Source: Pseudomonadota bacterium | GTDB lineage: Bacteria > Bdellovibrionota > Bdellovibrionia > Bdellovibrionales > Bdellovibrionaceae | Length of the DNA stretch: 64,000 nucleotides | Direction of reading: 5' to 3' | Assembly (NCBI GenBank): GCA_041178425.1 | Contig: JBEGVH010000026.1 | Span: 35,427 to 99,426, forward strand | Shown: positions 1 through 64,000 of the stretch, piece after piece | Layout: each line of letters opens with the position of its first letter | How positions within the stretch are numbered: position 1 is the stretch's first letter | Program-made: the position numbers and the translations under genes | Notes under the pieces: generated by a model | What the model was told of the DNA's origin: nothing | Databases searched by the model: none | What the model saw: the letters and a program-made list of their open reading frames with translations, nothing else

Positions 1-209
1 TCAAAGTGTACGCCCGATCGAAGCGGAGGATTGTTGGTGATGTCGTCAACAACAGTCACTGGAGTGACATTGTTTGATGCTACCGAAACACTGCCCGATA
101 AAAACTCCTGACCGGTCACCGGAGAAAAAAAGGTGTTGTTATTAAACTCAATAGTATGCGCACAAGCCAAAGAGGCTAAACTTAGTAGTGCCAATAATAC
201 TCTGCTCAT
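1..209 (-). CDS. Partial (runs off window) putative lipoprotein/secreted protein
   Basis: Read manually: ATG at 209, MSRVLLALLSLASLAC-AHTIEFNNNTFFSPVTG..., open to the window edge; lipobox-like SLAC. Confidence 0.6.
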   Translation of the reverse strand, partial: MSRVLLALLSLASLACAHTIEFNNNTFFSPVTGQEFLSGSVSVASNNVTPVTVVDDITNNPPLRSGVHF

Positions 210-311
210 TAGTTGAAACCCCATCATGTATGTTACCGCCTTTTCAGCAGCACTGTAACGAGCAATTCATGAGGTGGCAAAAGAACCTTTCGATTGATGC
301 CCTATGGTCAA

Positions 312-2789
312 TTAATAAGGTTGGTGCTTGCAAAAGGGAGCTTTGGGGTCGCGAGTGCACAAATAAAGGCGCAGATCGGCGTTGTCTTTTTCAAGCCGCT
401 CAATCTTTCGCTGTAGGATTTGTTGCTCTGACAGGATGTTTGTGATCGAAAGTTTGAGGGTCTCCCATTCGGCCTTGATAGATTGAAATTGGGTTTCGAC
501 GACGTTGAATTTACCAACGAGCGCTCGGAAGGCCTCAATCAAGGGGGCAAGAAGGTGAGGGTAAGACACTCGCTTGAGTTGAGTTGTTTCGTCTGTTGTT
601 ACCACTTCAGGAAAGATTTTTTCAACCTCTTGAGCGATCAGGCCAATCTGAGGGCCTTGACCATAGGTTGCGGGGTCTCTCCATAAATAAGATTTGCCAT
701 GCAATTGCAGAATTTTATCGAGAGAATTCTCGAGGGGGTTGATTTGTGTTTTGAGGCGTTCGTCAGATGAAGCCGTACAACCACCGGCGGTACAGATTTG
801 AGCTCCGCCAATACGAAGAGAGCCTTGCGCATTGATGGGGCCAGCCACATCTAATTTATACTGAGGTGTCGGCGTGTCGATGCCTACGTTCCGAGACGTC
901 TGTAGCGCCAAGAGCGGATTGGGCGAATTAGGATTATTAGTTACATCCATAAAAATAGGTCGCTCGAAGGCCTGGATTCGGAGTCGATCATAACTGGCAT
1001 TAGTTTCATAAAAGATGGTGCCTTTGGGAATTAGGCCTTGGGTGATTCCAAGACCAACGCCGCCCGTGCCATTGCCTGCGCGACCTATGCCCACCGACCA
1101 TCCGTTGATTGAAGAAACGAAACCCGGAAAGTTTGTTCCGTCCACTCTTGTTCCCGGAGAGGAGAGATAGTCTCTTGCGGTTTGGAGGTCTCCACTAATC
1201 ACCGTGTTTCTAAATAGGCCTGAATACACACCTCGACCGTTGACGGTGAGCTTGGCTTCGGGGTTAAAGAGTCCGCCCCCAATCCCGACGTTGCCCGTGT
1301 CTCCACGCACGAGCATCGGGGTGCAAAGTTCATAATCAGCACCGCAATTCGTGGTGTTCATGGGGTTTGGTTGATAAATCTGAAAGATTAAATCATTTTT
1401 GTTGTAGGCCTTCAAAACAAGAGCCCCAGGCACTCCCCCTCGCCCAACAACATCTCCCCAATAAACACCACCGAGGGTGGGATTGGGTCGGCCAGCGGGT
1501 GGTTTATCAGTCATAAAAAATAAACCGAATGCATCCGAAGCTCTGCCAAGCCCCATCCATTTTCCATCTTTATAAAATGTAGCGATTCCAACGTTATCCA
1601 TTCCTGCGGGCGACCCTGGTGCACTCAAAAGTTTTGCTATGTGGTCGGGGTGTGCTGAAATAAAAGGGCCTGTGGAGAGCGTCATCTGCGCGCTCTTTTT
1701 AGTTCTTACATAGAGAGCTCCGTCGCATGCTGCTCCATTGTCGGGACACGTATCGACAACGAGGGGGCGTTCACCATAGGTGCGCAAATTAATGGCCCCC
1801 GTAGCAAACCCCATCTGCGTCCATCCAGGCGTTGGATTGGGGTAGGCAATCATCGAGTACATTCCCCGGTTTCTGTAGTTAACAGCCACACCCGCCGCTG
1901 TGCCGCTGGAGTGCTCACCAAGTGCCACGCCTAGTCCGTTTAAGCCGTTGAGGCCACCGATTGTAATTCCATGTCCTAAACTCCATTGGGTTTGCGCTTG
2001 GGCGATCCCATTTTTATCGCCGAGGAACAAAAGATTTTCTCCGTAAATGTTTCCGGTGTTAAAGATGGTTGGCAGTTTAGTCCAATCGCTGGCAACGGCG
2101 AGCCGCAGGTACAAGCATGAGGGAATTTTAGTAGAATCGTATCTTCCACCCAAAAGCTCGCACACTCGTTTCGGATCATTGGTGTCGACAGAACAATCAA
2201 AAAAAGTTCCATCAGCCTTGGTGATAATAGCGAGAGCCACTCGACCTCTCACAACTTTTCCCCCGAGGTTGTCGTCTCCTTGTTTTGTGCCAGTGATCGT
2301 CATTTGAGTGAGGTAGTACTTAAAGTCACCTATGACGCCGTTTTCGTCGGGATACTTAAAATCAATGGGTCCATCTTTTTTGGCTTCTATTTTGGCCGTG
2401 ATAAGGTACTCAGAATTATTGAGCCCCAAAAGCACATTCTTTTTACCCGAATCAACAATCCCGATGTCATTCACTTCAGCGCCTGTGTACTTATCGAGGG
2501 GAATTGTCGCGCTTTGCGGTCGCACGATACTATTTTTGCAGACTCTTTGTTTAGCGGCATTTTCTGCAGCGGTCGGAGGTCTTGCCAAGGTGAGAGAAAC
2601 AAGGTTTTCAACAGCCTGCAAATCGTTACCAATTCGCATGTGTTTTAAACTCTGAAATCCCATGTTCGACATAGAAGCCACGGCATAAAGAATAATCGCC
2701 GAAACACCCACAACCAAGGAGAGCTCAATCAGGCTCACCCCTTTTTGTGACTTAATTCCAAAAAGTTCTTTACGCATATTGACCCTCAT
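312..2789 (-). CDS. Prepilin-type N-terminal domain protein with fibre repeats and C-terminal peptidase S74 (intramolecular chaperone) domain
   Basis: QKG|VSLIELSLVVGVSAIIL class III signal with E+5; GNVGIG..P..KL.V.G fibre repeats; SSDERLK...IGLIAQEVEKIFPEVV S74 motif plus terminal coiled coil; start set at ATG 2789 (GGGAG RBS). Confidence 0.85.
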   Translation of the reverse strand: MRVNMRKELFGIKSQKGVSLIELSLVVGVSAIILYAVASMSNMGFQSLKHMRIGNDLQAVENLVSLTLARPPTAAENAAKQRVCKNSIVRPQSATIPLDKYTGAEVNDIGIVDSGKKNVLLGLNNSEYLITAKIEAKKDGPIDFKYPDENGVIGDFKYYLTQMTITGTKQGDDNLGGKVVRGRVALAIITKADGTFFDCSVDTNDPKRVCELLGGRYDSTKIPSCLYLRLAVASDWTKLPTIFNTGNIYGENLLFLGDKNGIAQAQTQWSLGHGITIGGLNGLNGLGVALGEHSSGTAAGVAVNYRNRGMYSMIAYPNPTPGWTQMGFATGAINLRTYGERPLVVDTCPDNGAACDGALYVRTKKSAQMTLSTGPFISAHPDHIAKLLSAPGSPAGMDNVGIATFYKDGKWMGLGRASDAFGLFFMTDKPPAGRPNPTLGGVYWGDVVGRGGVPGALVLKAYNKNDLIFQIYQPNPMNTTNCGADYELCTPMLVRGDTGNVGIGGGLFNPEAKLTVNGRGVYSGLFRNTVISGDLQTARDYLSSPGTRVDGTNFPGFVSSINGWSVGIGRAGNGTGGVGLGITQGLIPKGTIFYETNASYDRLRIQAFERPIFMDVTNNPNSPNPLLALQTSRNVGIDTPTPQYKLDVAGPINAQGSLRIGGAQICTAGGCTASSDERLKTQINPLENSLDKILQLHGKSYLWRDPATYGQGPQIGLIAQEVEKIFPEVVTTDETTQLKRVSYPHLLAPLIEAFRALVGKFNVVETQFQSIKAEWETLKLSITNILSEQQILQRKIERLEKDNADLRLYLCTRDPKAPFCKHQPY

Positions 2790-2968
2790 GTCTCCCATTG
2801 TTTCATTGAACAATTTGGGAATGGGGGCCGTCTAGATCTAATAATTAATAAGCGATAAGGTTCTCATTTCGAGATGCTTATCTCTTATTAAAAAGTGGCT
2901 AATGCCAAAGTGATAAAAAATTGTTTTTTAGAACCTCAAAATGAGGCACAAAATTCAAAATAGTCTGT

Positions 2969-3553
2969 TTAAAAGTTGGTCGAAATATTTAGAATCCGAT
3001 GGAGTCCTGAAACTCTAAGAAAGCTCATCACCTCTGAATTAACACCGGTGAGTTGTAGGCGCTCAGTCTTAGGTGTATTTTCAGTGGATGAGATTGGTCT
3101 TGGAAAACGAAAGTTGAGTTGTTTATTGATCATAAATAGAGTTCCCGCCGTTTCGGCGGAGATTTTCGAAACAGCGCTCATATCGATCTGAATTTGACCG
3201 TAAGGATCGCGAACCAATTGCTCGAATTCTTGGGTGTTCAAGAGATCTCTTATTAATTCTCCCAGACGGTGCGCATCGGATTCAGGTCTTGGCACAGAAT
3301 GAGGACTGTCCAAGTTATCGGCAAGGGTGCTCTTTAAGTACCATTCGCGGTTTTTAAGGGTGATTTTGAGGGTGGAGCCCTGCAAGTCGATATCCGCAAG
3401 ACCTGCGGTGTCGAGCATTTGAAGAGAGCGATCGCTGCGGAGATCTTGAATACTGTTTATGCACTTTGGCGAGGCGGCTAGAACACTCACTGAAGCTGTT
3501 GCTGTGGTTATGAGGGTCATCCAAAAGACGAGAAGGGGCTGCGACCGAATCAT
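2969..3553 (-). CDS. Signal-peptide protein with C-terminal STAS (anti-sigma antagonist-like) domain
   Basis: IDMSAVSKISAETAGTL...LTGVNSEVMSFLRVSGLHRILNI resembles STAS; hydrophobic N-terminus; GGAGG RBS. Confidence 0.6.
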   Translation of the reverse strand: MIRSQPLLVFWMTLITTATASVSVLAASPKCINSIQDLRSDRSLQMLDTAGLADIDLQGSTLKITLKNREWYLKSTLADNLDSPHSVPRPESDAHRLGELIRDLLNTQEFEQLVRDPYGQIQIDMSAVSKISAETAGTLFMINKQLNFRFPRPISSTENTPKTERLQLTGVNSEVMSFLRVSGLHRILNISTNF

Positions 3554-3754
3554 AGAAAAACCTCCAGATTAAACGTTTAAGAATAGAATTTGTTTACAAA
3601 GCTTGTGCCACTTCTGAAGCTCAATCAAAGACGGCGTTCATAGACCTAGTCGCTCTGAATCAGACAAAAATGTGGTGCGAGTGACAGAATTAGGCACTTT
3701 TTTTTTGAACGCAAAATCCTTCATTTGCCAATGAGGACAAACAAATCGTATTTA

Positions 3755-3769
3755 TGGTCTTGATATTGC
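3755..3769 (+). promoter_or_regulatory. Putative sigma54 -24/-12 promoter
   Basis: TGGTCT-TGATA-TTGC (GG-N10-GC) about 70 nt upstream of ATG 3842. Confidence 0.45.
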
Positions 3770-3841
3770 AAAGATCTTATTTTCGAGCGTGAAGCTAAGT
3801 AATAACACTTTCGGCCACAGTTTAACTGAGGAAGCATTTGT

Positions 3842-5434
3842 ATGACTTTGAGCGAGCCACAGGTGAGAACCCTTCATTTTCGTTTTATGGCTGTAGTGGC
3901 TATGGCCGTTGTTTTTTTAGTTCTTTCCGTTTCTAAAGCTCAATCCCAACCAATTGATCTGTTTCCCGCAAGCCACCTCGGAATGCCCGTTGATCCAGAA
4001 AAGATGAATCAAGTGATGGAAGCCTATGTAGAAAAGGTGCCTTCTGTTATTGAGGAGTCCACACGAGTGATTGAACTCTTTAAAGGCGCCCTGGTCTATG
4101 CTGAAGAAAAGTACCAAGAGTTGCGACAAAATGCCAATGGGCGCTCGGATGTTGCAGATGAAATGTTTTTGAATGATCTTAAACAGCGCAAAATTATTTT
4201 TAACGATCCTAATTTAGGCCAGGCTGAGTTCACGGATATAGATGGCTCTCTTGTTGTGCGAATGATCGATAAAAAAGGAACGGCGATCATTTTTATTCAC
4301 AGTGATTATGTTCAAAAAGATTCGGTCCATTTGCAGCGTTATATCAGTCGTCAGAACAGTGCCGCCGGAAAAACGGGTAGAAATTTGATCGTTGTGTGGC
4401 ACGACGACAATCGATTGCAGTCGGTTGAGACTCACGCCAAACCCAGTCGTTGGACGCTGGCCCATTGGAAAGGCTATCTAACTGCTGTTTATAAACCAGC
4501 CACCTTCGATAGTTTTTGTTTTGGAATTATGAGTGGTCTTGCTCAGGCCGCCCTCACGGCTACCTTAGGCGCCCTTCAAGGAGGCCTAACACCTCATGTG
4601 GCCATCCTGGCGGGAAGTGTTTTTGGCTTTGGCTCCTTTATTGGAACCTATAGTTCGACTTATCGAAATATCATCTTTTACAGTCATTCCAAAATAAGTC
4701 AGATCATGAAACAGTCGGTGGTCAGCTACGCTTTTGCTTACATGGTTTTTTCTCTTAATAATATCGCTAACGGCGAAGCGAATCATGTGATGTCGTTCTC
4801 GGAGTATTTAGGACTGCTAGTGAATATCTTTCTTTCGAGTTCGGCGAAGAACGAATTTTCACAATGGGCACGGGTGAAAGATTTTGGACGCCTTGACCTG
4901 AAGGAATATGCTGTGAAAATTCCGCTGATAAATAAAGCTTTTCACTTTACGGATCGAGATATTAATTATCAGATGAAGGTTCAGTTAACAACACAGGGAA
5001 TTCGAACGGCGGATTTGCTTGGTTACCAGCTCAATATTCCCCTAGCGGATGGCGGCTTTTACAAGCTCGACCTCGGAAAAATTTTGCTTTGGGTCTCAGC
5101 ACCGGTCGTATACCTTTCTGTTAAGAGTTGGGCTAATAAAAATCATCCTGAGATTGCAAAAGAAATTGGGTTAGACACGCCATTAAAGGAAATAATGAAT
5201 GGATTCTTTAAAAAAGTAGTGGATAGTTTTAAGGTTGACCCCAAAAAGTGGGAAGAATCGTTGGCGCGATCAGCTTTGAGTCAGCAAATTCAAGAGGCCG
5301 ACTCCAGTTACCTGGAGTCAATGACTCGAAAGTTAATCGAGAATCGACCCGGTGAATTCGAGACGTTACCGGGAGTATCTTATCGTTCTAAACGCTGTCA
5401 GCGAGCGCTCGAAGGAGCGGCTTCAGGAGCGTAA
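3842..5434 (+). CDS. Hypothetical secreted/membrane protein
   Basis: 530-aa ORF, GAGGA RBS, signal peptide (SKA|QS), internal hydrophobic segments, C-terminal RCQRALE motif. Confidence 0.75.
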   Translation: MTLSEPQVRTLHFRFMAVVAMAVVFLVLSVSKAQSQPIDLFPASHLGMPVDPEKMNQVMEAYVEKVPSVIEESTRVIELFKGALVYAEEKYQELRQNANGRSDVADEMFLNDLKQRKIIFNDPNLGQAEFTDIDGSLVVRMIDKKGTAIIFIHSDYVQKDSVHLQRYISRQNSAAGKTGRNLIVVWHDDNRLQSVETHAKPSRWTLAHWKGYLTAVYKPATFDSFCFGIMSGLAQAALTATLGALQGGLTPHVAILAGSVFGFGSFIGTYSSTYRNIIFYSHSKISQIMKQSVVSYAFAYMVFSLNNIANGEANHVMSFSEYLGLLVNIFLSSSAKNEFSQWARVKDFGRLDLKEYAVKIPLINKAFHFTDRDINYQMKVQLTTQGIRTADLLGYQLNIPLADGGFYKLDLGKILLWVSAPVVYLSVKSWANKNHPEIAKEIGLDTPLKEIMNGFFKKVVDSFKVDPKKWEESLARSALSQQIQEADSSYLESMTRKLIENRPGEFETLPGVSYRSKRCQRALEGAASGA

Positions 5435-5445
5435 AATAACCCTGC

Positions 5446-6276
5446 CTAATATAAATCTGCCGTCATAAGTTTATTAACACAAGTTGGAATTCTTTTGAGA
5501 AGTCTCTGAACCTTATAGGCATGTAAATTAGGGTTAAGGACGGCCCAATAATTCAGTTTAGAGTTTTCCCAAAAAACCTTTCCACTTTTAGAAATTTGAG
5601 ACTCTAACTGATCCATGACCCAAACCGCGCCATCGGTAGGTGATCGCTTCTTTGTTCCTTGCCAAAGACCGTAAGCAGTTGAATTAGTACCCTTGGCTTT
5701 TATTTTGTTGTTGCAAGAGCTTTCAGCCATTGCCATGGCACCAACGAGGGCCACGTAAAAATCTTTCTTTTGGTCGGTAGAAAGCTTACTCCAATTGGGG
5801 CAAACTTTATTCAGATCATTGGCGCGGTTTAAATGCACCGAGGAAACATTGTTGCGAACGGCGTTGGCCACTTGGTCGACCACTTTGTCGCACGGATCTG
5901 GTAGTAGTTCTTTGGCTTCCGAGAGTGTGGCTGTTGCAGATGCTAATTTCGTTCTGGATTTTAAGGTAACCATGAGGTCCGATTGTGGAAAATCACGCTG
6001 ATTATAGAATTTGCGAATGTCCTCTTTTTGTTTTTCCGTTAAAACAGTTCTTTTACGTTTGATAACAGGTTCCTCTCTCTGGTCGCCGTAGAGGTATTCG
6101 TTAGTGGCTTGTTCTGTCGATTCATCACTCCACGCCCCTGTTTCAGAAATCATGGGTAAAGATTCCGAATCATCGTAACCCGCAAATAGGGGTAGGGCCT
6201 GAAAAATAAAAATAAAAAGAATGTATTTTGAAAATCTCTGTAGTGGATTCATTCGGTGTTTGTTTTTGTGAATCAT
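5446..6276 (-). CDS. Secreted lytic transglycosylase (SLT/lysozyme-like) protein
   Basis: AMAMAESSCN catalytic-Glu motif and AYGLWQ motif; signal peptide. Confidence 0.7.
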   Translation of the reverse strand: MIHKNKHRMNPLQRFSKYILFIFIFQALPLFAGYDDSESLPMISETGAWSDESTEQATNEYLYGDQREEPVIKRKRTVLTEKQKEDIRKFYNQRDFPQSDLMVTLKSRTKLASATATLSEAKELLPDPCDKVVDQVANAVRNNVSSVHLNRANDLNKVCPNWSKLSTDQKKDFYVALVGAMAMAESSCNNKIKAKGTNSTAYGLWQGTKKRSPTDGAVWVMDQLESQISKSGKVFWENSKLNYWAVLNPNLHAYKVQRLLKRIPTCVNKLMTADLY

Positions 6277-6337
6277 TGAATTGACCTCATTCTCTCAAAA
6301 TGAGTGATGTTTTGAATTCCCCGCAGAAATATCATGA

Positions 6338-6352
6338 GCAATCGAAGTGCCA
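6338..6352 (-). promoter_or_regulatory. Putative sigma54 promoter
   Basis: Minus strand TGGCAC-TTCGA-TTGC, exact consensus, upstream of ATG 6276. Confidence 0.65.
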
Positions 6353-6679
6353 AAATTTGTAATTGTGTTCAAATCATCCAAAGAGGTTATGGTGATTTTA
6401 AAACCAATTTCGCAAACAATTCAGGTGTTTCTTTGTATCGAGCTGGGAAAATGGTTTGCAATAAACTGTTTATGTTTTGTTCACCTGATGATGAAACTGA
6501 ATTCATTTAAAAGCTCTTGAAACATTAATGAGTTAAGGCTCGTTTAACCGTGTTTCTATCAATAGTATGAACATTCACAAAAAGTGATCCCAAGTGAATT
6601 GTTTCTTGGCGATAAATCGATAGGTCTTTATTTTGCAGCCCTGGTAAAATCAATCCATTTATTTTTTCGAGGGTTTAAT

Positions 6680-7381
6680 GTGCGAAGTTTGCTTTGGTTG
6701 ATCGTTCTTTCTTTTTTGCCTCTGGTGTGTTTCGCCTCAGACATTCAGAGTTGCAAGTTGAGCCTTCTCGAACAGCCTATTCTCGTTGATGTTTCCCAAT
6801 TAGGCTATACCTGGGAGAGTTTTGACCGTTATTCGGAGTTTGATTTTTCTGACCGTCGAAAGGTTCTATTTTTAAGTGATGGGGGAGTTTCGTCGAAGGT
6901 TCCCTTACAGAAACAAAGTCGAGTCTTTGTTGGGAGTGATCTTTCGCCTAAAGCCAACGTACAAGTGAGGCTAAACAACACGCAACTACCATTTTCTCCT
7001 GCAAGTTTCGACTTGATTGTAATGAATAGGGGGCTCTGCCTGTGTCATTCAATAAAAAAAACATGCGGCGGGGTGAATCTCAATAAAAGTTCGGTTCGCG
7101 ACTTTCTTGAAAGTGTTGCTGGTCTATTAGATCCTCGAAATCCCACTTCCATGGCTTTGTTGACCGGTTACTACGGCAACTCAGAGGCCATCGCGAAGGT
7201 TCCTGATTTATTTCGTTCTCAACTGGGAATACTAAAAAAGAATTTTCCCAATTTTGAGTTTGTTGAGCTGATAGATCCTACTTTAGGAGATCACGCGGCA
7301 GGGGAGTTCATAGGCATCGCTATCTACCAAAAGGGAACTTCCCTTCAGCTCAATCTCCGTGATCTCGAGCTTCCGCGGTAA
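6680..7381 (+). CDS. Signal-peptide protein with SAM-methyltransferase-like fold
   Basis: VGSD...QLPFSPASFDLIV class I MTase-like motifs; likely GTG start 6680 after GAGGG; signal peptide ending VCFA. Confidence 0.55.
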   Translation: MRSLLWLIVLSFLPLVCFASDIQSCKLSLLEQPILVDVSQLGYTWESFDRYSEFDFSDRRKVLFLSDGGVSSKVPLQKQSRVFVGSDLSPKANVQVRLNNTQLPFSPASFDLIVMNRGLCLCHSIKKTCGGVNLNKSSVRDFLESVAGLLDPRNPTSMALLTGYYGNSEAIAKVPDLFRSQLGILKKNFPNFEFVELIDPTLGDHAAGEFIGIAIYQKGTSLQLNLRDLELPR

Positions 7382-7389
7382 ACGTAAAT

Positions 7390-8688
7390 CTATTTAATAA
7401 ATCCTAATGCTGTCGGATTCATCCAGTCCTCGGGGTTTAAATTCTGTTGACGCAGCAGTTCTTCGTCTTGTAGATCGGGTGATCTTACAATGTTGGGCCA
7501 TAGCGTTTTTAAATCCTTATCGCTGCAGAGACTTTTCTCAGATATTGTGTTGCGGGCGAGCCTCAATTTTGCCTTGAATTGACGAACTCTCTGATAAGAC
7601 TCTTCGATGCGAGAAGGTTTTATTTCTCCTGATAGCACGGCGTCTTGGATTTCTGCGAGCATGATACGAATATCTTCTGGGCGGTATTTGAGATTATTGC
7701 CTATGAGAACCAAGTCAACACCGGCTTTGATCGCTGCCTTTACAGTTTCGGTGAGAGAAAGGGTTTCTGGGATTCCTTTCATATCGACGTCATCGGTGAC
7801 GATGAGGCCTTGATAACCAATTTCTTTTCGCAGAAAACCGACGACGTCTTGAGAAATACTCGACGGAGCGCCATCAACGGGATTCATTAAATGAGAAATC
7901 ATGATAAGATCGGCATCGTATTTTAATTTATTGAAGGGCGCAAATGCCGTTTTGGGTCCCTCCGACTTCCAGTTCTCTGAAAGTGCAACAGTCTCAAGAT
8001 GGGTGTCGCCAAAAGTTTTCGAAAGACTCATTCCGGGAAAGTGTTTCAACGTGGCACCCACATTGACTTTATGTAATTCACGAATCACAAGCTTACTAAA
8101 AAGCTCTAATTGTTCAGGTGCCTCAGAAAACGTGCGTTTGAAAGCCAGGCTAGTGGAAGTTGTAGCATCGGCAACAGGGGCAAAATTAAGATTAATTCCG
8201 TAGTTATCGAGTTGTGTTCCAATGATTCGCGCACCACAGCTGACAGCTTTACCTCCAAGAGCTGCAAGCTCTTGGGGCGCGCGAACTTCCACAAACCCAA
8301 GCTTTATCTTGAGGCGCTCAACGGCTCCACCTTCTTGATCAATTGAGATAAGGGGTGGGTGAGTTGTTTTTAGCTCTTTGATGTAGTTAGTGAGAGCTTT
8401 TAGCTGTTTAGCATTTCGTATGTTTCTTGGAGTTTTATCAGTTGAAGATTGGTCAAAGAGAATAACGCCACCAATATTTTGATTCTCCATCAGCTCAGTC
8501 ATGCCCTCTTGTTCAAATCCAGAAGAGGTTTCTGAGGCAAAACCCAGAATAAACATTTGCCCAAGCTTTTTTGATAGCGGCAATGTATTGCTGCCTTTTA
8601 TTTGTCCATTCTGACAAAAACCAGACATTGATAGAAAGAGAGAGTAGCCCAAAGCGAATAAAGTCGATTTATTTATATTTGATTTCAT
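7390..8688 (-). CDS. nagZ: Glycoside hydrolase family 3 beta-N-acetylhexosaminidase (NagZ-like), secreted
   Basis: SIDQEGGAVERL, NFAPVAD, KHFPG..DTH, GLIVTDDVDM, AGVDLVL motifs. Confidence 0.88.
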   Translation of the reverse strand: MKSNINKSTLFALGYSLFLSMSGFCQNGQIKGSNTLPLSKKLGQMFILGFASETSSGFEQEGMTELMENQNIGGVILFDQSSTDKTPRNIRNAKQLKALTNYIKELKTTHPPLISIDQEGGAVERLKIKLGFVEVRAPQELAALGGKAVSCGARIIGTQLDNYGINLNFAPVADATTSTSLAFKRTFSEAPEQLELFSKLVIRELHKVNVGATLKHFPGMSLSKTFGDTHLETVALSENWKSEGPKTAFAPFNKLKYDADLIMISHLMNPVDGAPSSISQDVVGFLRKEIGYQGLIVTDDVDMKGIPETLSLTETVKAAIKAGVDLVLIGNNLKYRPEDIRIMLAEIQDAVLSGEIKPSRIEESYQRVRQFKAKLRLARNTISEKSLCSDKDLKTLWPNIVRSPDLQDEELLRQQNLNPEDWMNPTALGFIK

Positions 8689-8769
8689 ATCATGGCATTC
8701 GCTTCAATCCCTGTGCCATAGGTCCTCTAAAGGGCGCTGATCGATCGTCCGGGCGCCCTCAACAATGTA

Positions 8770-10095
8770 TTATTGAAAAAGAGCGCGGCATTTCATCGCT
8801 CGCGTGTCTCCTCTAAACCCCTTTGAAGCTTTAAGTTCATCTAGGAATTTTCGAAGCCCAACACTGATCGCAAGGTGGCCTTGATGATAGCCAAAAGTGG
8901 TCGTATTAATTCGTACGTCTTTGATCAATTGCTCAACAGGAATATTTGTTAACTGAGAGACCGTTAGGTTGAACTCCTTAAAGAAATCTTGACCCCAAGC
9001 TCCATACGTACTTAGACTTAACCATGACGGTGCACTGTTCCCGTGCAGAAGTCCAATAGCGACAGGGACGTATCGGCTAAGAACATTTTCTTGGTAGAAA
9101 GAGTTAGTAATATCCGTGCGGCCCACGGCTTCAAAATACTCTTTGAGCAAGTAAGAATCGCCTAGATCTTTTAATATGACTCTACCAGTGGGTTTTTCGT
9201 TTTTGTCGAGTTCGACCATAAAGTTTTGACCATGAGGCGAGTCCAGTGTTTGGCCAGTCATCACGAACAATTCAGCGAGAGCTCGGGCAAGGGGTTTGTT
9301 AAGATGGGTGTTCCAAAAGTCAGCCACCTGTTCTGGTGCGGCTCCATTTTTTATCGCAATCCGGCGCCCTTCCTCTTCGTGAAGCGCTGAAAAAGCTGGA
9401 ACGTAACGACGTCCGCCATGCCCATGTACAAGATCGCCCGGGAGTCTCAAAAGCATGCCTTGATCGATTTCCGGAAGCGTGAACGCTAAAGGCTCATCCA
9501 TAAAAACAAAGTTTTTTGGTTTATGCTTTTTGATGGCTGCCATGACATAGTCAGAGATCACTCTCACTTCATTGGTATCACCGATGGGTTGTTTTTTATC
9601 CACCCAGTTGCCACCCGTTTTATCCGTTGAAACTTTGAGTGACATCACTTTGCAACTCGTGCCAATGCAGTACCAGCTCCTAGAAGCCTGCTGATAGGCT
9701 GTAAAATAGCGATAGCGAGTGGCATCGAGGTTTTTGCTCTTTAAATATCTTTCGACCTCAAAACTGTATTTTGTGTCTTCAGGATTAATGATCCAACGAA
9801 CAAAGGTTTTGTCCTGTCCATTGACCTTCTTGGTAAAAATAAGATCGTTCAAAATGTCTCGAGAAATGCGTCGTTCGTCCATGTTTACAGTGACGGCTTC
9901 AATGGGGATTTCAAAATGCTCCATCTGGATTTCGAGAGTTCGATTGGGGGCAACGGCGTTTTTTGTTTGCTCCATGTGTATAGAGACCTTCTCGCCCATG
10001 GAGAGATTGGGATTGTCTTCGAGGCGGGCGTAGGACCTGATCGCAATAAGAAGTGAAAGGGTTAGTAGAAATCCTTTTAAAATTCTTCTTTCCAC
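8770..10095 (-). CDS. Signal-peptide protein with IucA/IucC (NIS synthetase)-like domain
   Basis: ASRS, SLKVS, SPHGQNFMVE and ILKDLGD motifs; GTG start with AGGAGG RBS. Confidence 0.6.
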   Translation of the reverse strand: MERRILKGFLLTLSLLIAIRSYARLEDNPNLSMGEKVSIHMEQTKNAVAPNRTLEIQMEHFEIPIEAVTVNMDERRISRDILNDLIFTKKVNGQDKTFVRWIINPEDTKYSFEVERYLKSKNLDATRYRYFTAYQQASRSWYCIGTSCKVMSLKVSTDKTGGNWVDKKQPIGDTNEVRVISDYVMAAIKKHKPKNFVFMDEPLAFTLPEIDQGMLLRLPGDLVHGHGGRRYVPAFSALHEEEGRRIAIKNGAAPEQVADFWNTHLNKPLARALAELFVMTGQTLDSPHGQNFMVELDKNEKPTGRVILKDLGDSYLLKEYFEAVGRTDITNSFYQENVLSRYVPVAIGLLHGNSAPSWLSLSTYGAWGQDFFKEFNLTVSQLTNIPVEQLIKDVRINTTTFGYHQGHLAISVGLRKFLDELKASKGFRGDTRAMKCRALFQ

Positions 10096-10315
10096 GAAAT
10101 TCCTCCTTAGAAGGTCAAAAAGATCATTTTGAGCGTCAACCAGCGGTGTTTAGCAGTAAAAGTAGGAGTGTAAAATAGAATTTTGTCGTAAATTCCTAAG
10201 GCCTTTTAATGAGATCTGAGCCGCAAGAGAGCTGTTGACGTAAAGATATTTTTTAGGGAGGGCGCCCAAAAAGGGCACCTTAAGGAGTCGTTTAATTTAA
10301 AGGGATTTGTTGGAA

Positions 10316-11764
10316 CTATTTTTCGAGCAAGAGTGGGAAATGGCGATAGTTGTATTGTAAATAAGGGGGAGAGTCGCTGGTATAAATGCGCTTGCGTTCA
10401 CAATTGTTCGGATAGGTATAAGGATTTTGTGTCTCATCCTGCGTGCCGAAGCGTTTTTGGTAATCATCGGCCTGTTTTTTTAATGCTCGTTTGAGTTCGT
10501 GGCGCGCTTTCACCAAAACACTATAATAAGATTCAAGGGAATGCTCCAAGGCGTATGTGCTAAAGTTATCTAAGCTATCGACAATTTTGGTTCCATAGGC
10601 ACAGTAATTAAAGCCGTCAGACGTGGGATTAACAATGGCATTGACATTCGTTGCTGGAAAATTTCCTTGGACATCTGCAAACAACTGAACATGAGTTCCT
10701 AGGTGGCGATAATCAAAGCAGGGAGCTTTAGTGACGATATCATTCTTGTTAACGATACGATACACACCAACGCCTTGGGTTCGTTGGAGCGCCTGAAAGT
10801 ACTCAGTAAATATTTGGCTCCCAACTCGTGGAGATCCAAAAGTGTACAGTGCCTTGATGTTTAGGCGTTGATGGGGAGAAACGTTTAAATTTCTTTCTAG
10901 CAGTGCGGCGGTCACAATAGTCGCAATCGCTCCACCCATGCTATGGCCCGTGATAAAAACCGGAGTTTGGGAGGCGTTTGGATAACGGGCGATAAAATCA
11001 TCAATCTCTTCAAAGAGCCATTGAGAGAGAGCGGTGTAAGCACTCAGAAAGCCCTTGTGGACTTGTCGCTTCCAAAAGGGAAGAGACTTTTGCCTGTGTG
11101 GCATGGAGGTTGAAAGGTCGGTGACCCAGTCGATAGGGTTGTCGATTTCTGTTCCTCGAAAGGCCAGCATCAGTGCATTTGGTCCATCGAGCCAAAGGGC
11201 TTGAACGTCAGGCGGGAGATCACGGCTATGACGGAATTGTTCACAGGTGATCTCAAAGGCGTCGTCGTCGTTACCATCCTTCGATGGATTTTCTTTTTTG
11301 ATGCAGGCTTCATAGGGCAAACGCTTTCCGAAGAGAGAGATGATGTTCATGGCTTTCGATCGGTAGTTTTTTGGGAGAATCGGCTTGCTCGTAAAAAAGT
11401 CGAAATGCCCAGACCAACCGAGGCCAAACATCATTTGGCTCGGGCCTGGCTTTCCCTCTTTGTCGTAAGTGGTCACTCTTACTCTTTGCCCTAACGGTGC
11501 ATCCACGAGTTGTTTTAGCACCCGGGGTTCTACGTATGAATAATAAGAAGCTGCGGCCATCCAAAAAGCATTACGATAATCAAAAGCGTTGGTGTTGGGA
11601 CAATAATCAATTTGTCCGTCTTTGGGCCAATCAATCGGAGCCTCTAGGGGTGGGTTTGGTTTTGTATCATTCGACGGAATTTGCTTCGATTGGCCTCGAG
11701 CCAAGTGGCCCCAGGCGAAGTGGAAAAAAATAATCGCGAAAAGTGCTGCTTTGCTAGTGGTCAT
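10316..11764 (-). CDS. Secreted lipase, class 3
   Basis: LAFRGT, VHKGF, ITGHSMGG, YTFGSPRVG, NKNDIV motifs; signal peptide. Confidence 0.92.
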   Translation of the reverse strand: MTTSKAALFAIIFFHFAWGHLARGQSKQIPSNDTKPNPPLEAPIDWPKDGQIDYCPNTNAFDYRNAFWMAAASYYSYVEPRVLKQLVDAPLGQRVRVTTYDKEGKPGPSQMMFGLGWSGHFDFFTSKPILPKNYRSKAMNIISLFGKRLPYEACIKKENPSKDGNDDDAFEITCEQFRHSRDLPPDVQALWLDGPNALMLAFRGTEIDNPIDWVTDLSTSMPHRQKSLPFWKRQVHKGFLSAYTALSQWLFEEIDDFIARYPNASQTPVFITGHSMGGAIATIVTAALLERNLNVSPHQRLNIKALYTFGSPRVGSQIFTEYFQALQRTQGVGVYRIVNKNDIVTKAPCFDYRHLGTHVQLFADVQGNFPATNVNAIVNPTSDGFNYCAYGTKIVDSLDNFSTYALEHSLESYYSVLVKARHELKRALKKQADDYQKRFGTQDETQNPYTYPNNCERKRIYTSDSPPYLQYNYRHFPLLLEK

Positions 11765-11949
11765 CGTTTCTCCAGCAGAAGTCGACTGATGGGTTTGTCT
11801 TCAATCTCATTCCTGGGGGTTTACATTTAGAATGTTAAAAGGCCAAGGATTTTTAGTCCCTTTTAACTTCATTTTTTGAAATGGGAGCCGTTTTTCGTCT
11901 TCTGTTTTTAGAGATGTTACGTTATCGTTTCTTGAGGAAAGGAATTCCT

Positions 11950-14181
11950 ATGCACTTACCTGAACTAATCCAAGATCTTGCCTTAATTCTTATTGCGGCC
12001 TCCGTTATGACTCTCATTTTTATGCGGCTTCGACAGCCTGTTGTTTTGGGCTATATTCTTGCGGGGTTTCTTGTTGGCCCTGCCATTCAATGGCTGCCAA
12101 ACGTGCTCGATAATAATAGCGTAAAAGTTTGGGCAGAGATCGGCGTGATTTTTTTACTTTTCTCTCTCGGTTTAGAGTTTAGCTTTAAAAAGCTCCTGCG
12201 GGTCGGTCCATCAGCGTCCATCATCGTGTTAGTTGAGATGATTGTTATGATGAGTATTGGCTACAGTCTTGGTCGGAGTTTTGGTTGGCAAACGATGGAT
12301 TGTTTTTTTCTTGGTGGAATAATGGCTATTTCTTCCACCGCGATCATCATCCGAGCGGTGGAAGAGCTCGGCCTTAAAACGAGAGGTTTTGTTAAATTGG
12401 TTTTTGGTATTCTTATCATGGAAGATTTAGCCGCCGTGATTCTCTTAGTGCTTTTGTCGACGATAGCGTTGAGCCGGCAATTCTCGGGAGTTCAGGTTGG
12501 TATTGTTCTTTTTAAATTGGCGTTTTTTTTGGTGCTTTGGTTTTTATTGGGGGTATTTTTATTGCCAAGCTTTCTCAAAAAAGTACGTAAGAATCTCTCG
12601 GAAGAAACTTTATTGGTTTTTGCTTTAGGGTTTTGTTTTCTGATGGTTGTGGCGAGCTCCAAGGCGGGTTTTTCTCCAGCCCTGGGAGCTTTTATCATGG
12701 GGTCTATTTTGGCCGAAACTATTGAGGGCGAGAGAATCGAACATCTCGTTGCACCACTAAAGTATTTGTTTGCGGCAATCTTTTTTGTGTCGGTAGGAAT
12801 GATGATCGATCCTGCCGTTCTCGTTCAGTATGCAGGGCCGATCTTAGCTATTACCGCGGCCTTGATGGTTGGAAAAATTGTAGCTATCACATTGGGTTCC
12901 TTAGTCTCTGGCCAGAGCTTGAGGCACTCCGTGCAGTCTGGAATGAGCTTGGCCCAGATAGGTGAGTTTTCTTTTATTATTGCAAGTCTGGGGATGAGTT
13001 TAAAAGTAACAAGTGACTTCCTCTATCCGATTGCTATTAGCGTGTCAGCGATTACTGCCTTCACGACACCCTACCTGATCCGCGCGGCTGATCCTGTTGT
13101 TTTATTTTTATATAAACGATTACCACCCCAATGGATAAAAGCCCTCGAAGGATTTCGTCGAGACTCAACTACCATCACTATGACTGATGATTGGCGGGCA
13201 ATGACGAAAAAAGGGCTTGTCATCATTGCCGCTAATTCGGTTGTTGTGATTGCCATTTTTTTATTAGTTAAAAACTATGTATTGCCGTTCGTTGAATCGA
13301 TTCCAGCTTTAAACTCTTGGTTTAAGTTGGTGTCTTTATTAGTTGCGATTTTGGCAGCGTCTCCTTTTTTATGGGGAATTGCGTTTGCTCGATTGAACGA
13401 CTCCGAAGAGCAATTATGGGGTCACACGGCTCGTCATCTTTCGCTTCTTGTTTTCGAGATCGGTCGCTGGCTTTTTGCCTTGGTTCTTATTGGACTTCTT
13501 TCTGTTAATCTGGTCGCCTCTGCCAATTTATTATTGTTTATTGGTCTTTCGATTTTGTTGATTATTGTGTTTGTCTTCAGACACCTCGAGACTGTTTATC
13601 TCTGGATGAAGGGCCACTTTTTAGGAAATCTAACCGAAAAAGAACGTGTTTCTAAGTCTCAGGATCTACCTCCGATTGCCCCATGGGACTCCCACATTGT
13701 TCGACTTGAGGTGCCTTCTGATTCTCACTTGGTTGGAAAATCTTTGTCGCAGAGTCAGATTCGTGAACGGTTCGGCATCACTATCGCCCTGATCGAGCGT
13801 GGTCGTCGAATGATTCCAGCTCCTGGGCGCGATGCTATGATTTTTCCGGGAGATCACTTGCAGGTGATTGGTACAGACGAACAAATACAAAAATTTAAAG
13901 TAGAGTGTTTATCGCACGAGCGAGAGGATACAGATAGTAGTTCTGTTGATTACGTTTTAAAGCCCCTCGTGGTAGAGTCTCACAGTGGCTTAGTTCAGAA
14001 GTCAATTCGAGACAGTGGTGTGCGAGAAGCCACTCAAGGCTTGGTGGTAGGGTTAGAAAAAAAAGGGCAACGGCTACTCAATCCCGATTCCTCTGTTATT
14101 ATCGAGATAGGCGATATCTTATGGATCGCTGGGAGTCGTCGTGAACTCGACAATTTCTGCCGGTTGCAGAATGGTTGTTAG
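11950..14181 (+). CDS. CPA2 family cation:proton antiporter with two TrkA-C (RCK_C) domains
   Basis: QPVVLGYILAG, LFSLGLEFS, SSTAII, LIMEDL, AQIGEFSF; C-terminal RCK_C repeats; AGGA RBS before ATG 11950. Confidence 0.92.
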   Translation: MHLPELIQDLALILIAASVMTLIFMRLRQPVVLGYILAGFLVGPAIQWLPNVLDNNSVKVWAEIGVIFLLFSLGLEFSFKKLLRVGPSASIIVLVEMIVMMSIGYSLGRSFGWQTMDCFFLGGIMAISSTAIIIRAVEELGLKTRGFVKLVFGILIMEDLAAVILLVLLSTIALSRQFSGVQVGIVLFKLAFFLVLWFLLGVFLLPSFLKKVRKNLSEETLLVFALGFCFLMVVASSKAGFSPALGAFIMGSILAETIEGERIEHLVAPLKYLFAAIFFVSVGMMIDPAVLVQYAGPILAITAALMVGKIVAITLGSLVSGQSLRHSVQSGMSLAQIGEFSFIIASLGMSLKVTSDFLYPIAISVSAITAFTTPYLIRAADPVVLFLYKRLPPQWIKALEGFRRDSTTITMTDDWRAMTKKGLVIIAANSVVVIAIFLLVKNYVLPFVESIPALNSWFKLVSLLVAILAASPFLWGIAFARLNDSEEQLWGHTARHLSLLVFEIGRWLFALVLIGLLSVNLVASANLLLFIGLSILLIIVFVFRHLETVYLWMKGHFLGNLTEKERVSKSQDLPPIAPWDSHIVRLEVPSDSHLVGKSLSQSQIRERFGITIALIERGRRMIPAPGRDAMIFPGDHLQVIGTDEQIQKFKVECLSHEREDTDSSSVDYVLKPLVVESHSGLVQKSIRDSGVREATQGLVVGLEKKGQRLLNPDSSVIIEIGDILWIAGSRRELDNFCRLQNGC

Positions 14182-14259
14182 GCAAAAGGTTTTTCCTGAA
14201 AGGGTTTGACAGCCGTTCGTCTTGAACATGATTTTTGCAGATATCTTTTTCTAGGGGCG

Positions 14260-15231
14260 ATGAGAAAAATATCGCCAATCAAAGGGCGCGCTGTACTGCA
14301 GGAGAAGTTGATTTTGTCGAAGCTTTTTACACTGGTGACATTTTTAAGGGTGATGGTCTTTGTCCTGCTGGCCGAGCCTCTCTGGGGCGTTAGCTATAGC
14401 AAAAAAATTTATTCGACTGAGCCCTCGCCGCATCTGAAAAACACTAGCGTCCTGGGGATCGAAGAGAATAGAAGCATTCCCTATCAAGTGTTTTTACCTA
14501 ATGACTTTCCTCATTGCCCATCACCTGAGCCCTGCTACAGTGTGGTTTATTTTCTCCATGGCCGAGGCAGCGACTCAAGTATGTTGGATGAATTAGGAGT
14601 GTTACCTGCTCTGGATCATCTCACTCAAAAAAATAATCAGTTAAAGATGATCATTGTCGCTCCCGAAGGGGAACTCAGTTATTGGACTGACCATCCATCG
14701 GTAAAAAACGGTCGCGCTGATTGGGCGCATTTTGTGGCAGAAACTCTGGTCAACTCTGTGGAGAAGCAATTTCCTGCTGTTATAAAAGATCCTGAGCACC
14801 GATTATTAGCCGGCATTTCAATGGGTGGACACGGAGCTCTGCAGGTGGCTCTGAATTTTCGGGATCAGTTTTCGTGTATCGCGGCCCACAGCCCTGTCCT
14901 TCGAAGTTTTGCAGAGACGAGGGAGTTGCGAGAGCAGTTTGGAGAGTTTGAAGAATATCAAAAACGAGATCCCTTGAGTTTGCTCTATGAAAGAAGAAGG
15001 CTCCAAAATTTAGAACCTTTTTTTAAAGGATTATGGCTTGATATTGGTGCCGAGGATTGGGCTTTGGTGAGGACATCACAATTTGTGGATTTACTTTTAA
15101 GCACATACAATCCAAAAACAATGACTCTCCATCGATCGTTGCCAGGTCATCATGATAGAGACTACTGGCAAGATCGTTTACCTGAATACCTGCAATGGTA
15201 CAGTGACTGTTTGTCAAAAAAAGTAAGGTGA
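14260..15231 (+). CDS. Secreted esterase, alpha/beta hydrolase (tributyrin esterase/antigen 85-like)
   Basis: YFLHGRG, AGISMGGHGA nucleophile elbow, DIGAED, GHHDRDYW; start uncertain. Confidence 0.85.
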   Translation: MRKISPIKGRAVLQEKLILSKLFTLVTFLRVMVFVLLAEPLWGVSYSKKIYSTEPSPHLKNTSVLGIEENRSIPYQVFLPNDFPHCPSPEPCYSVVYFLHGRGSDSSMLDELGVLPALDHLTQKNNQLKMIIVAPEGELSYWTDHPSVKNGRADWAHFVAETLVNSVEKQFPAVIKDPEHRLLAGISMGGHGALQVALNFRDQFSCIAAHSPVLRSFAETRELREQFGEFEEYQKRDPLSLLYERRRLQNLEPFFKGLWLDIGAEDWALVRTSQFVDLLLSTYNPKTMTLHRSLPGHHDRDYWQDRLPEYLQWYSDCLSKKVR

Positions 15232-15233
15232 GC

Positions 15234-15249
15234 GGCCCGAGCTCGGGCC
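15234..15249. repeat. Perfect 16-bp palindrome between convergent genes (possible terminator stem)
   Basis: GGCCCGAGCTCGGGCC. Confidence 0.5.
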
Positions 15250-15329
15250 TTATTGCTTGGTGATGGTCACACAAATCGTAGAGGGCTCGCTCTCGTTTTT
15301 GCTTTCGATCACTCCTTGATTAGAAAAGT

Positions 15330-16190
15330 TTATTGAGCCTTTTGTTTTTGTGCGGAGCCGTCTGGCACTATGTTTTGTGTTATAAAATCTCGGTAATAGC
15401 CAGCGTGGCTGTAAACGGAAACTCCGCCGCAGCGATCAAAGAAAAAAGGCCCAGCTCTGCTTGTAATGCCTATCAAAAAATACTCCGCATTTTTGTAATA
15501 AAAGGCAGGGCCGCCCGAGTCGCCAAAACAAGAGCCCGTTCCGTCACGTTGATTCAAAACAAATTCACCTGCGCCCCACTGACTTACAAGAACATTCACG
15601 TTCACTTTACGTAAAGTTCCATTTTCGCTTTTCGAATCATCACCTGTAGCGCCATACCCGGCGAGGAGAAGGCGGTCTCCATTTTTTAAGATCATGTTCT
15701 TGGGTGCAATTTTCGCTACCCGGTGACTGGTGGGAATGTCTTCTTTGAGTTGAATGACGGCAACATCCCCCAAGTCTTTGGTGAATCGGCGGGGATCTTT
15801 TCTTCGTTCATCATATCCTGGTAAGATAATCACTTTAGAAGGAGAGATGATGTGATTGGGCTTGTGGATGTTTGGTCCAAAAAGAACAAGAGCACCGTAT
15901 TTTGAAGTAATGCAATGTGCGGCAGTGACCACGGTACGCTTACTCACAATGGTTCCAGAGCAAAGCCCCATTGTATCAACATCAACGACGGCAACAGTGT
16001 ACTTTCTAACTAAGTCATGGGGAGCAGGGATCTCGCCACCGACAATGGCGTTAGGGGATTCACCGAGAGGCGCCGTTTCGCCAGGATAATTAAGCGTTTC
16101 TTTTAAGGAGGAGGGGTTCTGGTTCTTCGGGGAGCAGGCTAAAAATTCCATGCCAAGAAAAATGGCCATAATTGTGTGACGAGCTTTCAT
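15330..16190 (-). CDS. Trypsin-like (S1) serine protease, lipoprotein
   Basis: FLAC lipobox, IVGG, TAAHC, DVAV, GDSGGP. Confidence 0.95.
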   Translation of the reverse strand: MKARHTIMAIFLGMEFLACSPKNQNPSSLKETLNYPGETAPLGESPNAIVGGEIPAPHDLVRKYTVAVVDVDTMGLCSGTIVSKRTVVTAAHCITSKYGALVLFGPNIHKPNHIISPSKVIILPGYDERRKDPRRFTKDLGDVAVIQLKEDIPTSHRVAKIAPKNMILKNGDRLLLAGYGATGDDSKSENGTLRKVNVNVLVSQWGAGEFVLNQRDGTGSCFGDSGGPAFYYKNAEYFLIGITSRAGPFFFDRCGGVSVYSHAGYYRDFITQNIVPDGSAQKQKAQ

Positions 16191-16379
16191 GCTAATCTTC
16201 CTTTATCGATTGGATGACTGAGATTCGAACGTCAATAGTTTTATCGCCTAGTTTTCGGAGAGAAACAGCCTTATTTGTTCGATTGAAAAAAAGAAAAGGG
16301 AAAAGAGTCCTAGGTGCCGCTTTGGTTGCTTGTAATGGGTCATTCGGATGTGGTCTTTTCTTTGCAATTAAGGGTATTT

Positions 16380-17264
16380 ATGATTCCAAAAGGCTTAATT
16401 CATTTTAATCGTGGTTTAATGACAATCTTACTGACATTGACTTCCGTTCTTTGTCACGGGCAGTACCATGCTTATCCCTATGCCCTCACCGATCGAATAG
16501 AACTAGACCCAGAAATGTTAGCTCAAGAAATGATAAATGAAAGCAATCGAAGAAATCCAGATCTCGAGCTCTCGATTGAATATTCCTTTAAAAAGTATCG
16601 TGGTTTTTTAATGTATATGGCAGGAGACAATGATTTAAAAACGCATTATTTCAAAACGTTTCATTCGGAAGAACTGGTTCAGTGGATTCTCTCTCAACCA
16701 GAGAATTCAATTGCACCTCACCATCTTTTTGCCGTGGCCGTTGAAATTTCTAAGGGAGATATTCTTGAGGCCGTCACGAGAATTCACGAAACTCTTCGAA
16801 ACTACGCCAGGGGATTAACCAAGTACACTTACCCTAACATTGGACTGCAAAGTCGAAATGAACTTTTCAATAAATTCATGGATATCCGTGGAGATCTTCA
16901 TGAGCGAGACCCCAAAACGTTCAAAGGTGACCACTACGGAAGTTGGTATCGACTGTGGGCCCTTATGGCCTTTCAAATGGCTTCGAAGTGGCGGGGTCAG
17001 TTGAATCAAAAAGTACGGCTAAAAAATTTGAGTTGGATTTCCTACCTGGCCGAGGTGATTAAGGTGATCATGCCGGGATTCCGATTCGGTGATAAAAGAA
17101 AAACCGAATTGAATCTAAAGGGTGCTAAAACGGGATATTATTTGAATCAAAAAATTCAACAAGGGGGTGCACACGATTTAATGTGGGTCCAAGGAGCGAG
17201 TCTTGATTACTTGGTCACTGGCAAAACAAATCGCTGTGTTTTAGCCCTCAAAAACACCCTCTAA
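16380..17264 (+). CDS. Hypothetical secreted protein
   Basis: Long ORF, signal-peptide-like N-terminus, C-terminal RCVLAL motif; start uncertain. Confidence 0.65.
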   Translation: MIPKGLIHFNRGLMTILLTLTSVLCHGQYHAYPYALTDRIELDPEMLAQEMINESNRRNPDLELSIEYSFKKYRGFLMYMAGDNDLKTHYFKTFHSEELVQWILSQPENSIAPHHLFAVAVEISKGDILEAVTRIHETLRNYARGLTKYTYPNIGLQSRNELFNKFMDIRGDLHERDPKTFKGDHYGSWYRLWALMAFQMASKWRGQLNQKVRLKNLSWISYLAEVIKVIMPGFRFGDKRKTELNLKGAKTGYYLNQKIQQGGAHDLMWVQGASLDYLVTGKTNRCVLALKNTL

Positions 17265-17397
17265 AGTCTTTTTGGTTGAGACGACCTGAGCCATTTAAAA
17301 TCGATCTTTGAAGATTTCTTGCCTTTCGCTTCAAAATACCTAATCTTTCTTTGTGTAACATAATGTTTGGATTGGGAGTTCGGAGTTTTTCGGGGGC

Positions 17398-18768
17398 ATG
17401 ATGAAGTTGGTCATATCTTTTGTTTTTACTTTTTCGATTTCTGTCGTTTTAGTCGCAAAGAATAATCGCTATCTCTCTTCAACGCTTCATAGTCTTGACT
17501 GCCTGCGCTCGCCAACGGGCTTGGTGGCGGATTCAGCTTTTGTGTTGCCTCGCTCGTATGGAGCCCCTGACAGAGTTATCAATCCATCGGGATTGGAGTC
17601 GACTTGTCCTATTGTGTTGGTGAATCAACAGACGTCGCCAACGAATATTGCTCTCGATTTAATTTTACTGATGGAGCAAAAAAGATGGAGTGATGTCGAG
17701 GAGTTGATGACAACTCTAGAGAAAATGCCATTTCATGCGTCGACGGGTCTTTTTTATAATCGCTACGATATCAAGAACCCAAATAGTGTGAGCGATTACT
17801 ACGTTTCGTCGGTGGATAATGTGCACCTTGTTTTGGCGTTATGGGTTTTGGGTGAAATAAAAGTCAAAAAGTTTTCTTTGAGTCAGAGAGCTCTTCAGCT
17901 CAGCCGTCGTTTCAATTGGGAGGAGCTCATTGATCCCACAACGGGCTTGGTGCGTGGGGGCTTATCGTATGATGGTACTCAATTCCACCCAGCGCCTTGG
18001 TTTTATTCTCACGCTGGTTCGGAAGCTCGCACTCTTTATTCGGTTGGCTATGCCATCGGTTTTGTAAAAAAACAGGTTTCCGAGAAAGCGTTGACGTGGG
18101 AGTTTCATCATCAGAGATCATTCGGCGAAATGATGCGCACTTGGGATGGTGGAGTGTTTCAAATGCTTTTGCCGGAATTATTAATACGTGAGTCTCGTTA
18201 TTCACGAAGGCTAAAATCAGCCTTCCACAATTTTTCGCGTTTTGCGTTGGCGCAGTCCGAGGGGGCACCTGTTCCTTTACTTCATTCCGCCTGCCAGTTA
18301 GGTCCTTTGGACTTTGTGTCTTGGCAGCGAAATGACTGTGGAGTGGATCAGCCTTGTTATCTTGGTCGATCCGGTCACAAAGAGTTGATAAGTCATGCCA
18401 ATACGGATCGCTTAGAGCCCAGCGATCAAGAAATGCGAGAACGAGCGAGTACTCTTCATGCAGTTTTTTTAGCGGCTCTGTTTGAACCAAGGGCTTATTT
18501 AACGGCCCTTAAAAAGACGGAGGGAATAAGCTCGGAGGGTTATTCTCTCTATCATTCCCAGATGGGATGGATGGACTCTATTCATGTGAGTGGACCACAC
18601 AAAAATAAAGTAGTGCCGATGGTGCTTTCTCTCGATCAGGGAATGGCCGCGTTGGCAATGGTTCGTATGAGTTCTCAAGATGGTGATAATGTTGTTTCGC
18701 GAACCCTGGCGGCGAATCCGATGGCCGCGAAACGTCTTCGCACCATTTATGCTGGATGGGGCCTGTAA
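17398..18768 (+). CDS. Putative glucoamylase/beta-1,2-glucanase-like (alpha/alpha)6 glycoside hydrolase, secreted
   Basis: TSPTNI, GLFYNRYD, VSSVDN, SEAR, WDGGVFQMLLPEL and LDQGM motifs, as in NdvB/DUF3131-glucoamylase-type domains. Confidence 0.7.
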   Translation: MMKLVISFVFTFSISVVLVAKNNRYLSSTLHSLDCLRSPTGLVADSAFVLPRSYGAPDRVINPSGLESTCPIVLVNQQTSPTNIALDLILLMEQKRWSDVEELMTTLEKMPFHASTGLFYNRYDIKNPNSVSDYYVSSVDNVHLVLALWVLGEIKVKKFSLSQRALQLSRRFNWEELIDPTTGLVRGGLSYDGTQFHPAPWFYSHAGSEARTLYSVGYAIGFVKKQVSEKALTWEFHHQRSFGEMMRTWDGGVFQMLLPELLIRESRYSRRLKSAFHNFSRFALAQSEGAPVPLLHSACQLGPLDFVSWQRNDCGVDQPCYLGRSGHKELISHANTDRLEPSDQEMRERASTLHAVFLAALFEPRAYLTALKKTEGISSEGYSLYHSQMGWMDSIHVSGPHKNKVVPMVLSLDQGMAALAMVRMSSQDGDNVVSRTLAANPMAAKRLRTIYAGWGL

Positions 18769-18862
18769 ATGAGTTACTTGTCTAAAAAATAAAACGTGTG
18801 TCCTAATTCTGAGACAATATAAATTCTCCTGAGATTTAAATCCAATAGATCCTATTTACTGC

Positions 18863-18877
18863 TGGCTTGATAGTTGC
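18863..18877 (+). promoter_or_regulatory. Putative sigma54 promoter of the toxin operon
   Basis: TGGCTT-GATAG-TTGC about 50 nt upstream of ATG 18928. Confidence 0.55.
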
Positions 18878-18927
18878 CTTGTAGCTCTGCACCCTTCAGT
18901 CCCTGGAGGGCTGGAGGTGGCGTTGTC

Positions 18928-19743
18928 ATGTTAACTCTTAAAAAGAGTCGAAAGAGATTGAAAAACTACATGAGTGTTTTTTTGTCTTTGCTGTTTGTGA
19001 ATCCGCTGGCATGGAGCTGTGATCCAAATCAGGATTGTATGTCGTGGGTGAGAGTGCCTTGTCCTACGTGGAAGTACCCTGCACGATCGTGCATGAAGCG
19101 CATCGAGGATGTCCTTTGTTCAGCCGCGCGCAAGGTTTGTCAGAAAGACTGCAAAAGTATCAATCAGGATGCCAACTCCTATATTTTTGGCTTCCGTGGC
19201 GAAAGTGAAAGAATTAAGAACGAAGTCTCAACGATCGAAGCAGCCATTGTCTCTGAGATTCAGCATGGGAATCACTATGCTCATTTGGTCGAAGAATTCA
19301 TCGACTCCTTAGCACAAACAGAAAGGGCCGGAAGCAATGCCCTTTTGCTCTTAACTCGGACCTTGCCCCTGGAGACGTTTTTTCAAGAGAACCAATTATT
19401 TGATTCACCTCTGGCGCAAGTGATCGAGTTAGCAAAAAAATCCCCCGATGCGCAAATTCAGCTCATGGGAGCGCTTCTCGAAAGATCACAAGAATTAGAG
19501 TCTCGAGTGTTTGAGGTATTCGAAACAGAAGGGCTAGTTGAGGCCCTGCAACTCATGGTGATTGTGTTTAAGCAAGAGGCACAGAAGTTAAGGCAGCAAA
19601 TCAGTGCCACGAACCAAATCCGCAAAGAAACAGAGCACAAGAGAGTTTTACTTGAAGCCATCAGAAAGCAGAGAGAGGGAGAACTTCGAATGCTAGACTC
19701 GAATATCAATAAACAGGAGATGAGAAAATGCACACCTTGGTGA
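18928..19743 (+). CDS. Secreted protein, Cys-rich N-terminal domain plus long coiled coil (toxin operon gene 1)
   Basis: GGAGG RBS; signal peptide ending AWS; 7 Cys in about 45 aa and one at the C-terminus; heptad-rich helices. Confidence 0.75.
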   Translation: MLTLKKSRKRLKNYMSVFLSLLFVNPLAWSCDPNQDCMSWVRVPCPTWKYPARSCMKRIEDVLCSAARKVCQKDCKSINQDANSYIFGFRGESERIKNEVSTIEAAIVSEIQHGNHYAHLVEEFIDSLAQTERAGSNALLLLTRTLPLETFFQENQLFDSPLAQVIELAKKSPDAQIQLMGALLERSQELESRVFEVFETEGLVEALQLMVIVFKQEAQKLRQQISATNQIRKETEHKRVLLEAIRKQREGELRMLDSNINKQEMRKCTPW

Positions 19744-20624
19744 TTCCAATGATCATTGTTTTTGGATTGATTGAGGCAAAGGCCAGAATGCCACCGGCTT
19801 TTGGCCCAAAGGCTGTAGCCCTAGAACACATTGTTCATAACTATCAACAGCAGCGGCTTGTTTGGGTCAACATTGCCAAAGGTCTTAAGGCCATCGGTAC
19901 TGATTGTAAACCCACCGGACAAAGCAGCCTCAGCACTCAGATCTTGGCTGATTGCCTTTACAAAATCGATGTCGCCGTTGCCTCCATTGATCGAGCGGAG
20001 GTTCGTTCGCCGCTGCTAAATCGCCGGCTCACTCAAATTCCAAACGAATTTAATTCTATCAGAGAGGCCATTAAAACTGATTGTAATGAAAAACAAAGAT
20101 GGCTGCGGCAGCAAAAAAACATGTTGGCTGAAGTTGGTCATTATCTTTTTTCTCAAATGAAGGATCGCGTTCTCGTAGATATAAAGCACGATTTAAATCA
20201 AATCAGTAAACGGAAGCGATTGGAAAGTCTCTGTTTGTCATCGGACAATAGCTTATCGGTGTTCAAGAAACTGATCTCCTTTTACGAGAGCCAGGCTCCT
20301 GAATACATCGAGTTGGATCGCCTTAGAACTCAGATTGTTTATCAAATTTGGCTTATGGATTTTTTGAAAGATCAATGCCCCTCGCAGCCCTCTCTAACTG
20401 AGATCAGAGAGGTTCTAAAAAAAGTTGAGCTTTTGGTTAATCAAAAAACATTTACCGAATACAAAAAGAGAGCGTGTCACGGGGGTGAGAGTTTTGGAGA
20501 GGTTGAGTCTTTTGAGTGCCTGCAGCTACCGCAAACACCCGAAGCGCTCAGTGTTCTCTCGCGAATGAGTGAGCAAAGTCGGTCGATAAAGTCTGTTAAG
20601 GCTAGCCCAGGAGGAGCTCAATGA
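19728..20624 (+). CDS. Secreted helical Cys-containing hypothetical protein (toxin operon gene 2)
   Basis: AGGAG RBS, overlaps gene 1 by 16 nt, signal peptide ending AKA, 7 Cys. Confidence 0.75.
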   Translation: MHTLVIPMIIVFGLIEAKARMPPAFGPKAVALEHIVHNYQQQRLVWVNIAKGLKAIGTDCKPTGQSSLSTQILADCLYKIDVAVASIDRAEVRSPLLNRRLTQIPNEFNSIREAIKTDCNEKQRWLRQQKNMLAEVGHYLFSQMKDRVLVDIKHDLNQISKRKRLESLCLSSDNSLSVFKKLISFYESQAPEYIELDRLRTQIVYQIWLMDFLKDQCPSQPSLTEIREVLKKVELLVNQKTFTEYKKRACHGGESFGEVESFECLQLPQTPEALSVLSRMSEQSRSIKSVKASPGGAQ

Positions 20625-22123
20625 TATCAACAGGTAAAAAGATTCTTAATATCACCTTGAGTTTTTCTCTTTCGGGGTTTTCTTTGCCTTCGTTTGCACA
20701 GGAAGTAGATCGCCCGGTTTTAGTGAGTTCGGTCATTGAGATTGAGCTCGGTGGCGATGGTGAGCGCTTTGGGCAGTGGAACCGAGAACACACAAAGTAC
20801 CGATGCGAATATGGATGTGGCCCACACCGGTCTTCCGATGGAAATGGCTATGGTAACGGTGCTAATGCAGGGCCTCCGGCATCGAGTGGAGGCGATGGAA
20901 CAAAAGGTTCAAGCGGCGATCATCGTGATAGTCGATTTCACAGGAGTGACCAAGAAAGAAGTCTTAAAACCGAGGAGTCTGCGTGGAGAGACTACCAAGA
21001 CCAGGTGGCGCATAAGAACACGAGTGTGCGAGAGTCGCTGCGACTACTTTGGCAGAAAGAAGACATCCATTTTTATGACGACGATTTGGCTACACTTCTC
21101 CTCCAGCGAGGGAAACCTGCCTCAAGGCAAGAAGATCAATACCAGTCTTCGGAGGATTTTATCGATCGTGCGATGCCTTCTCAATTGAAGAATCACCCTT
21201 ATCTTCCCCTTCGCAGAGATACGCTCGGAGGACTGGTGAGTGACGCCTATCAGAGTCACCATAAAGAGGAACTCTCGATGATTCGTCATGGCTATTTGGC
21301 CCAGCATCCGAAATCACCTCAGGCTAAGGAGGCCTATAGGGCTGGGCTTTTTGCGCTGAAGGAAGCCGATCAGGCCTACTTGCAGGGGTTTATAAAGGCG
21401 GGTGAGTATTTTGAAAAATCAGCTCGATTACTTTTAGATGTAGTGAGTGACCTCAATCCAATGACAGCTCTCACCAAAGATCTCTATCGGGTCTTTGTAG
21501 GAAAAGATCCGGTGACGGGTCTGCCGTTGAGCGCGGGTGAACGTTTAATTTTCGGAGGCCTCTCGATTTTAGGAGTTGTGACGCTTGGGGAATCTTCGCT
21601 CTTAGAGGCGGGATTAGGCCGAATGGTGAAGCTCGTCAATGCTAGCGCTGGTGAAGCGAATACTGTTTTGAAGATTTTTTCACAAGCCAGAGCGATGGCT
21701 CATGCCGCTGGAGTGAATGGGCGAGAGGCATTAAAAAACTTTCTCTCAATCGTTCAAAATGATGTGGGTGCCGTTGGTGATATTGGATTTCTTTTACAGA
21801 GCGTAAATAAACACGGACTTTGGTCGAAGGGGCAATATAAAAAGAGTGTTCAAAATGCTTTTTCGCACTTTAAAAAACACCGCACTGAGTTTCCAGAACT
21901 GAAGAACGGCATTGAGTATGTTGAGGCTGCCCATGACTTTATTACTAGTCCCCCATTGGGAACTTTGTCAAAAACCCGTGCTAACGGAGAGAGAATTTTG
22001 TATTCTCCCACAAGTGACGTGTTTGTTGTTCAAAGTGTGGATGGTGCACCAAAAACAATGTTTAAACCCAATCCCGCGGTTCATGGGTACAAAACCAATA
22101 AGGAGTACTACGATGCCCAATAA
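20621..22123 (+). CDS. Polymorphic toxin: signal peptide, pre-toxin TG domain, C-terminal CdiA-CT/colicin-like RNase domain
   Basis: ATGA overlap; PSFA|QE signal; VGKDPVTGLPLSAGER PT-TG motif; NAFSHFKKHRTEFPE..YVEAAHDF..TRANGERILY..GAPKTMFKP C-terminus. Confidence 0.8.
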   Translation: MISTGKKILNITLSFSLSGFSLPSFAQEVDRPVLVSSVIEIELGGDGERFGQWNREHTKYRCEYGCGPHRSSDGNGYGNGANAGPPASSGGDGTKGSSGDHRDSRFHRSDQERSLKTEESAWRDYQDQVAHKNTSVRESLRLLWQKEDIHFYDDDLATLLLQRGKPASRQEDQYQSSEDFIDRAMPSQLKNHPYLPLRRDTLGGLVSDAYQSHHKEELSMIRHGYLAQHPKSPQAKEAYRAGLFALKEADQAYLQGFIKAGEYFEKSARLLLDVVSDLNPMTALTKDLYRVFVGKDPVTGLPLSAGERLIFGGLSILGVVTLGESSLLEAGLGRMVKLVNASAGEANTVLKIFSQARAMAHAAGVNGREALKNFLSIVQNDVGAVGDIGFLLQSVNKHGLWSKGQYKKSVQNAFSHFKKHRTEFPELKNGIEYVEAAHDFITSPPLGTLSKTRANGERILYSPTSDVFVVQSVDGAPKTMFKPNPAVHGYKTNKEYYDAQ

Positions 22124-22391
22124 GAGTTTTAGCCTATTAAAACAGTGTCGTGTTTGTGGTTATGAATTTGATGATTTGTATCCGTGGGGTGTTGATGGAA
22201 AAACGCCTTCATTTGAAATATGCGATTGCTGTGGAACTGAGTTTGGTCATGATGATGCAACTCTCTTGGCGATTAAACAAAAACGAGCGAAGTGGATCGA
22301 AGGTGGTGCTCTGTGGGCGCGGCCTCAGGTGCGCCCGTCTCATTGGAGTGTGGAAACAGCATTGGCAAAAATTCCTCATGAGTACCTGTGA
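22113..22391 (+). CDS. Putative Cys-rich immunity protein (CxxC...CxCC, CPCC-like)
   Basis: AGGAG RBS then ATG 22113 overlapping the toxin stop; CRVCGY..PWG.DGKTPSFEICDCCGTEFG..D..R.KW; no signal peptide. Confidence 0.8.
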   Translation: MPNKSFSLLKQCRVCGYEFDDLYPWGVDGKTPSFEICDCCGTEFGHDDATLLAIKQKRAKWIEGGALWARPQVRPSHWSVETALAKIPHEYL

Positions 22392-22410
22392 GGAGACATT
22401 GTTCAGTTAT

Positions 22411-23172
22411 CTAACGTGATCCCTGTGAGTACTCGTTCTCGGTATCGTTTTGGTTGAGAAGTGTTGGATGCCGGGGGGTATGTCCCTTTTTGCAGTACTT
22501 CGATTCGATTCGGTGAATAGAATAGTCGAAGGTTTTGTAGTTCGAAAATAAGTTGGGAGAATAGAACGTCGGATTTTTCGCAAGAAAATGATAGCATGTT
22601 TGTCCGAACGTTATATAGCGTGTGTAATCACACGGCGTGGAATCAAGCAACGCCTGAGCACGAGTGAATTGGGATTTTGAATCAAAGTGAGTGTCTACAT
22701 AACAGGCGCCATTCATTGGACGAATCCCCTTTGGGCACTCGGCGATGCTCACCGTTTCGCTTTTTCTTCGGTTGGGGTTCTGATCATTCTCTGTTTTCAT
22801 ACACGACATGTTTCCGATTTTCCAGAAAAGAGGCTTCGTTGAATTGCAATGAAAAAAACTGACAGGCCGCAATTGGTATGGTTTTTGGTTTTGCGATTCT
22901 GAAGCTGTGTTAATTTGTTCAGATTCCAATTTAAAACAACTTTTACCATCAGAGAGGAATACGGGCTTGCCTTTATTGCAAAGGCTAGCGTCGCGAATAA
23001 TTTCATTTTCTCCCGAAGAATCACTCTCAGCTCTCTCGACACAGTGGCCGTTATTATTCCAATAAACTAGCGGTACGCCTGCTTGCGCGGCGACTCCGTA
23101 AGAAAGAACGCTGACTGTCAAGATGAGTGACGCGATCAGTGGTGTGGCCGTTCTTTTTTGCGGTTTCTTCAT
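22411..23172 (-). CDS. Secreted Cys-rich repeat protein
   Basis: GAGGA RBS before ATG 23172; signal peptide AQA|G; three P-x-(Y/F/W)...C..E...C repeats. Confidence 0.7.
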   Translation of the reverse strand: MKKPQKRTATPLIASLILTVSVLSYGVAAQAGVPLVYWNNNGHCVERAESDSSGENEIIRDASLCNKGKPVFLSDGKSCFKLESEQINTASESQNQKPYQLRPVSFFHCNSTKPLFWKIGNMSCMKTENDQNPNRRKSETVSIAECPKGIRPMNGACYVDTHFDSKSQFTRAQALLDSTPCDYTRYITFGQTCYHFLAKNPTFYSPNLFSNYKTFDYSIHRIESKYCKKGHTPRHPTLLNQNDTENEYSQGSR

Positions 23173-23209
23173 GGTTTCCTCATCTAAAAAATCCTCATTG
23201 TTTACTTCT

Positions 23210-23224
23210 GCAAACAAAGTGCCG
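23210..23224 (-). promoter_or_regulatory. Putative sigma54 promoter
   Basis: Minus strand CGGCAC-TTTGT-TTGC, 38 nt upstream of ATG 23172. Confidence 0.6.
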
Positions 23225-23253
23225 ATGGAATGTCTCAAAATGAGGCATGCGTT

Positions 23254-24603
23254 TTATTGTCGATGGTTATTTCTTACAGTTACGGGAATAGCAACGAAGT
23301 ACCACCCATAACCGCCAAGGAGAAGGGCAAGGTAGAGGAGAGCTAGCTCTTTATTGATAACCACCATCGATACCATGCAAAAGACAGCCAGAAGGAGTGA
23401 GACCGCCGGTGCCCAAGGGTAAAAGGGCGTCTTAAAAGGACGATTAAGTGAAGGTTCTGTTCGGCGCAGTTGGAAGAGCGAAAGGAGCGACAATATATAC
23501 ATCGTCAGTGCACCGAAAACAGAGAGAGTGATGATTTCTCCCGTGTGCCCTGTGAGCAAGGCCAAGAAACCAATCAACATATTTAACAGCAGCGCGGCCG
23601 CCGGAGTTTTTCGTTGCGGATGAATTTTTCCTAAGATCGCCGGAGCGTATCCAATTCGTCCAAACTCAAAGGTGGCTCTTCCTGCTACTAGAATGATTCC
23701 GTGAAAGGAAGCCACCAGGCCAAAGAGTCCTATGGTGATGAGGAGATGATAGTAAAAATTATTTTGGCCAACAATGTGGGCTAAGGCCAAGGGCAAAGGG
23801 GAGTCTGAAGAGGCTGAGGATCCTTCTGGATAAACGATCGTTTCCCAACCATTCACCCCAATAGCAGAGAAAAAGGTAAGGATTGCTAAAAATACCAAGG
23901 TGGCCATTGATGAACCAAAGCCGCGAGCGATGTCTTTTTGTGGATTTTTACTTTCTTCGGCTGTGTTTGCAAGACCTTCTATGGCTAAATAAAACCAAAT
24001 AGCATAGGGGATCGCCGGAAAAACTCCCCACCAACCATTGGGCAAAGAGTTAGTTGTAAAAGCGCTCCAAGAAAAATGGGGTAGGGTCACGCCGGCGAAA
24101 ATCAAAAGTTCTACCACGGCCAAAACCGTTACGACCACCTCGAAGAGTGCAGAGTGTTTGACCCCGTATATGTTGAGACCTGTAAAAATCAAGTAGGCAC
24201 CCATGGCAATGGCGAGGGCTGGGATTGTTGGAAAAAAAATATTAAAGTAGGCACCGATTGCAGCAGCAATAGCTGGTGGAGCAAATATAAACTCCACACA
24301 TTGAGCCATGCCAGCAAGAAATCCCAGTTTGGGTCCCAAGGCACGATTAGCATAAACAAAGGCTCCGCCCGCTTTGGGTAACAGGCAGGCGAGTTCGGAG
24401 TAACTCATCACAAAAGTAGAGTACATCACGGTGACAAGAATCATCGCTACGAGCATTCCGAGAGGGCCGCCCTCGGGCAGTCCTAAATTCCATCCAAAGT
24501 ACATTCCTGAAATCACGTATCCCACGCCGAGACTCCATAGCATCAGGGGGCCTAAGGTTTTGTCGAGTTTCGTTGTATCGTTTGTGGTCGAAGGACAGTT
24601 CAT
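23254..24603 (-). CDS. eat: Ethanolamine permease (APC family)
   Basis: LWSLGVGYVISGMYFGWNLG, EFIFAPPAIA, AIWFYLAIEG, FGLVASFHGII signature motifs. Confidence 0.9.
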   Translation of the reverse strand: MNCPSTTNDTTKLDKTLGPLMLWSLGVGYVISGMYFGWNLGLPEGGPLGMLVAMILVTVMYSTFVMSYSELACLLPKAGGAFVYANRALGPKLGFLAGMAQCVEFIFAPPAIAAAIGAYFNIFFPTIPALAIAMGAYLIFTGLNIYGVKHSALFEVVVTVLAVVELLIFAGVTLPHFSWSAFTTNSLPNGWWGVFPAIPYAIWFYLAIEGLANTAEESKNPQKDIARGFGSSMATLVFLAILTFFSAIGVNGWETIVYPEGSSASSDSPLPLALAHIVGQNNFYYHLLITIGLFGLVASFHGIILVAGRATFEFGRIGYAPAILGKIHPQRKTPAAALLLNMLIGFLALLTGHTGEIITLSVFGALTMYILSLLSLFQLRRTEPSLNRPFKTPFYPWAPAVSLLLAVFCMVSMVVINKELALLYLALLLGGYGWYFVAIPVTVRNNHRQ

Positions 24604-24915
24604 GTTGAGACCATACTCGAAGACTTGAGGCGTGTCTAATGGGGATTTTAAAGTTGGTTTAGTTTTTGGTCGTCATTAGTTTTACAAAATACTGATGGTT
24701 GTAATTCTGATTCCTTCGATGGCTGAGCCAAAAGTTTAGAAATTCGTCAAATCCAGAAACAGCATTGTTAGGTGTTTGCTGTTATGTGTGTTCTTTTCGC
24801 CAAATGAGGGAGGGTTTTCTGGTAAAAAAGTTTGGAGATTCTTGAAAACGATTTGAGCAATTGCATTACCGTAGACAGAATTTGAAACTTTAAAGACGGT
24901 TCTTTTGGTTCTGCG

Positions 24916-24930
24916 GGGAACGAATGTTGC
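24916..24930 (+). promoter_or_regulatory. Putative sigma54 promoter
   Basis: GGGAAC-GAATG-TTGC about 40 nt upstream of ATG 24972. Confidence 0.45.
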
Positions 24931-24971
24931 TCTTTCGGCTGGTAGGCAATTTAAAACAATGAGGTTGATGC

Positions 24972-26918
24972 ATGTCTCAGACGGAACTTAAGATAAAGAA
25001 TAGTACTTTGATTACAGTGTTCATCTTTGCGATTCTTACTGTGAGCTGTAGAGACAGCTTTAAAGAATCCACTCAAAAAGTAAACATCGTGGTCTCAGAT
25101 CAAGCGATTTCTTCGGAGTCAGAGCCACAGGATTCCTTGGGGCCTCAAGCAAATTCATCTGGTACGGGCACTCCATCAACGAGTTCGTCGTGGAATGATA
25201 TCTTAGATGACACGAATCGAAAACCCACGGTAAAAGATGCCTACATTGAACCCGAAAAGGACAAAAAGTTGAGGATTGGGCTTGAAGCATTTTTAGCCAG
25301 TGATGGGGATGGTGACACACTCACTTTAAGTGTCGTTGATCAGCAAGGGAAAGAGTCTTCTCTATATCAAGATCAGTTCACGATCATATCCCGAGTGCCA
25401 GGCAATCCTTCACAGCTAGAAATTCAATCAAGTCTTATTGGAGCAACCAGTGTTGTTATTCGAATTTCCGACGGTAAAGCGTCTAGTGATGTGACCCTTA
25501 CTATTTCGCCGAAAAATCCTCTTTCTGCTTTTCGCCCTGCTCTAGCCGTTAATAAAGCGCAGTGCTTATTGTGCCACTCTCAGATTAAAGGAAATTTTGT
25601 GAGTTCCCTGGGAACTGATCAGTTGAAGACGACCATTGGATTTCATAATAGTGAGTCGAGAGATAGTGAAAGTCGTGGGCGTGAGTTCGACTATATGTTT
25701 GGTGATTATGTGAGTTACTACTCGAAGTCGCTGTTTATGACCTCTTATTTTGATGGCACAATTTTTGTTCCAAATAGAAAGCTTTCGAGTTCCGCTCAAG
25801 CTCAGGCTCAAAGCCTGATCAGTGAGGGGTTGGAGCCTCAGGTTATAAAAGCCAATTCTCCAAGCTTGGCGCTTTTCGATTATTCATCAGCTCCTCTGGA
25901 TATGCTATCTCAACTCAAAGGTCCTAAGACTGGTGCGCAGTATCTGTTTTCAATGTTACAGTTTCAAAATAAGGATTTTGTTGATGTTTCAAAAAGTTGG
26001 TATGGCATCAATAAAAGCACACAAAGAAATGCTAACATTGTAGAAGTTCAAGATATTAATATCAGTGCTCCGTCTGAAGAGGTAATCAAACAGAAAGTAA
26101 AGAGTGGCGAGACCTATTCCTATTACGCCCAAGGAAGCGGGAGCGCTTCGTTGAAAAACTTTGGTGTTAGACCTGTTCGACGTGGGTTAATGGGGCAAGG
26201 TAAAGTGCTTTTTGGAAATAATCCCTCGGAGGTCATGGAATGCGATGGAGACTTATTCGTGAAAGGGGCGGTGTTTCTCAAAGACTTGCGTTTGCGAACC
26301 AAGGTGGGGTGTCGCATTCATGCCACAGGAGTTGTTTTTGTCTCCGGTTCGATCGCGGACAATTCAAAACCGGAAGAAAAGAGTGGTTATGTTCTGGTGG
26401 ATCCTACTGAGAATAGTAATTTGGAGATTGTTTCTTCGCGCGCTATTTTGATGGGTCTTGGTTATGTGAATCCTAATTTAGGGGGAGTGTCAGGTTCAGT
26501 GAGTCCATTGAAACGATTGCTCGCTCCGGGGTTTGGATTGCCGTCGGGCACAATGGAAGATGTTGATCTTTTTGTTGGTTCGTCGGCTCAAGATAGTATC
26601 GTTTTTGATGCAGGAACAGATCCCGCTAAAGGCGAGACTTCCTATGGAGGCTTTCTTGATGCTCGACGAAAAGTTAGTTTTGAGCGACTCCTTGTTAATG
26701 CGCCCGTCATTCATTCCCGTTACAGCGGAGACTTTAAGGGAGTAGTAATCTCAGATTTTGCGCTATGGTCACTGGGACAATTTAAATATGAATACGATCC
26801 AATTTTTGATCGCGTTCCTGTGCTACCCATGATTGATGGTTCTAATTATTTTGCCGTGACTCAGTGTAGTGAATCAATGAAAGTCATGTCGCACGCCAAC
26901 CTGAGCGAATGCCGATAA
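24972..26918 (+). CDS. Lipoprotein with cadherin/Ig-like domain, single CxxCH motif and beta-rich C-terminal region
   Basis: LTVSC lipobox; DGDGDTLT...ISDGK Ig-like motif; CLLCH; GAGG RBS. Confidence 0.75.
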   Translation: MSQTELKIKNSTLITVFIFAILTVSCRDSFKESTQKVNIVVSDQAISSESEPQDSLGPQANSSGTGTPSTSSSWNDILDDTNRKPTVKDAYIEPEKDKKLRIGLEAFLASDGDGDTLTLSVVDQQGKESSLYQDQFTIISRVPGNPSQLEIQSSLIGATSVVIRISDGKASSDVTLTISPKNPLSAFRPALAVNKAQCLLCHSQIKGNFVSSLGTDQLKTTIGFHNSESRDSESRGREFDYMFGDYVSYYSKSLFMTSYFDGTIFVPNRKLSSSAQAQAQSLISEGLEPQVIKANSPSLALFDYSSAPLDMLSQLKGPKTGAQYLFSMLQFQNKDFVDVSKSWYGINKSTQRNANIVEVQDINISAPSEEVIKQKVKSGETYSYYAQGSGSASLKNFGVRPVRRGLMGQGKVLFGNNPSEVMECDGDLFVKGAVFLKDLRLRTKVGCRIHATGVVFVSGSIADNSKPEEKSGYVLVDPTENSNLEIVSSRAILMGLGYVNPNLGGVSGSVSPLKRLLAPGFGLPSGTMEDVDLFVGSSAQDSIVFDAGTDPAKGETSYGGFLDARRKVSFERLLVNAPVIHSRYSGDFKGVVISDFALWSLGQFKYEYDPIFDRVPVLPMIDGSNYFAVTQCSESMKVMSHANLSECR

Positions 26919-26924
26919 CGTCAA

Positions 26925-26964
26925 AAGAGGTAGTTAAAGTGTTTGAGCATTTTAGCTGCCTCTT
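26925..26964. terminator. Long hairpin between convergent genes
   Basis: AAGAGGTAGTTAAA...TTTAGCTGCCTCTT (with G-U pairs). Confidence 0.5.
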
Positions 26965-27009
26965 CGGCTGATCCTAAACTCGGTGAATAATGTTTTGAGG
27001 TTTACTTTT

Positions 27010-27375
27010 TTAGCCATCCGCCTCGCCTGAAACAGTCCACATTTTTTTTGCGGCGGCGAAGGCCTTCGAGAGGGGTTTTTCTTGAACGGTTTTTTTGCCG
27101 ATAATATCGAGACCCTCAATAAGCCATTGGGCCATCACAGGGACTGTGAGATGGTAAAAAACTCTGCGACCTTCTTTTCGCTCGGCCACAATGTTTTGTG
27201 CTTTCATGATCGCGAGATGTCTTGATGTGGTGGATTGGCTTATTTTTAGTCTCTCTTGAATGGCGGTCACATCGAGCTCGCCCTGATTGAGTTCCTCAAT
27301 AATGAGTATTCGATCAGGGTGAGAGATAATGCTGAGAAGCTTTGCTAATTCTGCGGCTGCAACTTTGCGATACAT
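27010..27375 (-). CDS. ArsR/SmtB family transcriptional regulator
   Basis: ISHPDRILII..L...SQSTTSRHLAIM...ERKEGRRVFY. Confidence 0.9.
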   Translation of the reverse strand: MYRKVAAAELAKLLSIISHPDRILIIEELNQGELDVTAIQERLKISQSTTSRHLAIMKAQNIVAERKEGRRVFYHLTVPVMAQWLIEGLDIIGKKTVQEKPLSKAFAAAKKMWTVSGEADG

Positions 27376-27384
27376 GGGTGCTTC

Positions 27385-28023
27385 CTATTTTCGCGTATTG
27401 ATTTCAGATTCAAAAAAGGTAACTTCACCATTGGATAGATCGTAAATTCCGCCCACCATTTTGATCTCTCCATTCTGCTCAAGGTCTCTAATGATCGCAG
27501 AACGATTACGGATTTCGCTGATAGAATGTTCGACGTTTCTTCGGGTGATCCAATCCACTTTTTCTTGATAGGAGAGTTGTTGATATTTTTTATCGTTAGA
27601 AGGAACAGAGAATTGAATTTTATTTAGTACCGATCCTAAATTTCCGAGTTGGACCTGATCGATAGCGCCTTTAATTGCGCCACAATTCGTGTGACCCAAA
27701 ACCACAACAGCTTTGGCTTCTACGACCTTGCAGGCAAATTCAGCGCTTCCAAGGATGTCTTCGTTGATCACGTTCCCTGCAACTCTGATACTAAAAATAT
27801 CACCCAAACCCTGATCAAAAATCGTCTCGGCGGGGGCGCGTGAGTCCATACAGCTGATGATGACTGCAAAGGGGTGTTGGCCTTCTCTGGTTTCGTTGAC
27901 CTGTTGGAGTAAATTTCGATTAACCTTTAAATTATTAACAAAACGATGATTGCCTTCTGCTAAGAGCGCAATAGCTCTTTCAGGCGATATGGAATCTTGA
28001 AGTTCTTTTGTGAGTGTTTTCAT
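27385..28023 (-). CDS. Beta-class carbonic anhydrase
   Basis: Zn ligands CMDSR and GHTNCGA; FDQGLGDIFSIRVAGN. Confidence 0.95.
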   Translation of the reverse strand: MKTLTKELQDSISPERAIALLAEGNHRFVNNLKVNRNLLQQVNETREGQHPFAVIISCMDSRAPAETIFDQGLGDIFSIRVAGNVINEDILGSAEFACKVVEAKAVVVLGHTNCGAIKGAIDQVQLGNLGSVLNKIQFSVPSNDKKYQQLSYQEKVDWITRRNVEHSISEIRNRSAIIRDLEQNGEIKMVGGIYDLSNGEVTFFESEINTRK

Positions 28024-28051
28024 AAATCCTCCAGGTTCAAATAAATACCTT

Positions 28052-28077
28052 TACATATGCACCTAAATACATATATA
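28052..28077. promoter_or_regulatory. Candidate ArsR operator in divergent promoter
   Basis: Imperfect inverted repeat ATATG(C)A-cctaaa-T(A)CATAT; repeated TACATAT. Confidence 0.35.
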
Positions 28078-28130
28078 CATATAACCATGATGATTTAAAA
28101 AGAAAAGCTTTTTTTTAGGAGATCTTTGGT

Positions 28131-28895
28131 ATGTATCGCCTTGAGACAAAAGAATACCTTAAAAATCGGTTCATAGGGTTATGGTCACTTCTGGCCTTTC
28201 AAGCAGGTTTTTTAAACTCCCTTGGGTTCTTGGCCTGTCAGCGTTTTGTGTCGCACGTGACGGGGTTCGGGACTCACGTTGGAATTTCACTGGGTGAGGG
28301 CAACTATTGGATGGCTTTTGAGTTGTTTACAGCGCCTCTCAGTTTTATTTTAGGAGCTTGGCTCAGCGCCTATTTTACGGTGGCTCGACAATCCAGAGGT
28401 TTGGTGCCCCGTTATGACTTAGTCACTTTGTTTATTCCATTAATTTTGTTTGTGATGATGAGTCTAGGGGTGAAGGGAATGTTCGGTGTTTTTGCCGGGG
28501 CCCATTCGTTTCAGCAAGATGCCCTGCTTTTAACCGCTCTCACTTTTATTTGCGGTCTGCAGAATGGTTGCTTTGCAACTCTCACGAAGGGCCAAATTAG
28601 AACGACCCATTTAACAGGAATTAGCACCGACTTGGGCACTGATCTAGCGCTCACTTTGAATGGTGAACTCGCAGGAGAAGAGCGTCGTCAAGCCATTCGC
28701 AGAAACCTGATGAGACTCGCGACGTTTTCTAGTTTTTCTGTGGGTGCATTGATTTCGGCCATTGTTGATTCTCAGCTGCTATATTGGTCGTTCGCGATTC
28801 CGCTAGTGACATCGCTCATTGTGGCGGGAGTTTTTCAAGCCGTGAAACATCAGGTTGATGAGGGTCATCTCGACAAAAAAAGTCAAATGGCGTGA
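28131..28895 (+). CDS. YoaK/DUF1275 family membrane protein
   Basis: AGFLNS, FVSHVTG, GLQN, IRTTHLTG..TDLG motifs. Confidence 0.9.
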   Translation: MYRLETKEYLKNRFIGLWSLLAFQAGFLNSLGFLACQRFVSHVTGFGTHVGISLGEGNYWMAFELFTAPLSFILGAWLSAYFTVARQSRGLVPRYDLVTLFIPLILFVMMSLGVKGMFGVFAGAHSFQQDALLLTALTFICGLQNGCFATLTKGQIRTTHLTGISTDLGTDLALTLNGELAGEERRQAIRRNLMRLATFSSFSVGALISAIVDSQLLYWSFAIPLVTSLIVAGVFQAVKHQVDEGHLDKKSQMA

Positions 28896-28923
28896 TTACA
28901 GGATGGGTTGATGGATCTCTGGA

Positions 28924-29850
28924 TTACTTCATTCCTGCGTAAAAAACGATTCCGTTGCTTTCGCTGGAATCGCAAGTATGCGAGGCTGCCCACGAGCCAA
29001 GAGAGGAATTGACTTTGTAGGCGGCATCAGAATCACCTGATGCCGCTGAGTAGCTGTAAAGATAGTGGTAATTGCAACCGCCATTCAAGTGGTAGTAGGA
29101 GGTGGTGTGGTGGTCGAAACCCGAGGTGGTCGTTAAGCCAAAATCGCCACCATAACCATAATACGAATTGCTCCAGCCGGCATAACCATATGCGGTCGTG
29201 CCGTTGTTGGCAGTGAAGGTCACGTCGTAGTGTCGATCTACAACGCTAACGCTTGTGAGGTTGGAGTCGAAAAAAGCTGAGTTCCATTTGATCCAGGTGC
29301 TATTGTTTCGATAAATGATACTTTGGGTAGAAACAGCAGAGATCGCAGCTTTTTTTGCACGACTTAGATTGTAAGCGCCGTAGGATAAGGGATTGTTGGA
29401 GGTGAGTTCAGAGTCTGAGACGAGGGGATAAGTCCCATCGCTCCCACTGGAGGCATAAAAGATAGTCCAGCCTCCGCCGTCTGTACTCATGTCGCAATAG
29501 ACATTAAATGCAGCCACGCCGCCAGAGCCATCGGGATCGATCGTATAAACACCACTTGTTGAACCTGAAGGGCCATAGGTTTTAATTTCGCTGCATGACT
29601 TGCAGGTAGCAACACTGACGTTGACGGCTGCGTTGGCCGCATTGGCCACAAAGAGATCGTATTCGGCTTGGGTCTTGGTTGGGATAAAAAGGGTTTTGCT
29701 GGCGTTGTTATTAGTAAAAGTTCTACAGGTGCTATAGCCGGGAACGGAGACCTTTCCACTGGGGTTGAGTTTAAACCCTTCAGTGAGGGTGTTGATTCCC
29801 CAGGAGTTCAGCGTGAAGAAAAGCCAGATTGTTACAAAGAGAGACTTCAT
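28924..29850 (-). CDS. Secreted fibrinogen-like (YCDxxxxGGGW) domain protein
   Basis: [16 protein letters not shown]...[13 protein letters not shown]; signal peptide from ATG 29850. Confidence 0.85.
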
Positions 29851-29964
29851 AAGTCTAGAATAGTCTATTTGCGTATTGAACCGCAATCTTCTTGTGGGGT
29901 AATTATTTTAAGTGAAGTCAAAGACTTCGTTGTTTTGTTTCGCAAATTTAAGTAAAATTCTATC

Positions 29965-30684
29965 ATGGTTGGGAAGAGTCCGTTAAATCGATGGTCAATG
30001 CTTTTATGGCTTTTATTTTTGCTTGGTTCTTTCGATCCATTGCTCTCGGCGGAGCCTATGGATCCTCTGGCGAATCAGATTGAAACCGATTGGTCTAAGA
30101 CCTATTTTTCGAATCTTTCCAAACAGCAAAAAAAAATATCCTATGAGCAATTATTGAAAAAACTTGATGTTCAACTGAATCAAGCACCAAATAATGCCAG
30201 TTTATGGTTGTGGAAGGGAATCCTAACAGCCAATTATGCGGAGCATGTAGGACCTCTCGATGCTCTGAGCAAGGTAAAAGAGGCAAAAGGTTACTTCGAA
30301 AAATCAAAATCTATCGACCCTAAAGTTTATTATGGTTCCGCCTCGATTAATTTAGGTATTCTCTATACGGAAGTTCCTGGAGGATTAATTTCATTTGGTG
30401 ATCTCGACAAGGCGGAGGAAATGTTTTTGGCGGCAAAGAAGGTCGATCCTAACTCGATTGATTTGAATTTTTATTACGGAAAGCTGCTTGAAAAAAAAGA
30501 AAATTATAGCGGGGCTAAAAAGTTTTATCTTAAAGCGCTCCAACAAAAACCACGAGCCCATCAAACCTTTGCCGATAAGAATTTAAAAGAAGTCGTCAAA
30601 CGCCAACTAGAAAGTTTGCGGGGCAAAACAAACGGTGCAGAGGCTTTCTCAGAGAGCTTGGAATCCTCTGAAGGGCAGCAATAA
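29965..30684 (+). CDS. Secreted TPR protein
   Basis: TPR helices, LYTEVPG..ISFGD..KA motif; signal peptide. Confidence 0.75.
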   Translation: MVGKSPLNRWSMLLWLLFLLGSFDPLLSAEPMDPLANQIETDWSKTYFSNLSKQQKKISYEQLLKKLDVQLNQAPNNASLWLWKGILTANYAEHVGPLDALSKVKEAKGYFEKSKSIDPKVYYGSASINLGILYTEVPGGLISFGDLDKAEEMFLAAKKVDPNSIDLNFYYGKLLEKKENYSGAKKFYLKALQQKPRAHQTFADKNLKEVVKRQLESLRGKTNGAEAFSESLESSEGQQ

Positions 30685-30724
30685 ATTTTGATTGGCGAGA
30701 TTTTCTTCTGATGTTGTTGGTGGA

Positions 30725-31360
30725 TTAGGGACGACTCCACCAGAGAAAATCATAAGGTCCGCCTAAGATTCTAAGGTGTGGAGCTTCATCTGTTAATTCA
30801 AACTTGTTGGCACCCACTGTGTGAGAGGCGGCAATGGCCTTGCCGTCATTCTGGTAAATCACTAAGTTTCCATCACCCTGAAACTGAACCCAACACGGTT
30901 TAACCACGCATCGAGTGGTGGTGTTTGAAGCCCATAGAGGTTGCTGATTCGATTTTCGATAGAGTACCAAATTGCCATCGGCTTGCATCACAAAAATTAA
31001 GTTCTTGGTTTCGATAGATTGACTTTGAGTGAGGCTAAGGCTGCCTTTTGCGTATTGAAGAGAGCTCATCAATGGGGAAGAACTGGGAGGTGGATTGTTG
31101 GATCCACCTGGCGTTGGGTTAGGTGTCGGTGTAGCACTCGGCGTAGGGGTTGCTGTCGCCGTGGCGGTCGGCTGTGGTGTCGTGGTTGGAGTGGGTGTTT
31201 GAGTGGGGTATATGTAGTCTTGACTCTGATCAGACGCCGTTGGATTGAGTGATCGGTCACTTGCTTTGTAATTTTGGCCGCAGGCGGTTCCAATAAATAA
31301 AAATGCTATTAGCGCTGTTCTGGTCATCTTTTTGGTGTTTGTTGATCGCAATTTCTCCAT
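30725..31360 (-). CDS. Lipoprotein with Pro/Thr linker and bulb-type (B) lectin domain
   Basis: GTAC lipobox; (TP)n linker; MQADGNLVLY..PLWASNT and FQGDGNLVIY QxDxNxVxY motifs. Confidence 0.85.
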   Translation of the reverse strand: MEKLRSTNTKKMTRTALIAFLFIGTACGQNYKASDRSLNPTASDQSQDYIYPTQTPTPTTTPQPTATATATPTPSATPTPNPTPGGSNNPPPSSSPLMSSLQYAKGSLSLTQSQSIETKNLIFVMQADGNLVLYRKSNQQPLWASNTTTRCVVKPCWVQFQGDGNLVIYQNDGKAIAASHTVGANKFELTDEAPHLRILGGPYDFLWWSRP

Positions 31361-31392
31361 ACTCTACCTCTCGTCGTTGTTCTTTGTAGGGT

Positions 31393-31407
31393 GCAACGGT
31401 TGAGCCA
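31393..31407 (-). promoter_or_regulatory. Putative sigma54 promoter
   Basis: Minus strand TGGCTC-AACCG-TTGC upstream of ATG 31360. Confidence 0.55.
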
Positions 31408-31559
31408 AAAAATGAGGTCAATTGCGTTTCATAGTGAGACAAAAAACATGAAAGTTCCAAAAATATGTAATTTTAAGATGTAGGTAAAAGTTCCCGCCGT
31501 TTTGCGCATCTTCGTGTCTAACCCCTCGACATCATAGTCGTACGCCAAATGACTGAATG

Positions 31560-31627
31560 TAAGGGACGATCGGGGACTAAGGGACGATCGGGAGGGACGA
31601 TCGGGGACGGAGTCCGACTTCCGTCCC
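31560..31627 (+). repeat. REP-like cluster: three GGGACGATCGGG units followed by a GGGACGGA/TCCGTCCC hairpin
   Basis: Direct repeats start at 31563, 31581 and 31594; hairpin 31604-31627; immediately upstream of the RAYT. Confidence 0.75.
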
Positions 31628-31707
31628 ATCTCCGCACATCTCCCGGACGCCATCTACCCCTAGATTGACTCTCGCCTTGTCACGCAGTTTGCTTCTACAC
31701 CTCCCGC

Positions 31708-32475
31708 ATGAGAATCAATCGCTCCCAACAGCTCTATCCACTCTCTGGCAAAGTTCATCTTTACTGGCGTTGCCACAACAGAGAGTTCTATCTCCAGGCC
31801 AACCATTTCAAAGACATGTACTTTGAGTGTCTCGAACGAGGCCTCGAACACAAACCGTCTATGCATACGTCGAAGCTCAAAGAAAAATGCGTGATTCATG
31901 CTTTCTGTGCGATGAGCAACCATTTTCATCAGGTTGTGGGGTACTCTGATGGTTCCCATCATCTCTCATTGTTGATGAGGCAGCAGCACGCCTTGTTTGG
32001 GATCCGGTACAATCGTTCGAACCGTCGGAGTGGTAAAGTCGCCGAGGGACGCCCCAAAACACCACTCATTCAAAATCCTGACCACGAAATGCGTGTTCAC
32101 TTTTACGTAGAAGCCAACCCAATTCGTGCGGGCTTCCGGAAGCTCGAGAATCTCAAAGACTACGTTTATTCCAGCTATGGCTTTTACGCCTACGGCAAAC
32201 GCACGAAATTCACTCATCTTCTGACGTTTCCAGAATGGTACCTAAGGCTCGGGAAAACATTCCGAGAGCGCCAAGTTCAGTACCGGAAGCTCTTTCGGGC
32301 GTATCTGGGCGAGTACGTTTCAAGTGCCTCGCAAAGATTCAAGAAGGCATTCATTGGCGATGCTCGGTGGATTTTAGAAGTTGTGGCGAGAATAAAAAAA
32401 ACTGCCCTTCACTTAGCAGAGCCACTATCGGCGGCAGAGTTTGAAAGTGCGAGTCGCATCAGCGATTCGACGTAG
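31708..32475 (+). mobile_element. REP-associated tyrosine transposase (RAYT; IS200/Y1 HUH family)
   Basis: HLYWRCHNR, AFCAMSNHFH HUH motif, YVEANPIRAG, YSSY. Confidence 0.88.
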
Positions 32476-32742
32476 AGTGAATCTATCGCTTCTATTTTTA
32501 CGAAATCACCCAGTGAGCGCGAAGAGGGACTGCTCGCAATGGATGGGTGCGTTTGTTTTTTTCAAAAATTGAGAAAATCTGTTTTATATCTTTACATTGG
32601 AATGCAAAAAGTTCTTTCGCCAAGGTGAGGCAGTGAAAGTTCAGGGGTATCTTTTAGATTGAGCCAGCGGCTTGAGTAGAATCGTGCTGAAATGAAGTAA
32701 TTTTCAGATTTGAGCCTGAAATTTGTGAAAATTAAGGATGAT

Positions 32743-32755
32743 GGACTCCGTCCCC
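32743..32755 (-). repeat. Downstream REP-like copy, exact inverted repeat of 31603-31615
   Basis: GGACTCCGTCCCC is the reverse complement of GGGGACGGAGTCC. Confidence 0.7.
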
Positions 32756-32777
32756 ATTCTCTGGTACTATTTGGTTT

Positions 32778-34277
32778 ATGCTTAAGGACACGACTCCAGC
32801 TACTCTTAAAGCCGTACTTGTAGGTATTCAGTTGCCCAAGATGACTCCGACCGAATTAGACAGTTCACTGCAGGAGCTTTCTCGGCTGGTAACAACTCTC
32901 GGGTATCGGGTTGTTGGTAAAGTCACGCAAAAGAGGCCCTCGGAGCGAGCCGCTAATCTTCTCGGTGATGGTAAGTTAGAAGAGTTGGCACGCTGGACGG
33001 GTGGCAGTGGCAAGGTGGCCTCGCTTGTCGAACATAAAAAATCAAAGGCGGCTCTTAAATGGGAGCAAGAAGCATCAGAAATAGACTCAGAAGATTACGA
33101 CCTCGCCACGGAAGAAGTGCAAACTCCCTTTATGGGTGACTCACTCGCTGACGACACCGTCACCCTCGAAGAGTTGACTGCCGGCGAAGATGAACCTGAA
33201 TCGGAACAATCTATTTCTGATCAAGCCACCATCGTGATCTGTGATTGTGAGCTCTCTCCTTCGCAATTAAGAAACTTAGAAAGCGCCACCGGAGTTCCTG
33301 TGTTGGATCGCACGGGCGTGATCATCGAGATTTTTAGCCGACATGCGCGAACGAAGGCGGCCCGGCTGCAAGTTGAAATCGCAAGGCTCTCCTATGTTGC
33401 TCCTCGCATCCGCGAGACTGGTGGCGGTGGAGATCGTACGGGTGGAGGCATCGGCGGAAAAGGCTCTGGAGAATCAAGCCTCGAACTTGATAAACGAAAA
33501 ATCCGTGATCGCATTAAAGAACTTAAAACAGAATTAGCATCGATGAGCAACGAGCACTCCGTTCGTCGAGCCCGTCGCAGCCAAGAGATTAGTGTAGCCT
33601 TAGTCGGCTATACTAATGCTGGTAAATCGTCGCTGATGAGAGCTTTGACTGGCAGTGAAATTCTAGTGGCCGATAAGTTGTTTGCAACTCTAGACACCAC
33701 CGTGCGCGCGCTCTATCCCGAATCTCGCCCCAGAATTCTTGTTTCAGATACGGTTGGCTTTATAAAAAAACTTCCTCACGATTTGGTGGCCTCTTTTAAA
33801 TCAACTCTCGATGAAGCTCATCATGCATCATTGCTTTTGTTTGTGGTGGATGGCTCGGATCCCTCCTTCCGTTCGCAATTAGAGGTCAGTCAAAATGTTT
33901 TGGCGGAGGTCGGCGCGACAGAGGTTCCTTCTCTTTTGGTCATCAATAAGAGTGATCGAATCCCGGACGACGAGCAAATAGCACTGTCTCAAGAATTTCC
34001 TGAAGCTATAATCATTTCAACCCAAGCAAAAGACGATGTAACACGTCTGCGCGAGAAAATTCTCAGTTACTTCGAAACAGACATGATTGATGCCGATTTG
34101 TTTATTCCCTATCTTGCCCAAGGCATTGTTGGCGATGTCCGGAATCGTGTGCGAGTGCTTTCAGAATCCTATGATGAATTTGGAGTGACTCTTCGATTGC
34201 GGGTCTATCCTGATCTCTTTGAGGAGTTTGTGAAGCGGGTTAAGAACGCTAGACGCTCAAACGACGATTCTATCTGA
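32778..34277 (+). CDS. hflX: GTPase HflX
   Basis: LDRTGVIIEIFSRHA, LQVEIA, VGYTNAGKS, LFATLDTT, DTVGFI, NKSD. Confidence 0.95.
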   Translation: MLKDTTPATLKAVLVGIQLPKMTPTELDSSLQELSRLVTTLGYRVVGKVTQKRPSERAANLLGDGKLEELARWTGGSGKVASLVEHKKSKAALKWEQEASEIDSEDYDLATEEVQTPFMGDSLADDTVTLEELTAGEDEPESEQSISDQATIVICDCELSPSQLRNLESATGVPVLDRTGVIIEIFSRHARTKAARLQVEIARLSYVAPRIRETGGGGDRTGGGIGGKGSGESSLELDKRKIRDRIKELKTELASMSNEHSVRRARRSQEISVALVGYTNAGKSSLMRALTGSEILVADKLFATLDTTVRALYPESRPRILVSDTVGFIKKLPHDLVASFKSTLDEAHHASLLLFVVDGSDPSFRSQLEVSQNVLAEVGATEVPSLLVINKSDRIPDDEQIALSQEFPEAIIISTQAKDDVTRLREKILSYFETDMIDADLFIPYLAQGIVGDVRNRVRVLSESYDEFGVTLRLRVYPDLFEEFVKRVKNARRSNDDSI

Positions 34278-34325
34278 TAAGAAAAAATAATTGTCTCCCT
34301 CAATACAATTTAGTTACGATACATT

Positions 34326-34742
34326 ATGAGTTTACGATTGCGTGCATCCACCATAGTTGTTCATGAAGGCAAGCTTTTAACCTTTTTAGCAGTCGATCCT
34401 CACGACGGCAGAGAGTTTTACTTTCTTCCGGGGGGCAAGATCGAGGGCGGAGAAACTGCTCCAGAAGCAGCTATTCGTGAAACTTTAGAGGAAACTGGCT
34501 ACACGATTGAGGTCGACACCTCGTCGTGTGTTGATTATGAGTACGAATTTTTCTGGAATGGTTCCAATCATCATTGTCTCACTGTTTTTTATCGCGGAAC
34601 TATCATTGATCCGATGGCTGAGCCTCAGGCAGTGGCGGAGTGTGACTATCATAAGGCTGTGGTTTGGCTTCCGCTGAAGGACGTTCGTTCAAAAATCAAT
34701 TACAGTGGACCTATTCTCGAGGCGATTTTTCAACTTCTTTAG
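34326..34742 (+). CDS. NUDIX hydrolase
   Basis: GGKIEGGETAPEAAIRETLEETGY Nudix box. Confidence 0.93.
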   Translation: MSLRLRASTIVVHEGKLLTFLAVDPHDGREFYFLPGGKIEGGETAPEAAIRETLEETGYTIEVDTSSCVDYEYEFFWNGSNHHCLTVFYRGTIIDPMAEPQAVAECDYHKAVVWLPLKDVRSKINYSGPILEAIFQLL

Positions 34743-34792
34743 GTGGAGTTCTTGTGAGGGGCGGGTTTATATTTGCCTTTTGCTAGCCCTTA

Positions 34793-35608
34793 ATGAATCA
34801 TTTAAATATGCTTAGATTCGCTCTGGTTCTTTCATTGTTCTTGAGTTCTTCCCTGTGGGCTAAATCCGACTATAATGAAGCACTCCTTCGAATCGTAAGG
34901 CAGATGCCCAAAGGCGGAGGCTATGACGCCAGCGATTCGACAATAAGAACTTTAGAGTCTTCCATGATCATGGCAAAAGAGGCCGCCCACTCCACAATCA
35001 ATGTAAATCCCGAAAAAGCTTCACCAAGTTTTTGCAGCGGAGCCACATACACGGCCTTCCTGCAGTTGCTTTCAGTGCTGCAGAAGCAGGATGGACTCGC
35101 GCTTTCCGATGAAGTGCAGAAGTTGTTATTAGTCAGTGGACAACCTGATGGCAGTGGAGTGTGGGGGCGTTGGAACGCGAATGGCCCTGGAACCGCACGT
35201 TTGTTTTTTGAATTAGGTTTGGGGCGAAACTTCACCATGGAAAAGCTCTCAGAGGCGAAACCTGGAGATTTTCTAAAGATCTTTTGGAACGACGAAATAG
35301 GGGCTAAAGAGCAGGGGCACTCTGTTATTTTTACGGGTCTTCGTCAGAAGGAGCTTGTCCGTGAACTCTGTTTCTGGTCGAGCAACAAGCCAAGCCTAGA
35401 GAGTTCGGAGGGCGGGCGAGGAGAAAAATGTGTCAATGTTGCAAAAATTCGTTTTGGTCTCTTCTCTCGCTTAGAGCACCCCGAACGCTTGGCTGATGTT
35501 CCAGAGAAAATGGGTTTAAGAACGAAAAAATACGTTGATAGCTACTTGCAATCTATGCTCAAAGAAACCTCTTCCCAAAGAGAGGTTTGTGAAAAAGTTG
35601 GATGTTAA
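34793..35608 (+). CDS. Secreted protein, possible papain-like (NlpC/P60-superfamily) hydrolase
   Basis: Signal peptide; FCSG...PGDF...GHSVIF arrangement of Cys and His. Confidence 0.5.
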   Translation: MNHLNMLRFALVLSLFLSSSLWAKSDYNEALLRIVRQMPKGGGYDASDSTIRTLESSMIMAKEAAHSTINVNPEKASPSFCSGATYTAFLQLLSVLQKQDGLALSDEVQKLLLVSGQPDGSGVWGRWNANGPGTARLFFELGLGRNFTMEKLSEAKPGDFLKIFWNDEIGAKEQGHSVIFTGLRQKELVRELCFWSSNKPSLESSEGGRGEKCVNVAKIRFGLFSRLEHPERLADVPEKMGLRTKKYVDSYLQSMLKETSSQREVCEKVGC

Positions 35609-35617
35609 CCAAGAAGC

Positions 35618-36106
35618 TTACTTTTGAATGGGAACTAGCACGGTCACTTCGACTTCGTCTTTGACTCCCACAGAGAGATAACGAATTTTTTCTATCGCAA
35701 AATCAGAAAGATTTAATTTAAATTGTGCTGAAATATGATCTTTTTCGATGGAGTAAGTGCCAGAGATCGGTTTCTCAATATTTTTGATTTTGATAGTTCC
35801 TTTGCCTTGCCCTGCCGATCCCTCCCCGGTGAGAAGTGTGACCGTCGGGTATTTGTCAGATTCTAATCTCTCGAGCATATGTTTGTCTCTGAGGTTGATT
35901 CCTGTTTTGAGTGATTGAGTAGGAATGCTTATGCTGGTGGCCTTGACCGTGTTACCCTGAACACTGGCACTGCCCTCAACCGATTCACCCTTGATGACAA
36001 AAGAACCAGCAGGCGATAGCTTAACACTGATTTCAACAGGCGCGGCATCAAGAGAAAGGCTTGCGCCCCAAATTACTAGTAGTATAGCTTTAGCAAAGTA
36101 TTTCAT
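35618..36106 (-). CDS. YceI family protein
   Basis: SLKTGINLRDKHM motif; signal peptide. Confidence 0.88.
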   Translation of the reverse strand: MKYFAKAILLVIWGASLSLDAAPVEISVKLSPAGSFVIKGESVEGSASVQGNTVKATSISIPTQSLKTGINLRDKHMLERLESDKYPTVTLLTGEGSAGQGKGTIKIKNIEKPISGTYSIEKDHISAQFKLNLSDFAIEKIRYLSVGVKDEVEVTVLVPIQK

Positions 36107-36129
36107 TGTTCATCCTCGTTAGGACGAAC

Positions 36130-36999
36130 TTACTCCTCATTCAAAAAAAAGTCGACAATCATTTGCGAAACATCGGGGCCTCGGGGTGAAAAAAAATTAA
36201 GGGGTTGTGATCCACTCCAATCGTGATTCATGCCTACCACATAAAGCGTTTGGCCCACCATTGATCCATTTTTATAAAAGTATTCTCGTCGGTAACCAAG
36301 GCGGTGTACGGAGTTGCGAATGCGTTCTACCTTCTTAGAGGTGCCCTGGAGGTAGTCTTTTTTAAGTGCGGAAAAATGCCGTGGATTCATGACCGGGTCG
36401 TTAGACCCTTGAGCAAGAAAAATTTTTCCTTGATAATTGGTTGGAAGACAGGTCAAGTTTCGCGGCCTTGTGGGGTTGGGTCCTAGTGAAGCGGTTCGAA
36501 GGCCCTCTTGCCAATCCGAAACGAGGCCATATCCCATGCCAGAATGGATCGCAGCACCAGCAAAATAGTCTGGATAGCAACTTGTCAAAACACTGATAAG
36601 CGAGCCACCAGCCGACATTCCAAGAAGGTAGATTTTTCTTTCGTCAATGTCGTATCGTTTTAGCAGATCATCCACTTTGCGGATGATTGCGGCGGCATCC
36701 CCACCTCCGGGAGATTGAGCCTCTGGCATATAAAAATTAAAACAGCCCTGAGAGTCAGAACCCAATTCGGGTTCTGGGTAGTAAACATAAAACCCGTTTT
36801 TTTCACCAAATTCTGTCATGCGAGTCGTTCGTTCGGCCTCGCTAGCATCGGTCATGCAGCCATGAAGGGCAATGAAGAGAGGAGCACGACGTTGAGGTTT
36901 GCTAGGGATTACTAATTTGTCTTTGGCGAAACCGTGAGTCGTCATAAAGCTTAGGCCTAGAGCTAATAAAGTTATTTTAGCCAGGGACTTGGTGTTCAT
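36130..36999 (-). CDS. Secreted PHB-depolymerase family esterase
   Basis: LHGC, YYPE, CFNF, GMSAGG, QGSNDPV, GMNHDWSG. Confidence 0.85.
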   Translation of the reverse strand: MNTKSLAKITLLALGLSFMTTHGFAKDKLVIPSKPQRRAPLFIALHGCMTDASEAERTTRMTEFGEKNGFYVYYPEPELGSDSQGCFNFYMPEAQSPGGGDAAAIIRKVDDLLKRYDIDERKIYLLGMSAGGSLISVLTSCYPDYFAGAAIHSGMGYGLVSDWQEGLRTASLGPNPTRPRNLTCLPTNYQGKIFLAQGSNDPVMNPRHFSALKKDYLQGTSKKVERIRNSVHRLGYRREYFYKNGSMVGQTLYVVGMNHDWSGSQPLNFFSPRGPDVSQMIVDFFLNEE

Positions 37000-37187
37000 C
37001 TTGGATCCTCCTTCTTCGGCTTTATGCTTCGTTTGACGTCAAGCAAGGCCTCTTAAGAGTTTCGGATCCCCGGTTGAAAATCTAGAGCTCTAAATTTGAA
37101 AAATAGTTCTCTTATCGGTCTCTCGATGTTGTTCCGTAGCAAGGTCGGGGTTGCAAGCTTAATCTAAAACAGATAAGACTAAGGTCT

Positions 37188-38813
37188 ATGATACATTTTT
37201 CTAAAGTAACGAAGCAGTATGGTCCTCGTGTTCTCTATCGGAATGCGTCTTTTCAGATTAATCCTGGTGAAAAAATTGGCCTTGTCGGGCCGAATGGCGC
37301 CGGTAAAACCACTATCTTCCGCATACTCAGCGGCGAAGAAGGATATGATGCAGGGAGTGTTTCCAAGCCTGATCGTGTGGTCGTCGGTTATTTTTCTCAG
37401 AATATCGAGGAAATGGCCGGTCGCTCGGTGTTGGAAGAAGTAATGACGGCGAATCCTTCTTTTCCTAAATTGCAAAAGCGAATCAAAGAAATTGAGAAAA
37501 CTTTAGAACTCTCAGCAGAAACGCCTATCAGCGATGATGAAATGACGAAAATTCTGGAAGAGTATGGCGAGGCCCAATCAGAATTTGAACGCATGGGCGG
37601 CTATGATATGGAAGCCAGGGCCGCAGAGATTTTAACTGGCCTTGGATTCCCTCCGGAGGATCATCATCGGCCCACCGAGAGTTATTCGGGCGGATGGAAA
37701 ATGAGAATCGCCCTTTCAAAAATCCTCCTCTTGAATCCCGATGTTCTTCTGATGGACGAACCAACCAATCATTTGGACATGGAGTCGATCATTTGGCTCG
37801 AAGAGTGGTTAGCTAACTTTCAAGGATCTCTCTTGATGACGAGTCACGATAGAGATTTTATGAATCGATTGGTTTCCAAAATAGTAGAGGTCGCCAATCA
37901 AGCGGTAACCGTCTACGGTGGAAACTACGATTTCTACGATCGCGAAAGATTGATTCGTCGCGAGCAGCTCGTGGCAGCCGCTCGTCGCCAAGAAGAGATG
38001 TTAGCAAAAGAAGAAGAGTTCATTGCTCGATTTGCGGCACGGGCCTCTCATGCGGCTCAGGTTCAATCTCGGGTTAAGAAGATTGAAAAAATTGATCGTA
38101 TTGAAATTCCAACTGAAGAGTCAGTTATAAAATTCCAATGGCCGGAACCTCCTCGGGGCGGTGATGAAGTTGTTAAATTTGAAGGGCTTGGAAAATCTTG
38201 GGTCAAAGAAAACGGAGAAGCCAAAGAGGTTTTCAAGAATGCAAAGGGGCTTGTTAAACGATTGGACCGCGTGGCCGTCGTGGGCGTGAATGGCGCGGGC
38301 AAATCTACTTTGCTCAAGATTATTGCTGGGCACACGGAGCCAACGGAAGGATCGTTCAGTGTCGGTGGGTCAATAAAACTGGCTTATTTTTCTCAAAATT
38401 CCCTCGATGTTCTTAATCCTAAATCGACTATTCTTGAAGAGGTTCAACATCGTATGCCCACGGCGGGGCTTGGAACTATTCGCAGTCTTTTGGGTGCCTT
38501 TAAGTTTTCGGGAGAAGATGCTGAAAAGAAAATCGAAATTCTATCGGGCGGAGAAAAGAGTCGTGTTGTACTTGCATGTATGCTAGCTCAGGCGCCGAAT
38601 CTTCTTGTGCTCGACGAACCAACAAACCATCTTGATATTGCTTCGAGAGAAGTTCTTTTAGAAGCGATTAAAGAGTTTCCAGGAACTGTGGTGATCGTGA
38701 GCCACGATCGTTATTTTCTTCGAGAAATCACGACAAAGGTTTTTGAACTTGATCGCCATGTTCTGAATGTGATCGAGGGAGACTGGTCGTACTATTTAAG
38801 TAAACGAGCTTAG
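37188..38813 (+). CDS. ABC-F family ATP-binding protein
   Basis: Two ABC domains (GPNGAGKT, SGGW, DEPTNHLD; GVNGAGKS, LSGGE), no TM segments. Confidence 0.95.
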   Translation: MIHFSKVTKQYGPRVLYRNASFQINPGEKIGLVGPNGAGKTTIFRILSGEEGYDAGSVSKPDRVVVGYFSQNIEEMAGRSVLEEVMTANPSFPKLQKRIKEIEKTLELSAETPISDDEMTKILEEYGEAQSEFERMGGYDMEARAAEILTGLGFPPEDHHRPTESYSGGWKMRIALSKILLLNPDVLLMDEPTNHLDMESIIWLEEWLANFQGSLLMTSHDRDFMNRLVSKIVEVANQAVTVYGGNYDFYDRERLIRREQLVAAARRQEEMLAKEEEFIARFAARASHAAQVQSRVKKIEKIDRIEIPTEESVIKFQWPEPPRGGDEVVKFEGLGKSWVKENGEAKEVFKNAKGLVKRLDRVAVVGVNGAGKSTLLKIIAGHTEPTEGSFSVGGSIKLAYFSQNSLDVLNPKSTILEEVQHRMPTAGLGTIRSLLGAFKFSGEDAEKKIEILSGGEKSRVVLACMLAQAPNLLVLDEPTNHLDIASREVLLEAIKEFPGTVVIVSHDRYFLREITTKVFELDRHVLNVIEGDWSYYLSKRA

Positions 38814-38846
38814 GTCTAAAAAAGCCGTTGACGGTGAGTTTAAATC

Positions 38847-38877
38847 AAAAAAAAGGCCCTGGTTGGGGCCTTTTTTT
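38847..38877. terminator. Bidirectional intrinsic terminator
   Basis: A8-GGCCCT-ggtt-GGGGCC-T7 between convergent genes. Confidence 0.8.
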
Positions 38878-38879
38878 AT

Positions 38880-39413
38880 CTAATCCTGGTAGTAATAATC
38901 GCTGCTGTAAAAATCCTGGTAGTAATCGTTGTCGGAGATTGACCCGTTCGATTCGCGAATCGGGCGTTGTGGAGGTGCAGCGGCTTTCCAATAGCACTTT
39001 AAATTGCGATTGATTTTTGGTCCTCGATCCATGGATGCTAGGATCGAACCATAATAAAATGAGGCCTTTTGTTTTTGAGCGGGCAGTCTAATTTGGATAG
39101 AAATTCGATCACCATAAAAATGTTCAATTTGTTTTTGATGTTTAGTGTAGTTGTAAACCAGGAATCGTTGTTGAAAAACAGCGACTCCATCTTCGATCGT
39201 TTTTATATCTGCATAGACATCGAACTCGCAATCGAGGTCTTTATAGGGATTGGGGCGTGAGAAAACCTCAAGTTTTATTGGCTTTATACCGCGAGTATCT
39301 TCGTACGACTCGCAGAGAGCCACGATAGTTTTTTCACTTTTTGAAACAGCCAATAGCTTCGAACTTATCAAAAAAAAGACAGTCATCAGCAAAAGGTGAG
39401 AAAAGTGTTTCAT
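38880..39413 (-). CDS. Hypothetical secreted protein
   Basis: AAGGA RBS, signal peptide, duplicated DYYQD tail. Confidence 0.65.
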   Translation of the reverse strand: MKHFSHLLLMTVFFLISSKLLAVSKSEKTIVALCESYEDTRGIKPIKLEVFSRPNPYKDLDCEFDVYADIKTIEDGVAVFQQRFLVYNYTKHQKQIEHFYGDRISIQIRLPAQKQKASFYYGSILASMDRGPKINRNLKCYWKAAAPPQRPIRESNGSISDNDYYQDFYSSDYYYQD

Positions 39414-39454
39414 TAAATCGTCCTTTGTTCTTAAGGTTAGCCTTTGATCGGTGC

Positions 39455-40726
39455 CTATTTTAAGTTTCTCAAAGTCGCTTTTAAATCGTCGATCACACCC
39501 TTGTCACTTAGAAATCCTAAGTGGCCACCAAAGGGGTAAATATAAGACTTAAACGCAAGAGTTTTTAACAGGTGTTCTCCTTCAGGAAAACTAATGAAAT
39601 CATTCGAACTGTGAAAGAGAACAATCTTTTTTTCCTTTAAAAGACTTTGGTTATGGCTATTGAGACAGTGCATAAGCTCCGACTGTTTTGCGAGATCGGC
39701 AGGAGATCCGAGCTCGGGGTGTTTTTTTGAGAGTGGGCTGAAAACCTCATTGTTGAGATACTCGGAGATCGATGCGGGAATTGTTTCGGAGATCGACGTT
39801 GTGCCTCGCTTCGAAACTAAATCTCCAATAAAGGCTGAATTCTGTAGTGCTCGACGAAACTCATTGGCAAGTAGCCAAGCCAGAGACGATTCTTTTAAAG
39901 GAAACGCTGTTTGGAGGTCTTCGAAAGTGTTAATTTTGACTTTTCCTTGCATGATCTCAACCACTCGGCCCATTCCAAAAGAAGCTAATTTTTGACGATT
40001 AGCCTCAGACACCTTATGGCCTTGAGCATAGTATTGATCTATTTTACTGATGGCCGTAGCACGGTTGAGGGGCGGGCTGATGAGCACTAAAAAATTGAAA
40101 TTAAAAACATTTTGGTTGCGATCCTCTGCCATTAGGAATGTGGAATCGAGTCCCCCGTAGCTATAGCCCATCAATCCCCAGCGAGAGGGTCTGATATTGT
40201 GATCTTTTTCCAGTTGGCGTTTAATTTTGGTTAAAAGTTGATAGTGATCTTTGGCATCGTGAGGCAGGTAACCCGGACGACCGCTTTTACTCGCAGCAAG
40301 AGCAAAGCTCCAGTGTGTGCTGGAGGGGAGGGTGATGACGGAATAGCCCTGCAGAAACGCTATCTGGGCAAGGAATAATGATCCACCCGATTCGGCTGTA
40401 CCTCCAAGTCCGGGAATAACAACGATCACAGGAGCATCATGACGTGGTTGTAGCGCATAGGTGTAACTTAATTGGTTTGTTTTGTTGTACTGAGAGGGCA
40501 GTGAGCGGCCGCTGGTCAGTGTTGTTTCGACCGCTTCAGGTTTAAAGCTCGGTGCGTTCATAAAAAGCGCCGGAATCGAAGAGAGAAATGGTCTGTCAGG
40601 ATGGTCGGAGATTGTGCTGGCGCCGCTGTAGGCTCCCACAAACAGAGCAAGAAAAAAGGCTTGAAGCTTAACAGTACTAACGCCTTGAACTGAAAACATG
40701 GCTAGAATTCTCCAATAATAAATCAA
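39455..40726 (-). CDS. Secreted alpha/beta hydrolase
   Basis: IPGLGG, GYSYGG, HSSNDF, GGHLG; start uncertain. Confidence 0.8.
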   Translation of the reverse strand: MIYYWRILAMFSVQGVSTVKLQAFFLALFVGAYSGASTISDHPDRPFLSSIPALFMNAPSFKPEAVETTLTSGRSLPSQYNKTNQLSYTYALQPRHDAPVIVVIPGLGGTAESGGSLFLAQIAFLQGYSVITLPSSTHWSFALAASKSGRPGYLPHDAKDHYQLLTKIKRQLEKDHNIRPSRWGLMGYSYGGLDSTFLMAEDRNQNVFNFNFLVLISPPLNRATAISKIDQYYAQGHKVSEANRQKLASFGMGRVVEIMQGKVKINTFEDLQTAFPLKESSLAWLLANEFRRALQNSAFIGDLVSKRGTTSISETIPASISEYLNNEVFSPLSKKHPELGSPADLAKQSELMHCLNSHNQSLLKEKKIVLFHSSNDFISFPEGEHLLKTLAFKSYIYPFGGHLGFLSDKGVIDDLKATLRNLK

Positions 40727-40880
40727 ATGTCTTTGTTGAATCAGACCGGAGAGATAGGCCTCTCTCTGCAGGGTGTAAAGTCTTTTGAAAATAATGTCTT
40801 AGTGCCGGTTTGATCAAAAGACTGAAAAAAATTCAGAAAATGCCACTCGGTAATGTCGAGCTCGGACCTTCGATTGCGTT

Positions 40881-41849
40881 TTAGTAGCCCCGCTTAAAAA
40901 TGTCGTCGGCGTAGTGTTTTGGTAAATATTTCTTAGCTCTGGCCGCGAGGTTAAGGACCAGCTTTTCCTTGCGTTCTCGACAGAGGCGATTCAGCATTTC
41001 AGGTTCAATTCCTGTGGCTTTAAAAACCTCTTTGAGATTGTCCTTTCCATTTCTCGTTTTCGCAACATAAGCAATAGAATCCAAATTGTAATCTAATCGG
41101 CCTGTTTTTTTAAATATATAATCCCCACTCGGTTCGCGTTCAAAAACGCCTCTCGCAAAAGGCTCGTTTTCATCACCCTCTGAGTCTTCATCCACGGGCT
41201 CCACTAAACTGATTGATTTGGGTGATTTTTCTGAAAATTGAACAAGAGCGGGATGAGGATCTTCTTTTGAGTGGTAATGAAAAACCACGCTAAGTTCACT
41301 GCCCGAAATGCCGCCAGAAGGAAATCGAAGTAGGCGGTTTCCTCGTAACTTTACCGACTGTACCCTGTCAGGATTACGCTCGCAGGTGAGATCAGATAGA
41401 TCGTTGGCTATAGCGTCGATCTTGATCATGCAAACCTTAGTCGCTTCGCACCCCGTGACAGGCACAATTTGCGAGCTTGACATGCCGGTCATTTCAAAGT
41501 TTGTGCAAGTGTCCCATGTTTTATCTTTGGTGCGATTTTTTTTTACGTTTCGAGTTGATTTTGGCAGCGTATCTGAGGGTGCTTGAGTGAAGTAGTAAAA
41601 AAACGGAAGTTCTTGTCCTGTCTCTGCGTCTTTTTCAAAAACGATCTGCTTCCATTGAGATTCTTTTTTATCTTTGTATTTACAGTGATGGAGGGATATC
41701 GTCCCTGTCGACATAATTCCACGATCTGAAACCGGGGAGCTTCCACCGACTTCATTGATCGTCTCTTGGCCAAACACCCTTAATGTTACGAGTAAACAAA
41801 AAAAAGAGAGAGTAGCCACTGCCCTTGTTGATAAAATTCTGCCTTGCAT
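40881..41849 (-). CDS. Hypothetical secreted protein
   Basis: Long ORF with signal-peptide-like N-terminus; no family recognised. Confidence 0.6.
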   Translation of the reverse strand: MQGRILSTRAVATLSFFCLLVTLRVFGQETINEVGGSSPVSDRGIMSTGTISLHHCKYKDKKESQWKQIVFEKDAETGQELPFFYYFTQAPSDTLPKSTRNVKKNRTKDKTWDTCTNFEMTGMSSSQIVPVTGCEATKVCMIKIDAIANDLSDLTCERNPDRVQSVKLRGNRLLRFPSGGISGSELSVVFHYHSKEDPHPALVQFSEKSPKSISLVEPVDEDSEGDENEPFARGVFEREPSGDYIFKKTGRLDYNLDSIAYVAKTRNGKDNLKEVFKATGIEPEMLNRLCRERKEKLVLNLAARAKKYLPKHYADDIFKRGY

Positions 41850-41969
41850 ACCTTTAGTATCAGTAAATTCCCAATAATTCAAAAGTCCTGATGATTGGAT
41901 TTTTCTCCAGACAAATAAACAAGGGTCTTAAATAAGGAGGCAAAGAGTCAATGTTTCAGAATGAGATTG

Positions 41970-41991
41970 AGGGATCTCGGACGAGATCCCT
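41970..41991. terminator. Hairpin/possible terminator
   Basis: AGGGATCTCG-ga-CGAGATCCCT downstream of 42020-42445. Confidence 0.5.
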
Positions 41992-42019
41992 TTCTGTGCA
42001 ATGAGGGAGAGTTTAAGAC

Positions 42020-42445
42020 CTAGTAGATAACTTGGCTGTAACGGCAGTCATTGTCTTCGTTAATTAGCACTGTTTCGATATAGCTATCACTTGTTTTCAT
42101 AAGTGTGATTTCGTTTGCACACCAAGTCTTCACGGTTTTTGGAATACTGGATTTCTTCTGATTCACCAAAAGTTGGGACACGATGATGACGCAGTTGTCG
42201 TAATCATTGGGCGTGCAATTCTGCTTTGCTGCCTTGAACGTAATCAGTTCAATATCAGCACCGCGAGAGATGCTCACCGATTTATCAGCGAGATCTTCAC
42301 CCACAGCGCTCTCCATGGCCAGCTTCATGCGTTCCACAGGATTGCCAAGGGCTGCGTGGCTAATGGAGCCCAGCAAGCTGACGGATGCCATGGTGTAGAT
42401 TAATCCTGAACGTAAAATTTGTTTATAGATGGATTTTGTTTTCAT
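42020..42445 (-). CDS. Small secreted hypothetical protein
   Basis: AGGAGG RBS, signal peptide SHA|A, four Cys. Confidence 0.7.
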   Translation of the reverse strand: MKTKSIYKQILRSGLIYTMASVSLLGSISHAALGNPVERMKLAMESAVGEDLADKSVSISRGADIELITFKAAKQNCTPNDYDNCVIIVSQLLVNQKKSSIPKTVKTWCANEITLMKTSDSYIETVLINEDNDCRYSQVIY

Positions 42446-42475
42446 GTGACCTCCTGCGATCGCGGCTTAGCGAGT

Positions 42476-42490
42476 GCAATTGAGAAGCCA
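42476..42490 (-). promoter_or_regulatory. Putative sigma54 promoter
   Basis: Minus strand TGGCTT-CTCAA-TTGC upstream of ATG 42445. Confidence 0.55.
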
Positions 42491-42636
42491 GAGATAGGTG
42501 TGGCGTAGAGCTATCTGATTCGATTCGAAGACACTTTCCGCAAAGCTTCGCTATCGATGAAATCGACAATACGCCAAAGTTTGGCAATGGCGAGGGCTCA
42601 AACTCATCTGGGGGGCTATAGGAACGGACAAAATAA

Positions 42637-42662
42637 AAAGGGTCGGATGAAGCCGACCCTTT
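42637..42662 (-). terminator. Intrinsic terminator of giant gene B
   Basis: AAAGGGTCGG-atgaag-CCGACCCTTT with U-tract on minus strand. Confidence 0.8.
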
Positions 42663-42685
42663 AATATCATACTATCGTTCGTAAA

Positions 42686-45600
42686 TCACTTTTTCGCTAA
42701 GTCAGTGACTTCCACCATGCGGCCAGTATCGAAAAAGATGTCGTAGCTATTGCAGCCGCTCTTACCGCACTGACGAGGGCCAAAGAATTTCGCCTGGTAC
42801 TTAATCACGTTACCGTTGCTCCATTGTTTGTCGGTGGGAACATCCTGGTACTTAACTCCAATACTCGATACGCTCATTTGGCTCAGCGTTTTGAGCTCGT
42901 GGGGTTCAGATCCACCGTTTTTGTTCATATCAAGCCAAACAAGAAGTTTGCCATAGACGGAATCCTTTTGGTCTATCAGACCATCGTTATTTTCATCGTA
43001 TTGTTTGAGGGCCTCGTAGCCATTAGAGGCTAGTTTTCCATTTTGTAATCGAGTGAATTGGCCAAAGAGCTCTCGGCCATCATCAATCTGACCATTGTGA
43101 TTGAGGTCGAGGCCCAGGAGTCCCCCTTGGTGCCCAGCAATCCAGCCGGTATTGATAGGCTTGCCGTCTCCCATGAGATCAAATTTCACCTCTGAATCTT
43201 GAGGGATTGTTTGAATCATGCCCTTGTTCACAAAGTCGAGAGCGATGGGGCTATAAAGTGTGGTGCGGTAACCGATCGTCGTCCCGACTTGTTCTTTGCC
43301 GCTTCCATCCACGCGAACTGGAGTGACGGTGAAATAGTTTGCCTGTGACCAATTCGTTGATTTCATGCAGCCATCGTAGACCGCGAAGCGATCCATGAGG
43401 TTCGGCAATTGTAGATCGTAGCGGCCTTTGGGAAGAGTCTTGTCGGAGACCGCCGAGAAGATCGTTCTCGCTTGCCTAGGGCTTAAGAGATCAGATTGTG
43501 AGGTAGGTGCTGCCACGTTAGCGACATCAACGGTGTAGTTCGATCCGGCCGCGCAGTTGTTGGCTCCTGCAGAAGAAACCTTAACTCGGTTAAAGGTTCC
43601 CCAGAGTCGCAAGATCATATTGCTCTTGTTGTTTTCAAAGGATCCCACCCGAAAGTTAATCCAACACATGGGGGTCGAAATATATCCCGATCCAGCCCCC
43701 TGAGCGAACACTGGGTCGTTGATTCCGCTACTGCAGCTGGACGAGAACGCCCAGCCATCAGTACTTGCGTTCACTGTCCCGGCTCCAATGTTATAGTAAG
43801 CGAGATTTGGCAAAATATGGCGCACAGCCGTCAACACGGGTGTGTACACCGGGCCAGCCGCCTTAATCAAGGCCGCTTGGATTTCGGCTTGTAAGGACGC
43901 ATCCAAACTCGCCTTGGCAATGTTCACTTTTGCTAAGATGGTTGATCCAGCCACGCGAGTATCAGCACCGGCCGCAAAGGCCACATAAGGGAGCACATTG
44001 CCCATGGTTGTCTTGAGGCCGCTAACATCTTGGTAGTAGGCGGTGAGGTTGGTGTTGATATCTTTAACGGCGCGATTAAATTCCATCTGCCAAGAGTCTT
44101 CTTGGGGGCTTAATGAACGCGCGAGTTCAATAAATCGGTCGTATTTACGGCGAGCATCATCGGCCGAGTATTTATCACGACCAGCGCGAGCCAAAAGCAG
44201 GGCGAGTGAATTGATTTGCTTTAGGAGCTTGTCTTCGGATTCGGAGATTTGAGCATCGCTCACAGCCATAGCTCGTATTTTCATTTCGGCCGACGTAATA
44301 CGGTTTTTTAAACCTTTGAAGTTTATTCGTAAGCTTTCAACCGCTCTTGGCAAAACTAAACTATTTGAAATCGCTGTACGCAAGGAGTTGTTGTTGCTTG
44401 AGTTATCATCGAGCAAGGTGGCTTTAGCCCAGCCGTCGATCGCAGCAATACAAGCAGCCGTAGGGCGAGCTTCCATCCCGTCGTAATCGAGCATATAGGC
44501 TGCGAGTGCTTGTGATAGAATGGCCGAGCCAACCATGTCGGACTGATCGGTCTGACCGGTAAAGAAGATACGGTTGTTACTGTCGGAAGCACTACGCATT
44601 CCACTGAGGAGCATTTTCATGTATGCAATCCCCAAAAGACGGAACGAGTCTCTTCCGATCACGCGCGCAAAAGGTGTTGTTTTTATTTCGCCGCAGGTTG
44701 CACCGACGGCTGCCTTGAGGCTGGCATCAAAGAAAGGGAGTTTATCTTGGTCAGCCAAGCCATTAAGAATAAGAGCTTTCATAAACTCTTCGTCAACATC
44801 TCTGAGCATTAAGGGCATTGAAGCGAGTATATCGATGATCGCGTCACGGTCTTGCATAAAGAGAGCATTGATCTCGTCGCTTGTTTTTTTGTTAAAGCCA
44901 ACAAGCGGAGAGAGTGATACTGGAAAGGCCGTTTCACGAAGATTCACATAACTGGCCTGAATAGCATAGAGCGCCTTGGCCGATTCACTGAGTTCGTCTT
45001 TAAATCCATCATCGGCTCCAGCAATTGAAGCAATCTTTCCACCTAAGGCGTTGGTTATAGCGGTTAGTCGATCTTTAGTTTTATCATCTAACACCGACAA
45101 CTTAGACTCTAAGTCTTGCTTAGTTATGTTGAGTGCTTGGGCGGCGCGAACCTTTTCGTTTTCAAAGTCTGTTCGGAGGGAGCTAATCTGCGAAGCTAGA
45201 TTTGCCTGAACGCCGTTGATCTTTTGATCCAGTTGCGCATCGCGAAGGGCAAGGGCGTATGTGGCCCCAAAGAGACCGCACGCTTTCCAGCTGTCTTCGT
45301 TACACTCGGCAGCAGAAGCAGAAGAGCTAATGTCTCCCACCAGTGACTTAATCATTCCGTCATTCACGCCTTCTGGAGCTTCTAAACAACCGGGGTTACA
45401 CTCTTTTCCACCCCAAATAGCCAAGCCCTGAACTTCTGTTCGTTGATTGAGGAAGTGAATGGCAATGTCTTGGCGAATGTTTATAAGGATGTTTAGTCGT
45501 TCCGATGCCGTCTTACTCGTCCAGCTTCGGCAATTTTGCGGAGCCACAGGCTTACCTGTGTCATCAAGGCATTCACCGCAAAAGGTCGGGTACTTCATGG

Positions 45601-46660
45601 CGCACATCTCATAAAGCACAATTTCTTTATTTTTTGTACAGGCTTCGCTCACGCTGGTGCGGTAGTCGGCAAGAAACTCTTCAAAGGTGGCCTTTTTTTG
45701 GCCTAAGAGAAGTTCAATTCCGTTGCGAGTATCGAGATCTTGATTACACTTCCAGTCGTTGATGGCTGCTTCATAAGAACTTGAACCGGCATTTTTGAGA
45801 GTTGTGAGTTCTTGGTTAATAGAGGCAACCACTCTGTTGTTTTCTTCGGTGTTCTTCGCGACTGAGGCCACGAAAACATCATAGGAGCCCTTGAAGTTGG
45901 CCATGTCGGAGCCCTGTTGTACCACCACGCCATTGAGTTGCTGGTACATATTAATAGCCGACTCCGCAAGTCGGACCCCATAGTCGGCACGTTCTTTGGC
46001 GGCCTTGATGCCAGCTTGCATTTGAGCTTTGTCCGCAATGTATTCTTTAATGTGTTCAGCGAGGGCCAACTTTCCCTGAGCTTCAACAACTTCAAGCTGT
46101 TTATTGGTCAGATCAATATCTTTTTGAAGGAGTTTGTCGGCATTATCTACGTACGCGAGAACTCTTTTTTCGAGAGCGGGAATGACCTCATTGTTAATTC
46201 GATCGACTTGGCCTTGAAGATTCTTAAGGTTGCCGAAGATCACGTCAATTTGACCTTGAAGAACGAGAAAATTAATTCGGTCTCGCATTTTTGAAAGGGA
46301 GTCGACGAGTTTGGTGTAGAGTTTCAATACGTCGTTGGAGTTTGTTGGCATTTGCATTTCGAAGATCAATTGCTTAATCTTTTCAAGTGAGCGAGCCATG
46401 TTGGGGCTGAGTGTGGAGAGATAGGAGTCTCCTGGGTATTCAGCCATCTGCTTGATTCCAGCTTCAGCATCATTGATTGTTTCGAAGATAAAATCTTCGC
46501 TCGTGATTTTTGTGCTGGAAACATCTTTTACGTAGTTGAAGGGCGTTGTGTTATTACAGTTCGTGCCGTAGGCAAAAACGAACGATAGAATGCCCACGTA
46601 GAACACGAGATAATACTTTCTCTTGTAAATGAAATTTATGAACGACTTGAAATCTTTCAT
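42686..46660 (-). CDS. Giant coiled-coil surface protein B with C-terminal FrpC-type self-processing-module-like (Ca-binding) domain
   Basis: AGGGGG RBS before ATG 46660; hydrophobic N-terminus ending AYGTNC; long heptads; YSPIALDF...FDLMGDG..TGW...DLNHNGQIDDGRELFG...GYEAL..YD.N.DG.ID..D...L.VW.D.N.NG.S...EL.TL. Confidence 0.85.
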   Translation of the reverse strand: MKDFKSFINFIYKRKYYLVFYVGILSFVFAYGTNCNNTTPFNYVKDVSSTKITSEDFIFETINDAEAGIKQMAEYPGDSYLSTLSPNMARSLEKIKQLIFEMQMPTNSNDVLKLYTKLVDSLSKMRDRINFLVLQGQIDVIFGNLKNLQGQVDRINNEVIPALEKRVLAYVDNADKLLQKDIDLTNKQLEVVEAQGKLALAEHIKEYIADKAQMQAGIKAAKERADYGVRLAESAINMYQQLNGVVVQQGSDMANFKGSYDVFVASVAKNTEENNRVVASINQELTTLKNAGSSSYEAAINDWKCNQDLDTRNGIELLLGQKKATFEEFLADYRTSVSEACTKNKEIVLYEMCAMKYPTFCGECLDDTGKPVAPQNCRSWTSKTASERLNILINIRQDIAIHFLNQRTEVQGLAIWGGKECNPGCLEAPEGVNDGMIKSLVGDISSSASAAECNEDSWKACGLFGATYALALRDAQLDQKINGVQANLASQISSLRTDFENEKVRAAQALNITKQDLESKLSVLDDKTKDRLTAITNALGGKIASIAGADDGFKDELSESAKALYAIQASYVNLRETAFPVSLSPLVGFNKKTSDEINALFMQDRDAIIDILASMPLMLRDVDEEFMKALILNGLADQDKLPFFDASLKAAVGATCGEIKTTPFARVIGRDSFRLLGIAYMKMLLSGMRSASDSNNRIFFTGQTDQSDMVGSAILSQALAAYMLDYDGMEARPTAACIAAIDGWAKATLLDDNSSNNNSLRTAISNSLVLPRAVESLRINFKGLKNRITSAEMKIRAMAVSDAQISESEDKLLKQINSLALLLARAGRDKYSADDARRKYDRFIELARSLSPQEDSWQMEFNRAVKDINTNLTAYYQDVSGLKTTMGNVLPYVAFAAGADTRVAGSTILAKVNIAKASLDASLQAEIQAALIKAAGPVYTPVLTAVRHILPNLAYYNIGAGTVNASTDGWAFSSSCSSGINDPVFAQGAGSGYISTPMCWINFRVGSFENNKSNMILRLWGTFNRVKVSSAGANNCAAGSNYTVDVANVAAPTSQSDLLSPRQARTIFSAVSDKTLPKGRYDLQLPNLMDRFAVYDGCMKSTNWSQANYFTVTPVRVDGSGKEQVGTTIGYRTTLYSPIALDFVNKGMIQTIPQDSEVKFDLMGDGKPINTGWIAGHQGGLLGLDLNHNGQIDDGRELFGQFTRLQNGKLASNGYEALKQYDENNDGLIDQKDSVYGKLLVWLDMNKNGGSEPHELKTLSQMSVSSIGVKYQDVPTDKQWSNGNVIKYQAKFFGPRQCGKSGCNSYDIFFDTGRMVEVTDLAKK

Positions 46661-46897
46661 GTTTACCCCCTGATAACGGACCTGCAACGTAACCATATCC
46701 TCGCAGGAATGGCTGGTCTCTCTAGTTTATTTGGTTTGCATTGATACCTAAAGTTAATTTGTTTTAGGGCTTCTTTTTGATACATTCGAAATTTAATTTT
46801 GAAACAAGACCTGCCTGAATTTGAACCAATGAAGGCCATTGATGAGCCGAAGTGACGGCCTAGGGAGGTCTTATTATAGTTAATCGTTTAGATCGTC

Positions 46898-48853
46898 TCA
46901 TTCTGGTAGATTGGATGACTGTTTCAATTCTCGCAGTGAATGGTTCTCAGCCTCGAGGGCTTCTAATTTTTGACGGATCAGTTCCAGTTCGATGTGTTGC
47001 TCCTGAGCCAGTTCTTGAGCCTTTTTTATATGAACATTGTGGAGCTCTTTGATGGCATTAATAGCCGCCCAATGAATAGGATCGACATTGAGCTCTAGAT
47101 AACCTCTGGGATTCAGTTGCACGGCCTCGGGAATGACTTTTTGAATTTCTTGAGCATTAAAACCACTGAGCTCAACCTCATGCGGTAGTCCAAGGGAGTT
47201 CTCATTTTTGTAGCGATAATGAATGGGTTGAATCTTTAAAATATCTTCGAGTCCATACCGGAACTCCCCACCGATTTCCTGTAGGCGTTCATCCGATGCG
47301 ATTCTCCATGATGAGCCCGAACTAAGGCCTGCCGAGCCCACGACATGCAAGGTATTTTCTGGGTTGGGAGTGCCAATGCCCACATTTCCTTGGCTGGTGA
47401 TACGAAGCCTTTCTGCCGGGCGTTCGTTTTGGGGTTCTCGTTCACTGGTAGAACCGGTGTTGAAAGTGAGATCCATGGAGGAAGTCGATGTATTTTCTGC
47501 GTCGACAACTCCGGAAATGGAGGCTCCGATTTGGGTTTGTTGATCACCCATCTTACGTCGTATTTTTAGCGCATCGAAAACAGTTTCTTTTCGTTCCTTC
47601 AAGGGAGGGAGCAGGCTTAATAAGGGTGGCGGCAGCTGGAGCTCTTCCACTCTGGCGGGCATTGGTTCCGCGAGGGGCGGTTCGTTGAGTTGGAGGGCCA
47701 CTGCACCGGCCGAGGCGCTGATCTGTGGAAGACTATGGGAATAATCGTGGATGTTATTTTCGTCAGGAGGTTTCACCTCAGTCAGAGCCTGCGGCGGTTG
47801 CGGAGGAACAGGAACAGGTGTTTCTATTGTTGGCGCGCGCAGGAGAGTTGTTTTTGGCTCAAACGGTTCGTCTGGTTCCTGGGGTTTTTCTGCTTCGGTG
47901 ATGGATGGGGCCGAAGCTGTCGTGGGTGCGGGAGCGACAACCGATTTTTCATGTGCCGCCGCAGAAAGGCTCATGATGTGCTCTTTGAGTCTCAAGCCTA
48001 CTGCAGTGAATTGTTGAAAGTCATCGTTTTTTCGAACCTTAAAAGGGCGGTAGTTTCCGCCGATAAGATCGTCGATGTAGCGTTCGAGAGCATAGACCGG
48101 GCCCGCCACGCGATGCGAGATGGATTTGCCAAAAATAAAAAGAGCACCAATAAAAATGGCCGTAACAGCACAGAGACTGAGTACAAAGGGGTAAAGGTAA
48201 CCGTGAAGCATTTCCGTGTCGCCATTGGTAAGCGTACTCAGCGTGACTCGCAGATAGGTATAGGCCAGAATACTCACAATAAGGGCCATACTCAAAGAGG
48301 AGATGGTGAGAATGAAACAATACTTCAGTTGAAACTTTAAATTGATCCAGCGAGTTTTGCGAACGTTGGCATCGGGCCAAAAAACATCAGCGTACTTGAA
48401 GAGGCTCACTAAAATCATTAGATGGCCAATCCATTGCATGAGATCGGCGATATTAAAGACCGGTGTCACTTTGTCTTTGTAGTATTTTATGCTTACAAAA
48501 TCGATGACGGCGCCCCAGGTGATTCGGTCGGCCACATTGCCAATGATTCCACCGATCAATAGAGCTAAGCCAATCCGAAGAATGATGGCGCGTGTGGGGA
48601 GTAAGTATTGGATCACAAAGAAGCTAAAAAAGAGAAAAGCTCCAGCTGTTGATAGCGTTACGATTCGTAGAACATCAGGAAGCTGTTTAAACATTCCAAG
48701 CATGGCGCCAGAGTTGTATTGGAGAGAGAATACAAAAGGCCCGTAGTAATGAATACTTGAATACTTGAGTGCCTCCAACTTGGTGTAGCGATCGACTACC
48801 CAAGTGAGCACAATAGCAAGAATCATCCAAAACCAATCAAGTTTACGAAGCAC
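46898..48853 (-). CDS. Fusion: lipoprotein signal peptidase II (LspA) - 2TM/HAMP-like - Pro-rich linker - fibre repeat - S74 domain
   Basis: NSGAMLG, GGIIGNVADR..GAVIDF, FNIAD LspA motifs; SHRVAGPVYAL..R.NDDF HAMP-like; ERLRITSQGNVGIGT; SDERLQ..GFNAQEIQKVIPEAV; GTG start 48853 with AGGAG. Confidence 0.82.
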   Translation of the reverse strand: MLRKLDWFWMILAIVLTWVVDRYTKLEALKYSSIHYYGPFVFSLQYNSGAMLGMFKQLPDVLRIVTLSTAGAFLFFSFFVIQYLLPTRAIILRIGLALLIGGIIGNVADRITWGAVIDFVSIKYYKDKVTPVFNIADLMQWIGHLMILVSLFKYADVFWPDANVRKTRWINLKFQLKYCFILTISSLSMALIVSILAYTYLRVTLSTLTNGDTEMLHGYLYPFVLSLCAVTAIFIGALFIFGKSISHRVAGPVYALERYIDDLIGGNYRPFKVRKNDDFQQFTAVGLRLKEHIMSLSAAAHEKSVVAPAPTTASAPSITEAEKPQEPDEPFEPKTTLLRAPTIETPVPVPPQPPQALTEVKPPDENNIHDYSHSLPQISASAGAVALQLNEPPLAEPMPARVEELQLPPPLLSLLPPLKERKETVFDALKIRRKMGDQQTQIGASISGVVDAENTSTSSMDLTFNTGSTSEREPQNERPAERLRITSQGNVGIGTPNPENTLHVVGSAGLSSGSSWRIASDERLQEIGGEFRYGLEDILKIQPIHYRYKNENSLGLPHEVELSGFNAQEIQKVIPEAVQLNPRGYLELNVDPIHWAAINAIKELHNVHIKKAQELAQEQHIELELIRQKLEALEAENHSLRELKQSSNLPE

Positions 48854-48873
48854 GCATTTTTCTCCTGCTTTTC

Positions 48874-48901
48874 TTATCGGCGGGAGGTTCAAAAAACTGT
48901 G
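48874..48901 (-). promoter_or_regulatory. Possible sigma28 (FliA) promoter
   Basis: Exact GCCGATAA -10 box 20 nt upstream of the GTG; -35 (CACAGTTT) is a weak match. Confidence 0.35.
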
Positions 48902-48932
48902 GTCCAGGGGAGTAAAGATCTAGACTAAAGCA

Positions 48933-50258
48933 CTACAACTGAAAAGACAATCCGGCTTGAACAGCACCGCTGGCGGAGGCTCGTCCGACGAGCGAAAAAC
49001 CGAGTTTTTCACTGCCAGACCCCGGAAAGAGAAAGCTGAGGCGGAGCTCGGCCCAGGGATCGAGGGTGAACTGTTCTGGTTTTACTTCGATGGTATTGAG
49101 TTCTCTCTTCATGCGAGTGCCAGTGTAGTAATCGAGGACGAGTTTTCGCTCTTTAACGTAAAATTGAAAGTCGGTTCCGACGCTCATATTGAATCGAATC
49201 ATTCTAAAAAAGGTGTAGCCTAGGCCGCCGCTCACAGGAAAAATCAGTTTTTGTTCGACAAAGGGCTTGCTCTCAATGGCGAGCTCGCTGAGATCGACGG
49301 GTGGCAGTGTGTCGATGGGAGTGTTCATGTCGGGACTCCCTGGATTAGGACTATAGAGGTATTTTAATTTAGTTTCGGCATAGAATAACCCGAAGCGAGC
49401 ATTAAAATAAGGGTTGAAGTCATAATTAAAATTCGCACCATAGCGAGCGCCTGAACCTTTTTCGAAAGATCGAATCAAAGGGTCTTCAAGGCCCTGAACG
49501 TCCGAGGAATCGGGAATTTTGGAGACGGCCCCCGAGTAATCGAGGGATGACACACCAGACTCGCCGAGTAAGTCGATTTGAAGGATCCAGGCCGATGGCC
49601 CGTTTCGTCGATTGGCATTGCCAATCTTACATGCCTCGCGTTGTAACTCGGTGGTTGAACCGAGAATCCATCCAAATCCTTCGCCGGCCTCCACTTGGTA
49701 CCAAAGAGTGTTGGTTTTTTTGATCGTTCGGCGCCCAAACCAATTGAGAGAGGCTCCTTTGCCGATTTGGATAATTTTTTTTGAAGCTGAATCGGGTTCT
49801 TCGAAAACAGCGGTTTGAGTCTGTGTTACTGCGCAGAGGGGCTCAGCCGAACAAAGACCCGGAGTTCCAATTTTCACAACGGATTCATTCACTATGTAAT
49901 CACCTTGAACAAGGTGAATCGTAAAGGATCTGTTTTCAAGGTCCTTTGAAACGCTCGGAACAATTCTTCCTTTTTTGATAGGTACACTGGCCGCGCCCAC
50001 GGTTGAAATAGCTTGAACGGTTTGACTTAGAAGCAAACATGTTTTTTCGGGGGCGTTTTCAAAGGCACTTTTTCCGCCGGAACTTGAGTTTTGAATTGGT
50101 TTTGGAGCGCTCGGGCTATTAGCGGCTTCGGGCACAGGGGGCGGACCAGATGGTGCCGCAGGAGTCAGAGTGTCGTCGGCGAAAGACGTCTGCCAAACAC
50201 TCAGTGCAAGGGCAACAGGCATCCAATGGTGAGGAGAAAATAAACGGCTCAATGTCAC
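48933..50258 (-). CDS. Secreted protein with SH3-like domain and C-terminal outer-membrane beta-barrel
   Basis: Signal peptide SFA|D; Pro-rich linker; WYQVEAGEGFGWI SH3b-like motif; alternating beta strands ending GLSFQL. Confidence 0.65.
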   Translation of the reverse strand: MTLSRLFSPHHWMPVALALSVWQTSFADDTLTPAAPSGPPPVPEAANSPSAPKPIQNSSSGGKSAFENAPEKTCLLLSQTVQAISTVGAASVPIKKGRIVPSVSKDLENRSFTIHLVQGDYIVNESVVKIGTPGLCSAEPLCAVTQTQTAVFEEPDSASKKIIQIGKGASLNWFGRRTIKKTNTLWYQVEAGEGFGWILGSTTELQREACKIGNANRRNGPSAWILQIDLLGESGVSSLDYSGAVSKIPDSSDVQGLEDPLIRSFEKGSGARYGANFNYDFNPYFNARFGLFYAETKLKYLYSPNPGSPDMNTPIDTLPPVDLSELAIESKPFVEQKLIFPVSGGLGYTFFRMIRFNMSVGTDFQFYVKERKLVLDYYTGTRMKRELNTIEVKPEQFTLDPWAELRLSFLFPGSGSEKLGFSLVGRASASGAVQAGLSFQL

Positions 50259-50330
50259 TCGATTATTTTGCTCGAGAGATGTCTCATCAGCAATCAGGAA
50301 TCGATGGCCTAGACGAAAGCTCGGAAAAAG

Positions 50331-50363
50331 AAAAACACCAGAGTGGTAATCTCTGGTGTTTTT
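50331..50363. terminator. Intrinsic terminator of giant gene A
   Basis: AAAAACACCAGAG-tggtaat-CTCTGGTGTTTTT. Confidence 0.8.
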
Positions 50364-50411
50364 TCTGGGAACTAAGGTTTAAAGAATCTATTCGGCAGTC
50401 AGTGAAGCGCC

Positions 50412-53400
50412 TTACTGCTTGGCAAGATTTGGTACCTCTACCAGACGACCGGTTTCAAAGAATATATCGTAACTGTTACAGCCTTTTTTGCCACACTGGC
50501 GAGGTCCGAAAAACTTGGCTTGGTATTTAACCATATTGCCATTGTTGATCTGATTCTTTGCAGGCACTTCTTTGTAGTTGACCGCTATTTTTGTTACGTC
50601 CATTTCTGCAAGAGTCTTCATTTCGAAAGGCTCAGAAACACCGTTCACATTGTTATCAAACCAAACCAGCAGATTGTGGTATGCAGGGTCTTTATTATCG
50701 ATGACACCGTCCTTATTAACATCGTATTGAGCGAGAGCCTCGTACCCGTTCTTCGCCAAGCGCCCATTGGGCAATTGAGTGAATTGTCCAAAGAGCTCAC
50801 GGCCATCATCGATGTGACCATTATTATTTAAGTCGATTCCCAAGAAAGCTCCTTGTCGCCCCGAAACCCACCCTGTATGGGTCGGTTGACCATCGCCTGT
50901 GAGGTCAAATTTCACCTCGGAGTCTTGGGCTAAGGTTTCGATCATCCCTTTGTTGACGAAGTCGAGAACGATAGGACTGTAAAGGGTTGAGCGGTAGCCA
51001 ACTGCTGTGCCGAGCACTTCGCCTCCGTTGCCGTCCACTCGCACTGGTGTGACGGTGAAGAAGCTTGCTCGATTCCAGTTAGTTTGCTCCATACAGGCAC
51101 CGCCGTAATAGTAGGCGTCGAACAATTTTGGAACCTGAAGATCATAGCGTCCCTTTGGTCCAGCCGCATCGACTTTCGAAGCGTAAATCATTCTGTGACT
51201 CTGGGGAGATAATAAATCATTTTGAGATGTCGGAGTGGTGACCGTTGCTACATCCAGTCGGTACACAGAATCATTGCTAGCCGCACAATTGTTGGCCCCT
51301 GCTGGTTTGACAATAAAGCGATTGGCGCTACCCCAAACTCTCAGAATCATATTGTGTTTATTGGCTTCCATAGATCCATTTCTCATATTAACCCAACACA
51401 AATAGCTTCCTTGAATGTATCCCGCCGACTTGGATTCACTAAACACCACGTCGTTCATATTACTTGTGCAACTGGAAGCGACGGCGCCAGTGCCGAGGTT
51501 GTATCCTGCGTAATTGGGAAGAATATGTCGGATCGAGGTGACCTCTGGCGTGTAATTAGCCGTTGCCACAGCGGCATTCACCTGAGCCAAAATACTTGCA
51601 TCGAGGGTTGCTTTTGCCGCGTTCACTTTGGCAAGGATTGTCGAACCGGCCACTCTCGAATCGGCGTTGGCAGCGAATGCGACATAGGGAATAATGTTAC
51701 TCATATTAGTTTTCAACGAGGTCACATCTTGATAGTAAGAGGTTAGATTTGTATTTACTTGTCTCAAGGCAGTGTTGAACTCCATTTGCCATGAATCCGT
51801 TTGAGGGCTCAGGCTACGCGCTAACTCTGTGAGGGAATCAAAGCGTCGACGAGCAACATCCGAAGAAAACTTATCCCTTCCGGCTTTTGCTAATAGGAAA
51901 GCGAGTTTGTTGATTTGCGTGGTGAGAGTGGCTTCGGCTTCAGGCACTTGGGTGTCGGATACGGCCATGGCTCGCACTTTCATTTCGATCGCGTTGACCC
52001 GATTTTTTAAGCCATCATAGGAAATTCGTAAAGACTCCACCGCGCGTGGAAGTGTAAGGCTATTCGAAATGGCTGTACGAAGAGCACTGTTATTTGATGA
52101 CGAATTATCGAGAAGTTCCGCTTTGGCCCAGGCATCAATCGCAGACAAACAAGCGGCTGACGGATTGGCCTCAACCGCATCATAACTAAGCATATACGCT
52201 GTAAGGGCCTGGCTCAGAATGGCTGAGCCTACCATATCGGATCGGTCGGTTTGGCCCGAAAAGAAAATGCGATTATTAGAGTCAGAGGTGCTTCGAACAC
52301 CATTGATTAGTTCTTTGATGTAGGCAATCCCTAATAAGCGGAATGAGTCACGACCAATCACCCGATTAAACGGCGATTTGGTAATCGCCCCGCAAGTCGT
52401 TCCCAGAGCTGACGCCATGCTGGCATCAAAGAAAGGAAGATTATTTTGGTCGGCCAAATTGGAAGTGATCAACGCTTTCATGAATTCGCGATCAACATCG
52501 TTCAGTAGTGCCGGCAAGTTGGCGAGGATATCAACAAGGGCATCTCGGTCTTGCATAAAGATCGCATTGATTTCATCGGCCGATTTGGTTTTAAAACCAA
52601 CTAAGGGTGTCAGCGAGGTTGGAAAAGCCGTTTCTCTCAAGCTCACGTAGCTTGCTTGAACAGCGTAGAGTGTTTTTGAGGCGGCGTCTAACTCATCTGC
52701 GAAAGATTGATCGGCACCAGCAATCGAAGTGATCTTGCCTCCGAGAGCATTGGTGATAGCGCCTAGTCGATCCTTGGTTTTATCGTCGAGAGTAGAGATC
52801 TTGGCCTCGAGATCTTGCTTTGTCATATTGAGAGCCTGTGCGGCACGAACTTTTTCGTTTTCAAAGTCGGTTCGCAAAGAGTCGATTTGAGCGGCGAGGT
52901 TCGCTTGGACGCCATTGATCTTTTGGTCTAGTTGAGCATCGCGAAGAGCAAGGGCATAGGTCGCGCCAAAAAGTCCGCAGGCTTTCCAGCTATCTTCCGT
53001 ACAAACCGAAGTAGATCCAGAAGAAGCATTCAGATCTCCAACAAGAGATTTAATCATATTGTCGCTCACACCCTCTGGAGCCTCTAAACAACTGGCGTTA
53101 CAGTCCTTTCCGCCCCAAATGGCTAGGCCCTGAACTTCGGTGCGTTGATTAAGAAAGTGAATCGCAATGTCTTGGCGAAGGTTAATAAGTATATTAAGTC
53201 GTTCCGATGCCGTCTTGTTCATCCAACTCGCACAAGAGTTGGGAGGCACAGGAGTTCCGTTTGCATCCAGACACTCACCGCAGAAGGTGGGGTATTGAAG
53301 GGCACACATATTGTAGAGCATGAGTTCTTTGCTGCGAGTACAAGCTTCGCTCACATTGGTTTGATACGCATTGACGAACTCGTTAAAATTGGCAGCGCGC

Positions 53401-54362
53401 TGACCGAGCATCAGCTCAATACCATTGCGAGTATCGAGGTCTTCGGTACATTTCCAGTCTTTCATAGCGGCATCGTAAGAGCTGTTGCTTGCGTTTTTAA
53501 GTGCGGCCAACTCACCATTGATCGCATTCACAATTTTATTGTTCTCTTCGGTATTTTTTGAAACGGCAGCAACAAAGACGTCGTAAGACCCTTTAAAGCT
53601 CTTCATCTCCGAACCCTGCTGAGCCACAACGCCGTTTAATTGTTGATACATATTGATAGCTGACTCTGCGAGTCTGACCCCATAGTCAGCCCGTTCTTTA
53701 GCGGCTTTAATGTCAGCCTGCATTTGTGTCTTATCAGCCATGTAGTTTTTGATATGATCTGCGAGGGCGGCTTTGCCCTGTGCTTCGACGAGTTCGAGTT
53801 GTTTTCCTGTGAGGTCAATATCTTTTTGGAGCATTTTGTCGGCGTTATCGACATAGGAGATCATTCGTTTCTCAAGGGCTGGAATAACCTCGTTGTTAAT
53901 TCGATCAACCTGACCTTGGAGATTCTTAAGGTTTCCGAAGATCACGTCGATTTGGCCTTGAAGAACGAGAAAATTAATTCGGTCACGCATTTTCGACAGG
54001 GAGTCGACGAGTTTTGTATAGAGTTTTAAAACGTCGTTAGAATTGGTTGGCAGTTGCAAGTCGAAGATGAGGTTTTTAATTTTATCAAGAGAGCGAGCCA
54101 TGTTGGGGCTAAGGGTCGAAAGGTAGCTGTCTCCAGGATACTCAGACATTTGTTTAATCCCGGCTTCTGCATCGTTGATCGTTTCGAAGATGAAGTCTTC
54201 ACTCGCTATTTTTTGACTGCTGATATCTTTTACGTAATTAAAAGGTGTGGTGTTATTACAGTTTGTCCCGTAGGCAAATACAAAGGACAAAATCGCAACG
54301 TAAAAGGTGAGATAGATTCCTCTGGCTTTCGCACGATTGAGCCAATTTTTTAAAAAATTCAT
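50412..54362 (-). CDS. Giant coiled-coil surface protein A, paralog of 42686-46660, with C-terminal self-processing-module-like domain
   Basis: GGAGG RBS; colinear with paralog B over its full length; YSPIVLDF...DLNNNGHIDDGRELFG. Confidence 0.85.
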   Translation of the reverse strand: MNFLKNWLNRAKARGIYLTFYVAILSFVFAYGTNCNNTTPFNYVKDISSQKIASEDFIFETINDAEAGIKQMSEYPGDSYLSTLSPNMARSLDKIKNLIFDLQLPTNSNDVLKLYTKLVDSLSKMRDRINFLVLQGQIDVIFGNLKNLQGQVDRINNEVIPALEKRMISYVDNADKMLQKDIDLTGKQLELVEAQGKAALADHIKNYMADKTQMQADIKAAKERADYGVRLAESAINMYQQLNGVVAQQGSEMKSFKGSYDVFVAAVSKNTEENNKIVNAINGELAALKNASNSSYDAAMKDWKCTEDLDTRNGIELMLGQRAANFNEFVNAYQTNVSEACTRSKELMLYNMCALQYPTFCGECLDANGTPVPPNSCASWMNKTASERLNILINLRQDIAIHFLNQRTEVQGLAIWGGKDCNASCLEAPEGVSDNMIKSLVGDLNASSGSTSVCTEDSWKACGLFGATYALALRDAQLDQKINGVQANLAAQIDSLRTDFENEKVRAAQALNMTKQDLEAKISTLDDKTKDRLGAITNALGGKITSIAGADQSFADELDAASKTLYAVQASYVSLRETAFPTSLTPLVGFKTKSADEINAIFMQDRDALVDILANLPALLNDVDREFMKALITSNLADQNNLPFFDASMASALGTTCGAITKSPFNRVIGRDSFRLLGIAYIKELINGVRSTSDSNNRIFFSGQTDRSDMVGSAILSQALTAYMLSYDAVEANPSAACLSAIDAWAKAELLDNSSSNNSALRTAISNSLTLPRAVESLRISYDGLKNRVNAIEMKVRAMAVSDTQVPEAEATLTTQINKLAFLLAKAGRDKFSSDVARRRFDSLTELARSLSPQTDSWQMEFNTALRQVNTNLTSYYQDVTSLKTNMSNIIPYVAFAANADSRVAGSTILAKVNAAKATLDASILAQVNAAVATANYTPEVTSIRHILPNYAGYNLGTGAVASSCTSNMNDVVFSESKSAGYIQGSYLCWVNMRNGSMEANKHNMILRVWGSANRFIVKPAGANNCAASNDSVYRLDVATVTTPTSQNDLLSPQSHRMIYASKVDAAGPKGRYDLQVPKLFDAYYYGGACMEQTNWNRASFFTVTPVRVDGNGGEVLGTAVGYRSTLYSPIVLDFVNKGMIETLAQDSEVKFDLTGDGQPTHTGWVSGRQGAFLGIDLNNNGHIDDGRELFGQFTQLPNGRLAKNGYEALAQYDVNKDGVIDNKDPAYHNLLVWFDNNVNGVSEPFEMKTLAEMDVTKIAVNYKEVPAKNQINNGNMVKYQAKFFGPRQCGKKGCNSYDIFFETGRLVEVPNLAKQ

Positions 54363-54624
54363 AACCCCTCCAAACGTTCCATGGTGAACTGACGTTGGTT
54401 CTCCTTCCTATGTTATGGCAAAAGCTCAAAAAACCATAAAGATCTTAGACAGGTGTCTCGGGTGTGAACACAAAAATGAAAATTTTGGGCCAAGGGCCTG
54501 TATCAAAATGCGAGAGCGCCAAAAGCGTATCGATTCAATACAATCAAGGGTGTCGCGATTCAAAACGCTGTGGAACAATTGGGTAAGGAACTTTTGAGTG
54601 AATGAGTATTAAGTAGAGAACTCG

Positions 54625-55353
54625 TTAATGGAGGTGGTGGACGATCCAATCGCGGTAAGCACTAATGTTGGTATAAACAGAAAAGCGATCGCAGTTCACC
54701 GTACCCGCGTAAGAGGTAACGCCAACCACAGAGGCTCTTTTTCCGGTGAACAAAAAAGCTGGTCCGCCGGAGTCTCCGTGACAAGCTCCTTGAGCGGCCG
54801 TCTGTTGAAACCAGAACAGCGTCATTTTTGGGGAGTAAGAGGCTACCCGAAGAGGTAGTACGGAAAGCGAGCCCAGCGGGCTTCCTTTTCCATAACCTGC
54901 AATGATGAGTTCTGTTCCGGGAGGGAGAACCTCTTCTCTTTCAGTTCCCAAAGGTGCAATTTGGGTTTGAGGTGGGAGCCCGCCTTCAAAAAAGATCATG
55001 GCTACATCGTTGCGTTCGTCGCTATCTTTAATGTCTTTATAGTGTCCATGAATCACATAGTGGGTCGTGGTTCTCTGGAAGAGAGGGGATTGGTTATGAA
55101 AACCTTTAAAGTAAATGGTAATTAGTTCTGGTTGATCACTCAGGCAATGAGCTGCGGTTAAGAGTGCCTTCTCGCTAATGATAGTGGCGGTGCAATACTG
55201 AACGCCTGTGGCATACATCACGGTGGATTGGGCAATAGGGCTCGTGGGTTCAACCGGCTTTCCTCCATTCACGAGAGGTTTCACGCGAGAAAAAGCAATG
55301 GAACAGAATGTAAACGCAAAAATTGCAAAACATCGTAGGCTCTTCAAAGTCAT
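54625..55353 (-). CDS. Secreted trypsin-like (S1) serine protease
   Basis: LTAAHC, NDVAM, CHGDSGGP; signal peptide from ATG 55353. Confidence 0.93.
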   Translation of the reverse strand: MTLKSLRCFAIFAFTFCSIAFSRVKPLVNGGKPVEPTSPIAQSTVMYATGVQYCTATIISEKALLTAAHCLSDQPELITIYFKGFHNQSPLFQRTTTHYVIHGHYKDIKDSDERNDVAMIFFEGGLPPQTQIAPLGTEREEVLPPGTELIIAGYGKGSPLGSLSVLPLRVASYSPKMTLFWFQQTAAQGACHGDSGGPAFLFTGKRASVVGVTSYAGTVNCDRFSVYTNISAYRDWIVHHLH

Positions 55354-55517
55354 AGTTTCACCCCATTCTGACTGATGTCTTACCGGGCCTCCTGCTCCTT
55401 GGCAAATTCTATTTGGGGAGCGGTTCAATTGTATAGTGAGGGCGACAATTTTCTGTTGGAGTCATTTGAGAAAACTGATAAATGTTGTTTAATTTTCGTT
55501 CTTAAAGGGGGAGTTTT

Positions 55518-56108
55518 ATGGCCGCAAAAAAAACTGTAAAGAAAGCAAAAACAGTGACTAAAAAGGCACCTTCAAAGGTTGCGCCGAAAGTTGCTAAATC
55601 GGTAGTAAAAAAGAAAGCGCCAGCAAAGGTCGTTGAGGGTACAGAGAGCCTCCTAGGAAAAGCCTTAAGTGGACTCTCACTACCGATGACAGGTGGCAAG
55701 ACGTTTAACATAAAAGATTTTGCTGGAAAAAAAGTGGTGATCTATTTTTATCCCAAAGACATGACTCCTGGATGCACTCAAGAAGGACACGACTTTACAG
55801 CTAAAGCCTCAGATTTTAAAAAATTAAATACGGTAGTTTTCGGAATTTCGCGCGATACGATAGCCTCTCACGAGAAATTCATCAAAAAAGAGAACTACAC
55901 CATTGATCTTTTAAGTGATGAAAATGAAACCGCCTGCAGATGGTTTGATGTGATTAAAGAAAAGAACATGTACGGTAAAAAAGTGCTCGGTATTGAACGA
56001 AGTACGTTTCTCATTGGAGAAGACGGAAAAGTGCTTCAGTCTTGGAGAAAAGTGAAAGTTGACGGTCATGTCGCCGAGGTTCTCGAGTTCATTAAAAAGA
56101 ATTCGTAA
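55518..56108 (+). CDS. bcp: Peroxiredoxin Bcp/PrxQ with Lys/Ala-rich N-terminal extension
   Basis: YFYPKDMTPGCTQE, GISRD, GIERSTFLI, KVKVDGH. Confidence 0.9.
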   Translation: MAAKKTVKKAKTVTKKAPSKVAPKVAKSVVKKKAPAKVVEGTESLLGKALSGLSLPMTGGKTFNIKDFAGKKVVIYFYPKDMTPGCTQEGHDFTAKASDFKKLNTVVFGISRDTIASHEKFIKKENYTIDLLSDENETACRWFDVIKEKNMYGKKVLGIERSTFLIGEDGKVLQSWRKVKVDGHVAEVLEFIKKNS

Positions 56109-56116
56109 GTGTCTTT

Positions 56117-56140
56117 GAAGCCTCGCCTCAACGGGGCTTC
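56117..56140. terminator. Hairpin between convergent genes
   Basis: GAAGCCTCG-cctcaa-CGGGGCTTC. Confidence 0.5.
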
Positions 56141-56147
56141 GCTCCCT

Positions 56148-58193
56148 TTATAAAAAATTAAAGTGAACAGTACCAAAGACACGATTATCTGTGGTCGAAT
56201 TCTTGATGTTAAAGTCTCTGAGCTTATCGTATATTTGACCCTCTCGATAAATGCTCTCACCCGTGAGTACAAATTTTAACCAAGGGAAGCTTTTAGGGAG
56301 ATAGGCCACCCACACTTTAGCCTTATTCATCGTCTCAGAATTACTGAGTGGTAAGTTCCAATCTTGAGAAAATCGTTCTCGCCCGTTGATGTTGGACCAA
56401 TCATTTATTTCTCCTGCGACGCCGATTTCGATTTGTTGATAGTTCGACGTTAAGACCCCTCGGACCGTCGGGCCAAGGCCGTAGTCGTAGCCGCGCTTTT
56501 CTGCAATTGATTTTACAGCGGCTTGATAGGCGATGGGATTACCAATGGCCTCGCGGTACTTTTCGAGAGCATAGTTGCGAGCCATGGCAAAATCACCAAA
56601 CACATCTATCGAGAGGCGGATTTGCGCCCCTTTGAAATAAGCCGTTAAATCCAAAGTTGTACCAATGACGTTCACTGCGGCAACCCAGTCATGAATGTCG
56701 GAATAGCCCCGTGATTGGTATTCTAAACCCTGAGACAGTCCGACTATAAAGTTATAGCCCTTCATGCGGCCTTCTTCATCGAGAGTAATGTCTTTCTGGT
56801 GGTAGGCTGCGAGTACGTTCTTGAGTAAAATATATAACTCTCCCGTGACAATGCCGGTTCCCGTTGCGGAGAGGATTGCTTGCGATAAAACAGTGTCGAG
56901 GTGAAGTTCTTTGATTTTGCCAACACTGTTCATGGGGAGCTTGATGACTTCACCTTCAAAGCCGAAACGCAACGCCGTGGTGGCACCTTTATCGGTGATA
57001 GCTACGAAACCCATTCCCGTAAAGAGGTTCGTGGTGATTTGATTGTCGGGGGCAAAGCCATAGTCTTCAAGTGTTGGCCGGCGACCATCGATCAAATCAT
57101 GAAAGGCGCCAACAGGATTAAGGAGGGCGGCAAAGACTCTCGTGGTGGTTGAGTTGGGAGAGCGACCTTTGAGGGCTTGCGAAATCTGAAAGAGGCTTTC
57201 GCCAATGACCGCTCCTCCAACTGTGGTAGTAACTTCGTCATTGATGCTGACCACCTCTTTGTGTTCAAGAACGTATTCCCATAAGGTTGATCCCGCTAAA
57301 GCAAAAAGATAGCTTTCGAGCGTTTTAAAACCATTATTGCGAGCTGACCAATAATATAAGGCTCCGGCATAAGAGTGCCCCATGTTCACGCTCTGGGCAT
57401 TGTCGTCGAAGCGCCAACGCGTTCCTGAGAAAAAATTATTCCAATCGTAGTCCCAATCTTCACGATTAGCATCTTGGTTAAGTTGATAGCTTAGTTTACC
57501 TATGCCGAGGATCGCTAACATTTCCAGGCCAGCTCGGAGATAATTGCGCTGTCGAGGGTTTTCCTGAAGAAAAAGTTTATACGTTTGTTTTATTGAGTAT
57601 TCGACTTGATTTTGGCGATGAAAAAAACGTCCATTATCGCGAAGTTCCCAGCGCTCGTCTTTGGCGAGGGCTTGAAACAAAAGCGCTTTCTTGAGAGCAA
57701 TTTCCTGATGTTGAAAGGTTAGGATCTTTCGTATAAGTTTTTTGCGAGCAGTTTCGATGGTGATTTTGCTTGAATCCTTTAAATCCCATGAAAGTTTCTC
57801 AAAATCTGTTTCGTCTTGGCGATTTGAATTTGATACCGACAGGCGAAACTTTTTATTTTTGAGTATTTGCCAACGAAAGACCAGTGCAAGAGGCTTAAGA
57901 TGGTCGCGCAGAATCTCTTTATTGATATTGCTAATGTCTTTGTCGATGAGAGCTTGTTCTTCGGAAGGGCTTGAGTTCGTCGGTATAATGGAACATCGAA
58001 GGTAGGGCTCTTCGAGGCTGACCTCAATCATTTCGGCCACGATTTTCTCGCACTCCTTAGCCTGGGGTGCATCGAGAACTATGAGGTGAAAATGGCCAGA
58101 AGGGCGCTCGAAAGGGGGCGTAACTTTAGCGACGGGTGACGCCTTCGCCACGAAAGAGAAAAACAATAGGAAAAGCGCTAGTCGGGGCACCAT
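56148..58193 (-). CDS. DUF3943-like domain protein with probable C-terminal beta-barrel
   Basis: WRFDDN...N.GHSYAGALYY..AR.NG...GSTLWEY..E....SIND...T..GG..IGE motif; signal peptide; aromatic C-terminus. Confidence 0.75.
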   Translation of the reverse strand: MVPRLALFLLFFSFVAKASPVAKVTPPFERPSGHFHLIVLDAPQAKECEKIVAEMIEVSLEEPYLRCSIIPTNSSPSEEQALIDKDISNINKEILRDHLKPLALVFRWQILKNKKFRLSVSNSNRQDETDFEKLSWDLKDSSKITIETARKKLIRKILTFQHQEIALKKALLFQALAKDERWELRDNGRFFHRQNQVEYSIKQTYKLFLQENPRQRNYLRAGLEMLAILGIGKLSYQLNQDANREDWDYDWNNFFSGTRWRFDDNAQSVNMGHSYAGALYYWSARNNGFKTLESYLFALAGSTLWEYVLEHKEVVSINDEVTTTVGGAVIGESLFQISQALKGRSPNSTTTRVFAALLNPVGAFHDLIDGRRPTLEDYGFAPDNQITTNLFTGMGFVAITDKGATTALRFGFEGEVIKLPMNSVGKIKELHLDTVLSQAILSATGTGIVTGELYILLKNVLAAYHQKDITLDEEGRMKGYNFIVGLSQGLEYQSRGYSDIHDWVAAVNVIGTTLDLTAYFKGAQIRLSIDVFGDFAMARNYALEKYREAIGNPIAYQAAVKSIAEKRGYDYGLGPTVRGVLTSNYQQIEIGVAGEINDWSNINGRERFSQDWNLPLSNSETMNKAKVWVAYLPKSFPWLKFVLTGESIYREGQIYDKLRDFNIKNSTTDNRVFGTVHFNFL

Positions 58194-58264
58194 TCTTTCA
58201 CCCTCTCCGAAAAGGACGATTTTCGTTCTTCATAAAGCCCGAAGTTCGAGATCGAACCATGGTT

Positions 58265-58279
58265 GCAGGGGGTGTGCCG
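58265..58279 (-). promoter_or_regulatory. Putative sigma54 promoter
   Basis: Minus strand CGGCAC-ACCCC-CTGC upstream of ATG 58193. Confidence 0.5.
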
Positions 58280-58355
58280 AGGTTCTTTGGGTCTTAAAAT
58301 GAATTTAACGCCATGCTGTTAAAAAAAATAACCAAATTTGGAAAAGTTTAACCAA

Positions 58356-59261
58356 TTAATGTTTGCTTTTAATTTCGTTGAGGCCCTGATGTGGGTTCCA
58401 AAAATCCCTGAGGCTAGCCGCTAAGGAGTTAAAAGAAATAACAGTTACTAAAATCAATAGACCGGGCGCAATGGCTAAAAGGGGAGCGTGATAAACAAGT
58501 TCTTGAGCATTACTGAGCATGCTTCCCCAGCTTGGGGATGGGGGTTGAATGCCCATTCCTAAAAATGAGAGGGCTGATTCAAAAAGGATGGCTTCGCCAA
58601 CGCCTATGCTTAAACTCACAAAGAGGGGTGTGGCTATTTGTGGTAGAATATGTTGCAGTATAATTCGAACCGGGGTGGCTCCCAAAGCTCGAGCGGCCAT
58701 TATGTATTCGCGTTTCTTCAAGTTGAGAACCATTGTGCGAATTAAGCGCGCTACACTCATCCATGAAAATAAACAGAGAATGATTATGACCTTCGCAAAA
58801 CCAAAAAAGGTTGGCGAAGTGATTCCAAAGAACATCGGGAATTTCGAAAAATCAAGAGCTGCAACAAAGATCAAGACGGGTATCAGGGGTATTGCAAGAA
58901 GCGAATCGGTGATTCGCATGAGGAGTGCATCGATCCAGCCACCACAATACCCAGAAATCACGCCAACGATTAATCCTAATAGGCCCGAAATGAAGGTGGC
59001 GGTGAGAGCTATGGCCAGAGAAACACGGGCCCCATAAATCAGGCGTATTAAAACATCTCTGCCAAGTTCGTCAGTTCCGAGCCAATGCGTGGCTTTGTTA
59101 CCATTTTCAAGAAAAGTTGTCGAAACAGGCTTGGCGAATCGTATTGTAAGATTTTGTGTGTGGTAGTCTTGCTCGAGGAGCGATTCCAGGCTAGGTGCGA
59201 AAAGAGCGACCAGAAATAGAATAAAGAGAATGGAAAGACTAACCTTCGATTGTCTAATCAT
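58356..59261 (-). CDS. oppC: Oligopeptide/dipeptide ABC transporter permease (OppC/DppC)
   Basis: HWLGTDELGRD, EYIMAARALGA EAA motif, ESALSFLG. Confidence 0.9.
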   Translation of the reverse strand: MIRQSKVSLSILFILFLVALFAPSLESLLEQDYHTQNLTIRFAKPVSTTFLENGNKATHWLGTDELGRDVLIRLIYGARVSLAIALTATFISGLLGLIVGVISGYCGGWIDALLMRITDSLLAIPLIPVLIFVAALDFSKFPMFFGITSPTFFGFAKVIIILCLFSWMSVARLIRTMVLNLKKREYIMAARALGATPVRIILQHILPQIATPLFVSLSIGVGEAILFESALSFLGMGIQPPSPSWGSMLSNAQELVYHAPLLAIAPGLLILVTVISFNSLAASLRDFWNPHQGLNEIKSKH

Positions 59262-60225
59262 GCGAGAGCCTCGGGTCGACACGCAGACTCACAAGGTCCG
59301 CGGCAAGACTAAAGAGCAAAATCGAGAAGAGCGAAAGTAGAAATGAGGCCATCGCAACATTAATATCGTTATTTCTAATGGAGTCATAAAAGAGTTTTCC
59401 CATTCCCTGGTAAGAAAAAACAGTTTCGGTGATGAGTGCTCCCGAAAACAAAGATGACAAACTGAGTGAAAGTAGGGTGATTAAGGGTAACATTGAGTTC
59501 TTAAAAATATGCCGCCAAAAGATGGTTTTCTTCGTCAGTCCCTTTGCCATGGCCGTTTGAACAAAGTCGTGTTGGAGATTATCGAGGATGGTCGTTCGAA
59601 TAAATGGTACAAAGCGACCGAAGAGCAAAAAACTCAGAGAGAGGGTTGGCAGTATAAGGTAAGTCAATCGATCCAAGAGCGAATCAAAAAAGGTGGAGTT
59701 ATCAAAACCGATGCTCACTGTGCCTCCAGGAGGTAAGAGAGGCCAGTAAACGGAGAAGGCTAATATCAAAAGGTAACCGAGCCAAAAAGAGGGCGTGGCT
59801 AAACTCACCGAAGCGAGAGTTTGGATGGCCCGATCAATCCATGTTTCTTTTTTTAGAGCTGATAAAACTCCGCAAGGGATAGCAAAAACAAGGGAGAGGA
59901 TCAAGACACTCAGAGATAAATAACACGTGTTTACAAGGGGGCTCCAAAGAATCTTCGTTACGGGCAATTTGTTGGCTCGTGAATATCCGAAGTCCCCTTG
60001 AAGGGCTTTCTGTGCCCAAGACCAATAGCGCATGGAGATTGGTGCATCAAGCTCATAGAGGTGGCGCAAACGTTCAATATCAGAAGAGGTTAACTGAGGA
60101 TTCGTTGTGTTTAGCAGATCGATGGGATCTCCGGGGAGAAAACTCATCAAGAAAAAACAAACATAGGAGACAATTCCCACGACAATTAAGCTTTGAATCA
60201 GTCTTCGAATGATGTAGCCAAACAA
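59254..60225 (-). CDS. oppB: Oligopeptide/dipeptide ABC transporter permease (OppB/DppB)
   Basis: YIIRRL, PGDP, GDFGYS, DFVQTAMAKGL, ITETVF; TTG start. Confidence 0.9.
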   Translation of the reverse strand: MFGYIIRRLIQSLIVVGIVSYVCFFLMSFLPGDPIDLLNTTNPQLTSSDIERLRHLYELDAPISMRYWSWAQKALQGDFGYSRANKLPVTKILWSPLVNTCYLSLSVLILSLVFAIPCGVLSALKKETWIDRAIQTLASVSLATPSFWLGYLLILAFSVYWPLLPPGGTVSIGFDNSTFFDSLLDRLTYLILPTLSLSFLLFGRFVPFIRTTILDNLQHDFVQTAMAKGLTKKTIFWRHIFKNSMLPLITLLSLSLSSLFSGALITETVFSYQGMGKLFYDSIRNNDINVAMASFLLSLFSILLFSLAADLVSLRVDPRLSHD

Positions 60226-60246
60226 GAGAAAAGTACTCCTTTCCGT

Positions 60247-61962
60247 TTATTCCTTATGAGAGGTCTCTAGCGACCAATTTTCTGCATGGTAGGTTTCAAC
60301 GAATTGATGGCCAGTAATTCGGTAGCCCTTGAGGGCTTTGGGTGTAATCGCTACGTCAGATCGATAAAAAAGCGGAAGTGAGGGCAAATCTTGCGTGTAC
60401 TCTTTTACAATTCCGTGGATAAGACTAAGACGTTTTTCGTGGGTAAGCTCCGACTTGAGATCTTCAATCGCTTGATCAACCCGAGGATTTCTCCATCCAT
60501 AAGTATTCTGCCCGGACCATCCGTTTTCTTCAGTGGGGATGCTCTTTGATGAAAAAGTTGATAAGGGAATATTCTCTGAAGAAGAGACCAGCGCATACAT
60601 TGCTAGGGCAGGAAATTTACGTTTTCTCACCGATTCGGCAAAGAATAGGCGGGCAGGTTCATTCTTAATTTCGAGCTTAATGCCAACCTGTTTCCATTGT
60701 TCCTGAAGGTATTGTTCGACGAGTCCTCGAGTTTTATTTTCGGCGGTGGTCATGATGGTGAAGGTCAATGGTTGCCCGGCTTTTTTACGAACACCCTCTG
60801 GAGACATTTTCCATCCGGCAGCATCAAGAAGTTTGGCCGCCTCGTCTTTTGAATAGGTGTAATTCGTTGCAAAGTGAGGATCAGTGGTGAACCAAGGATC
60901 CATGGTTGCCAAAAAGTGAATGGCAGGAATCTGTCGAGATTCAAAGAGAGTTTTTGTTAAGGCAGCCCGATCGGTTGCGTGCATCAGAGCTTGTCTTACT
61001 TTTTGATCTTTTAAAATTGGATGCTCTAGATTGACGTCAATGTGTTCGAAGGTTTGGCTGGGTGTGAAATGCACTGTATAGGATAAATTTTCTGATTGAA
61101 CTTTCTTTTCAAACGCAAGGGCCTCGTCAAAAGAAATTCCTAAAGAAGAAATCATATCTATTTGCCCAGTTCGTAAATTTGCTTCCATTGTGCTCGAATT
61201 AGGAATGACCTTTACAATAAGTTTTTTGATGGCGGGTTTATTGCCATAAAAATGAGGGTTAGGTTCTAAGACGATGTGAGACCCAAGTTTTAATTCGGTC
61301 ACTACGAAAGGGCCGTTATAGAGTCCTGGTAAGGAGGGGTTCTTGAGATAGTTTGTGTTTTTTTCGTAGGCTAAGGCTTGGGTCTTCGATTTCTCATAGA
61401 TGTCTTCATCGAGGTGTTTTGAAATTGGAAAGAGGGTTCCTATTTGATGAAAGTTCCATTTTACCGTTTTGTAAGTGAAAAGACACTTTTTGGGGGTACG
61501 AGGGTCCCATTCAATTTTCTCTATCTCTGAGTAGTTTCCCTTTTCAGTGATGGAGACAAGGGGATTGAGAGCAATGGTTCTTGAAAGAGAAAAATCTTCG
61601 CAGGTTACAGGAGCCCCATCGCCCCAAGAGGCATTCTCTCGAATTTCCCAAGTTGCACTCAGCTTTTTGATACCCTTCTCGGTAATAATCTGAGCCCCTT
61701 CACCAAGACGGGGGATTGTTTTTGCTAGCATTGGCACCCATTGACCATCAGCATCCATGACGGCGAGAGGACGAATAACGAGGCCACTCAAGTACGTGGT
61801 GGTGAGCATTGTCATCAAAAGTGGGTTGAGTGTTTCAAATTCCTGAGCAATGCCAACTTTTAGTTCTTTATTGCTAAGGGTTTCTGTTTTTTTTGTGCAA
61901 GCCTGGACAAAAAACGAAAGAGCTAAAATCAATGCGAGATTTTTTTTAATCAAGGTGATCAT
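60247..61962 (-). CDS. oppA: Peptide ABC transporter substrate-binding lipoprotein (family 5)
   Basis: VQAC lipobox, WGDGAPVT, NGPF, DQKVRQAL. Confidence 0.9.
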   Translation of the reverse strand: MITLIKKNLALILALSFFVQACTKKTETLSNKELKVGIAQEFETLNPLLMTMLTTTYLSGLVIRPLAVMDADGQWVPMLAKTIPRLGEGAQIITEKGIKKLSATWEIRENASWGDGAPVTCEDFSLSRTIALNPLVSITEKGNYSEIEKIEWDPRTPKKCLFTYKTVKWNFHQIGTLFPISKHLDEDIYEKSKTQALAYEKNTNYLKNPSLPGLYNGPFVVTELKLGSHIVLEPNPHFYGNKPAIKKLIVKVIPNSSTMEANLRTGQIDMISSLGISFDEALAFEKKVQSENLSYTVHFTPSQTFEHIDVNLEHPILKDQKVRQALMHATDRAALTKTLFESRQIPAIHFLATMDPWFTTDPHFATNYTYSKDEAAKLLDAAGWKMSPEGVRKKAGQPLTFTIMTTAENKTRGLVEQYLQEQWKQVGIKLEIKNEPARLFFAESVRKRKFPALAMYALVSSSENIPLSTFSSKSIPTEENGWSGQNTYGWRNPRVDQAIEDLKSELTHEKRLSLIHGIVKEYTQDLPSLPLFYRSDVAITPKALKGYRITGHQFVETYHAENWSLETSHKE

Positions 61963-62951
61963 GGAACAACTTCCTTATGTGTGGATTGATTTATCAGGCA
62001 GGCACTATGATGGCTTGGAGTCAGGGGGAGTAGCTGAGGATCGATCGTGGTACAATCACGCATGGCCTTTGAACACCGCGGATGAAAATGGCAGCCAGAG
62101 GGCGGATAAATAGCGCTAGGCACCTCGCCGCTGAGGCTTCGTTTAATCTTTTTTTTGCCCGAGCCAATTTGAGGAATGGCCGATAGCAACGCTTGAGTGT
62201 AGGGATGATTTGGGTTCTGATAAATTTCTTCACGGGTGGCAGTTTCAACAATCCGCCCTAAGTACATCACGGCGACACGATCACAAAAATGCTCAACGAC
62301 CTTTAGATCATGCGAGATAAATAAAAATGTGAGTTTAAATTTGTCTTGGAGATCTTTCAGCAGATTGAGTATCTGAGCTTGCACAGAGGCATCGAGGGAG
62401 CTCACGGGTTCGTCGGCTATGATAAGTTCGGGATTCACCGCAAGGGCACGAGCGATATTGATTCGTTGTCTTTGGCCACCCGAAAATTGATGAGGCCATC
62501 GTTCACAATGTGAAGCCTGAAGGCCAACGGTTTCAAGAAGGTCTTTGGCCCGGTCAAGGCGTTGATGTTTTGGGTGCAGATCATGAATATCCATGGGTTG
62601 TGTGAGTATTTGGCCAACAGTCATGCGTGGATCTAAAGAGGCCGTCGGGTCTTGAAAAATCATTTGAATATCTCTTCGGGCCTTTCGCAACTGAGCCCCA
62701 GAAAGTTCTCCAAAATCTTGGCCTTTAAAAAGAATGGAACCATCGGTTGGTTCATAGAGTCGAATGATGGTGCGTCCGAGAGTTGATTTTCCACAACCAC
62801 TTTCTCCCACTAAGCCGAGGGCTTCGCCTTTTTTTATGTGGAGATTTACTCCGTCAACGGCTCTCACAAATGATGTTGTTTGAGAAAGAAAGTTTTTTTT
62901 GTGAGGAAAATATTTTTTCAAATTTTTGATTTCAAGAATTGTATTCATCAT
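61959..62951 (-). CDS. oppF: Peptide ABC transporter ATPase (OppF/DppF)
   Basis: GESGCGKS, FSGGQRQR, DEPVSSLD, HPYTQAL, GCHFHPRC. Confidence 0.92.
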   Translation of the reverse strand: MMNTILEIKNLKKYFPHKKNFLSQTTSFVRAVDGVNLHIKKGEALGLVGESGCGKSTLGRTIIRLYEPTDGSILFKGQDFGELSGAQLRKARRDIQMIFQDPTASLDPRMTVGQILTQPMDIHDLHPKHQRLDRAKDLLETVGLQASHCERWPHQFSGGQRQRINIARALAVNPELIIADEPVSSLDASVQAQILNLLKDLQDKFKLTFLFISHDLKVVEHFCDRVAVMYLGRIVETATREEIYQNPNHPYTQALLSAIPQIGSGKKKIKRSLSGEVPSAIYPPSGCHFHPRCSKAMRDCTTIDPQLLPLTPSHHSACLINQSTHKEVVP

Positions 62952-62958
62952 CGTTCTC

Positions 62959-63945
62959 TCAATGAGGATTAAAACAGGCTACCGAATGCGTCTGTGAAAT
63001 GGCTACAGTTGGTGGGCGAAGGGTCTGGCATTCGGGCTTTGCTCTAGGGCAGCGATTGAAAAAAGCGCATCCTTTCGGAAGATCGAGGGGCGAGGGAATT
63101 GTTCCCTCAATGGTTGGAAGTTTTTTTCCCACGGTCCCTAGGCGTGGAATCGCTTCCAACAATGCGATGGTGTAAGGATGATGAGGTTGGCGAAAAAGTT
63201 CCTCGGTGGTCGCCGCCTCGGCGATTTGCCCTCCATACATAACAAGAACGCGATCACATAGCTCAGAAATTACACCAAGGTCGTGGGTAATAAATTGAAC
63301 ACTCATTCCTCGCGATTCCTGAAGAGATTGGAGCAGTTCAAGAATCTGACTTTGAATGGTGACATCAAGAGCGGTTGTCGGTTCGTCAGCAATGAGCAGT
63401 GAAGGATTGCAACTGAGAGCCATAGCGATCATTGCGCGTTGTCTCATTCCTCCCGATAATTGATGAATATACTGATGATAGCGTTCCTCAGGATTGGGAA
63501 TACCAACCAATTTCAATAAATCTATCGATCGGTGTCGGGCCTCTTTTTTTGATACGTTTTCATGCCGTAAGATTTGCTCGTCGATTTGAAAGCCGATGGA
63601 GAGAATTGGGTTCAAGGCTGTTGAGGGTTCCTGAAAAATAATGGCAATTTCTTTTCCTCTGACATCCTGCATTTCGACATCATGGAGTTGAAGTAGATCT
63701 CTGCCTTTAAAGAAGATCTTGCCTCCCGTAATTTTGCCGGGGGGTTCAATGAGTTTCAAGAGGGAATAGCTCGTTACTGTTTTGCCACTTCCACTTTCGC
63801 CGACAATACCGAGGATTTCGGCCGCATTAATGTGATAGGAAATTCCGTTGACAGCTCTGAAGGAACCTTCGCGAAGTGTAAAAGTTGTTTCAAGATTTTC
63901 GACCCTGAGGATTGGCTCTTTTGCCACCGTGTCGATCCCTCCCAT
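62959..63945 (-). CDS. oppD: Peptide ABC transporter ATPase (OppD/DppD)
   Basis: [36 protein letters not shown]. Confidence 0.92.
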
Positions 63946-64000
63946 TGCGGGAGGAATCAGAACTCAATTTGAAGGAACTGTCAAAACGATTTGATCATTG

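Follow-up and report, generated by a model that had tools for sequence, protein, structure and literature searches.

Polymorphic toxins that depend on the Sec pathway are an established class, listed under 'T2SS' in Zhang 2012 (PMC3482391) and including MafB (PMC5349182). In the Maf loci of Neisseria (mafA-mafB-mafI), a polymorphic toxin with a Sec signal and a lineage-restricted N-terminal domain is preceded directly by a lineage-restricted, exported accessory gene and followed by an immunity gene, and the host is a diderm (PMC5349182); the cassette described here is alike in these respects. As in the LXG/Lap toxins of T7SSb, a PT-TG domain is present, the toxin gene directly follows two genes for helical partners, and an immunity gene comes after it; the secretion signal of LXG/Lap systems is a tripartite helical bundle (PMC10801868). 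In the umbrella particles of Streptomyces (UmbA/B/C), the products of neighbouring genes assemble extracellularly, with a polymorphic toxin at the centre whose tip can be exchanged (PMC11062931). For the PT-TG proteins of diderms, the Pandoomain survey reports no known trafficking system (PMC13483458). Its supplementary table places 10 Bdellovibrio proteins and one Bacteriovorax protein that carry only PT-TG (e.g. 472 aa) in a 'singleton' group; the survey gives no description of their signal peptides, tips, immunity genes or partner genes upstream, and Bdellovibrio does not occur in its main text (PMC13483458).

The locus examined here lies in a 64,000-nt window (the whole stretch of DNA that was analysed) and is a single operon of four genes, whose products are called A to D (Table 1). 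Successive genes overlap by 16, 4 and 11 nt in the list of ORFs, and GGAGG, AGGAG or AAGGAG is found 6-14 nt 5' of the ATG of all four. These overlaps reproduce those of a sequence-only reading of this DNA, which had described four overlapping genes, each with a ribosome binding site, behind a sigma54 box. The TGGC-N7-TTGC pattern occurs 8 times in the window compared to 2.30 ± 1.40 in shuffles, and none of 100 shuffles reached 8. Of 14 loci, 6 have a comparable box no more than 220 nt 5' of the first partner gene, and RpoN (rpoN) is encoded in the genome. As judged from the DNA, the operon is probably transcribed from a sigma54 promoter. No RNA run covers the locus, which counts neither for nor against its expression. 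Secreted hydrolases are abundant elsewhere in the window, with two trypsin-like proteases, a lipase, esterases and a GH3.

Table 1. Features of the four-gene operon, in positions of the window.
Feature	Position	Strand	Basis or remark
sigma54-type -24/-12 box TGGCTTGATAGTTGC	18863..18877	+	51 nt upstream of gene 1 ATG; putative promoter
gene 1 (A), exported 271-aa protein, Cys-rich N-terminal part and long antiparallel coiled coil	18928..19743	+	ATG 18928; alternative TTG 18874 (ORF list, 18874-19743)
gene 2 (B), exported 298-aa all-helical protein, six conserved cysteines	19728..20624	+	ORF list, profile, AF2
gene 3 (C), 500-aa polymorphic toxin	20621..22123	+	ORF list, Pfam, homologues, predicted model
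G/S-rich low-complexity stretch of gene 3 (aa 60-110)	20798..20950	+	12 G and 8 S in 51 residues; predicted disordered
gene 3 scaffold core (aa 215-343): helical hairpin, PT-TG, hydrophobic Gly-rich helix LIFGGLSILGVVTLG	21263..21649	+	family-wide conservation
NDVGAVG junction motif (aa 380-386), 5' of toxin tip	21758..21778	+	alignment with tip-sharing proteins
toxin tip (aa 405-500), CdiA-CT (8EY4) family, colicin-D-like BECR fold	21833..22123	+	phmmer, Foldseek, VIA
gene 4 (D), 92-aa cytoplasmic zinc-ribbon immunity protein, divergent Cys_rich_CPCC relative	22113..22391	+	synteny, profile comparison (frame in ORF list, 21912-22391)

Gene 3 encodes, in order, a signal-like N-terminal segment, a G/S-rich low-complexity stretch that has counterparts in its relatives, a helical region, PT-TG, a linker and a toxin tip. 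Only the scaffold core is conserved family-wide. The N-terminus was poorly modelled (pLDDT below 50 over aa 13-207), and aa 210-310 were predicted with a pLDDT of 65-90. PT-TG (PF14449) matched aa 272-331 with 31 bits against a gathering cut-off of 23.5, and it scored above the Pfam gathering score in 12 of the 15 family-level relatives; the motif GKDPVTG occupies aa 293-299, from nt 21497. The junction pattern N[ED]VGA[ILV] recurs in three proteins (P0002, L036 and L076), all of which share the tip of gene 3.

The tip belongs, by sequence comparison, to the family of the CdiA-CT toxin of E. coli O32:H37 (8EY4_A), to which it is 46-48% identical (phmmer E 8.3e-24; profile search against the toxin chain, E 2.5e-37). 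The predicted model of the tip (pLDDT 82-92) superimposes on 8ey4_A with a Foldseek TM of 0.87 and a VIA Z of 14.1 (rmsd 2.0, 88 aligned). A literature search found no paper on this structure, whose chains are labelled 'PT-VENN domain-containing protein' (toxin) and 'Cys_rich_CPCC domain-containing protein' (immunity). The fold class is BECR, with N-terminal helices followed by a four-stranded antiparallel sheet, as in the tRNase domain of colicin D (1V74, 1TFO/1TFK, 5ZNM; Foldseek probability 1.0, TM 0.55-0.59; VIA Z 7.5 and 7.0). Both have a Lys-His pair in the N-terminal helix, an arrangement described for colicin-like BECR RNases (preprint 10.64898/2026.08.28.747851). In the tip, the stretch HFKKH holds a conserved H-x3-H with Lys preceding the second His, and H19, K22 and H23 are conserved in the alignment. 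Unlike the fold, the sequence has no similarity to colicin D that the tip profile search could reach, and the immunity family differs. Taken together, the modelled fold and the conserved His and Lys residues suggest that the tip is a putative RNase.

The tip is common to several delivery platforms. In a scan of 46 toxin tails, CdiA markers were found in 5, Rhs repeats in 8, PT-HINT in 3, PAAR with Pyocin_S in 6, and Pyocin_S alone, ALF and PT-TG in one each.

Gene 4 encodes a protein with 5 Cys and an N-terminus that is not hydrophobic. In 31 of 80 loci, drawn from many phyla, the gene immediately 3' of this tip is a homologue of gene 4; where it was absent, 29 of 30 scanned downstream ORFs were Cys_rich_CPCC proteins, as were the downstream ORFs of L055 and L076. 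Chain I of 8EY4, the immunity chain, is a CPCC protein. Gene 4 itself did not match Pfam PF14206 (Cys_rich_CPCC) at E up to 1, and the gene-4 family aligned with the CPCC profile (hhalign 96.3%, E 1.5e-9) over a CxxC...CxCC zinc ribbon common to both, with C12, C15, C37, C39 and C40 invariant. From synteny and profile comparison, gene 4 is the immunity gene of the gene 3 toxin and a distant relative of Cys_rich_CPCC. The sequence-only reading had anticipated much of this: a PT-TG polymorphic toxin with a G/S-rich linker, GKDPVTG and an NDVGAVG junction, a C-terminus of the CdiA-CT/colicin-like BECR type, and a small, cytoplasmic, Cys-rich immunity protein encoded directly after the toxin were all borne out.

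The scaffold was present in 41 of 401 Bdellovibrionota genomes, in 11 families, and in 16 of 182 genomes at the family level. Thirty-two scaffold proteins fell into 8 tip clusters, with matching downstream genes, and the clusters of downstream genes were nested within tip clusters, none spanning two. Gene order is kept while tips and downstream genes vary, as a synteny check proposed with the sequence-only reading had anticipated. The gene 3-4 pair is a polymorphic toxin system: one scaffold carries unrelated tips, the immunity genes co-vary with them, and the tip sits on other N-termini elsewhere. We regard as quite unlikely a use of this system in predation and not in competition with kin, in which A, B and C would push the RNase across the inner membrane of the prey and halt prey translation, with the predator acting within or at the prey periplasm and gene 4 protecting the producer only during synthesis. 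The scaffold is spread across predatory Bdellovibrionota, the window is rich in secreted hydrolases, and a predator in the periplasm would have one further prey membrane to cross; yet the distribution is patchy at both levels, showing that predation can do without the system, the presence of at least 8 interchangeable tips, matched by their immunity genes, is the signature of conflict among relatives, and the same tip and immunity pair serves in interbacterial systems elsewhere (CDI, Rhs, T6SS).

Genes 1 and 2 belong to rare families. Gene 1 matched no Pfam or NCBIfam family, and a search of 5.8 billion proteins yielded just 2 homologues, at 47-48% identity; across 5 syntenic relatives two Cys never vary, and its Atlas model resembles coiled-coil hairpins only. 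The gene 2 profile collected 36 representatives among 1.84 billion proteins. In 25 members the six Cys were the only invariant columns, and the AF2 model (pLDDT 73.8) was helical throughout, with generic helical bundles as its only fold matches. From these sequence features, A and B are predicted to be exported, disulfide-marked helical proteins without known relatives. Export was assessed by a crude hydropathy score of the N-terminus with a threshold of our own (1.8), which was passed by 43 of the 52 proteins encoded upstream, by 29 of the 32 toxins and by 1 of the 32 proteins encoded downstream. The Sec signal that had been read in gene 3 is backed by those 29 relatives, but gene 3 itself scored 1.51 by this crude measure, below the threshold; the export signatures of the cassette are shown by homology.

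All 16 of the assessable family-level loci have two closely linked genes upstream of the toxin, whose stops and starts overlap or abut. Among 182 family genomes, the gene-2 family turned up in 5, in every case (5 of 5) directly upstream of a gene-3 relative, as expected from the proposal that these genes co-occur. A pair of helical proteins directly upstream of a PT-TG toxin recalls LXG/Lap (PMC10801868; PMC13483458), and A and B could in principle be cytoplasmic chaperones of the Lap/WXG kind that keep the toxin export-competent for a dedicated machine, as for T7SS LXG toxins. This is very improbable. The hydrophobic N-termini and conserved cysteines of A and B, six of them invariant in the gene 2 relatives, fit an oxidising compartment; the two products are 250-300 aa long where roughly 100-150 aa would be expected; LXG gave no match in gene 3 at E up to 1; and the phylum is diderm.

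Assignment to known delivery classes was examined by domain and genome searches. PT-TG was the sole Pfam match of gene 3, and FHA repeats, VENN, Rhs, PAAR, LXG and MafB were absent from the scan; the lack of FHA repeats and VENN speaks against a CDI toxin. DUF1020 and the MafA families were absent from genes 1-3 in Pfam and NCBIfam, and a Maf toxin was rejected. The signal-like N-terminus of gene 3 and its lack of an LXG match speak against a T7SS LXG toxin. A T6SS effector was rejected because gene 3 has no PAAR, VgrG or Rhs and the genome, rated 100% complete, has no match to the sheath protein TssC, for which the E. coli control was positive. A search for the CdiB/ShlB transporter found no match in the genome, and the control genomes were equally silent. 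The earlier claim that the locus lacks known delivery genes stands for Rhs, PAAR and LXG. A comparison with ClyA/Hbl/Nhe/Ahl gave no Pfam match, and the fold searches with genes 2 and 3 listed only generic helical bundles against a high level of helical noise.

Modelling of A, B and C (aa 27-400) as one complex gave a score of 0.58 (0.58, 0.00 and 0.58 in separate runs), and the best of 3 controls scored 0.00. In the calibration set, 116 of the 157 solved complexes attained the mark, as did 2 of the 215 mismatches; unlike this model, that set did not combine own alignments with three chains, and at scores up to 0.60 it contained only 18 of the 157 solved complexes plus both passing mismatches. 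The runs agreed in at least 10% of contacts, with a partner pLDDT of at least 49, and replacing gene 2 by an unrelated protein lowered the score from 0.58 to 0.00. The model hints that A, B and C may assemble into one complex; the assembly of three exported proteins, as proposed earlier, comes out of the multimer modelling as a weak pass, with one run at 0.00.

A toxin acting by itself, as a diffusible bacteriocin of the colicin kind, would use its disordered G/S-rich N-terminus and its helical region for receptor binding and translocation; genes 1 and 2, transcribed along with it, would then encode secreted proteins with some other role, for example in adhesion or the envelope, and not subunits of a toxin complex. 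Colicin translocation domains resemble G/S/N-rich low-complexity stretches, and such stretches follow the N-terminus in many relatives; the fold of the tip is colicin-D-like. Moreover, 5 of 20 phylum-level loci consist of scaffold toxin and immunity gene without upstream partners (3 of 20 are unclear). One of these five is L158 (identical in DNA to L036), the closest toxin to share both tip and immunity. The partner families are not conserved between lineages: those of the two main cassette types have no profile similarity (hhalign probability about 1%). We nevertheless consider a lone bacteriocin unlikely. Against it stand the pair of upstream genes in every assessable family locus, the gene-2 family, which in the 182 genomes never occurs away from a toxin, and the upstream families that co-vary with the N-terminal clusters of the toxin and not with its tips; the loss of the complex score on replacement of gene 2 leans weakly the same way.

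We lean, by a modest degree, towards an operon of Bdellovibrionota in which a PT-TG toxin with CPCC-type immunity is bound at its N-terminus by the exported A and B as escort or targeting subunits. Gene 3 would be made with a Sec-type signal, a variable N-terminal part, the conserved helical/PT-TG scaffold and an exchangeable tip. After Sec export, A and B would most likely bind the matched N-terminal part of the toxin in the periplasm and may serve outer-membrane release, target recognition, or both. The tip would most likely cleave tRNA or other RNA in the cytoplasm of a target bacterium; gene 4 would remain in the cytoplasm of the producer, where it would bind and block the tip, sparing producer and kin. 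We infer the route across the outer membrane and the passage of the tip through the target envelope. The partner families have no detectable similarity between lineages, so a common mechanism is assumed.

The toxin-immunity pair is a real polymorphic toxin system of a known family, and the partner and trafficking module is undescribed. The sequence-only reading had spoken of a new system with an undescribed delivery route. Novelty holds for the module; the toxin pair is of a known family, Sec-dependent polymorphic toxins are an established class, and the proposed route is tempered by the weak modelling pass and by the loci that have no partners. Compared to the CDI system of 8EY4, gene 3 has no FHA repeats or VENN motif, delivery is probably not by CdiA/CdiB, the tip has a longer C-terminal tail (HGY.TN..Y.AQ), and gene 4 falls under the Pfam CPCC threshold. 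Unlike Maf, the cassette has a pair of accessory genes whose sequences do not indicate lipoproteins, and its pre-toxin domain is PT-TG. LXG/Lap systems are monoderm, cytoplasmic and T7SS-requiring, whereas all three cassette proteins A to C carry Sec-type N-termini and conserved disulfide cysteines. The ALF repeats, lectins and trypsin-like spokes of umbrella particles are absent here, and any assembly of the cassette proteins is putative. A Streptomyces protein with ALF repeats (L101) bears a tip of this family. It is possible, though doubtful, that Bdellovibrionota own a Sec-dependent device in which two lineage-matched helical proteins and the N-terminus of the PT-TG toxin form a tripartite particle after export. 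Such a particle, a diderm equivalent of umbrella particles or the LXG-Lap bundle, would bring a cytoplasm-acting nuclease out of the predator and past the envelope of prey or of a rival predator, with no need of T5SS, T6SS or T7SS.

The sequence-only reading had described four overlapping genes, each with its own ribosome-binding site, behind a sigma54-type box, and the ORF listing bore this out. Successive genes overlap by 16, 4 and 11 nt, and GGAGG, AGGAG or AAGGAG stands ahead of every ATG. The pattern TGGC-N7-TTGC occurs eight times in the window (6338, 7176, 18863, 31393, 42476, 48423, 54999 and 61230) compared to 2.30 ± 1.40 times in shuffles, with eight reached in 0 of 100 shuffles, suggesting that sigma54 promoters are frequent in this sequence. 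The host genome contains rpoN. With the pattern loosened to TGG-N9/10-TGC, 6 of 14 related loci have a match no more than 220 nt ahead of their first partner gene; simple arithmetic, not shuffles, gives a chance expectation of about 0.1 per locus. The sequencing runs listed for the locus are DNA only, from freshwater and lagoon metagenomes.

Features of the cassette and of other genes in the window
Feature	Position	Strand	Detail	Basis
Candidate sigma54-type box	18863-18877		TGGCTTGATAGTTGC; upstream of gene 1	Sequence pattern
Gene 1 (partner)	18874-19743 (frame)	+	Likely start ATG 18928, giving 271 aa	ORF listing
Gene 2 (partner)	19728-20624	+	298 aa	ORF listing
Gene 3 (PT-TG toxin)	20621-22123	+	500 aa	ORF listing
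Gene 4 (immunity)	21912-22391 (frame)	+	ATG at 22113, giving 92 aa	ORF listing
Convergent Cys-rich protein	22411-23238	-	275 aa	
Peptidase_S74 protein	312-2813	-	833 aa	
Long frame	42686-46696	-	1336 aa	
Peptidase_A8/Peptidase_S74 frame	46898-48892	-	664 aa	
Long frame	50412-54362	-	1316 aa	

The genes flanking the cassette are not conserved alongside it in relatives. Directly after gene 4 lies the convergent Cys-rich protein, which has a hydrophobic N-terminal segment, belongs to no family and is likewise not conserved with the cassette. Same-genus genomes proved too divergent for an island test: none of 4 contained the flanking 456-aa protein, and the flanking permease was matched at 25-28% identity only. 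Elsewhere in the window, the 833-aa protein has a Peptidase_S74 intramolecular-chaperone domain at its C-terminal end, like tail-fibre-like trimeric adhesins. The 664-aa frame combines a signal peptidase II domain (Peptidase_A8, aa 27-165) with a Peptidase_S74 'chaperone of endosialidase' domain (aa 533-591) and represents either an unusual fusion or a pair of genes merged by ORF picking. The two very long frames have no Pfam match at E 1e-5.

The PT-TG domain claimed for gene 3 is the only Pfam family in the protein (aa 272-331) and its score of 31 bits lies above the cut-off of 23.5, while the last 120 aa match no Pfam family even at E 10. A sequence search nevertheless matched aa 409-488 to PDB 8EY4 chain A (E 8.3e-24), whose title reads 'Contact-dependent growth inhibition toxin-immunity protein complex from E. 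coli O32:H37'; no paper on this entry was found in the literature. An AlphaFold model of gene 3 made from a 17-row alignment (mean pLDDT 55.8) was confident for aa 210-310 and 405-500 only, the latter being the toxin tip. Foldseek placed 8ey4_A first (E 6e-8, TM 0.87), followed by colicin D tRNase chains (prob 1.0, TM 0.55-0.59). VIA-align gave Z 14.1 for 8ey4_A (rmsd 2.0, 88 aligned residues), while colicin D reached 7.5 and 7.0, a P. aeruginosa CdiA-CT 5.5 and RelE/BrnT-type toxins about 5; a profile of the tip run against PDB sequences did not reach colicin D. Conserved columns in an alignment of 38 tips include N15, H19, H23, Y36, G59 and the block P-x-T-M-F-x-P. Both conserved histidines fall within HFKKH in the window, and K22, the lysine preceding H23, is the majority residue of its column. 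In colicin-like BECR RNases, according to the available part of the preprint 10.64898/2026.08.28.747851, the active site is a Lys-preceded His in the N-terminal helix. Because of the similarity to the 8EY4 and colicin D folds and the conserved His and Lys, we infer that the tip would act as an RNase.

Gene 4 had been read as the immunity gene, and its position and family relationship agree with this. Among 80 loci that carry related tips, 31 have a homologue of gene 4 immediately 3' of the tip (phmmer E 2.4e-17 to 2.5e-30). Among 66 of these loci (L036-L101), 35 have no such homologue; 30 of their downstream ORFs were scanned and 29 encode Cys_rich_CPCC (PF14206), the scan having left out L097-L099 and L102-L115; the downstream genes of L055 and L076 are also Cys_rich_CPCC. 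Relatives of gene 4 share the invariant cysteines C12, C15, C37, C39 and C40, and the gene-4-family profile matched the CPCC profile (hhalign 96.3%, E 1.5e-9). Gene 4 itself had no match in PDB by sequence, while chain I of 8EY4 is a CPCC protein (E 2e-30). From its position 3' of the tip, the CPCC profile match and the identity of chain I, gene 4 is predicted to be the immunity protein cognate to this tip and to represent a divergent branch of CPCC, the family found bound to this toxin type in 8EY4. The tip and gene 4 very probably form a functional toxin-immunity module, and the pair is a fresh member of a known, structurally solved family. PT-TG, tip and immunity gene are each single-copy in the host genome.

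Judged by its relatives, the tip apparently travels as a module. Scanning one genome per species gave 105 tip relatives, from which 80 loci were kept, with hosts in Gammaproteobacteria, Betaproteobacteria, Bacteroidota, Planctomycetota, Chlamydiota, Elusimicrobiota, Patescibacteria, Actinomycetota and four Bdellovibrionota. We surveyed the platforms in 46 toxin tails of up to 560 aa each. RHS repeats were present in 8, PAAR with Pyocin_S in 6, CdiA markers in 5, PT-HINT in 3, and Pyocin_S alone, PT-TG, ALF repeats and TPR in 1 each; 20 tails had no family. In a Waddliaceae MAG (L077:6290-8796), an Rhs toxin bearing this tip is followed by five consecutive gene-4-type genes, an immunity gene array.

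In whole-protein searches gene 3 had a single close relative, P0002 (52%, full length); P0003 and one Rhs protein were also found and share the tip. The region from about aa 190 to 355 was matched in 16 of 182 genomes of the same taxonomic family, and a profile of the scaffold core (aa 215-343) matched 41 of 401 sampled genomes of the phylum, in 11 families; one locus of this sample (L158) is the same DNA as L036 of the tip scan. A metagenome scan with a scaffold-core pattern gave 71 pattern matches and no relative among them. All scaffold relatives share one plan. A hydrophobic N-terminus leads into a variable part, often with G/S/N-rich stretches; next come a helical hairpin and PT-TG with its hydrophobic, Gly-rich helix, and the C-termini beyond are unrelated. 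The 32 scaffold proteins fall into eight tip clusters, one tip type being Ntox46, and the clusters of downstream genes nest inside tip clusters and never span two. Invariant C-termini are thereby refuted, and the variable tips expected of homologues were found. On the evidence of the eight tip clusters and their matching downstream genes, the scaffold family comes under the definition of polymorphic toxins.

Synteny of genes 1 and 2 with gene 3 also held. In all 16 assessable family-level loci the toxin gene is joined by two genes on the same strand that abut or overlap it, the other 3 of the 19 loci being interrupted at contig ends. The gene-2 family scored strongly in 5 of 182 genomes, with every copy adjoining a toxin gene, so that co-occurrence with gene 3 was confirmed; the other 10 matches were weak (E 1.4e-4 or worse). 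The two main cassette types are that of the window (5 genomes, 5 genera) and that of one genus with many complete genomes, and their partner proteins have no profile similarity to each other; by profile comparison genes 1 and 2 are also mutually unrelated. Upstream partner families co-vary with the N-terminal clusters of the toxins and not with the tips. Among 20 phylum-level loci, 1-3 linked upstream genes were present in 12, none in 5, and 3 were ambiguous. In cassettes of the L020-L030 type, which is that of the genus with complete genomes, two further conserved genes follow, one lipoprotein-like (~220 aa) and one signal-bearing (~366 aa), neither with a Pfam family. One scaffold toxin without an upstream partner gene (L166:5778-7382) resembles, in its first ~65 residues, the N-terminus of the L163/L165/L168/L169 partner family (36.5% over 52 aa, E 5e-4). 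A partial partner-toxin fusion is one possible reading, and is not relied on here since the match spans 52 aa only, includes the signal region and has this E value.

Genes 1 and 2 and their positional counterparts have no Pfam or NCBIfam family. Two homologues of gene 1 were found in 5.8 billion proteins, and the gene-2 profile matched 36 representatives in 1.84 billion, all of 69-315 aa and none a fused form, bar one weak 943-aa repeat protein. Six cysteines are the sole invariant columns among 25 gene-2 relatives (11-23% identity); gene 1 relatives keep two, one within 5 residues of the C-terminus. Gene 2 is predicted to form long helical bundles (pLDDT 73.8) and the Atlas model of gene 1 resembles a coiled-coil hairpin, but Atlas and fold searches gave no informative structural relative for either. 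For gene 2, Atlas had no usable feature match and structure rows of TM 0.55 or lower. The best feature match of gene 1, 'putative CagL', was rejected, as its 0.76 was under the reliable range and the structure rows were generic coiled coils. Fold searches with the helical parts of gene 3 and with gene 2 returned generic bundles only among the matches listed (Z up to 7.0 and 11.9), with no ClyA/Hbl, LXG/Lap or WXG chains among them.

Sec export, claimed for three of the products, was supported across relatives by a crude hydropathy test, in which 43 of 52 upstream proteins had signal-like N-termini, as did 29 of the 32 toxins and 1 of the 32 downstream proteins, but the N-terminus of gene 3 in the window fell just under the threshold. 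Assembly of the three products was modelled with gene 1 aa 29-271, gene 2 aa 20-298 and gene 3 aa 27-400. The complex scored 0.58 (runs of 0.58, 0.00 and 0.58) while the best of three controls scored 0.00; runs share at least 10% of contacts and partner pLDDT was at least 49. In the calibration, 116 of 157 solved complexes and 2 of 215 mismatches attained the mark, scores up to 0.60 came from just 18 of the 157 plus both passing mismatches, and our run departs from this calibration in its custom alignments and three chains. With one run at 0.00, the model lends weak support to assembly and settles nothing. In the host genome, rated 100% complete, TssC had no match; a search for ShlB was also without a match, its control being likewise silent. 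Four secretins are present. Export by a secretin-based step, vesicles or surface exposure is possible, and the partners are plausible delivery subunits.

The scaffold, which carries a Sec-type signal and is present in about a tenth of sampled Bdellovibrionota genomes with at least eight tip types, is a system widespread in this predatory phylum, in most cases with exported partners encoded ahead of the toxin. If the partners are delivery subunits, the cassette represents a new nuclease-delivery route in diderm bacteria and evidence of toxin-immunity conflict among bacterial predators; if they are not, the locus remains a new host, with good support, for a toxin-immunity pair of solved structure. 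Complete genomes of a genus taken to be Bdellovibrio contain one of the cassette types, so genetics is feasible. Searches of the literature (Bdellovibrio toxins and immunity, PT-TG with signal peptide, 8EY4) found no description of the cassette. PT-TG was introduced as the Gram-positive counterpart of PT-VENN (PMC3113570, available part). The accessible portion of a 2026 survey reports PT-TG-only proteins in diderms without a known secretion system, with Bdellovibrio PT-TG-only proteins in its supplementary table (PMC13483458), and the cassette and its relatives make concrete that survey's open question on diderm PT-TG secretion. Sec-dependent polymorphic toxins are an established class ('T2SS'; PMC3482391), exemplified by MafB with mafA upstream (PMC5349182), in the portions of these papers at hand. 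Among such systems the scaffold, together with the exported partners that co-vary with it, forms a variant not described so far, and its two-partner arrangement is reminiscent of LXG-Lap complexes (PMC10801868) and umbrella particles (PMC11062931), as the available text of each describes them.

Follow-up and report, generated by a model that had tools for sequence, protein, structure and literature searches.

What does an FrpC-type self-processing module (SPM) do when the aspartate of its scissile Asp-Pro bond is a serine? Two paralogous genes of a Bdellovibrio-family bacterium raise this question in the window (the whole stretch of 64,000 nucleotides analysed here), and the answer bears on whether such modules still cleave, by another chemistry, or act as inert calcium-folding domains.

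Two predicted lipoproteins ending in an FrpC-type module

Gene A (42686..46696, on the minus strand, as are all the features described here) is an ORF of 1336 aa encoding a predicted lipoprotein with a helical body, an Ig-like domain and a Ser-Pro SPM. Its probable start is Met13 (46660), downstream of a purine-rich run resembling a ribosome-binding site. Gene B (50412..54362) encodes a paralog of 1316 aa with the same architecture, and the two proteins were 72% identical in a pairwise alignment (956/1328); they are large, rather than the "giant" proteins of an earlier note. GC3 was 0.48–0.52 in A and B, and 0.41–0.42 in two housekeeping genes. Inspection of the sequences identified a basic N-region, a hydrophobic stretch and a conserved cysteine in both proteins. 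The putatively lipidated residue is Cys47 in A (46556..46558), which follows the hydrophobic stretch and aligned with the cysteine of the lipobox-like QNC motif in full-length homologues, and Cys35 in B (54258–54260), also by alignment with homologues; 36 of the 55 long homologues matched a lipobox regular expression. We therefore predict that A and B are lipoproteins, in line with the type of export previously proposed for them.

The body of A (43847..46555) was modelled with low confidence (mean pLDDT 61) as long amphipathic helices at residues ~121–247 and ~474–559, a Cys-rich insert (~317–473) and a helical bundle (~563–910). The earlier note envisaged a long fibre; the model has long helices plus a bundle and does not establish a straight fibre. 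No Foldseek match at E<=0.001 was found for this model, and no usable ESM Atlas match for residues 300–860. A word search with the N-terminal 1135 aa retrieved only A and B, with no match in 60 related genomes; homologues of this part do occur among the SPM matches. Next to the body, the AlphaFold model and structure searches identified an Ig/FN3-like beta-sandwich (residues ~954–1148, 43253..43837), the last strand of which leads straight, in the model, into Tyr-Ser-Pro. Its Z values of 5.7–7.2 to many Ig/FN3 domains indicate a common fold only. The corresponding domain of B (residues ~940–1128, 50979..51545) was aligned to that of A.

In a phmmer search of PDB sequences, the last 214 aa of A matched the SPM of FrpC, residues 415–591 of that protein (6SJW, E 8.4e-28; 6SJX, E 2.5e-27), the next-best match having an E value of 0.006, and Pro1150 aligned with Pro415, the first residue of 6SJW. 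The AlphaFold model of residues 940–1336 (mean pLDDT 80.9), in which strands lie on either side of Ser-Pro, matched 6SJW in Foldseek (E 1.8e-14) and in VIA (Z 22.6, rmsd 2.0 Å over 161 residues; next Z 7.2). These values confirm that both paralogs end in a true FrpC-type SPM, with all the motifs previously listed. Local scans with Pfam and NCBIfam libraries lacking PF26745 gave no SPM match for A or B; precomputed PF26745 assignments cover A, B and 28/28 of the SPM search matches. By sequence and structure comparison, the module of A extends from Pro1150 to the end (42686..43249); that of B (50412..50975) is 70% identical to it, and 187 residues follow the serine in each protein. The SPMs of A and B were 42–53% identical to those of Oligoflexales loci and 29–49% identical to copies from their own family (local matches).

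The residue aligned with FrpC Asp414 is Ser1149 in A (codon AGC, 43250..43252) and Ser1129 in B (codon AGT, 50976..50978), so that the site reads Tyr-Ser-Pro rather than Tyr-Asp-Pro; the modules delimited in the earlier note (42686–43252 and 50412–50978) begin exactly at these codons. Both codons were covered by two contigs of the X2 run, possibly a source of this DNA, each contig having one difference elsewhere. All three EF-hand-like loops of FrpC (D462–E474, D499–D511 and D521–E532) are kept, as are the W451/W519 pair (W1185/W1254 in A) and D579, and the port residues in A are F1211, G1212, N1225, G1226 and D1319. The last of these (42740..42742) is the equivalent of D579 and a candidate partner of the serine hydroxyl or general base. 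One of the four FrpC calcium sites (site 1: D419/D421/D423 + D456) is lost in A and B, D419 alone being retained and D421, D423 and D456 being replaced with Val, Lys and Gly; D478 is replaced with Gln and H490 with Asn. The module of A also has a clade-specific cysteine pair (C1310/C1315). RTX repeats (GGxGxD) were absent from both sequences, as claimed previously.

Two neighbouring genes lie between the paralogs. One encodes a 441-aa SH3 and probable outer-membrane beta-barrel protein (48933..50258), with an SH3_3 match below the cut-off and look-alike clusters annotated SH3_3 + OMP_b-brl (score 0.95). The other, according to Pfam and NCBIfam scans, encodes a 664-aa protein in which a signal peptidase II (LspA)-like domain is fused to a C-terminal Peptidase_S74 chaperone domain (46898..48892); two paralogs of its N-terminal half, lacking S74, occur elsewhere in genome G000. 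In the Pfam scan, PF13884 (Peptidase_S74) matched two neighbours and neither A nor B. When nine homologous loci were searched by tblastn with the beta-barrel and LspA-fusion proteins, nothing matched at E<=0.01, so no conserved neighbour gene was found. Horizontal transfer was considered as a possible origin of A and B, in view of the SPM identities to Oligoflexales loci and the GC3 values given above.

The residue before proline across the family

Clustered at 50% identity, the SPM family (E<=0.001) falls into 21,640 groups. In the 403 modules sampled, the residue before the proline was S in 244, D in 107, T in 33, P in 9, C in 2, E in 2, G in 2, Y in 1 and H in 1, and two had no proline; as a Ser protein served to seed the samples, the S count is inflated. 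A metagenome and viral sample, chosen by an internal motif that excludes the scissile site, gave 62 SP, 16 TP, 12 DP and 2 CP among 92 scorable modules (4 were unscorable). SP was found in 44/46 scorable domains from additional Bdellovibrionota and in all three SPMs of this genome; among 88 scorable domains from Pseudomonadota, DP was found in 70 and SP or TP in 16. The rarity of Ser-Pro implied in the earlier note was thus not borne out, and Ser/Thr-Pro SPMs are, to judge from these samples, common and widespread across phyla. Asn and Ala were never found before the proline among the 403 modules, whereas they precede 6.9% and 12.4%, respectively, of prolines overall in the fetched proteins. 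The serine codons are of both AGY and TCN types, and 18 swaps between S and T and 17 between D and S/T were counted on the tree. The two Cys rows correspond to a single event, in a background with E579. P0022, a full-length family member with Trp-Asp-Pro and D478, nests among the Ser rows of the tree, near A and B. Evidently non-cleaving copies (Pro-Pro, Ala-Pro or no Pro) are abundant, which indicates that the SPM fold has non-chemical uses.

In the A/B clade (96 rows, tree length 48), the serine changes only once, to Asp, versus 27.5 changes for the median column, a constraint equal to that on core residues. The same site changes 36 times in the decayed tandem copies that RTX giants carry (117 rows, tree length 41.7), and the 476–478 loop is lost in 117/144 decayed RTX-tail copies; this freedom indicates that the fold itself does not need the serine. 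D579 is kept in 269/271 Ser/Thr modules versus 20/107 Asp modules (column fractions 0.97 and 0.19). Conservation was also higher in Ser/Thr than in Asp modules at F476 (0.99 vs 0.73), G477 (0.99 vs 0.39), G491 (0.98 vs 0.72) and position 582 (0.90 vs 0.41), the columns clearly more conserved in Ser/Thr modules being port residues of Kuban et al. or their neighbours. The hydroxyl and the residues lining the site thus seem, from these alignments, to be under strong selection in Ser/Thr modules. Covariation between S/T and D579 had large raw counts but was not significant when kinship was taken into account (median p 0.5–1 for sets of 6 and of 8 independent pairs). Covariation between D414 and D478, suggested by P0022, was rejected, D478 being variable among Asp-Pro modules too (present in just 23/107) and the pair test not significant.

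Ser/Thr modules are also found in the slot occupied in FrpC, after a short N-terminal domain and before RTX repeats (L070, L083, L087, L090, L097, L100, L120, L121, P0170 and P0172). Two operons of genome G013 (L043 and L044) each encode a small non-pilin protein with a Ser-Pro SPM at its end; the proteins encoded have 415/334/146/1003 and 380/321/163/931 aa. Minor-pilin operons of Bdellovibrio, reported to be attack-phase and predation-linked, encode proteins of 414/328/153/995 and 384/325/162/901 aa (PMC12034629), and the Bd2209 ("frpC") and Bd2723 operons share the gene order of L043 and L044, with similar sizes. Judging from layout and label rather than sequence comparison, the SPM proteins of G013 are probably orthologous to Bd2209 and Bd2723, the SPM of which is not discussed in that study (PMC12034629). 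They differ from A and B in having ~400 aa and no helical body, and in belonging to another SPM clade.

Possible roles of the conserved hydroxyl

We consider the chances about even that the modules of A and B undergo calcium-triggered autocleavage through the serine hydroxyl, by an N-to-O acyl shift at the Tyr-Ser bond. The membrane-anchored proteins would fold their SPM upon meeting Ca2+ outside the cytoplasm, and this folding, by extrapolation from FrpC, would thread the chain through a narrow port. Asp1319 may then activate Ser1149, which would attack the carbonyl of Tyr1148 via a five-membered ring, with no aspartic anhydride involved. Hydrolysis of the resulting ester would release a 188-residue SPM, a shedding comparable to the departure of S74 chaperones from fibres, and the mature surface protein would be the remaining lipid-anchored stalk, topped by its Ig-like domain; alternatively, the ester may be trapped by an amine.

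The nucleophiles of acyl shifts are Ser, Thr and Cys, and the occurrence of these residues at the site, where Asn and Ala are absent, supports such a shift. It is also supported by the near-invariance of the serine in the A/B clade as opposed to the free site of decayed copies, by the two codon types and repeated S/T and D-S/T swaps, by the better conservation of the port columns in S/T modules, and by the presence of such modules in the FrpC slot, where release makes sense. The position of the Trp-Asp-Pro member P0022 among the Ser rows is a further argument, as Trp and Tyr preceding Asp-Pro give the fastest cleavage in FrpC (PMC7846742). However, D414A abolishes cleavage in FrpC (PMC7846742), the strained bond of which is 414–415 (PMC7078468), whereas for an acyl shift the strain would have to sit one bond earlier. 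The acyl shift is also weakened by the single origin of the Cys rows and the lack of significance of the S/T-D579 link on independent pairs, by the inflated S count and the prevalence of DP in Pseudomonadota (70/88), by the strands on both sides of Ser-Pro, the Gln at D478 and the loss of calcium site 1, and by the abundance of evidently non-cleaving copies. No report of cleavage of any Ser/Thr SPM was found in the literature searched.

As the residues that usually form turns and caps, Ser, Thr and Asp may do no more at this site than hydrogen-bond to D579. It is a serious possibility, albeit one we lean against, that the SPM is a non-cleaving calcium-folding cap or adhesive head, its hydroxyl retained solely for being buried in the port and bonded to D579 (or aiding a fifth Ca2+), thereby fastening the SPM to the domain before it; Asp-Pro cleavage would then be a specialisation that evolved repeatedly from this inert form. 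The near-invariance of D579 beside S/T and its relaxation beside Asp is the pattern expected of a hydrogen bond, the chemistry of FrpC requires a carboxylate (PMC7846742), many modules are unfit for either chemistry, cleavage at this C-terminal position would free nothing except the SPM, and the strands of the A model are continuous through Ser-Pro. However, Asn, a good turn residue one base away from both AGY and GAY, was found in 0/403 modules, the serine is constrained like core residues while the fold tolerates its loss elsewhere, and S/T replace D between an N-terminal domain and an RTX tail, where release would be sensible. The survey of the residue before proline, proposed in the earlier note, speaks for a selected hydroxyl, and with it the chemical branch, rather than for decay of the site, but much of this pattern could also stem from a hydrogen bond with a structural role.

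Cleavage at the Ser-Pro bond itself, the position used in FrpC, seems improbable. Ca2+ and strain would twist the amide for attack by water or an outside nucleophile, the serine only fitting and orienting the bond. With Pro415, both Trp residues of the pair, G477, G491 and D579 retained, the modules may still adopt the twisted amide that has been proposed for FrpC (PMC7078468), and the 17 D vs S/T interchanges on the tree are compatible with it; however, the inactivity of FrpC D414A (PMC7846742) indicates that strain alone is insufficient there, and D478 is not kept. Attack of the serine hydroxyl on its own carbonyl would involve a four-membered ring, which also counts against cleavage at this bond. 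Finally, the serine could be a neutral change that came with loss of function, A and B being paralogs in decay. The alteration of D478 and calcium site 1 would fit this reading, but it is largely refuted by the conservation of Ser in 95/96 clade rows, in 3/3 SPMs of the genome and across phyla, and we give it almost no credence.

A broader proposal, which we regard as doubtful, builds on the acyl shift at Tyr-Ser: a second widespread SPM chemistry, in which a Ca2+-triggered Ser/Thr/Cys acyl shift would leave an activated ester upstream, the lipid-anchored stalks and pilus-tip proteins of Bdellovibrionota being so armed to bond amines of prey or partner surfaces, as an all-in-one FrpD-FrpC, with Asp-Pro clip-and-link as a repeatedly derived variant. 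Covalent attachment of A and B to prey is speculation.

In published work the SPM figures as a device that acts on Asp-Pro and belongs "exclusively" to RTX proteins (PMC7078468), and SPM homologues are listed in Fig. S1 of PMC12538545. No Ser/Thr-Pro SPMs were found among the papers listed by the literature searches; Osicka 2004 and Sadilkova 2008 may bear on this novelty. The family is far larger than this description implies, and in a large share of it the Ser/Thr is under selection. Should these modules cleave, they would bring a new calcium-switched form of autoproteolysis to a fold that already serves for ligation (NeissLock), and might yield an ester at the C-terminus with no added Asp. 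They would also provide a handle on prey holding by Bdellovibrio-like predators, since related Ser modules head attack-phase, predation-linked operons (PMC12034629). If they do not cleave, many "FrpC-like" annotations would need correction to inert calcium caps.

Comparison with known systems

The S74 intramolecular chaperones of trimeric fibres are C-terminal, start at a conserved Ser and are shed after folding. No sequence or fold relation to the SPM of A and B was found, so the analogy is one of role only, although S74 is present in the same genome. The autoproteases that use an N-to-O/S acyl shift (SEA, GAIN/GPS, Nup98, Hint/intein and Ntn hydrolases) resemble the A/B clade in that a Ser/Thr/Cys is invariant where two domains join, the residue before it is variable and an ester intermediate is proposed. 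The clade differs from them in its SPM fold, in the calcium-folding trigger, in the obligatory Pro after the nucleophile and in the Asp alternative, and none of their folds was among the structure-search matches listed for the A 940–1336 model. The closest likeness is to FrpC, in sequence, fold, the three EF-hand-like loops, W451/W519, P415, G477, G491, D579 and the Tyr two residues before Pro. A and B depart from FrpC in having Ser at Asp414, Gln at D478 and Asn at H490, in the loss of calcium site 1, the extra Cys pair and the C-terminal position of the SPM, and from the clip-and-link RTX proteins FrpC and ApxIVA in the lack of a scissile Asp-Pro, the absence of RTX repeats and a lipoprotein signal that takes the place of type I secretion. 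Finally, whereas the released fragment of FrpC is held by a separate lipoprotein, FrpD (PMC7078468), the N-terminal part of A and B is itself a predicted lipoprotein.

Self-processing modules of the two paralogs

The paralogous proteins A (42686–46696, minus strand, 1336 aa) and B (50412–54362, minus strand, 1316 aa) are 72% identical in pairwise alignment, and both end in Tyr-Ser-Pro followed by 186 further residues. The earlier note had assigned these C-termini to the FrpC-type self-processing module (SPM) with Ser-Pro, and this assignment held: a sequence search matched the tail of A to the FrpC SPM structure 6SJW (E 8.4e-28), with Pro1150 on Pro415, and the Ser codons were located at 43250–43252 (A) and 50976–50978 (B), both on the minus strand. 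The SPM fold was also recovered by structural comparison, the predicted C-terminal part of A (pLDDT 80.9) superposing on 6SJW over 161 residues (Z 22.6, rmsd 2.0 Å; Foldseek E 1.8e-14). Relative to the FrpC map of Kuban et al. (PMC7078468), the modules of A and B retain three EF-hand-like loops, W451/W519, G477, G491 and D579; Ca site 1 is lost, D478 is replaced with Gln and H490 with Asn.

A sequence scan found no RTX nonapeptide in A or B, in agreement with the earlier note. Each N-terminus opens with a basic region followed by a hydrophobic stretch and a Cys, which aligned with the Cys of the QNC motif in full-length homologues; a lipobox expression matched 36 of 55 long single-module homologues, several non-matches being truncated or of the QNC type. 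The low-confidence model of the body of A (pLDDT 61) has long helices, an insert rich in Cys and a bundle of helices, and Foldseek found no matching PDB structure for it. This body is followed by a predicted Ig/FN3-like sandwich, the final strand of which leads into the Ser. Contigs of sequencing run X2, from which this DNA may derive, had identical Ser codons. A strain variant in run X3 showed 63 differences in the central part of gene A (44512–45916), against 2–20 in adjoining contigs, suggesting recombination or a hypervariable segment.

The residue before the module proline

The module search matched 21,640 protein clusters, and PF26745 was assigned to all 28 hits of one search. In genomes sampled from the window's phylum, the module was matched in 83 of 251 (including 14 of 14 from genus g10), and in those sampled from the phylum of a Duganella genome in 76 of 401. 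Because a Ser protein was the seed of every search, the following ratios are biased. Among the best 150 hits, 93 were single-module proteins without RTX repeats (SP 91, DP 1, truncated 1); in the 57 multi-module proteins (162 modules) the residue was free, and Pro was missing in 28. A metagenome and viral sample, selected by an internal motif, yielded SP 62, TP 16, DP 12, CP 2 and four unscorable. The best-ranked part of the matches provided 49 further Bdellovibrionota domains (SP 44, DP 1, no Pro 1, unscorable 3) and 90 from Pseudomonadota (DP 70, SP 8, TP 8, GP 1, no Pro 1, unscorable 2). The survey proposed in the earlier note returned a set restricted mainly to Ser, Asp and Thr: 403 pooled unique domains had S 244, D 107, T 33, P 9, C 2, E 2, G 2, Y 1, H 1 and no Pro 2, with Asn or Ala in none. 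This pool omits domains without F476 (mostly decayed RTX-tail copies), those with an unplaceable Pro, six near-duplicates and locus L035.

The Ser before Pro is under selection. In the clade of the window it changed once (to Asp) in 96 rows, the median column changing 27.5 times; in the decayed RTX-tail clade, of similar tree length, the position changed 36 times in 117 rows, and most of these copies have lost the loop forming the port, the narrow opening around the scissile site. The window and the Oligoflexales loci use AGY for this Ser, loci of the window's own family use TCN, and the FastTree phylogeny contained 18 swaps between Ser and Thr and 17 between Asp and Ser/Thr. Port residues are the columns with higher conservation in S/T modules than in D modules, most sharply D579: Asp occupies this position in 269 of 271 S/T modules and 20 of 107 D modules (Glu in 61), a coupling without significance on 6–8 independent pairs. 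S/T modules also occur in the position of the FrpC module, preceded by a short N-terminal domain and followed by RTX repeats.

Candidate chemistry of the Ser modules

FrpC cleavage depends on attack by the carboxylate of Asp414 on the carbonyl of the same residue, and D414A is inactive (PMC7846742). Ser, which replaces this reactive Asp in A and B, is incapable of such an attack, and FrpC chemistry is therefore ruled out for Ser modules. A hydroxyl at this position could react with the carbonyl of the residue before it by way of a five-membered ring, as in the N-to-O shift by which SEA, GAIN and intein domains act. A Ca2+-triggered autocleavage of this kind is our best reading, which we hold to be evenly poised; it is favoured by the narrow choice of residues (S/T/C/D), the absence of Asn, the tight port and the architectural slot shared with FrpC. 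Ca2+ would fold the module of A, D1319 would assist Ser1149, and the Tyr ester would be hydrolysed after the shift; the module would then come away, and a helical, lipid-anchored protein with an Ig-like head at its tip would remain.

The module may instead be a non-cleaving cap, a somewhat less probable but serious candidate. Ser, Thr and Asp are ordinary capping residues that could merely hydrogen-bond to D579, an acyl shift would need the strain to be moved by one bond, Cys at the position represents one event only, and inert copies of the fold are abundant; this reading therefore retains its weight. Cleavage of the Ser–Pro bond itself is improbable, and neutral decay of the Ser site, set against the selection on this residue, is scarcely credible.

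Module contexts and known systems

Between A and B lie an SH3/beta-barrel protein and a fusion in which a Pro-rich linker joins an LspA-like domain to an S74 chaperone domain (46898–48892, minus strand); neither had a match beside homologues in nine loci examined. The N-terminal half of the fusion has two S74-less paralogs, on contigs C7 and C10 of the same genome. An 833-aa protein (312–2813, minus strand) resembles Bdellovibrio fibre adhesins: its N-terminus is weakly of the prepilin type, and it ends in an S74 domain. A third, divergent SPM, also Ser-Pro, ends a ~330-aa ORF on contig C6 (263639–264643, minus strand), with a Cys five positions ahead of the Ser and a small lipoprotein-like ORF upstream.

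Elsewhere, the same-family proteins P0022 and P0161, one with Trp-Asp-Pro and the other with Tyr-Ser-Pro and both from assemblies whose longest contig measures 232,177, form a natural pair for comparing the known Asp and the proposed Ser chemistry. Locus L114 has copies of both kinds, Asp-Pro and Ser-Pro, whose module bodies are almost the same. In L114, L120, L121, L083 and L070, the SPM is preceded by N-terminal domains resembling enzymes or toxins (lysozyme-like and M23-like on visual inspection) and followed by an RTX tail. These genes often lie behind genes for small exported proteins, an arrangement reminiscent of polymorphic toxins and their immunity genes. Cys-Pro modules (L119, L122) have Glu at 579. 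Giant repeat proteins end in Ser/Thr-Pro SPMs in L050–L058, L079, L093 and L103, L050 adjoining flagellar flg genes (by eye), and in L274 (2599–4509) a single protein of 636 aa joins a pilin-like N-terminus to a Ser-Pro SPM. Many small Ser-Pro proteins (L014–L045, L135–L161, L057–L059, L088) have a conserved Cys 2–6 positions ahead of the Ser; this Cys may pin the chain where it enters the port. RTX giants of 3000–7000 aa (P0004, P0026, P0043 and similar) end in three or four tandem decayed copies without the port loop, evidently, from their sequences, an undescribed non-cleaving use of the fold. Many Pseudomonadota Asp-Pro modules (L184, L188, L228, L233 and similar) have a shortened port loop and Gly before Asp, which nearly blocks cleavage in FrpC (PMC7846742).

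The DNA of the window was found in freshwater and lagoon runs, and membership of the family of the related genome G013 (protein cluster named Bdellovibrio) points to predatory life at family level. G013 has two operons (L043:4161–9878, L044:5952–11374), each encoding a protein with a Ser-Pro module, a pair of minor-pilin-like proteins and a pilin-like protein of 900–1000 aa. Their order and sizes match those of Bdellovibrio Bd2209 ('frpC')–2212 and Bd2723–2726, attack-phase operons with transposon-defined predation phenotypes (PMC12034629). From this layout we infer orthology, and the likeness makes a prey-contact role plausible for the module class; the modules of A and B fall in another clade.

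The SPM domain itself is already known from PDB structures and PF26745. No Ser/Thr forms were found in the literature searched, and PMC7078468 describes the module as exclusive to RTX proteins and Asp-Pro. The Ser-type SPM, with Ser where FrpC has its reactive Asp414, is a genuine new form of a known module, widespread and under selection, and a new chemistry in it, proposed to resemble that of SEA, GAIN and intein domains, has an even chance.

Follow-up and report, generated by a model that had tools for sequence, protein, structure and literature searches.

Lipoprotein signal peptidase II (LspA) cleaves with a catalytic dyad formed by D124 and D143 in the P. aeruginosa enzyme, and both of its termini lie in the cytoplasm (PMC8048626). 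MAT fibres begin with a signal peptide, through which they are exported, and a β-rich N-terminal domain of ~130 aa; the fibre Bd3182 cleaves itself at S782, in an SDxxxK motif (PMC10769870). In MYRF/MrfA, an S74 domain (there called ICA) sits on the cytoplasmic side of a membrane protein and drives the formation of trimers (PMC8326128, PMC5436001). The MYRF substitutions K592A, K592R, K592H and K592M block cleavage (PMC8326128, PMC3742440), although cuts at new sites can appear in mutants (PMC8326128). The uncleavable K583A co-assembles with the wild type (PMC5436001), and a G-x-I-A-Q motif is linked to trimerisation (PMC3742440).

Here, we describe a gene that joins elements of these systems, located in the window (i.e. 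the whole stretch of 64,000 nt that was analysed). The host genome (G000; 3.06 Mb, 100% complete) is that of a predatory-type freshwater bacterium. The encoded protein shares the fold and both catalytic aspartates of LspA (PDB 5dir, 6ryo), but scores below the TIGR00077 cut-off and is extended by a module of two transmembrane helices and a HAMP-like segment (2TM-HAMP-like). With Bd3182-type MAT fibres (PMC10769870; PDB 8ojn) it has in common a capping-loop repeat, an AGLS.G..W..AS tip, an S74 core and a coiled coil, whereas the fusion has a single repeat, a broken SDxxxK motif and a predicted cytoplasmic location behind a membrane protease. MYRF needs cleavage to free its N-terminal factor; in the fusion, in contrast, the membrane part comes first and cleavage appears to be lost.

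Gene structure and integrity of the fusion

A single frame on the minus strand runs uninterrupted across positions 46898-48892 (664 aa counted from a TTG at 48892) and joins LspA, membrane helices, linker, fibre repeat and S74 domain, in agreement with the original prediction (Table 1). The likely start codon is the GTG at 48853, at which the NCBI protein also begins. Residue numbers used here run from the TTG, placing the GTG start at residue 14; 13 has to be subtracted for the 651-aa product. The linker spans ~130 aa (residues 311-440), which corrects an earlier estimate of ~150 aa. Scans for promoters and terminators gave counts no higher than chance.

Table 1. Positions of the fusion gene, its parts and related copies (two-dot positions and codon positions refer to the window)
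Feature	Position	Strand	Basis or detail
Whole gene	46898..48853	-	651 aa; open reading frame and NCBI protein P0011
Shine-Dalgarno-like AGGAG, 8 nt 5' of GTG	48862..48866	-	Read in sequence
LspA (Pfam A8), residues 27-165	48398..48814	-	Pfam, fold, alignment
Catalytic Asp codons	D131 48500-48502; D150 48443-48445	-	Alignment
Two membrane helices (~192-210, ~236-254) and HAMP-like segment (~258-308)	47969..48340	-	Hydropathy, model, profile comparisons
Pro/Glu/Ala-rich linker, residues 311-440	47573..47962	-	Composition; predicted disordered, pLDDT < 50
One fibre repeat (ERLRIT..GNVGIGTPNP..LHV) and AGLSSGSSW tip of Bd3182-type MAT fibres	47297..47572	-	PDB 8ojn match
S74 chaperone domain and C-terminal coiled coil	46901..47296	-	Pfam, alignments
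S74 codons	Ser533 47294-47296; Gln538 47279-47281; Asn579 47156-47158	-	Ser kept; Gln in place of Lys; Asn in GFNAQ
C7 copy	G000 C7:11303-13240		
C10 copy	G000 C10:45142-47022		
Methyltransferase-fused copies	L033:2444-4360; L034:993-2894; L004:1453-3333		

That an assembly chimera explains the fusion has a negligible probability, as no point in its favour was found and independent assemblies carry the join. A 17.9-kb contig (run X1) and a 22.9-kb contig (run X2) each span the gene without a difference, a contig of run X4 bridges 47399-47905, and the identical protein is on record from two contigs, of 138,226 and 99,426 bases. X1 and X2 represent two studies, either of which may be where the window came from. 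Run X3, from a third study, contributes near-identical pieces over most of the gene; among the pieces listed, which leave 47596-47637 and 46940-47021 uncovered, there are three differences in 47022-47445, none in 47407-47595 and 10 in 47638-51324. The gene was found in runs from three studies, and the break in coverage at an assembly-unique fusion that had been named as a possible refutation was not seen, given the spanning contigs of X1 and X2 and the bridge in X4.

The LspA part and its family

The N-terminal part is an intact-looking signal peptidase II, as had been claimed. It scores well above the gathering threshold of Pfam Peptidase_A8 (PF01252; E 2.4e-20, 73.6 bits vs 25), PDB 5dir is the top Foldseek match for the model of the protein (E 1e-6), and D131 (in VIDF) and D150 (in NIAD) occupy the alignment columns of D124 and D143 in the P. 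aeruginosa enzyme. Its score against the equivalog model TIGR00077 is 57.8, under the cut-off of 73.95, and the C7 copy of the same genome and one short family member likewise fall under it. A canonical lspA (177-aa frame) sits elsewhere in the genome. The window protein would be an accessory lipoprotein signal peptidase, predicted to cleave diacylated prolipoproteins.

LspA-2TM-HAMP-like genes are nearly ubiquitous in this bacterial family: at E 1e-30, the protein finds a match in 175 of 182 genomes. Among the 150 matches listed (80 further ones are weaker, and at most six candidates were scored per genome), all except the gene itself cover residues 1 to ~350 only, in frames mostly of 300-390 aa. 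Of 401 genomes drawn from the wider phylum, 128 have a match, none of which covers both halves among the matches listed (nine were left out). The members, of ~300-390 aa, are 40-61% identical to residues 14-310 of the window protein, and named relatives and Atlas clusters place them in the Bdellovibrionota. Unlike the fusion, they end short, in low-complexity sequence or, in two congeners (G001, G004) and the C10 copy, in a methyltransferase; none was found with an S74 domain. A conserved second LspA with a HAMP-like module thus occurs across the Bdellovibrio group and is apparently undescribed. It is possibly a regulated signal peptidase II and possibly of wider interest than the S74 fusion. 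Experiments on it are directly feasible in laboratory strains of B. bacteriovorus, and it is relevant to the question of a regulated lipoprotein maturation. In a literature search whose coverage took in few subscription papers, we found nothing on an LspA-HAMP protein or this base family, on an LspA-S74 fusion, or on an S74 domain lacking its dyad.

The original prediction of two transmembrane helices with a HAMP-like segment holds for the helices; the segment itself is HAMP-like only. None of 28 family members matches Pfam HAMP (PF00672) at E 0.5, and the locus is absent from the genome's eight PF00672 matches. For the HAMP layout of a TM with, after it, a P-helix, a connector with G and a D-E-helix, an hhalign alignment with six canonical HAMP domains covers 63 columns at P 0.009 and a probability of 4%. 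A homologue encoded as a free-standing protein (E 4.5e-12 against the family profile) matches the TM-HAMP regions in models of WalK and MtrB, with E values between 1e-5 and 3e-5. A HAMP identity of the module is no more than suggested by these profile comparisons. The genome encodes several such free-standing 2TM-HAMP-like proteins of ~155 aa (G000 C22:58656-59123, C9:49848-50312, C10:126207-126686), homologous to the middle module at E 1e-8 to 5e-12; they are possible partners or a possible source of it.

Three LspA-2TM-HAMP-like genes are present in the genome: the C7 copy (646-aa frame) with a Pro/acidic tail, the C10 copy (627) with a methyltransferase-like tail, and the window copy. In three genomes of other genera that were checked (G005, G013, G024), the family gene adjoins an S13 D-Ala-D-Ala carboxypeptidase gene; in the host genus, the methyltransferase-fused copy is found there instead. 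G001 and G004 have a syntenic gene for the C7 copy; the window copy is without a counterpart. A tree of 32 rows places it as sister to C7, in one clade with C7 and P0016 (support 100/99), its LspA-part branch being 0.99 vs 0.21 for C7. Synonymous sites between these two copies are saturated (pS 0.77, 4-fold identity 35%), with a dN of 0.33. Of 102 conserved columns, 13 are changed in the window copy, mostly conservatively; both aspartates and the other invariant LspA residues are retained. Because of this saturation, the dN and the retained columns and aspartates, the window copy is, by its substitution pattern, an old duplicate of the family-wide gene whose peptidase part appears to have been kept under selection. 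The C10 copy departs at 37 of the 102 columns, has lost both aspartates and is a decaying paralogue.

The methyltransferase-fused copies make up a second capture in the same genus, in which the LspA-2TM-HAMP-like part is followed by two CxxC motifs and a class I methyltransferase (G004, G001). In the copy of the host genome, from which both catalytic aspartates are gone, the methyltransferase is much diverged.

Origin of the tail

Homology to fibre repeats begins at about residue 440, and the single capping-loop repeat (residues 494-520) matches PDB 8ojn, which we take to be Bd3182, and 8ond. The proteins closest to the tail are large S74-terminated fibres, 45-60% identical to it, and the best S74 relative is 62% identical over the core. 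The window protein has neither the signal peptide nor the β-rich N-terminal domain of MAT fibres, its N-terminus being the LspA. These homologies identify the tail as the 3' part of a Bd3182-type MAT fibre gene, comprising its last repeat, its tip and its S74 domain, which was captured in frame. Compared with the tails of the C7 copy, P0016 and P0006, the linker shows no significant resemblance; across the family, tails range from ~10 to 340 aa, and the long ones are of low complexity and mutually unrelated.

The architecture appears to be restricted to this lineage. None of the 175 S74 relatives carries an LspA part, the window's own protein is the only one among 99 longer proteins in which both Pfam families occur together, and no second case emerged from the matches listed for 182 family and 401 phylum genomes or from protein searches. 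This bears out the fusion with a fibre-gene remnant that had been offered as an alternative, at least as a lineage-specific event, while the same architecture in related genomes and a conserved Lys-to-Gln change, both of which had been proposed as things to look for, were not found. No close donor came to light either: blastn found none in the genome, and the S74 domains of four congeners are only 28-36% identical. Codon use of the tail lies inside the genome range, at its 16th percentile.

An S74 domain without its catalytic lysine

Pfam recognises Peptidase_S74 (PF13884) at residues 533-591 (E 6.6e-8, 33.2 bits vs 22), the weakest of the 11 S74 matches in the genome. Its motif reads SDERLQ, the glutamine codon being CAG, one base from AAG, whereas the gene at window positions 312-2813 reads SDERLK and the lysine is retained in each of the genome's 10 other S74 domains; the exchange of the autocleavage lysine reported originally is thereby confirmed. 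Among 175 distinct S74 relatives, picked by their likeness to the window domain and limited to full-length cores, Ser and Lys are present in every one. The window copy keeps Ser533, Asp534 and Arg536 and changes one of the eight invariant columns, the lysine. It also keeps 14 of the 15 columns that are at least 97% conserved, with the lysine alone changed; a random single change among these 15 would fall in the dyad in ~2/15 of cases. Compared with its nearest S74 relative, it has changes at 4 of the 38 conserved columns and at 42 of the 82 others. In the tree of S74 relatives its branch is 1.94 long, vs a median of 0.21.

A second unusual change, which had been missed before, is Asn579: the sequence reads GFNAQ in place of G-x-I/V-A-Q, with G, A and Q kept. 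Asparagine occurs at this position in none of the 175 relatives, and Ser, Gly, Lys or Arg in 22. K538Q and I579N are each one base from the consensus codon.

The ~350 codons of the tail have stayed open. When neutral decay of codons 311-664 was simulated, a changed lysine, a frame open to 610 and the other 14 columns kept occurred together in at most ~1.5% of cases at any divergence tried; the simulation used substitutions only, leaving out indels, and its estimate for the Lys codon is rough. Since no donor was found, the retained conserved columns may predate the fusion. Changes seem to crowd round the scissile bond (of the 9 found at 60 subclade-conserved columns, 5 fall no more than 6 residues from Ser533; P 0.004), but this was dropped as evidence because relatives with an intact lysine show it too, three of them with five such changes and 11 with four. 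The main text of a deep mutational scan (PMC12632334) holds no dyad data.

Predicted topology and possible trimerisation

Because both LspA termini are cytoplasmic (PMC8048626) and two further hydrophobic helices follow, the HAMP-like segment, the linker and the S74 domain should all be cytoplasmic, which supports the topology originally predicted. Modelled as a trimer, three copies of residues 445-664 score 0.84 vs 0.00 for the best control. The threshold applied is attained by 20 of 30 solved one-chain pairs and by 1 of 23 single chains; the score may reflect likeness only, because similar complexes have already been solved. At least 92% of contacts are shared between runs, and pLDDT is at least 80. 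A long C-terminal helix is present in the single-chain model; the fibre/S74 core is of low confidence there, as S74 relatives were missing from the alignment. The tail also matches PDB 7dc3 (MYRF/MrfA) by sequence (E 1.4e-5). By homology to the MYRF lysine mutants, the Gln-bearing S74 would stay attached and could still trimerise. The proposal of a non-cleaving domain is thus supported by the glutamine at the dyad and the MYRF lysine mutants, and that of a possible role in trimerisation by the trimer model and the co-assembly of MYRF K583A.

Weighing the explanations

The reading that we favour, and consider slightly more probable than improbable, is that an accessory LspA has retained a captured fibre tip as a tail that stays uncleaved and trimerises. 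It builds on the observed architecture, duplication, tail origin and loss of the catalytic lysine. The main competitor, plausible though hardly probable, is a tolerated passenger: only the LspA-HAMP-like part would matter, and the recently joined, dispensable fibre end would do nothing, K538Q and I579N being the first hits of decay. This is in keeping with a fusion seen, among the matches listed, in one species only, with two changes that each need one base, with family tails that vary freely from ~10 to 340 aa, and with a gene lying between tandem paralogues of 1316 and 1336 aa in a recently rearranged region; there is also no donor by which to date the join. Against it, the sole near-invariant position lost (1/15) is the catalytic lysine, the ~350 tail codons are open with a simulated joint chance of at most ~1.5% (a rough figure from substitutions only), and the codon use of the tail is in the host range. 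The points that weaken the favoured reading are the single species, the lack of a close donor, so that the conserved columns may have been inherited from the fibre, the single base that separates Gln from Lys, Asn579 in the motif linked to trimerisation, the long branches (0.99 and 1.94), which fit relaxed selection equally well, and the long, low-complexity and unrelated tails of the family, because of which almost any tail may be tolerated. HAMP domains are dimers, which would clash with a three-fold tail.

Two further accounts concern the S74 domain itself. It is very unlikely that it still cuts, slowly or elsewhere, by means of another base, so that the mature enzyme sheds its chaperone. 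Ser533, Asp534 and Arg536 would be available for this, but glutamine cannot serve as a base. MYRF mutants can gain cut sites (PMC8326128), whereas all the MYRF lysine substitutions tried (A, R, H, M; Gln was not among them) blocked cleavage. About as improbable is the in-trans fibre chaperone or trap of the original prediction, in which the dead S74 would co-assemble with nascent fibre chains in the cytoplasm, folding them or holding them at the membrane. Non-cleavable MYRF does trap wild-type chains in mixed oligomers (PMC5436001), and the genome has 10 other S74 proteins as potential clients. These, however, all carry an intact dyad of their own, which leaves the proposal unsupported; those that match the tail are only 27-37% identical, and MAT fibres leave by signal peptides (PMC10769870) while the S74 tail is predicted to be cytoplasmic.

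In the favoured reading of a kept, uncleaved tail, a duplicate of the family-wide LspA-2TM-HAMP-like gene would have gained a fibre 3' end in frame, and its S74 would fold and trimerise without cutting itself, giving a trimeric knob that stays permanently attached through a flexible tether. This knob could gather three LspA-HAMP-like chains, and the tail would thereby alter the clustering, localisation or stability of LspA, not its chemistry. There may have been a reason to lose cleavage, because a single upstream repeat would hold little of a trimer after release of the chaperone. The fusion and its retained fibre history are compatible with the trimerisation reading; the two are not exclusive. 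If this is true, the chaperone-trimer role of S74 has become independent of self-cleavage and now serves a membrane enzyme, in a reversal of the MYRF case, though the reach of this is limited because the fusion is confined to one uncultured species. A bolder version, which we think doubtful, makes the dead S74 a cytoplasmic trimer scaffold that would cross-link accessory LspA into a patch at one site, and the family a platform for regulated signal peptidases, to which domain capture adds cytoplasmic inputs (methyltransferase, S74). A network of two-fold HAMP-like and three-fold S74 contacts is possible but speculative.

Neighbouring genes and other S74 proteins

The fusion gene is flanked by tandem paralogues on the same minus strand (42686-46696 and 50412-54362), which encode secreted-looking proteins of 1336 and 1316 aa that are 73% identical. 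They have relatives in congeners for the C-terminal ~150 aa only, and the full length was not found in four congeners. One run X3 piece of the first paralogue differs at 63 of 1405 bases, far above the fusion gene. Upstream, 80 nt before the fusion and on the same strand, lies a 441-aa gene (48933-50258, minus strand) with a weak SH3 match; its distribution is patchy, with 8 of 182 family genomes having it, and it is perhaps co-transcribed with the fusion gene.

At the N-terminus of the S74 fibre protein encoded at window positions 312-2813 (minus strand), a type IV pilin-like N-methyl motif, weakly matched (E 0.013), takes the place of the usual MAT N-domain, and three tandem S74 genes (G000 C9:255846-261786) have N-termini that look related to it. 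A short frame of 254 aa (G000 C20:88363-89124) combines a twin-arginine-like N-terminus with an intact S74 domain.
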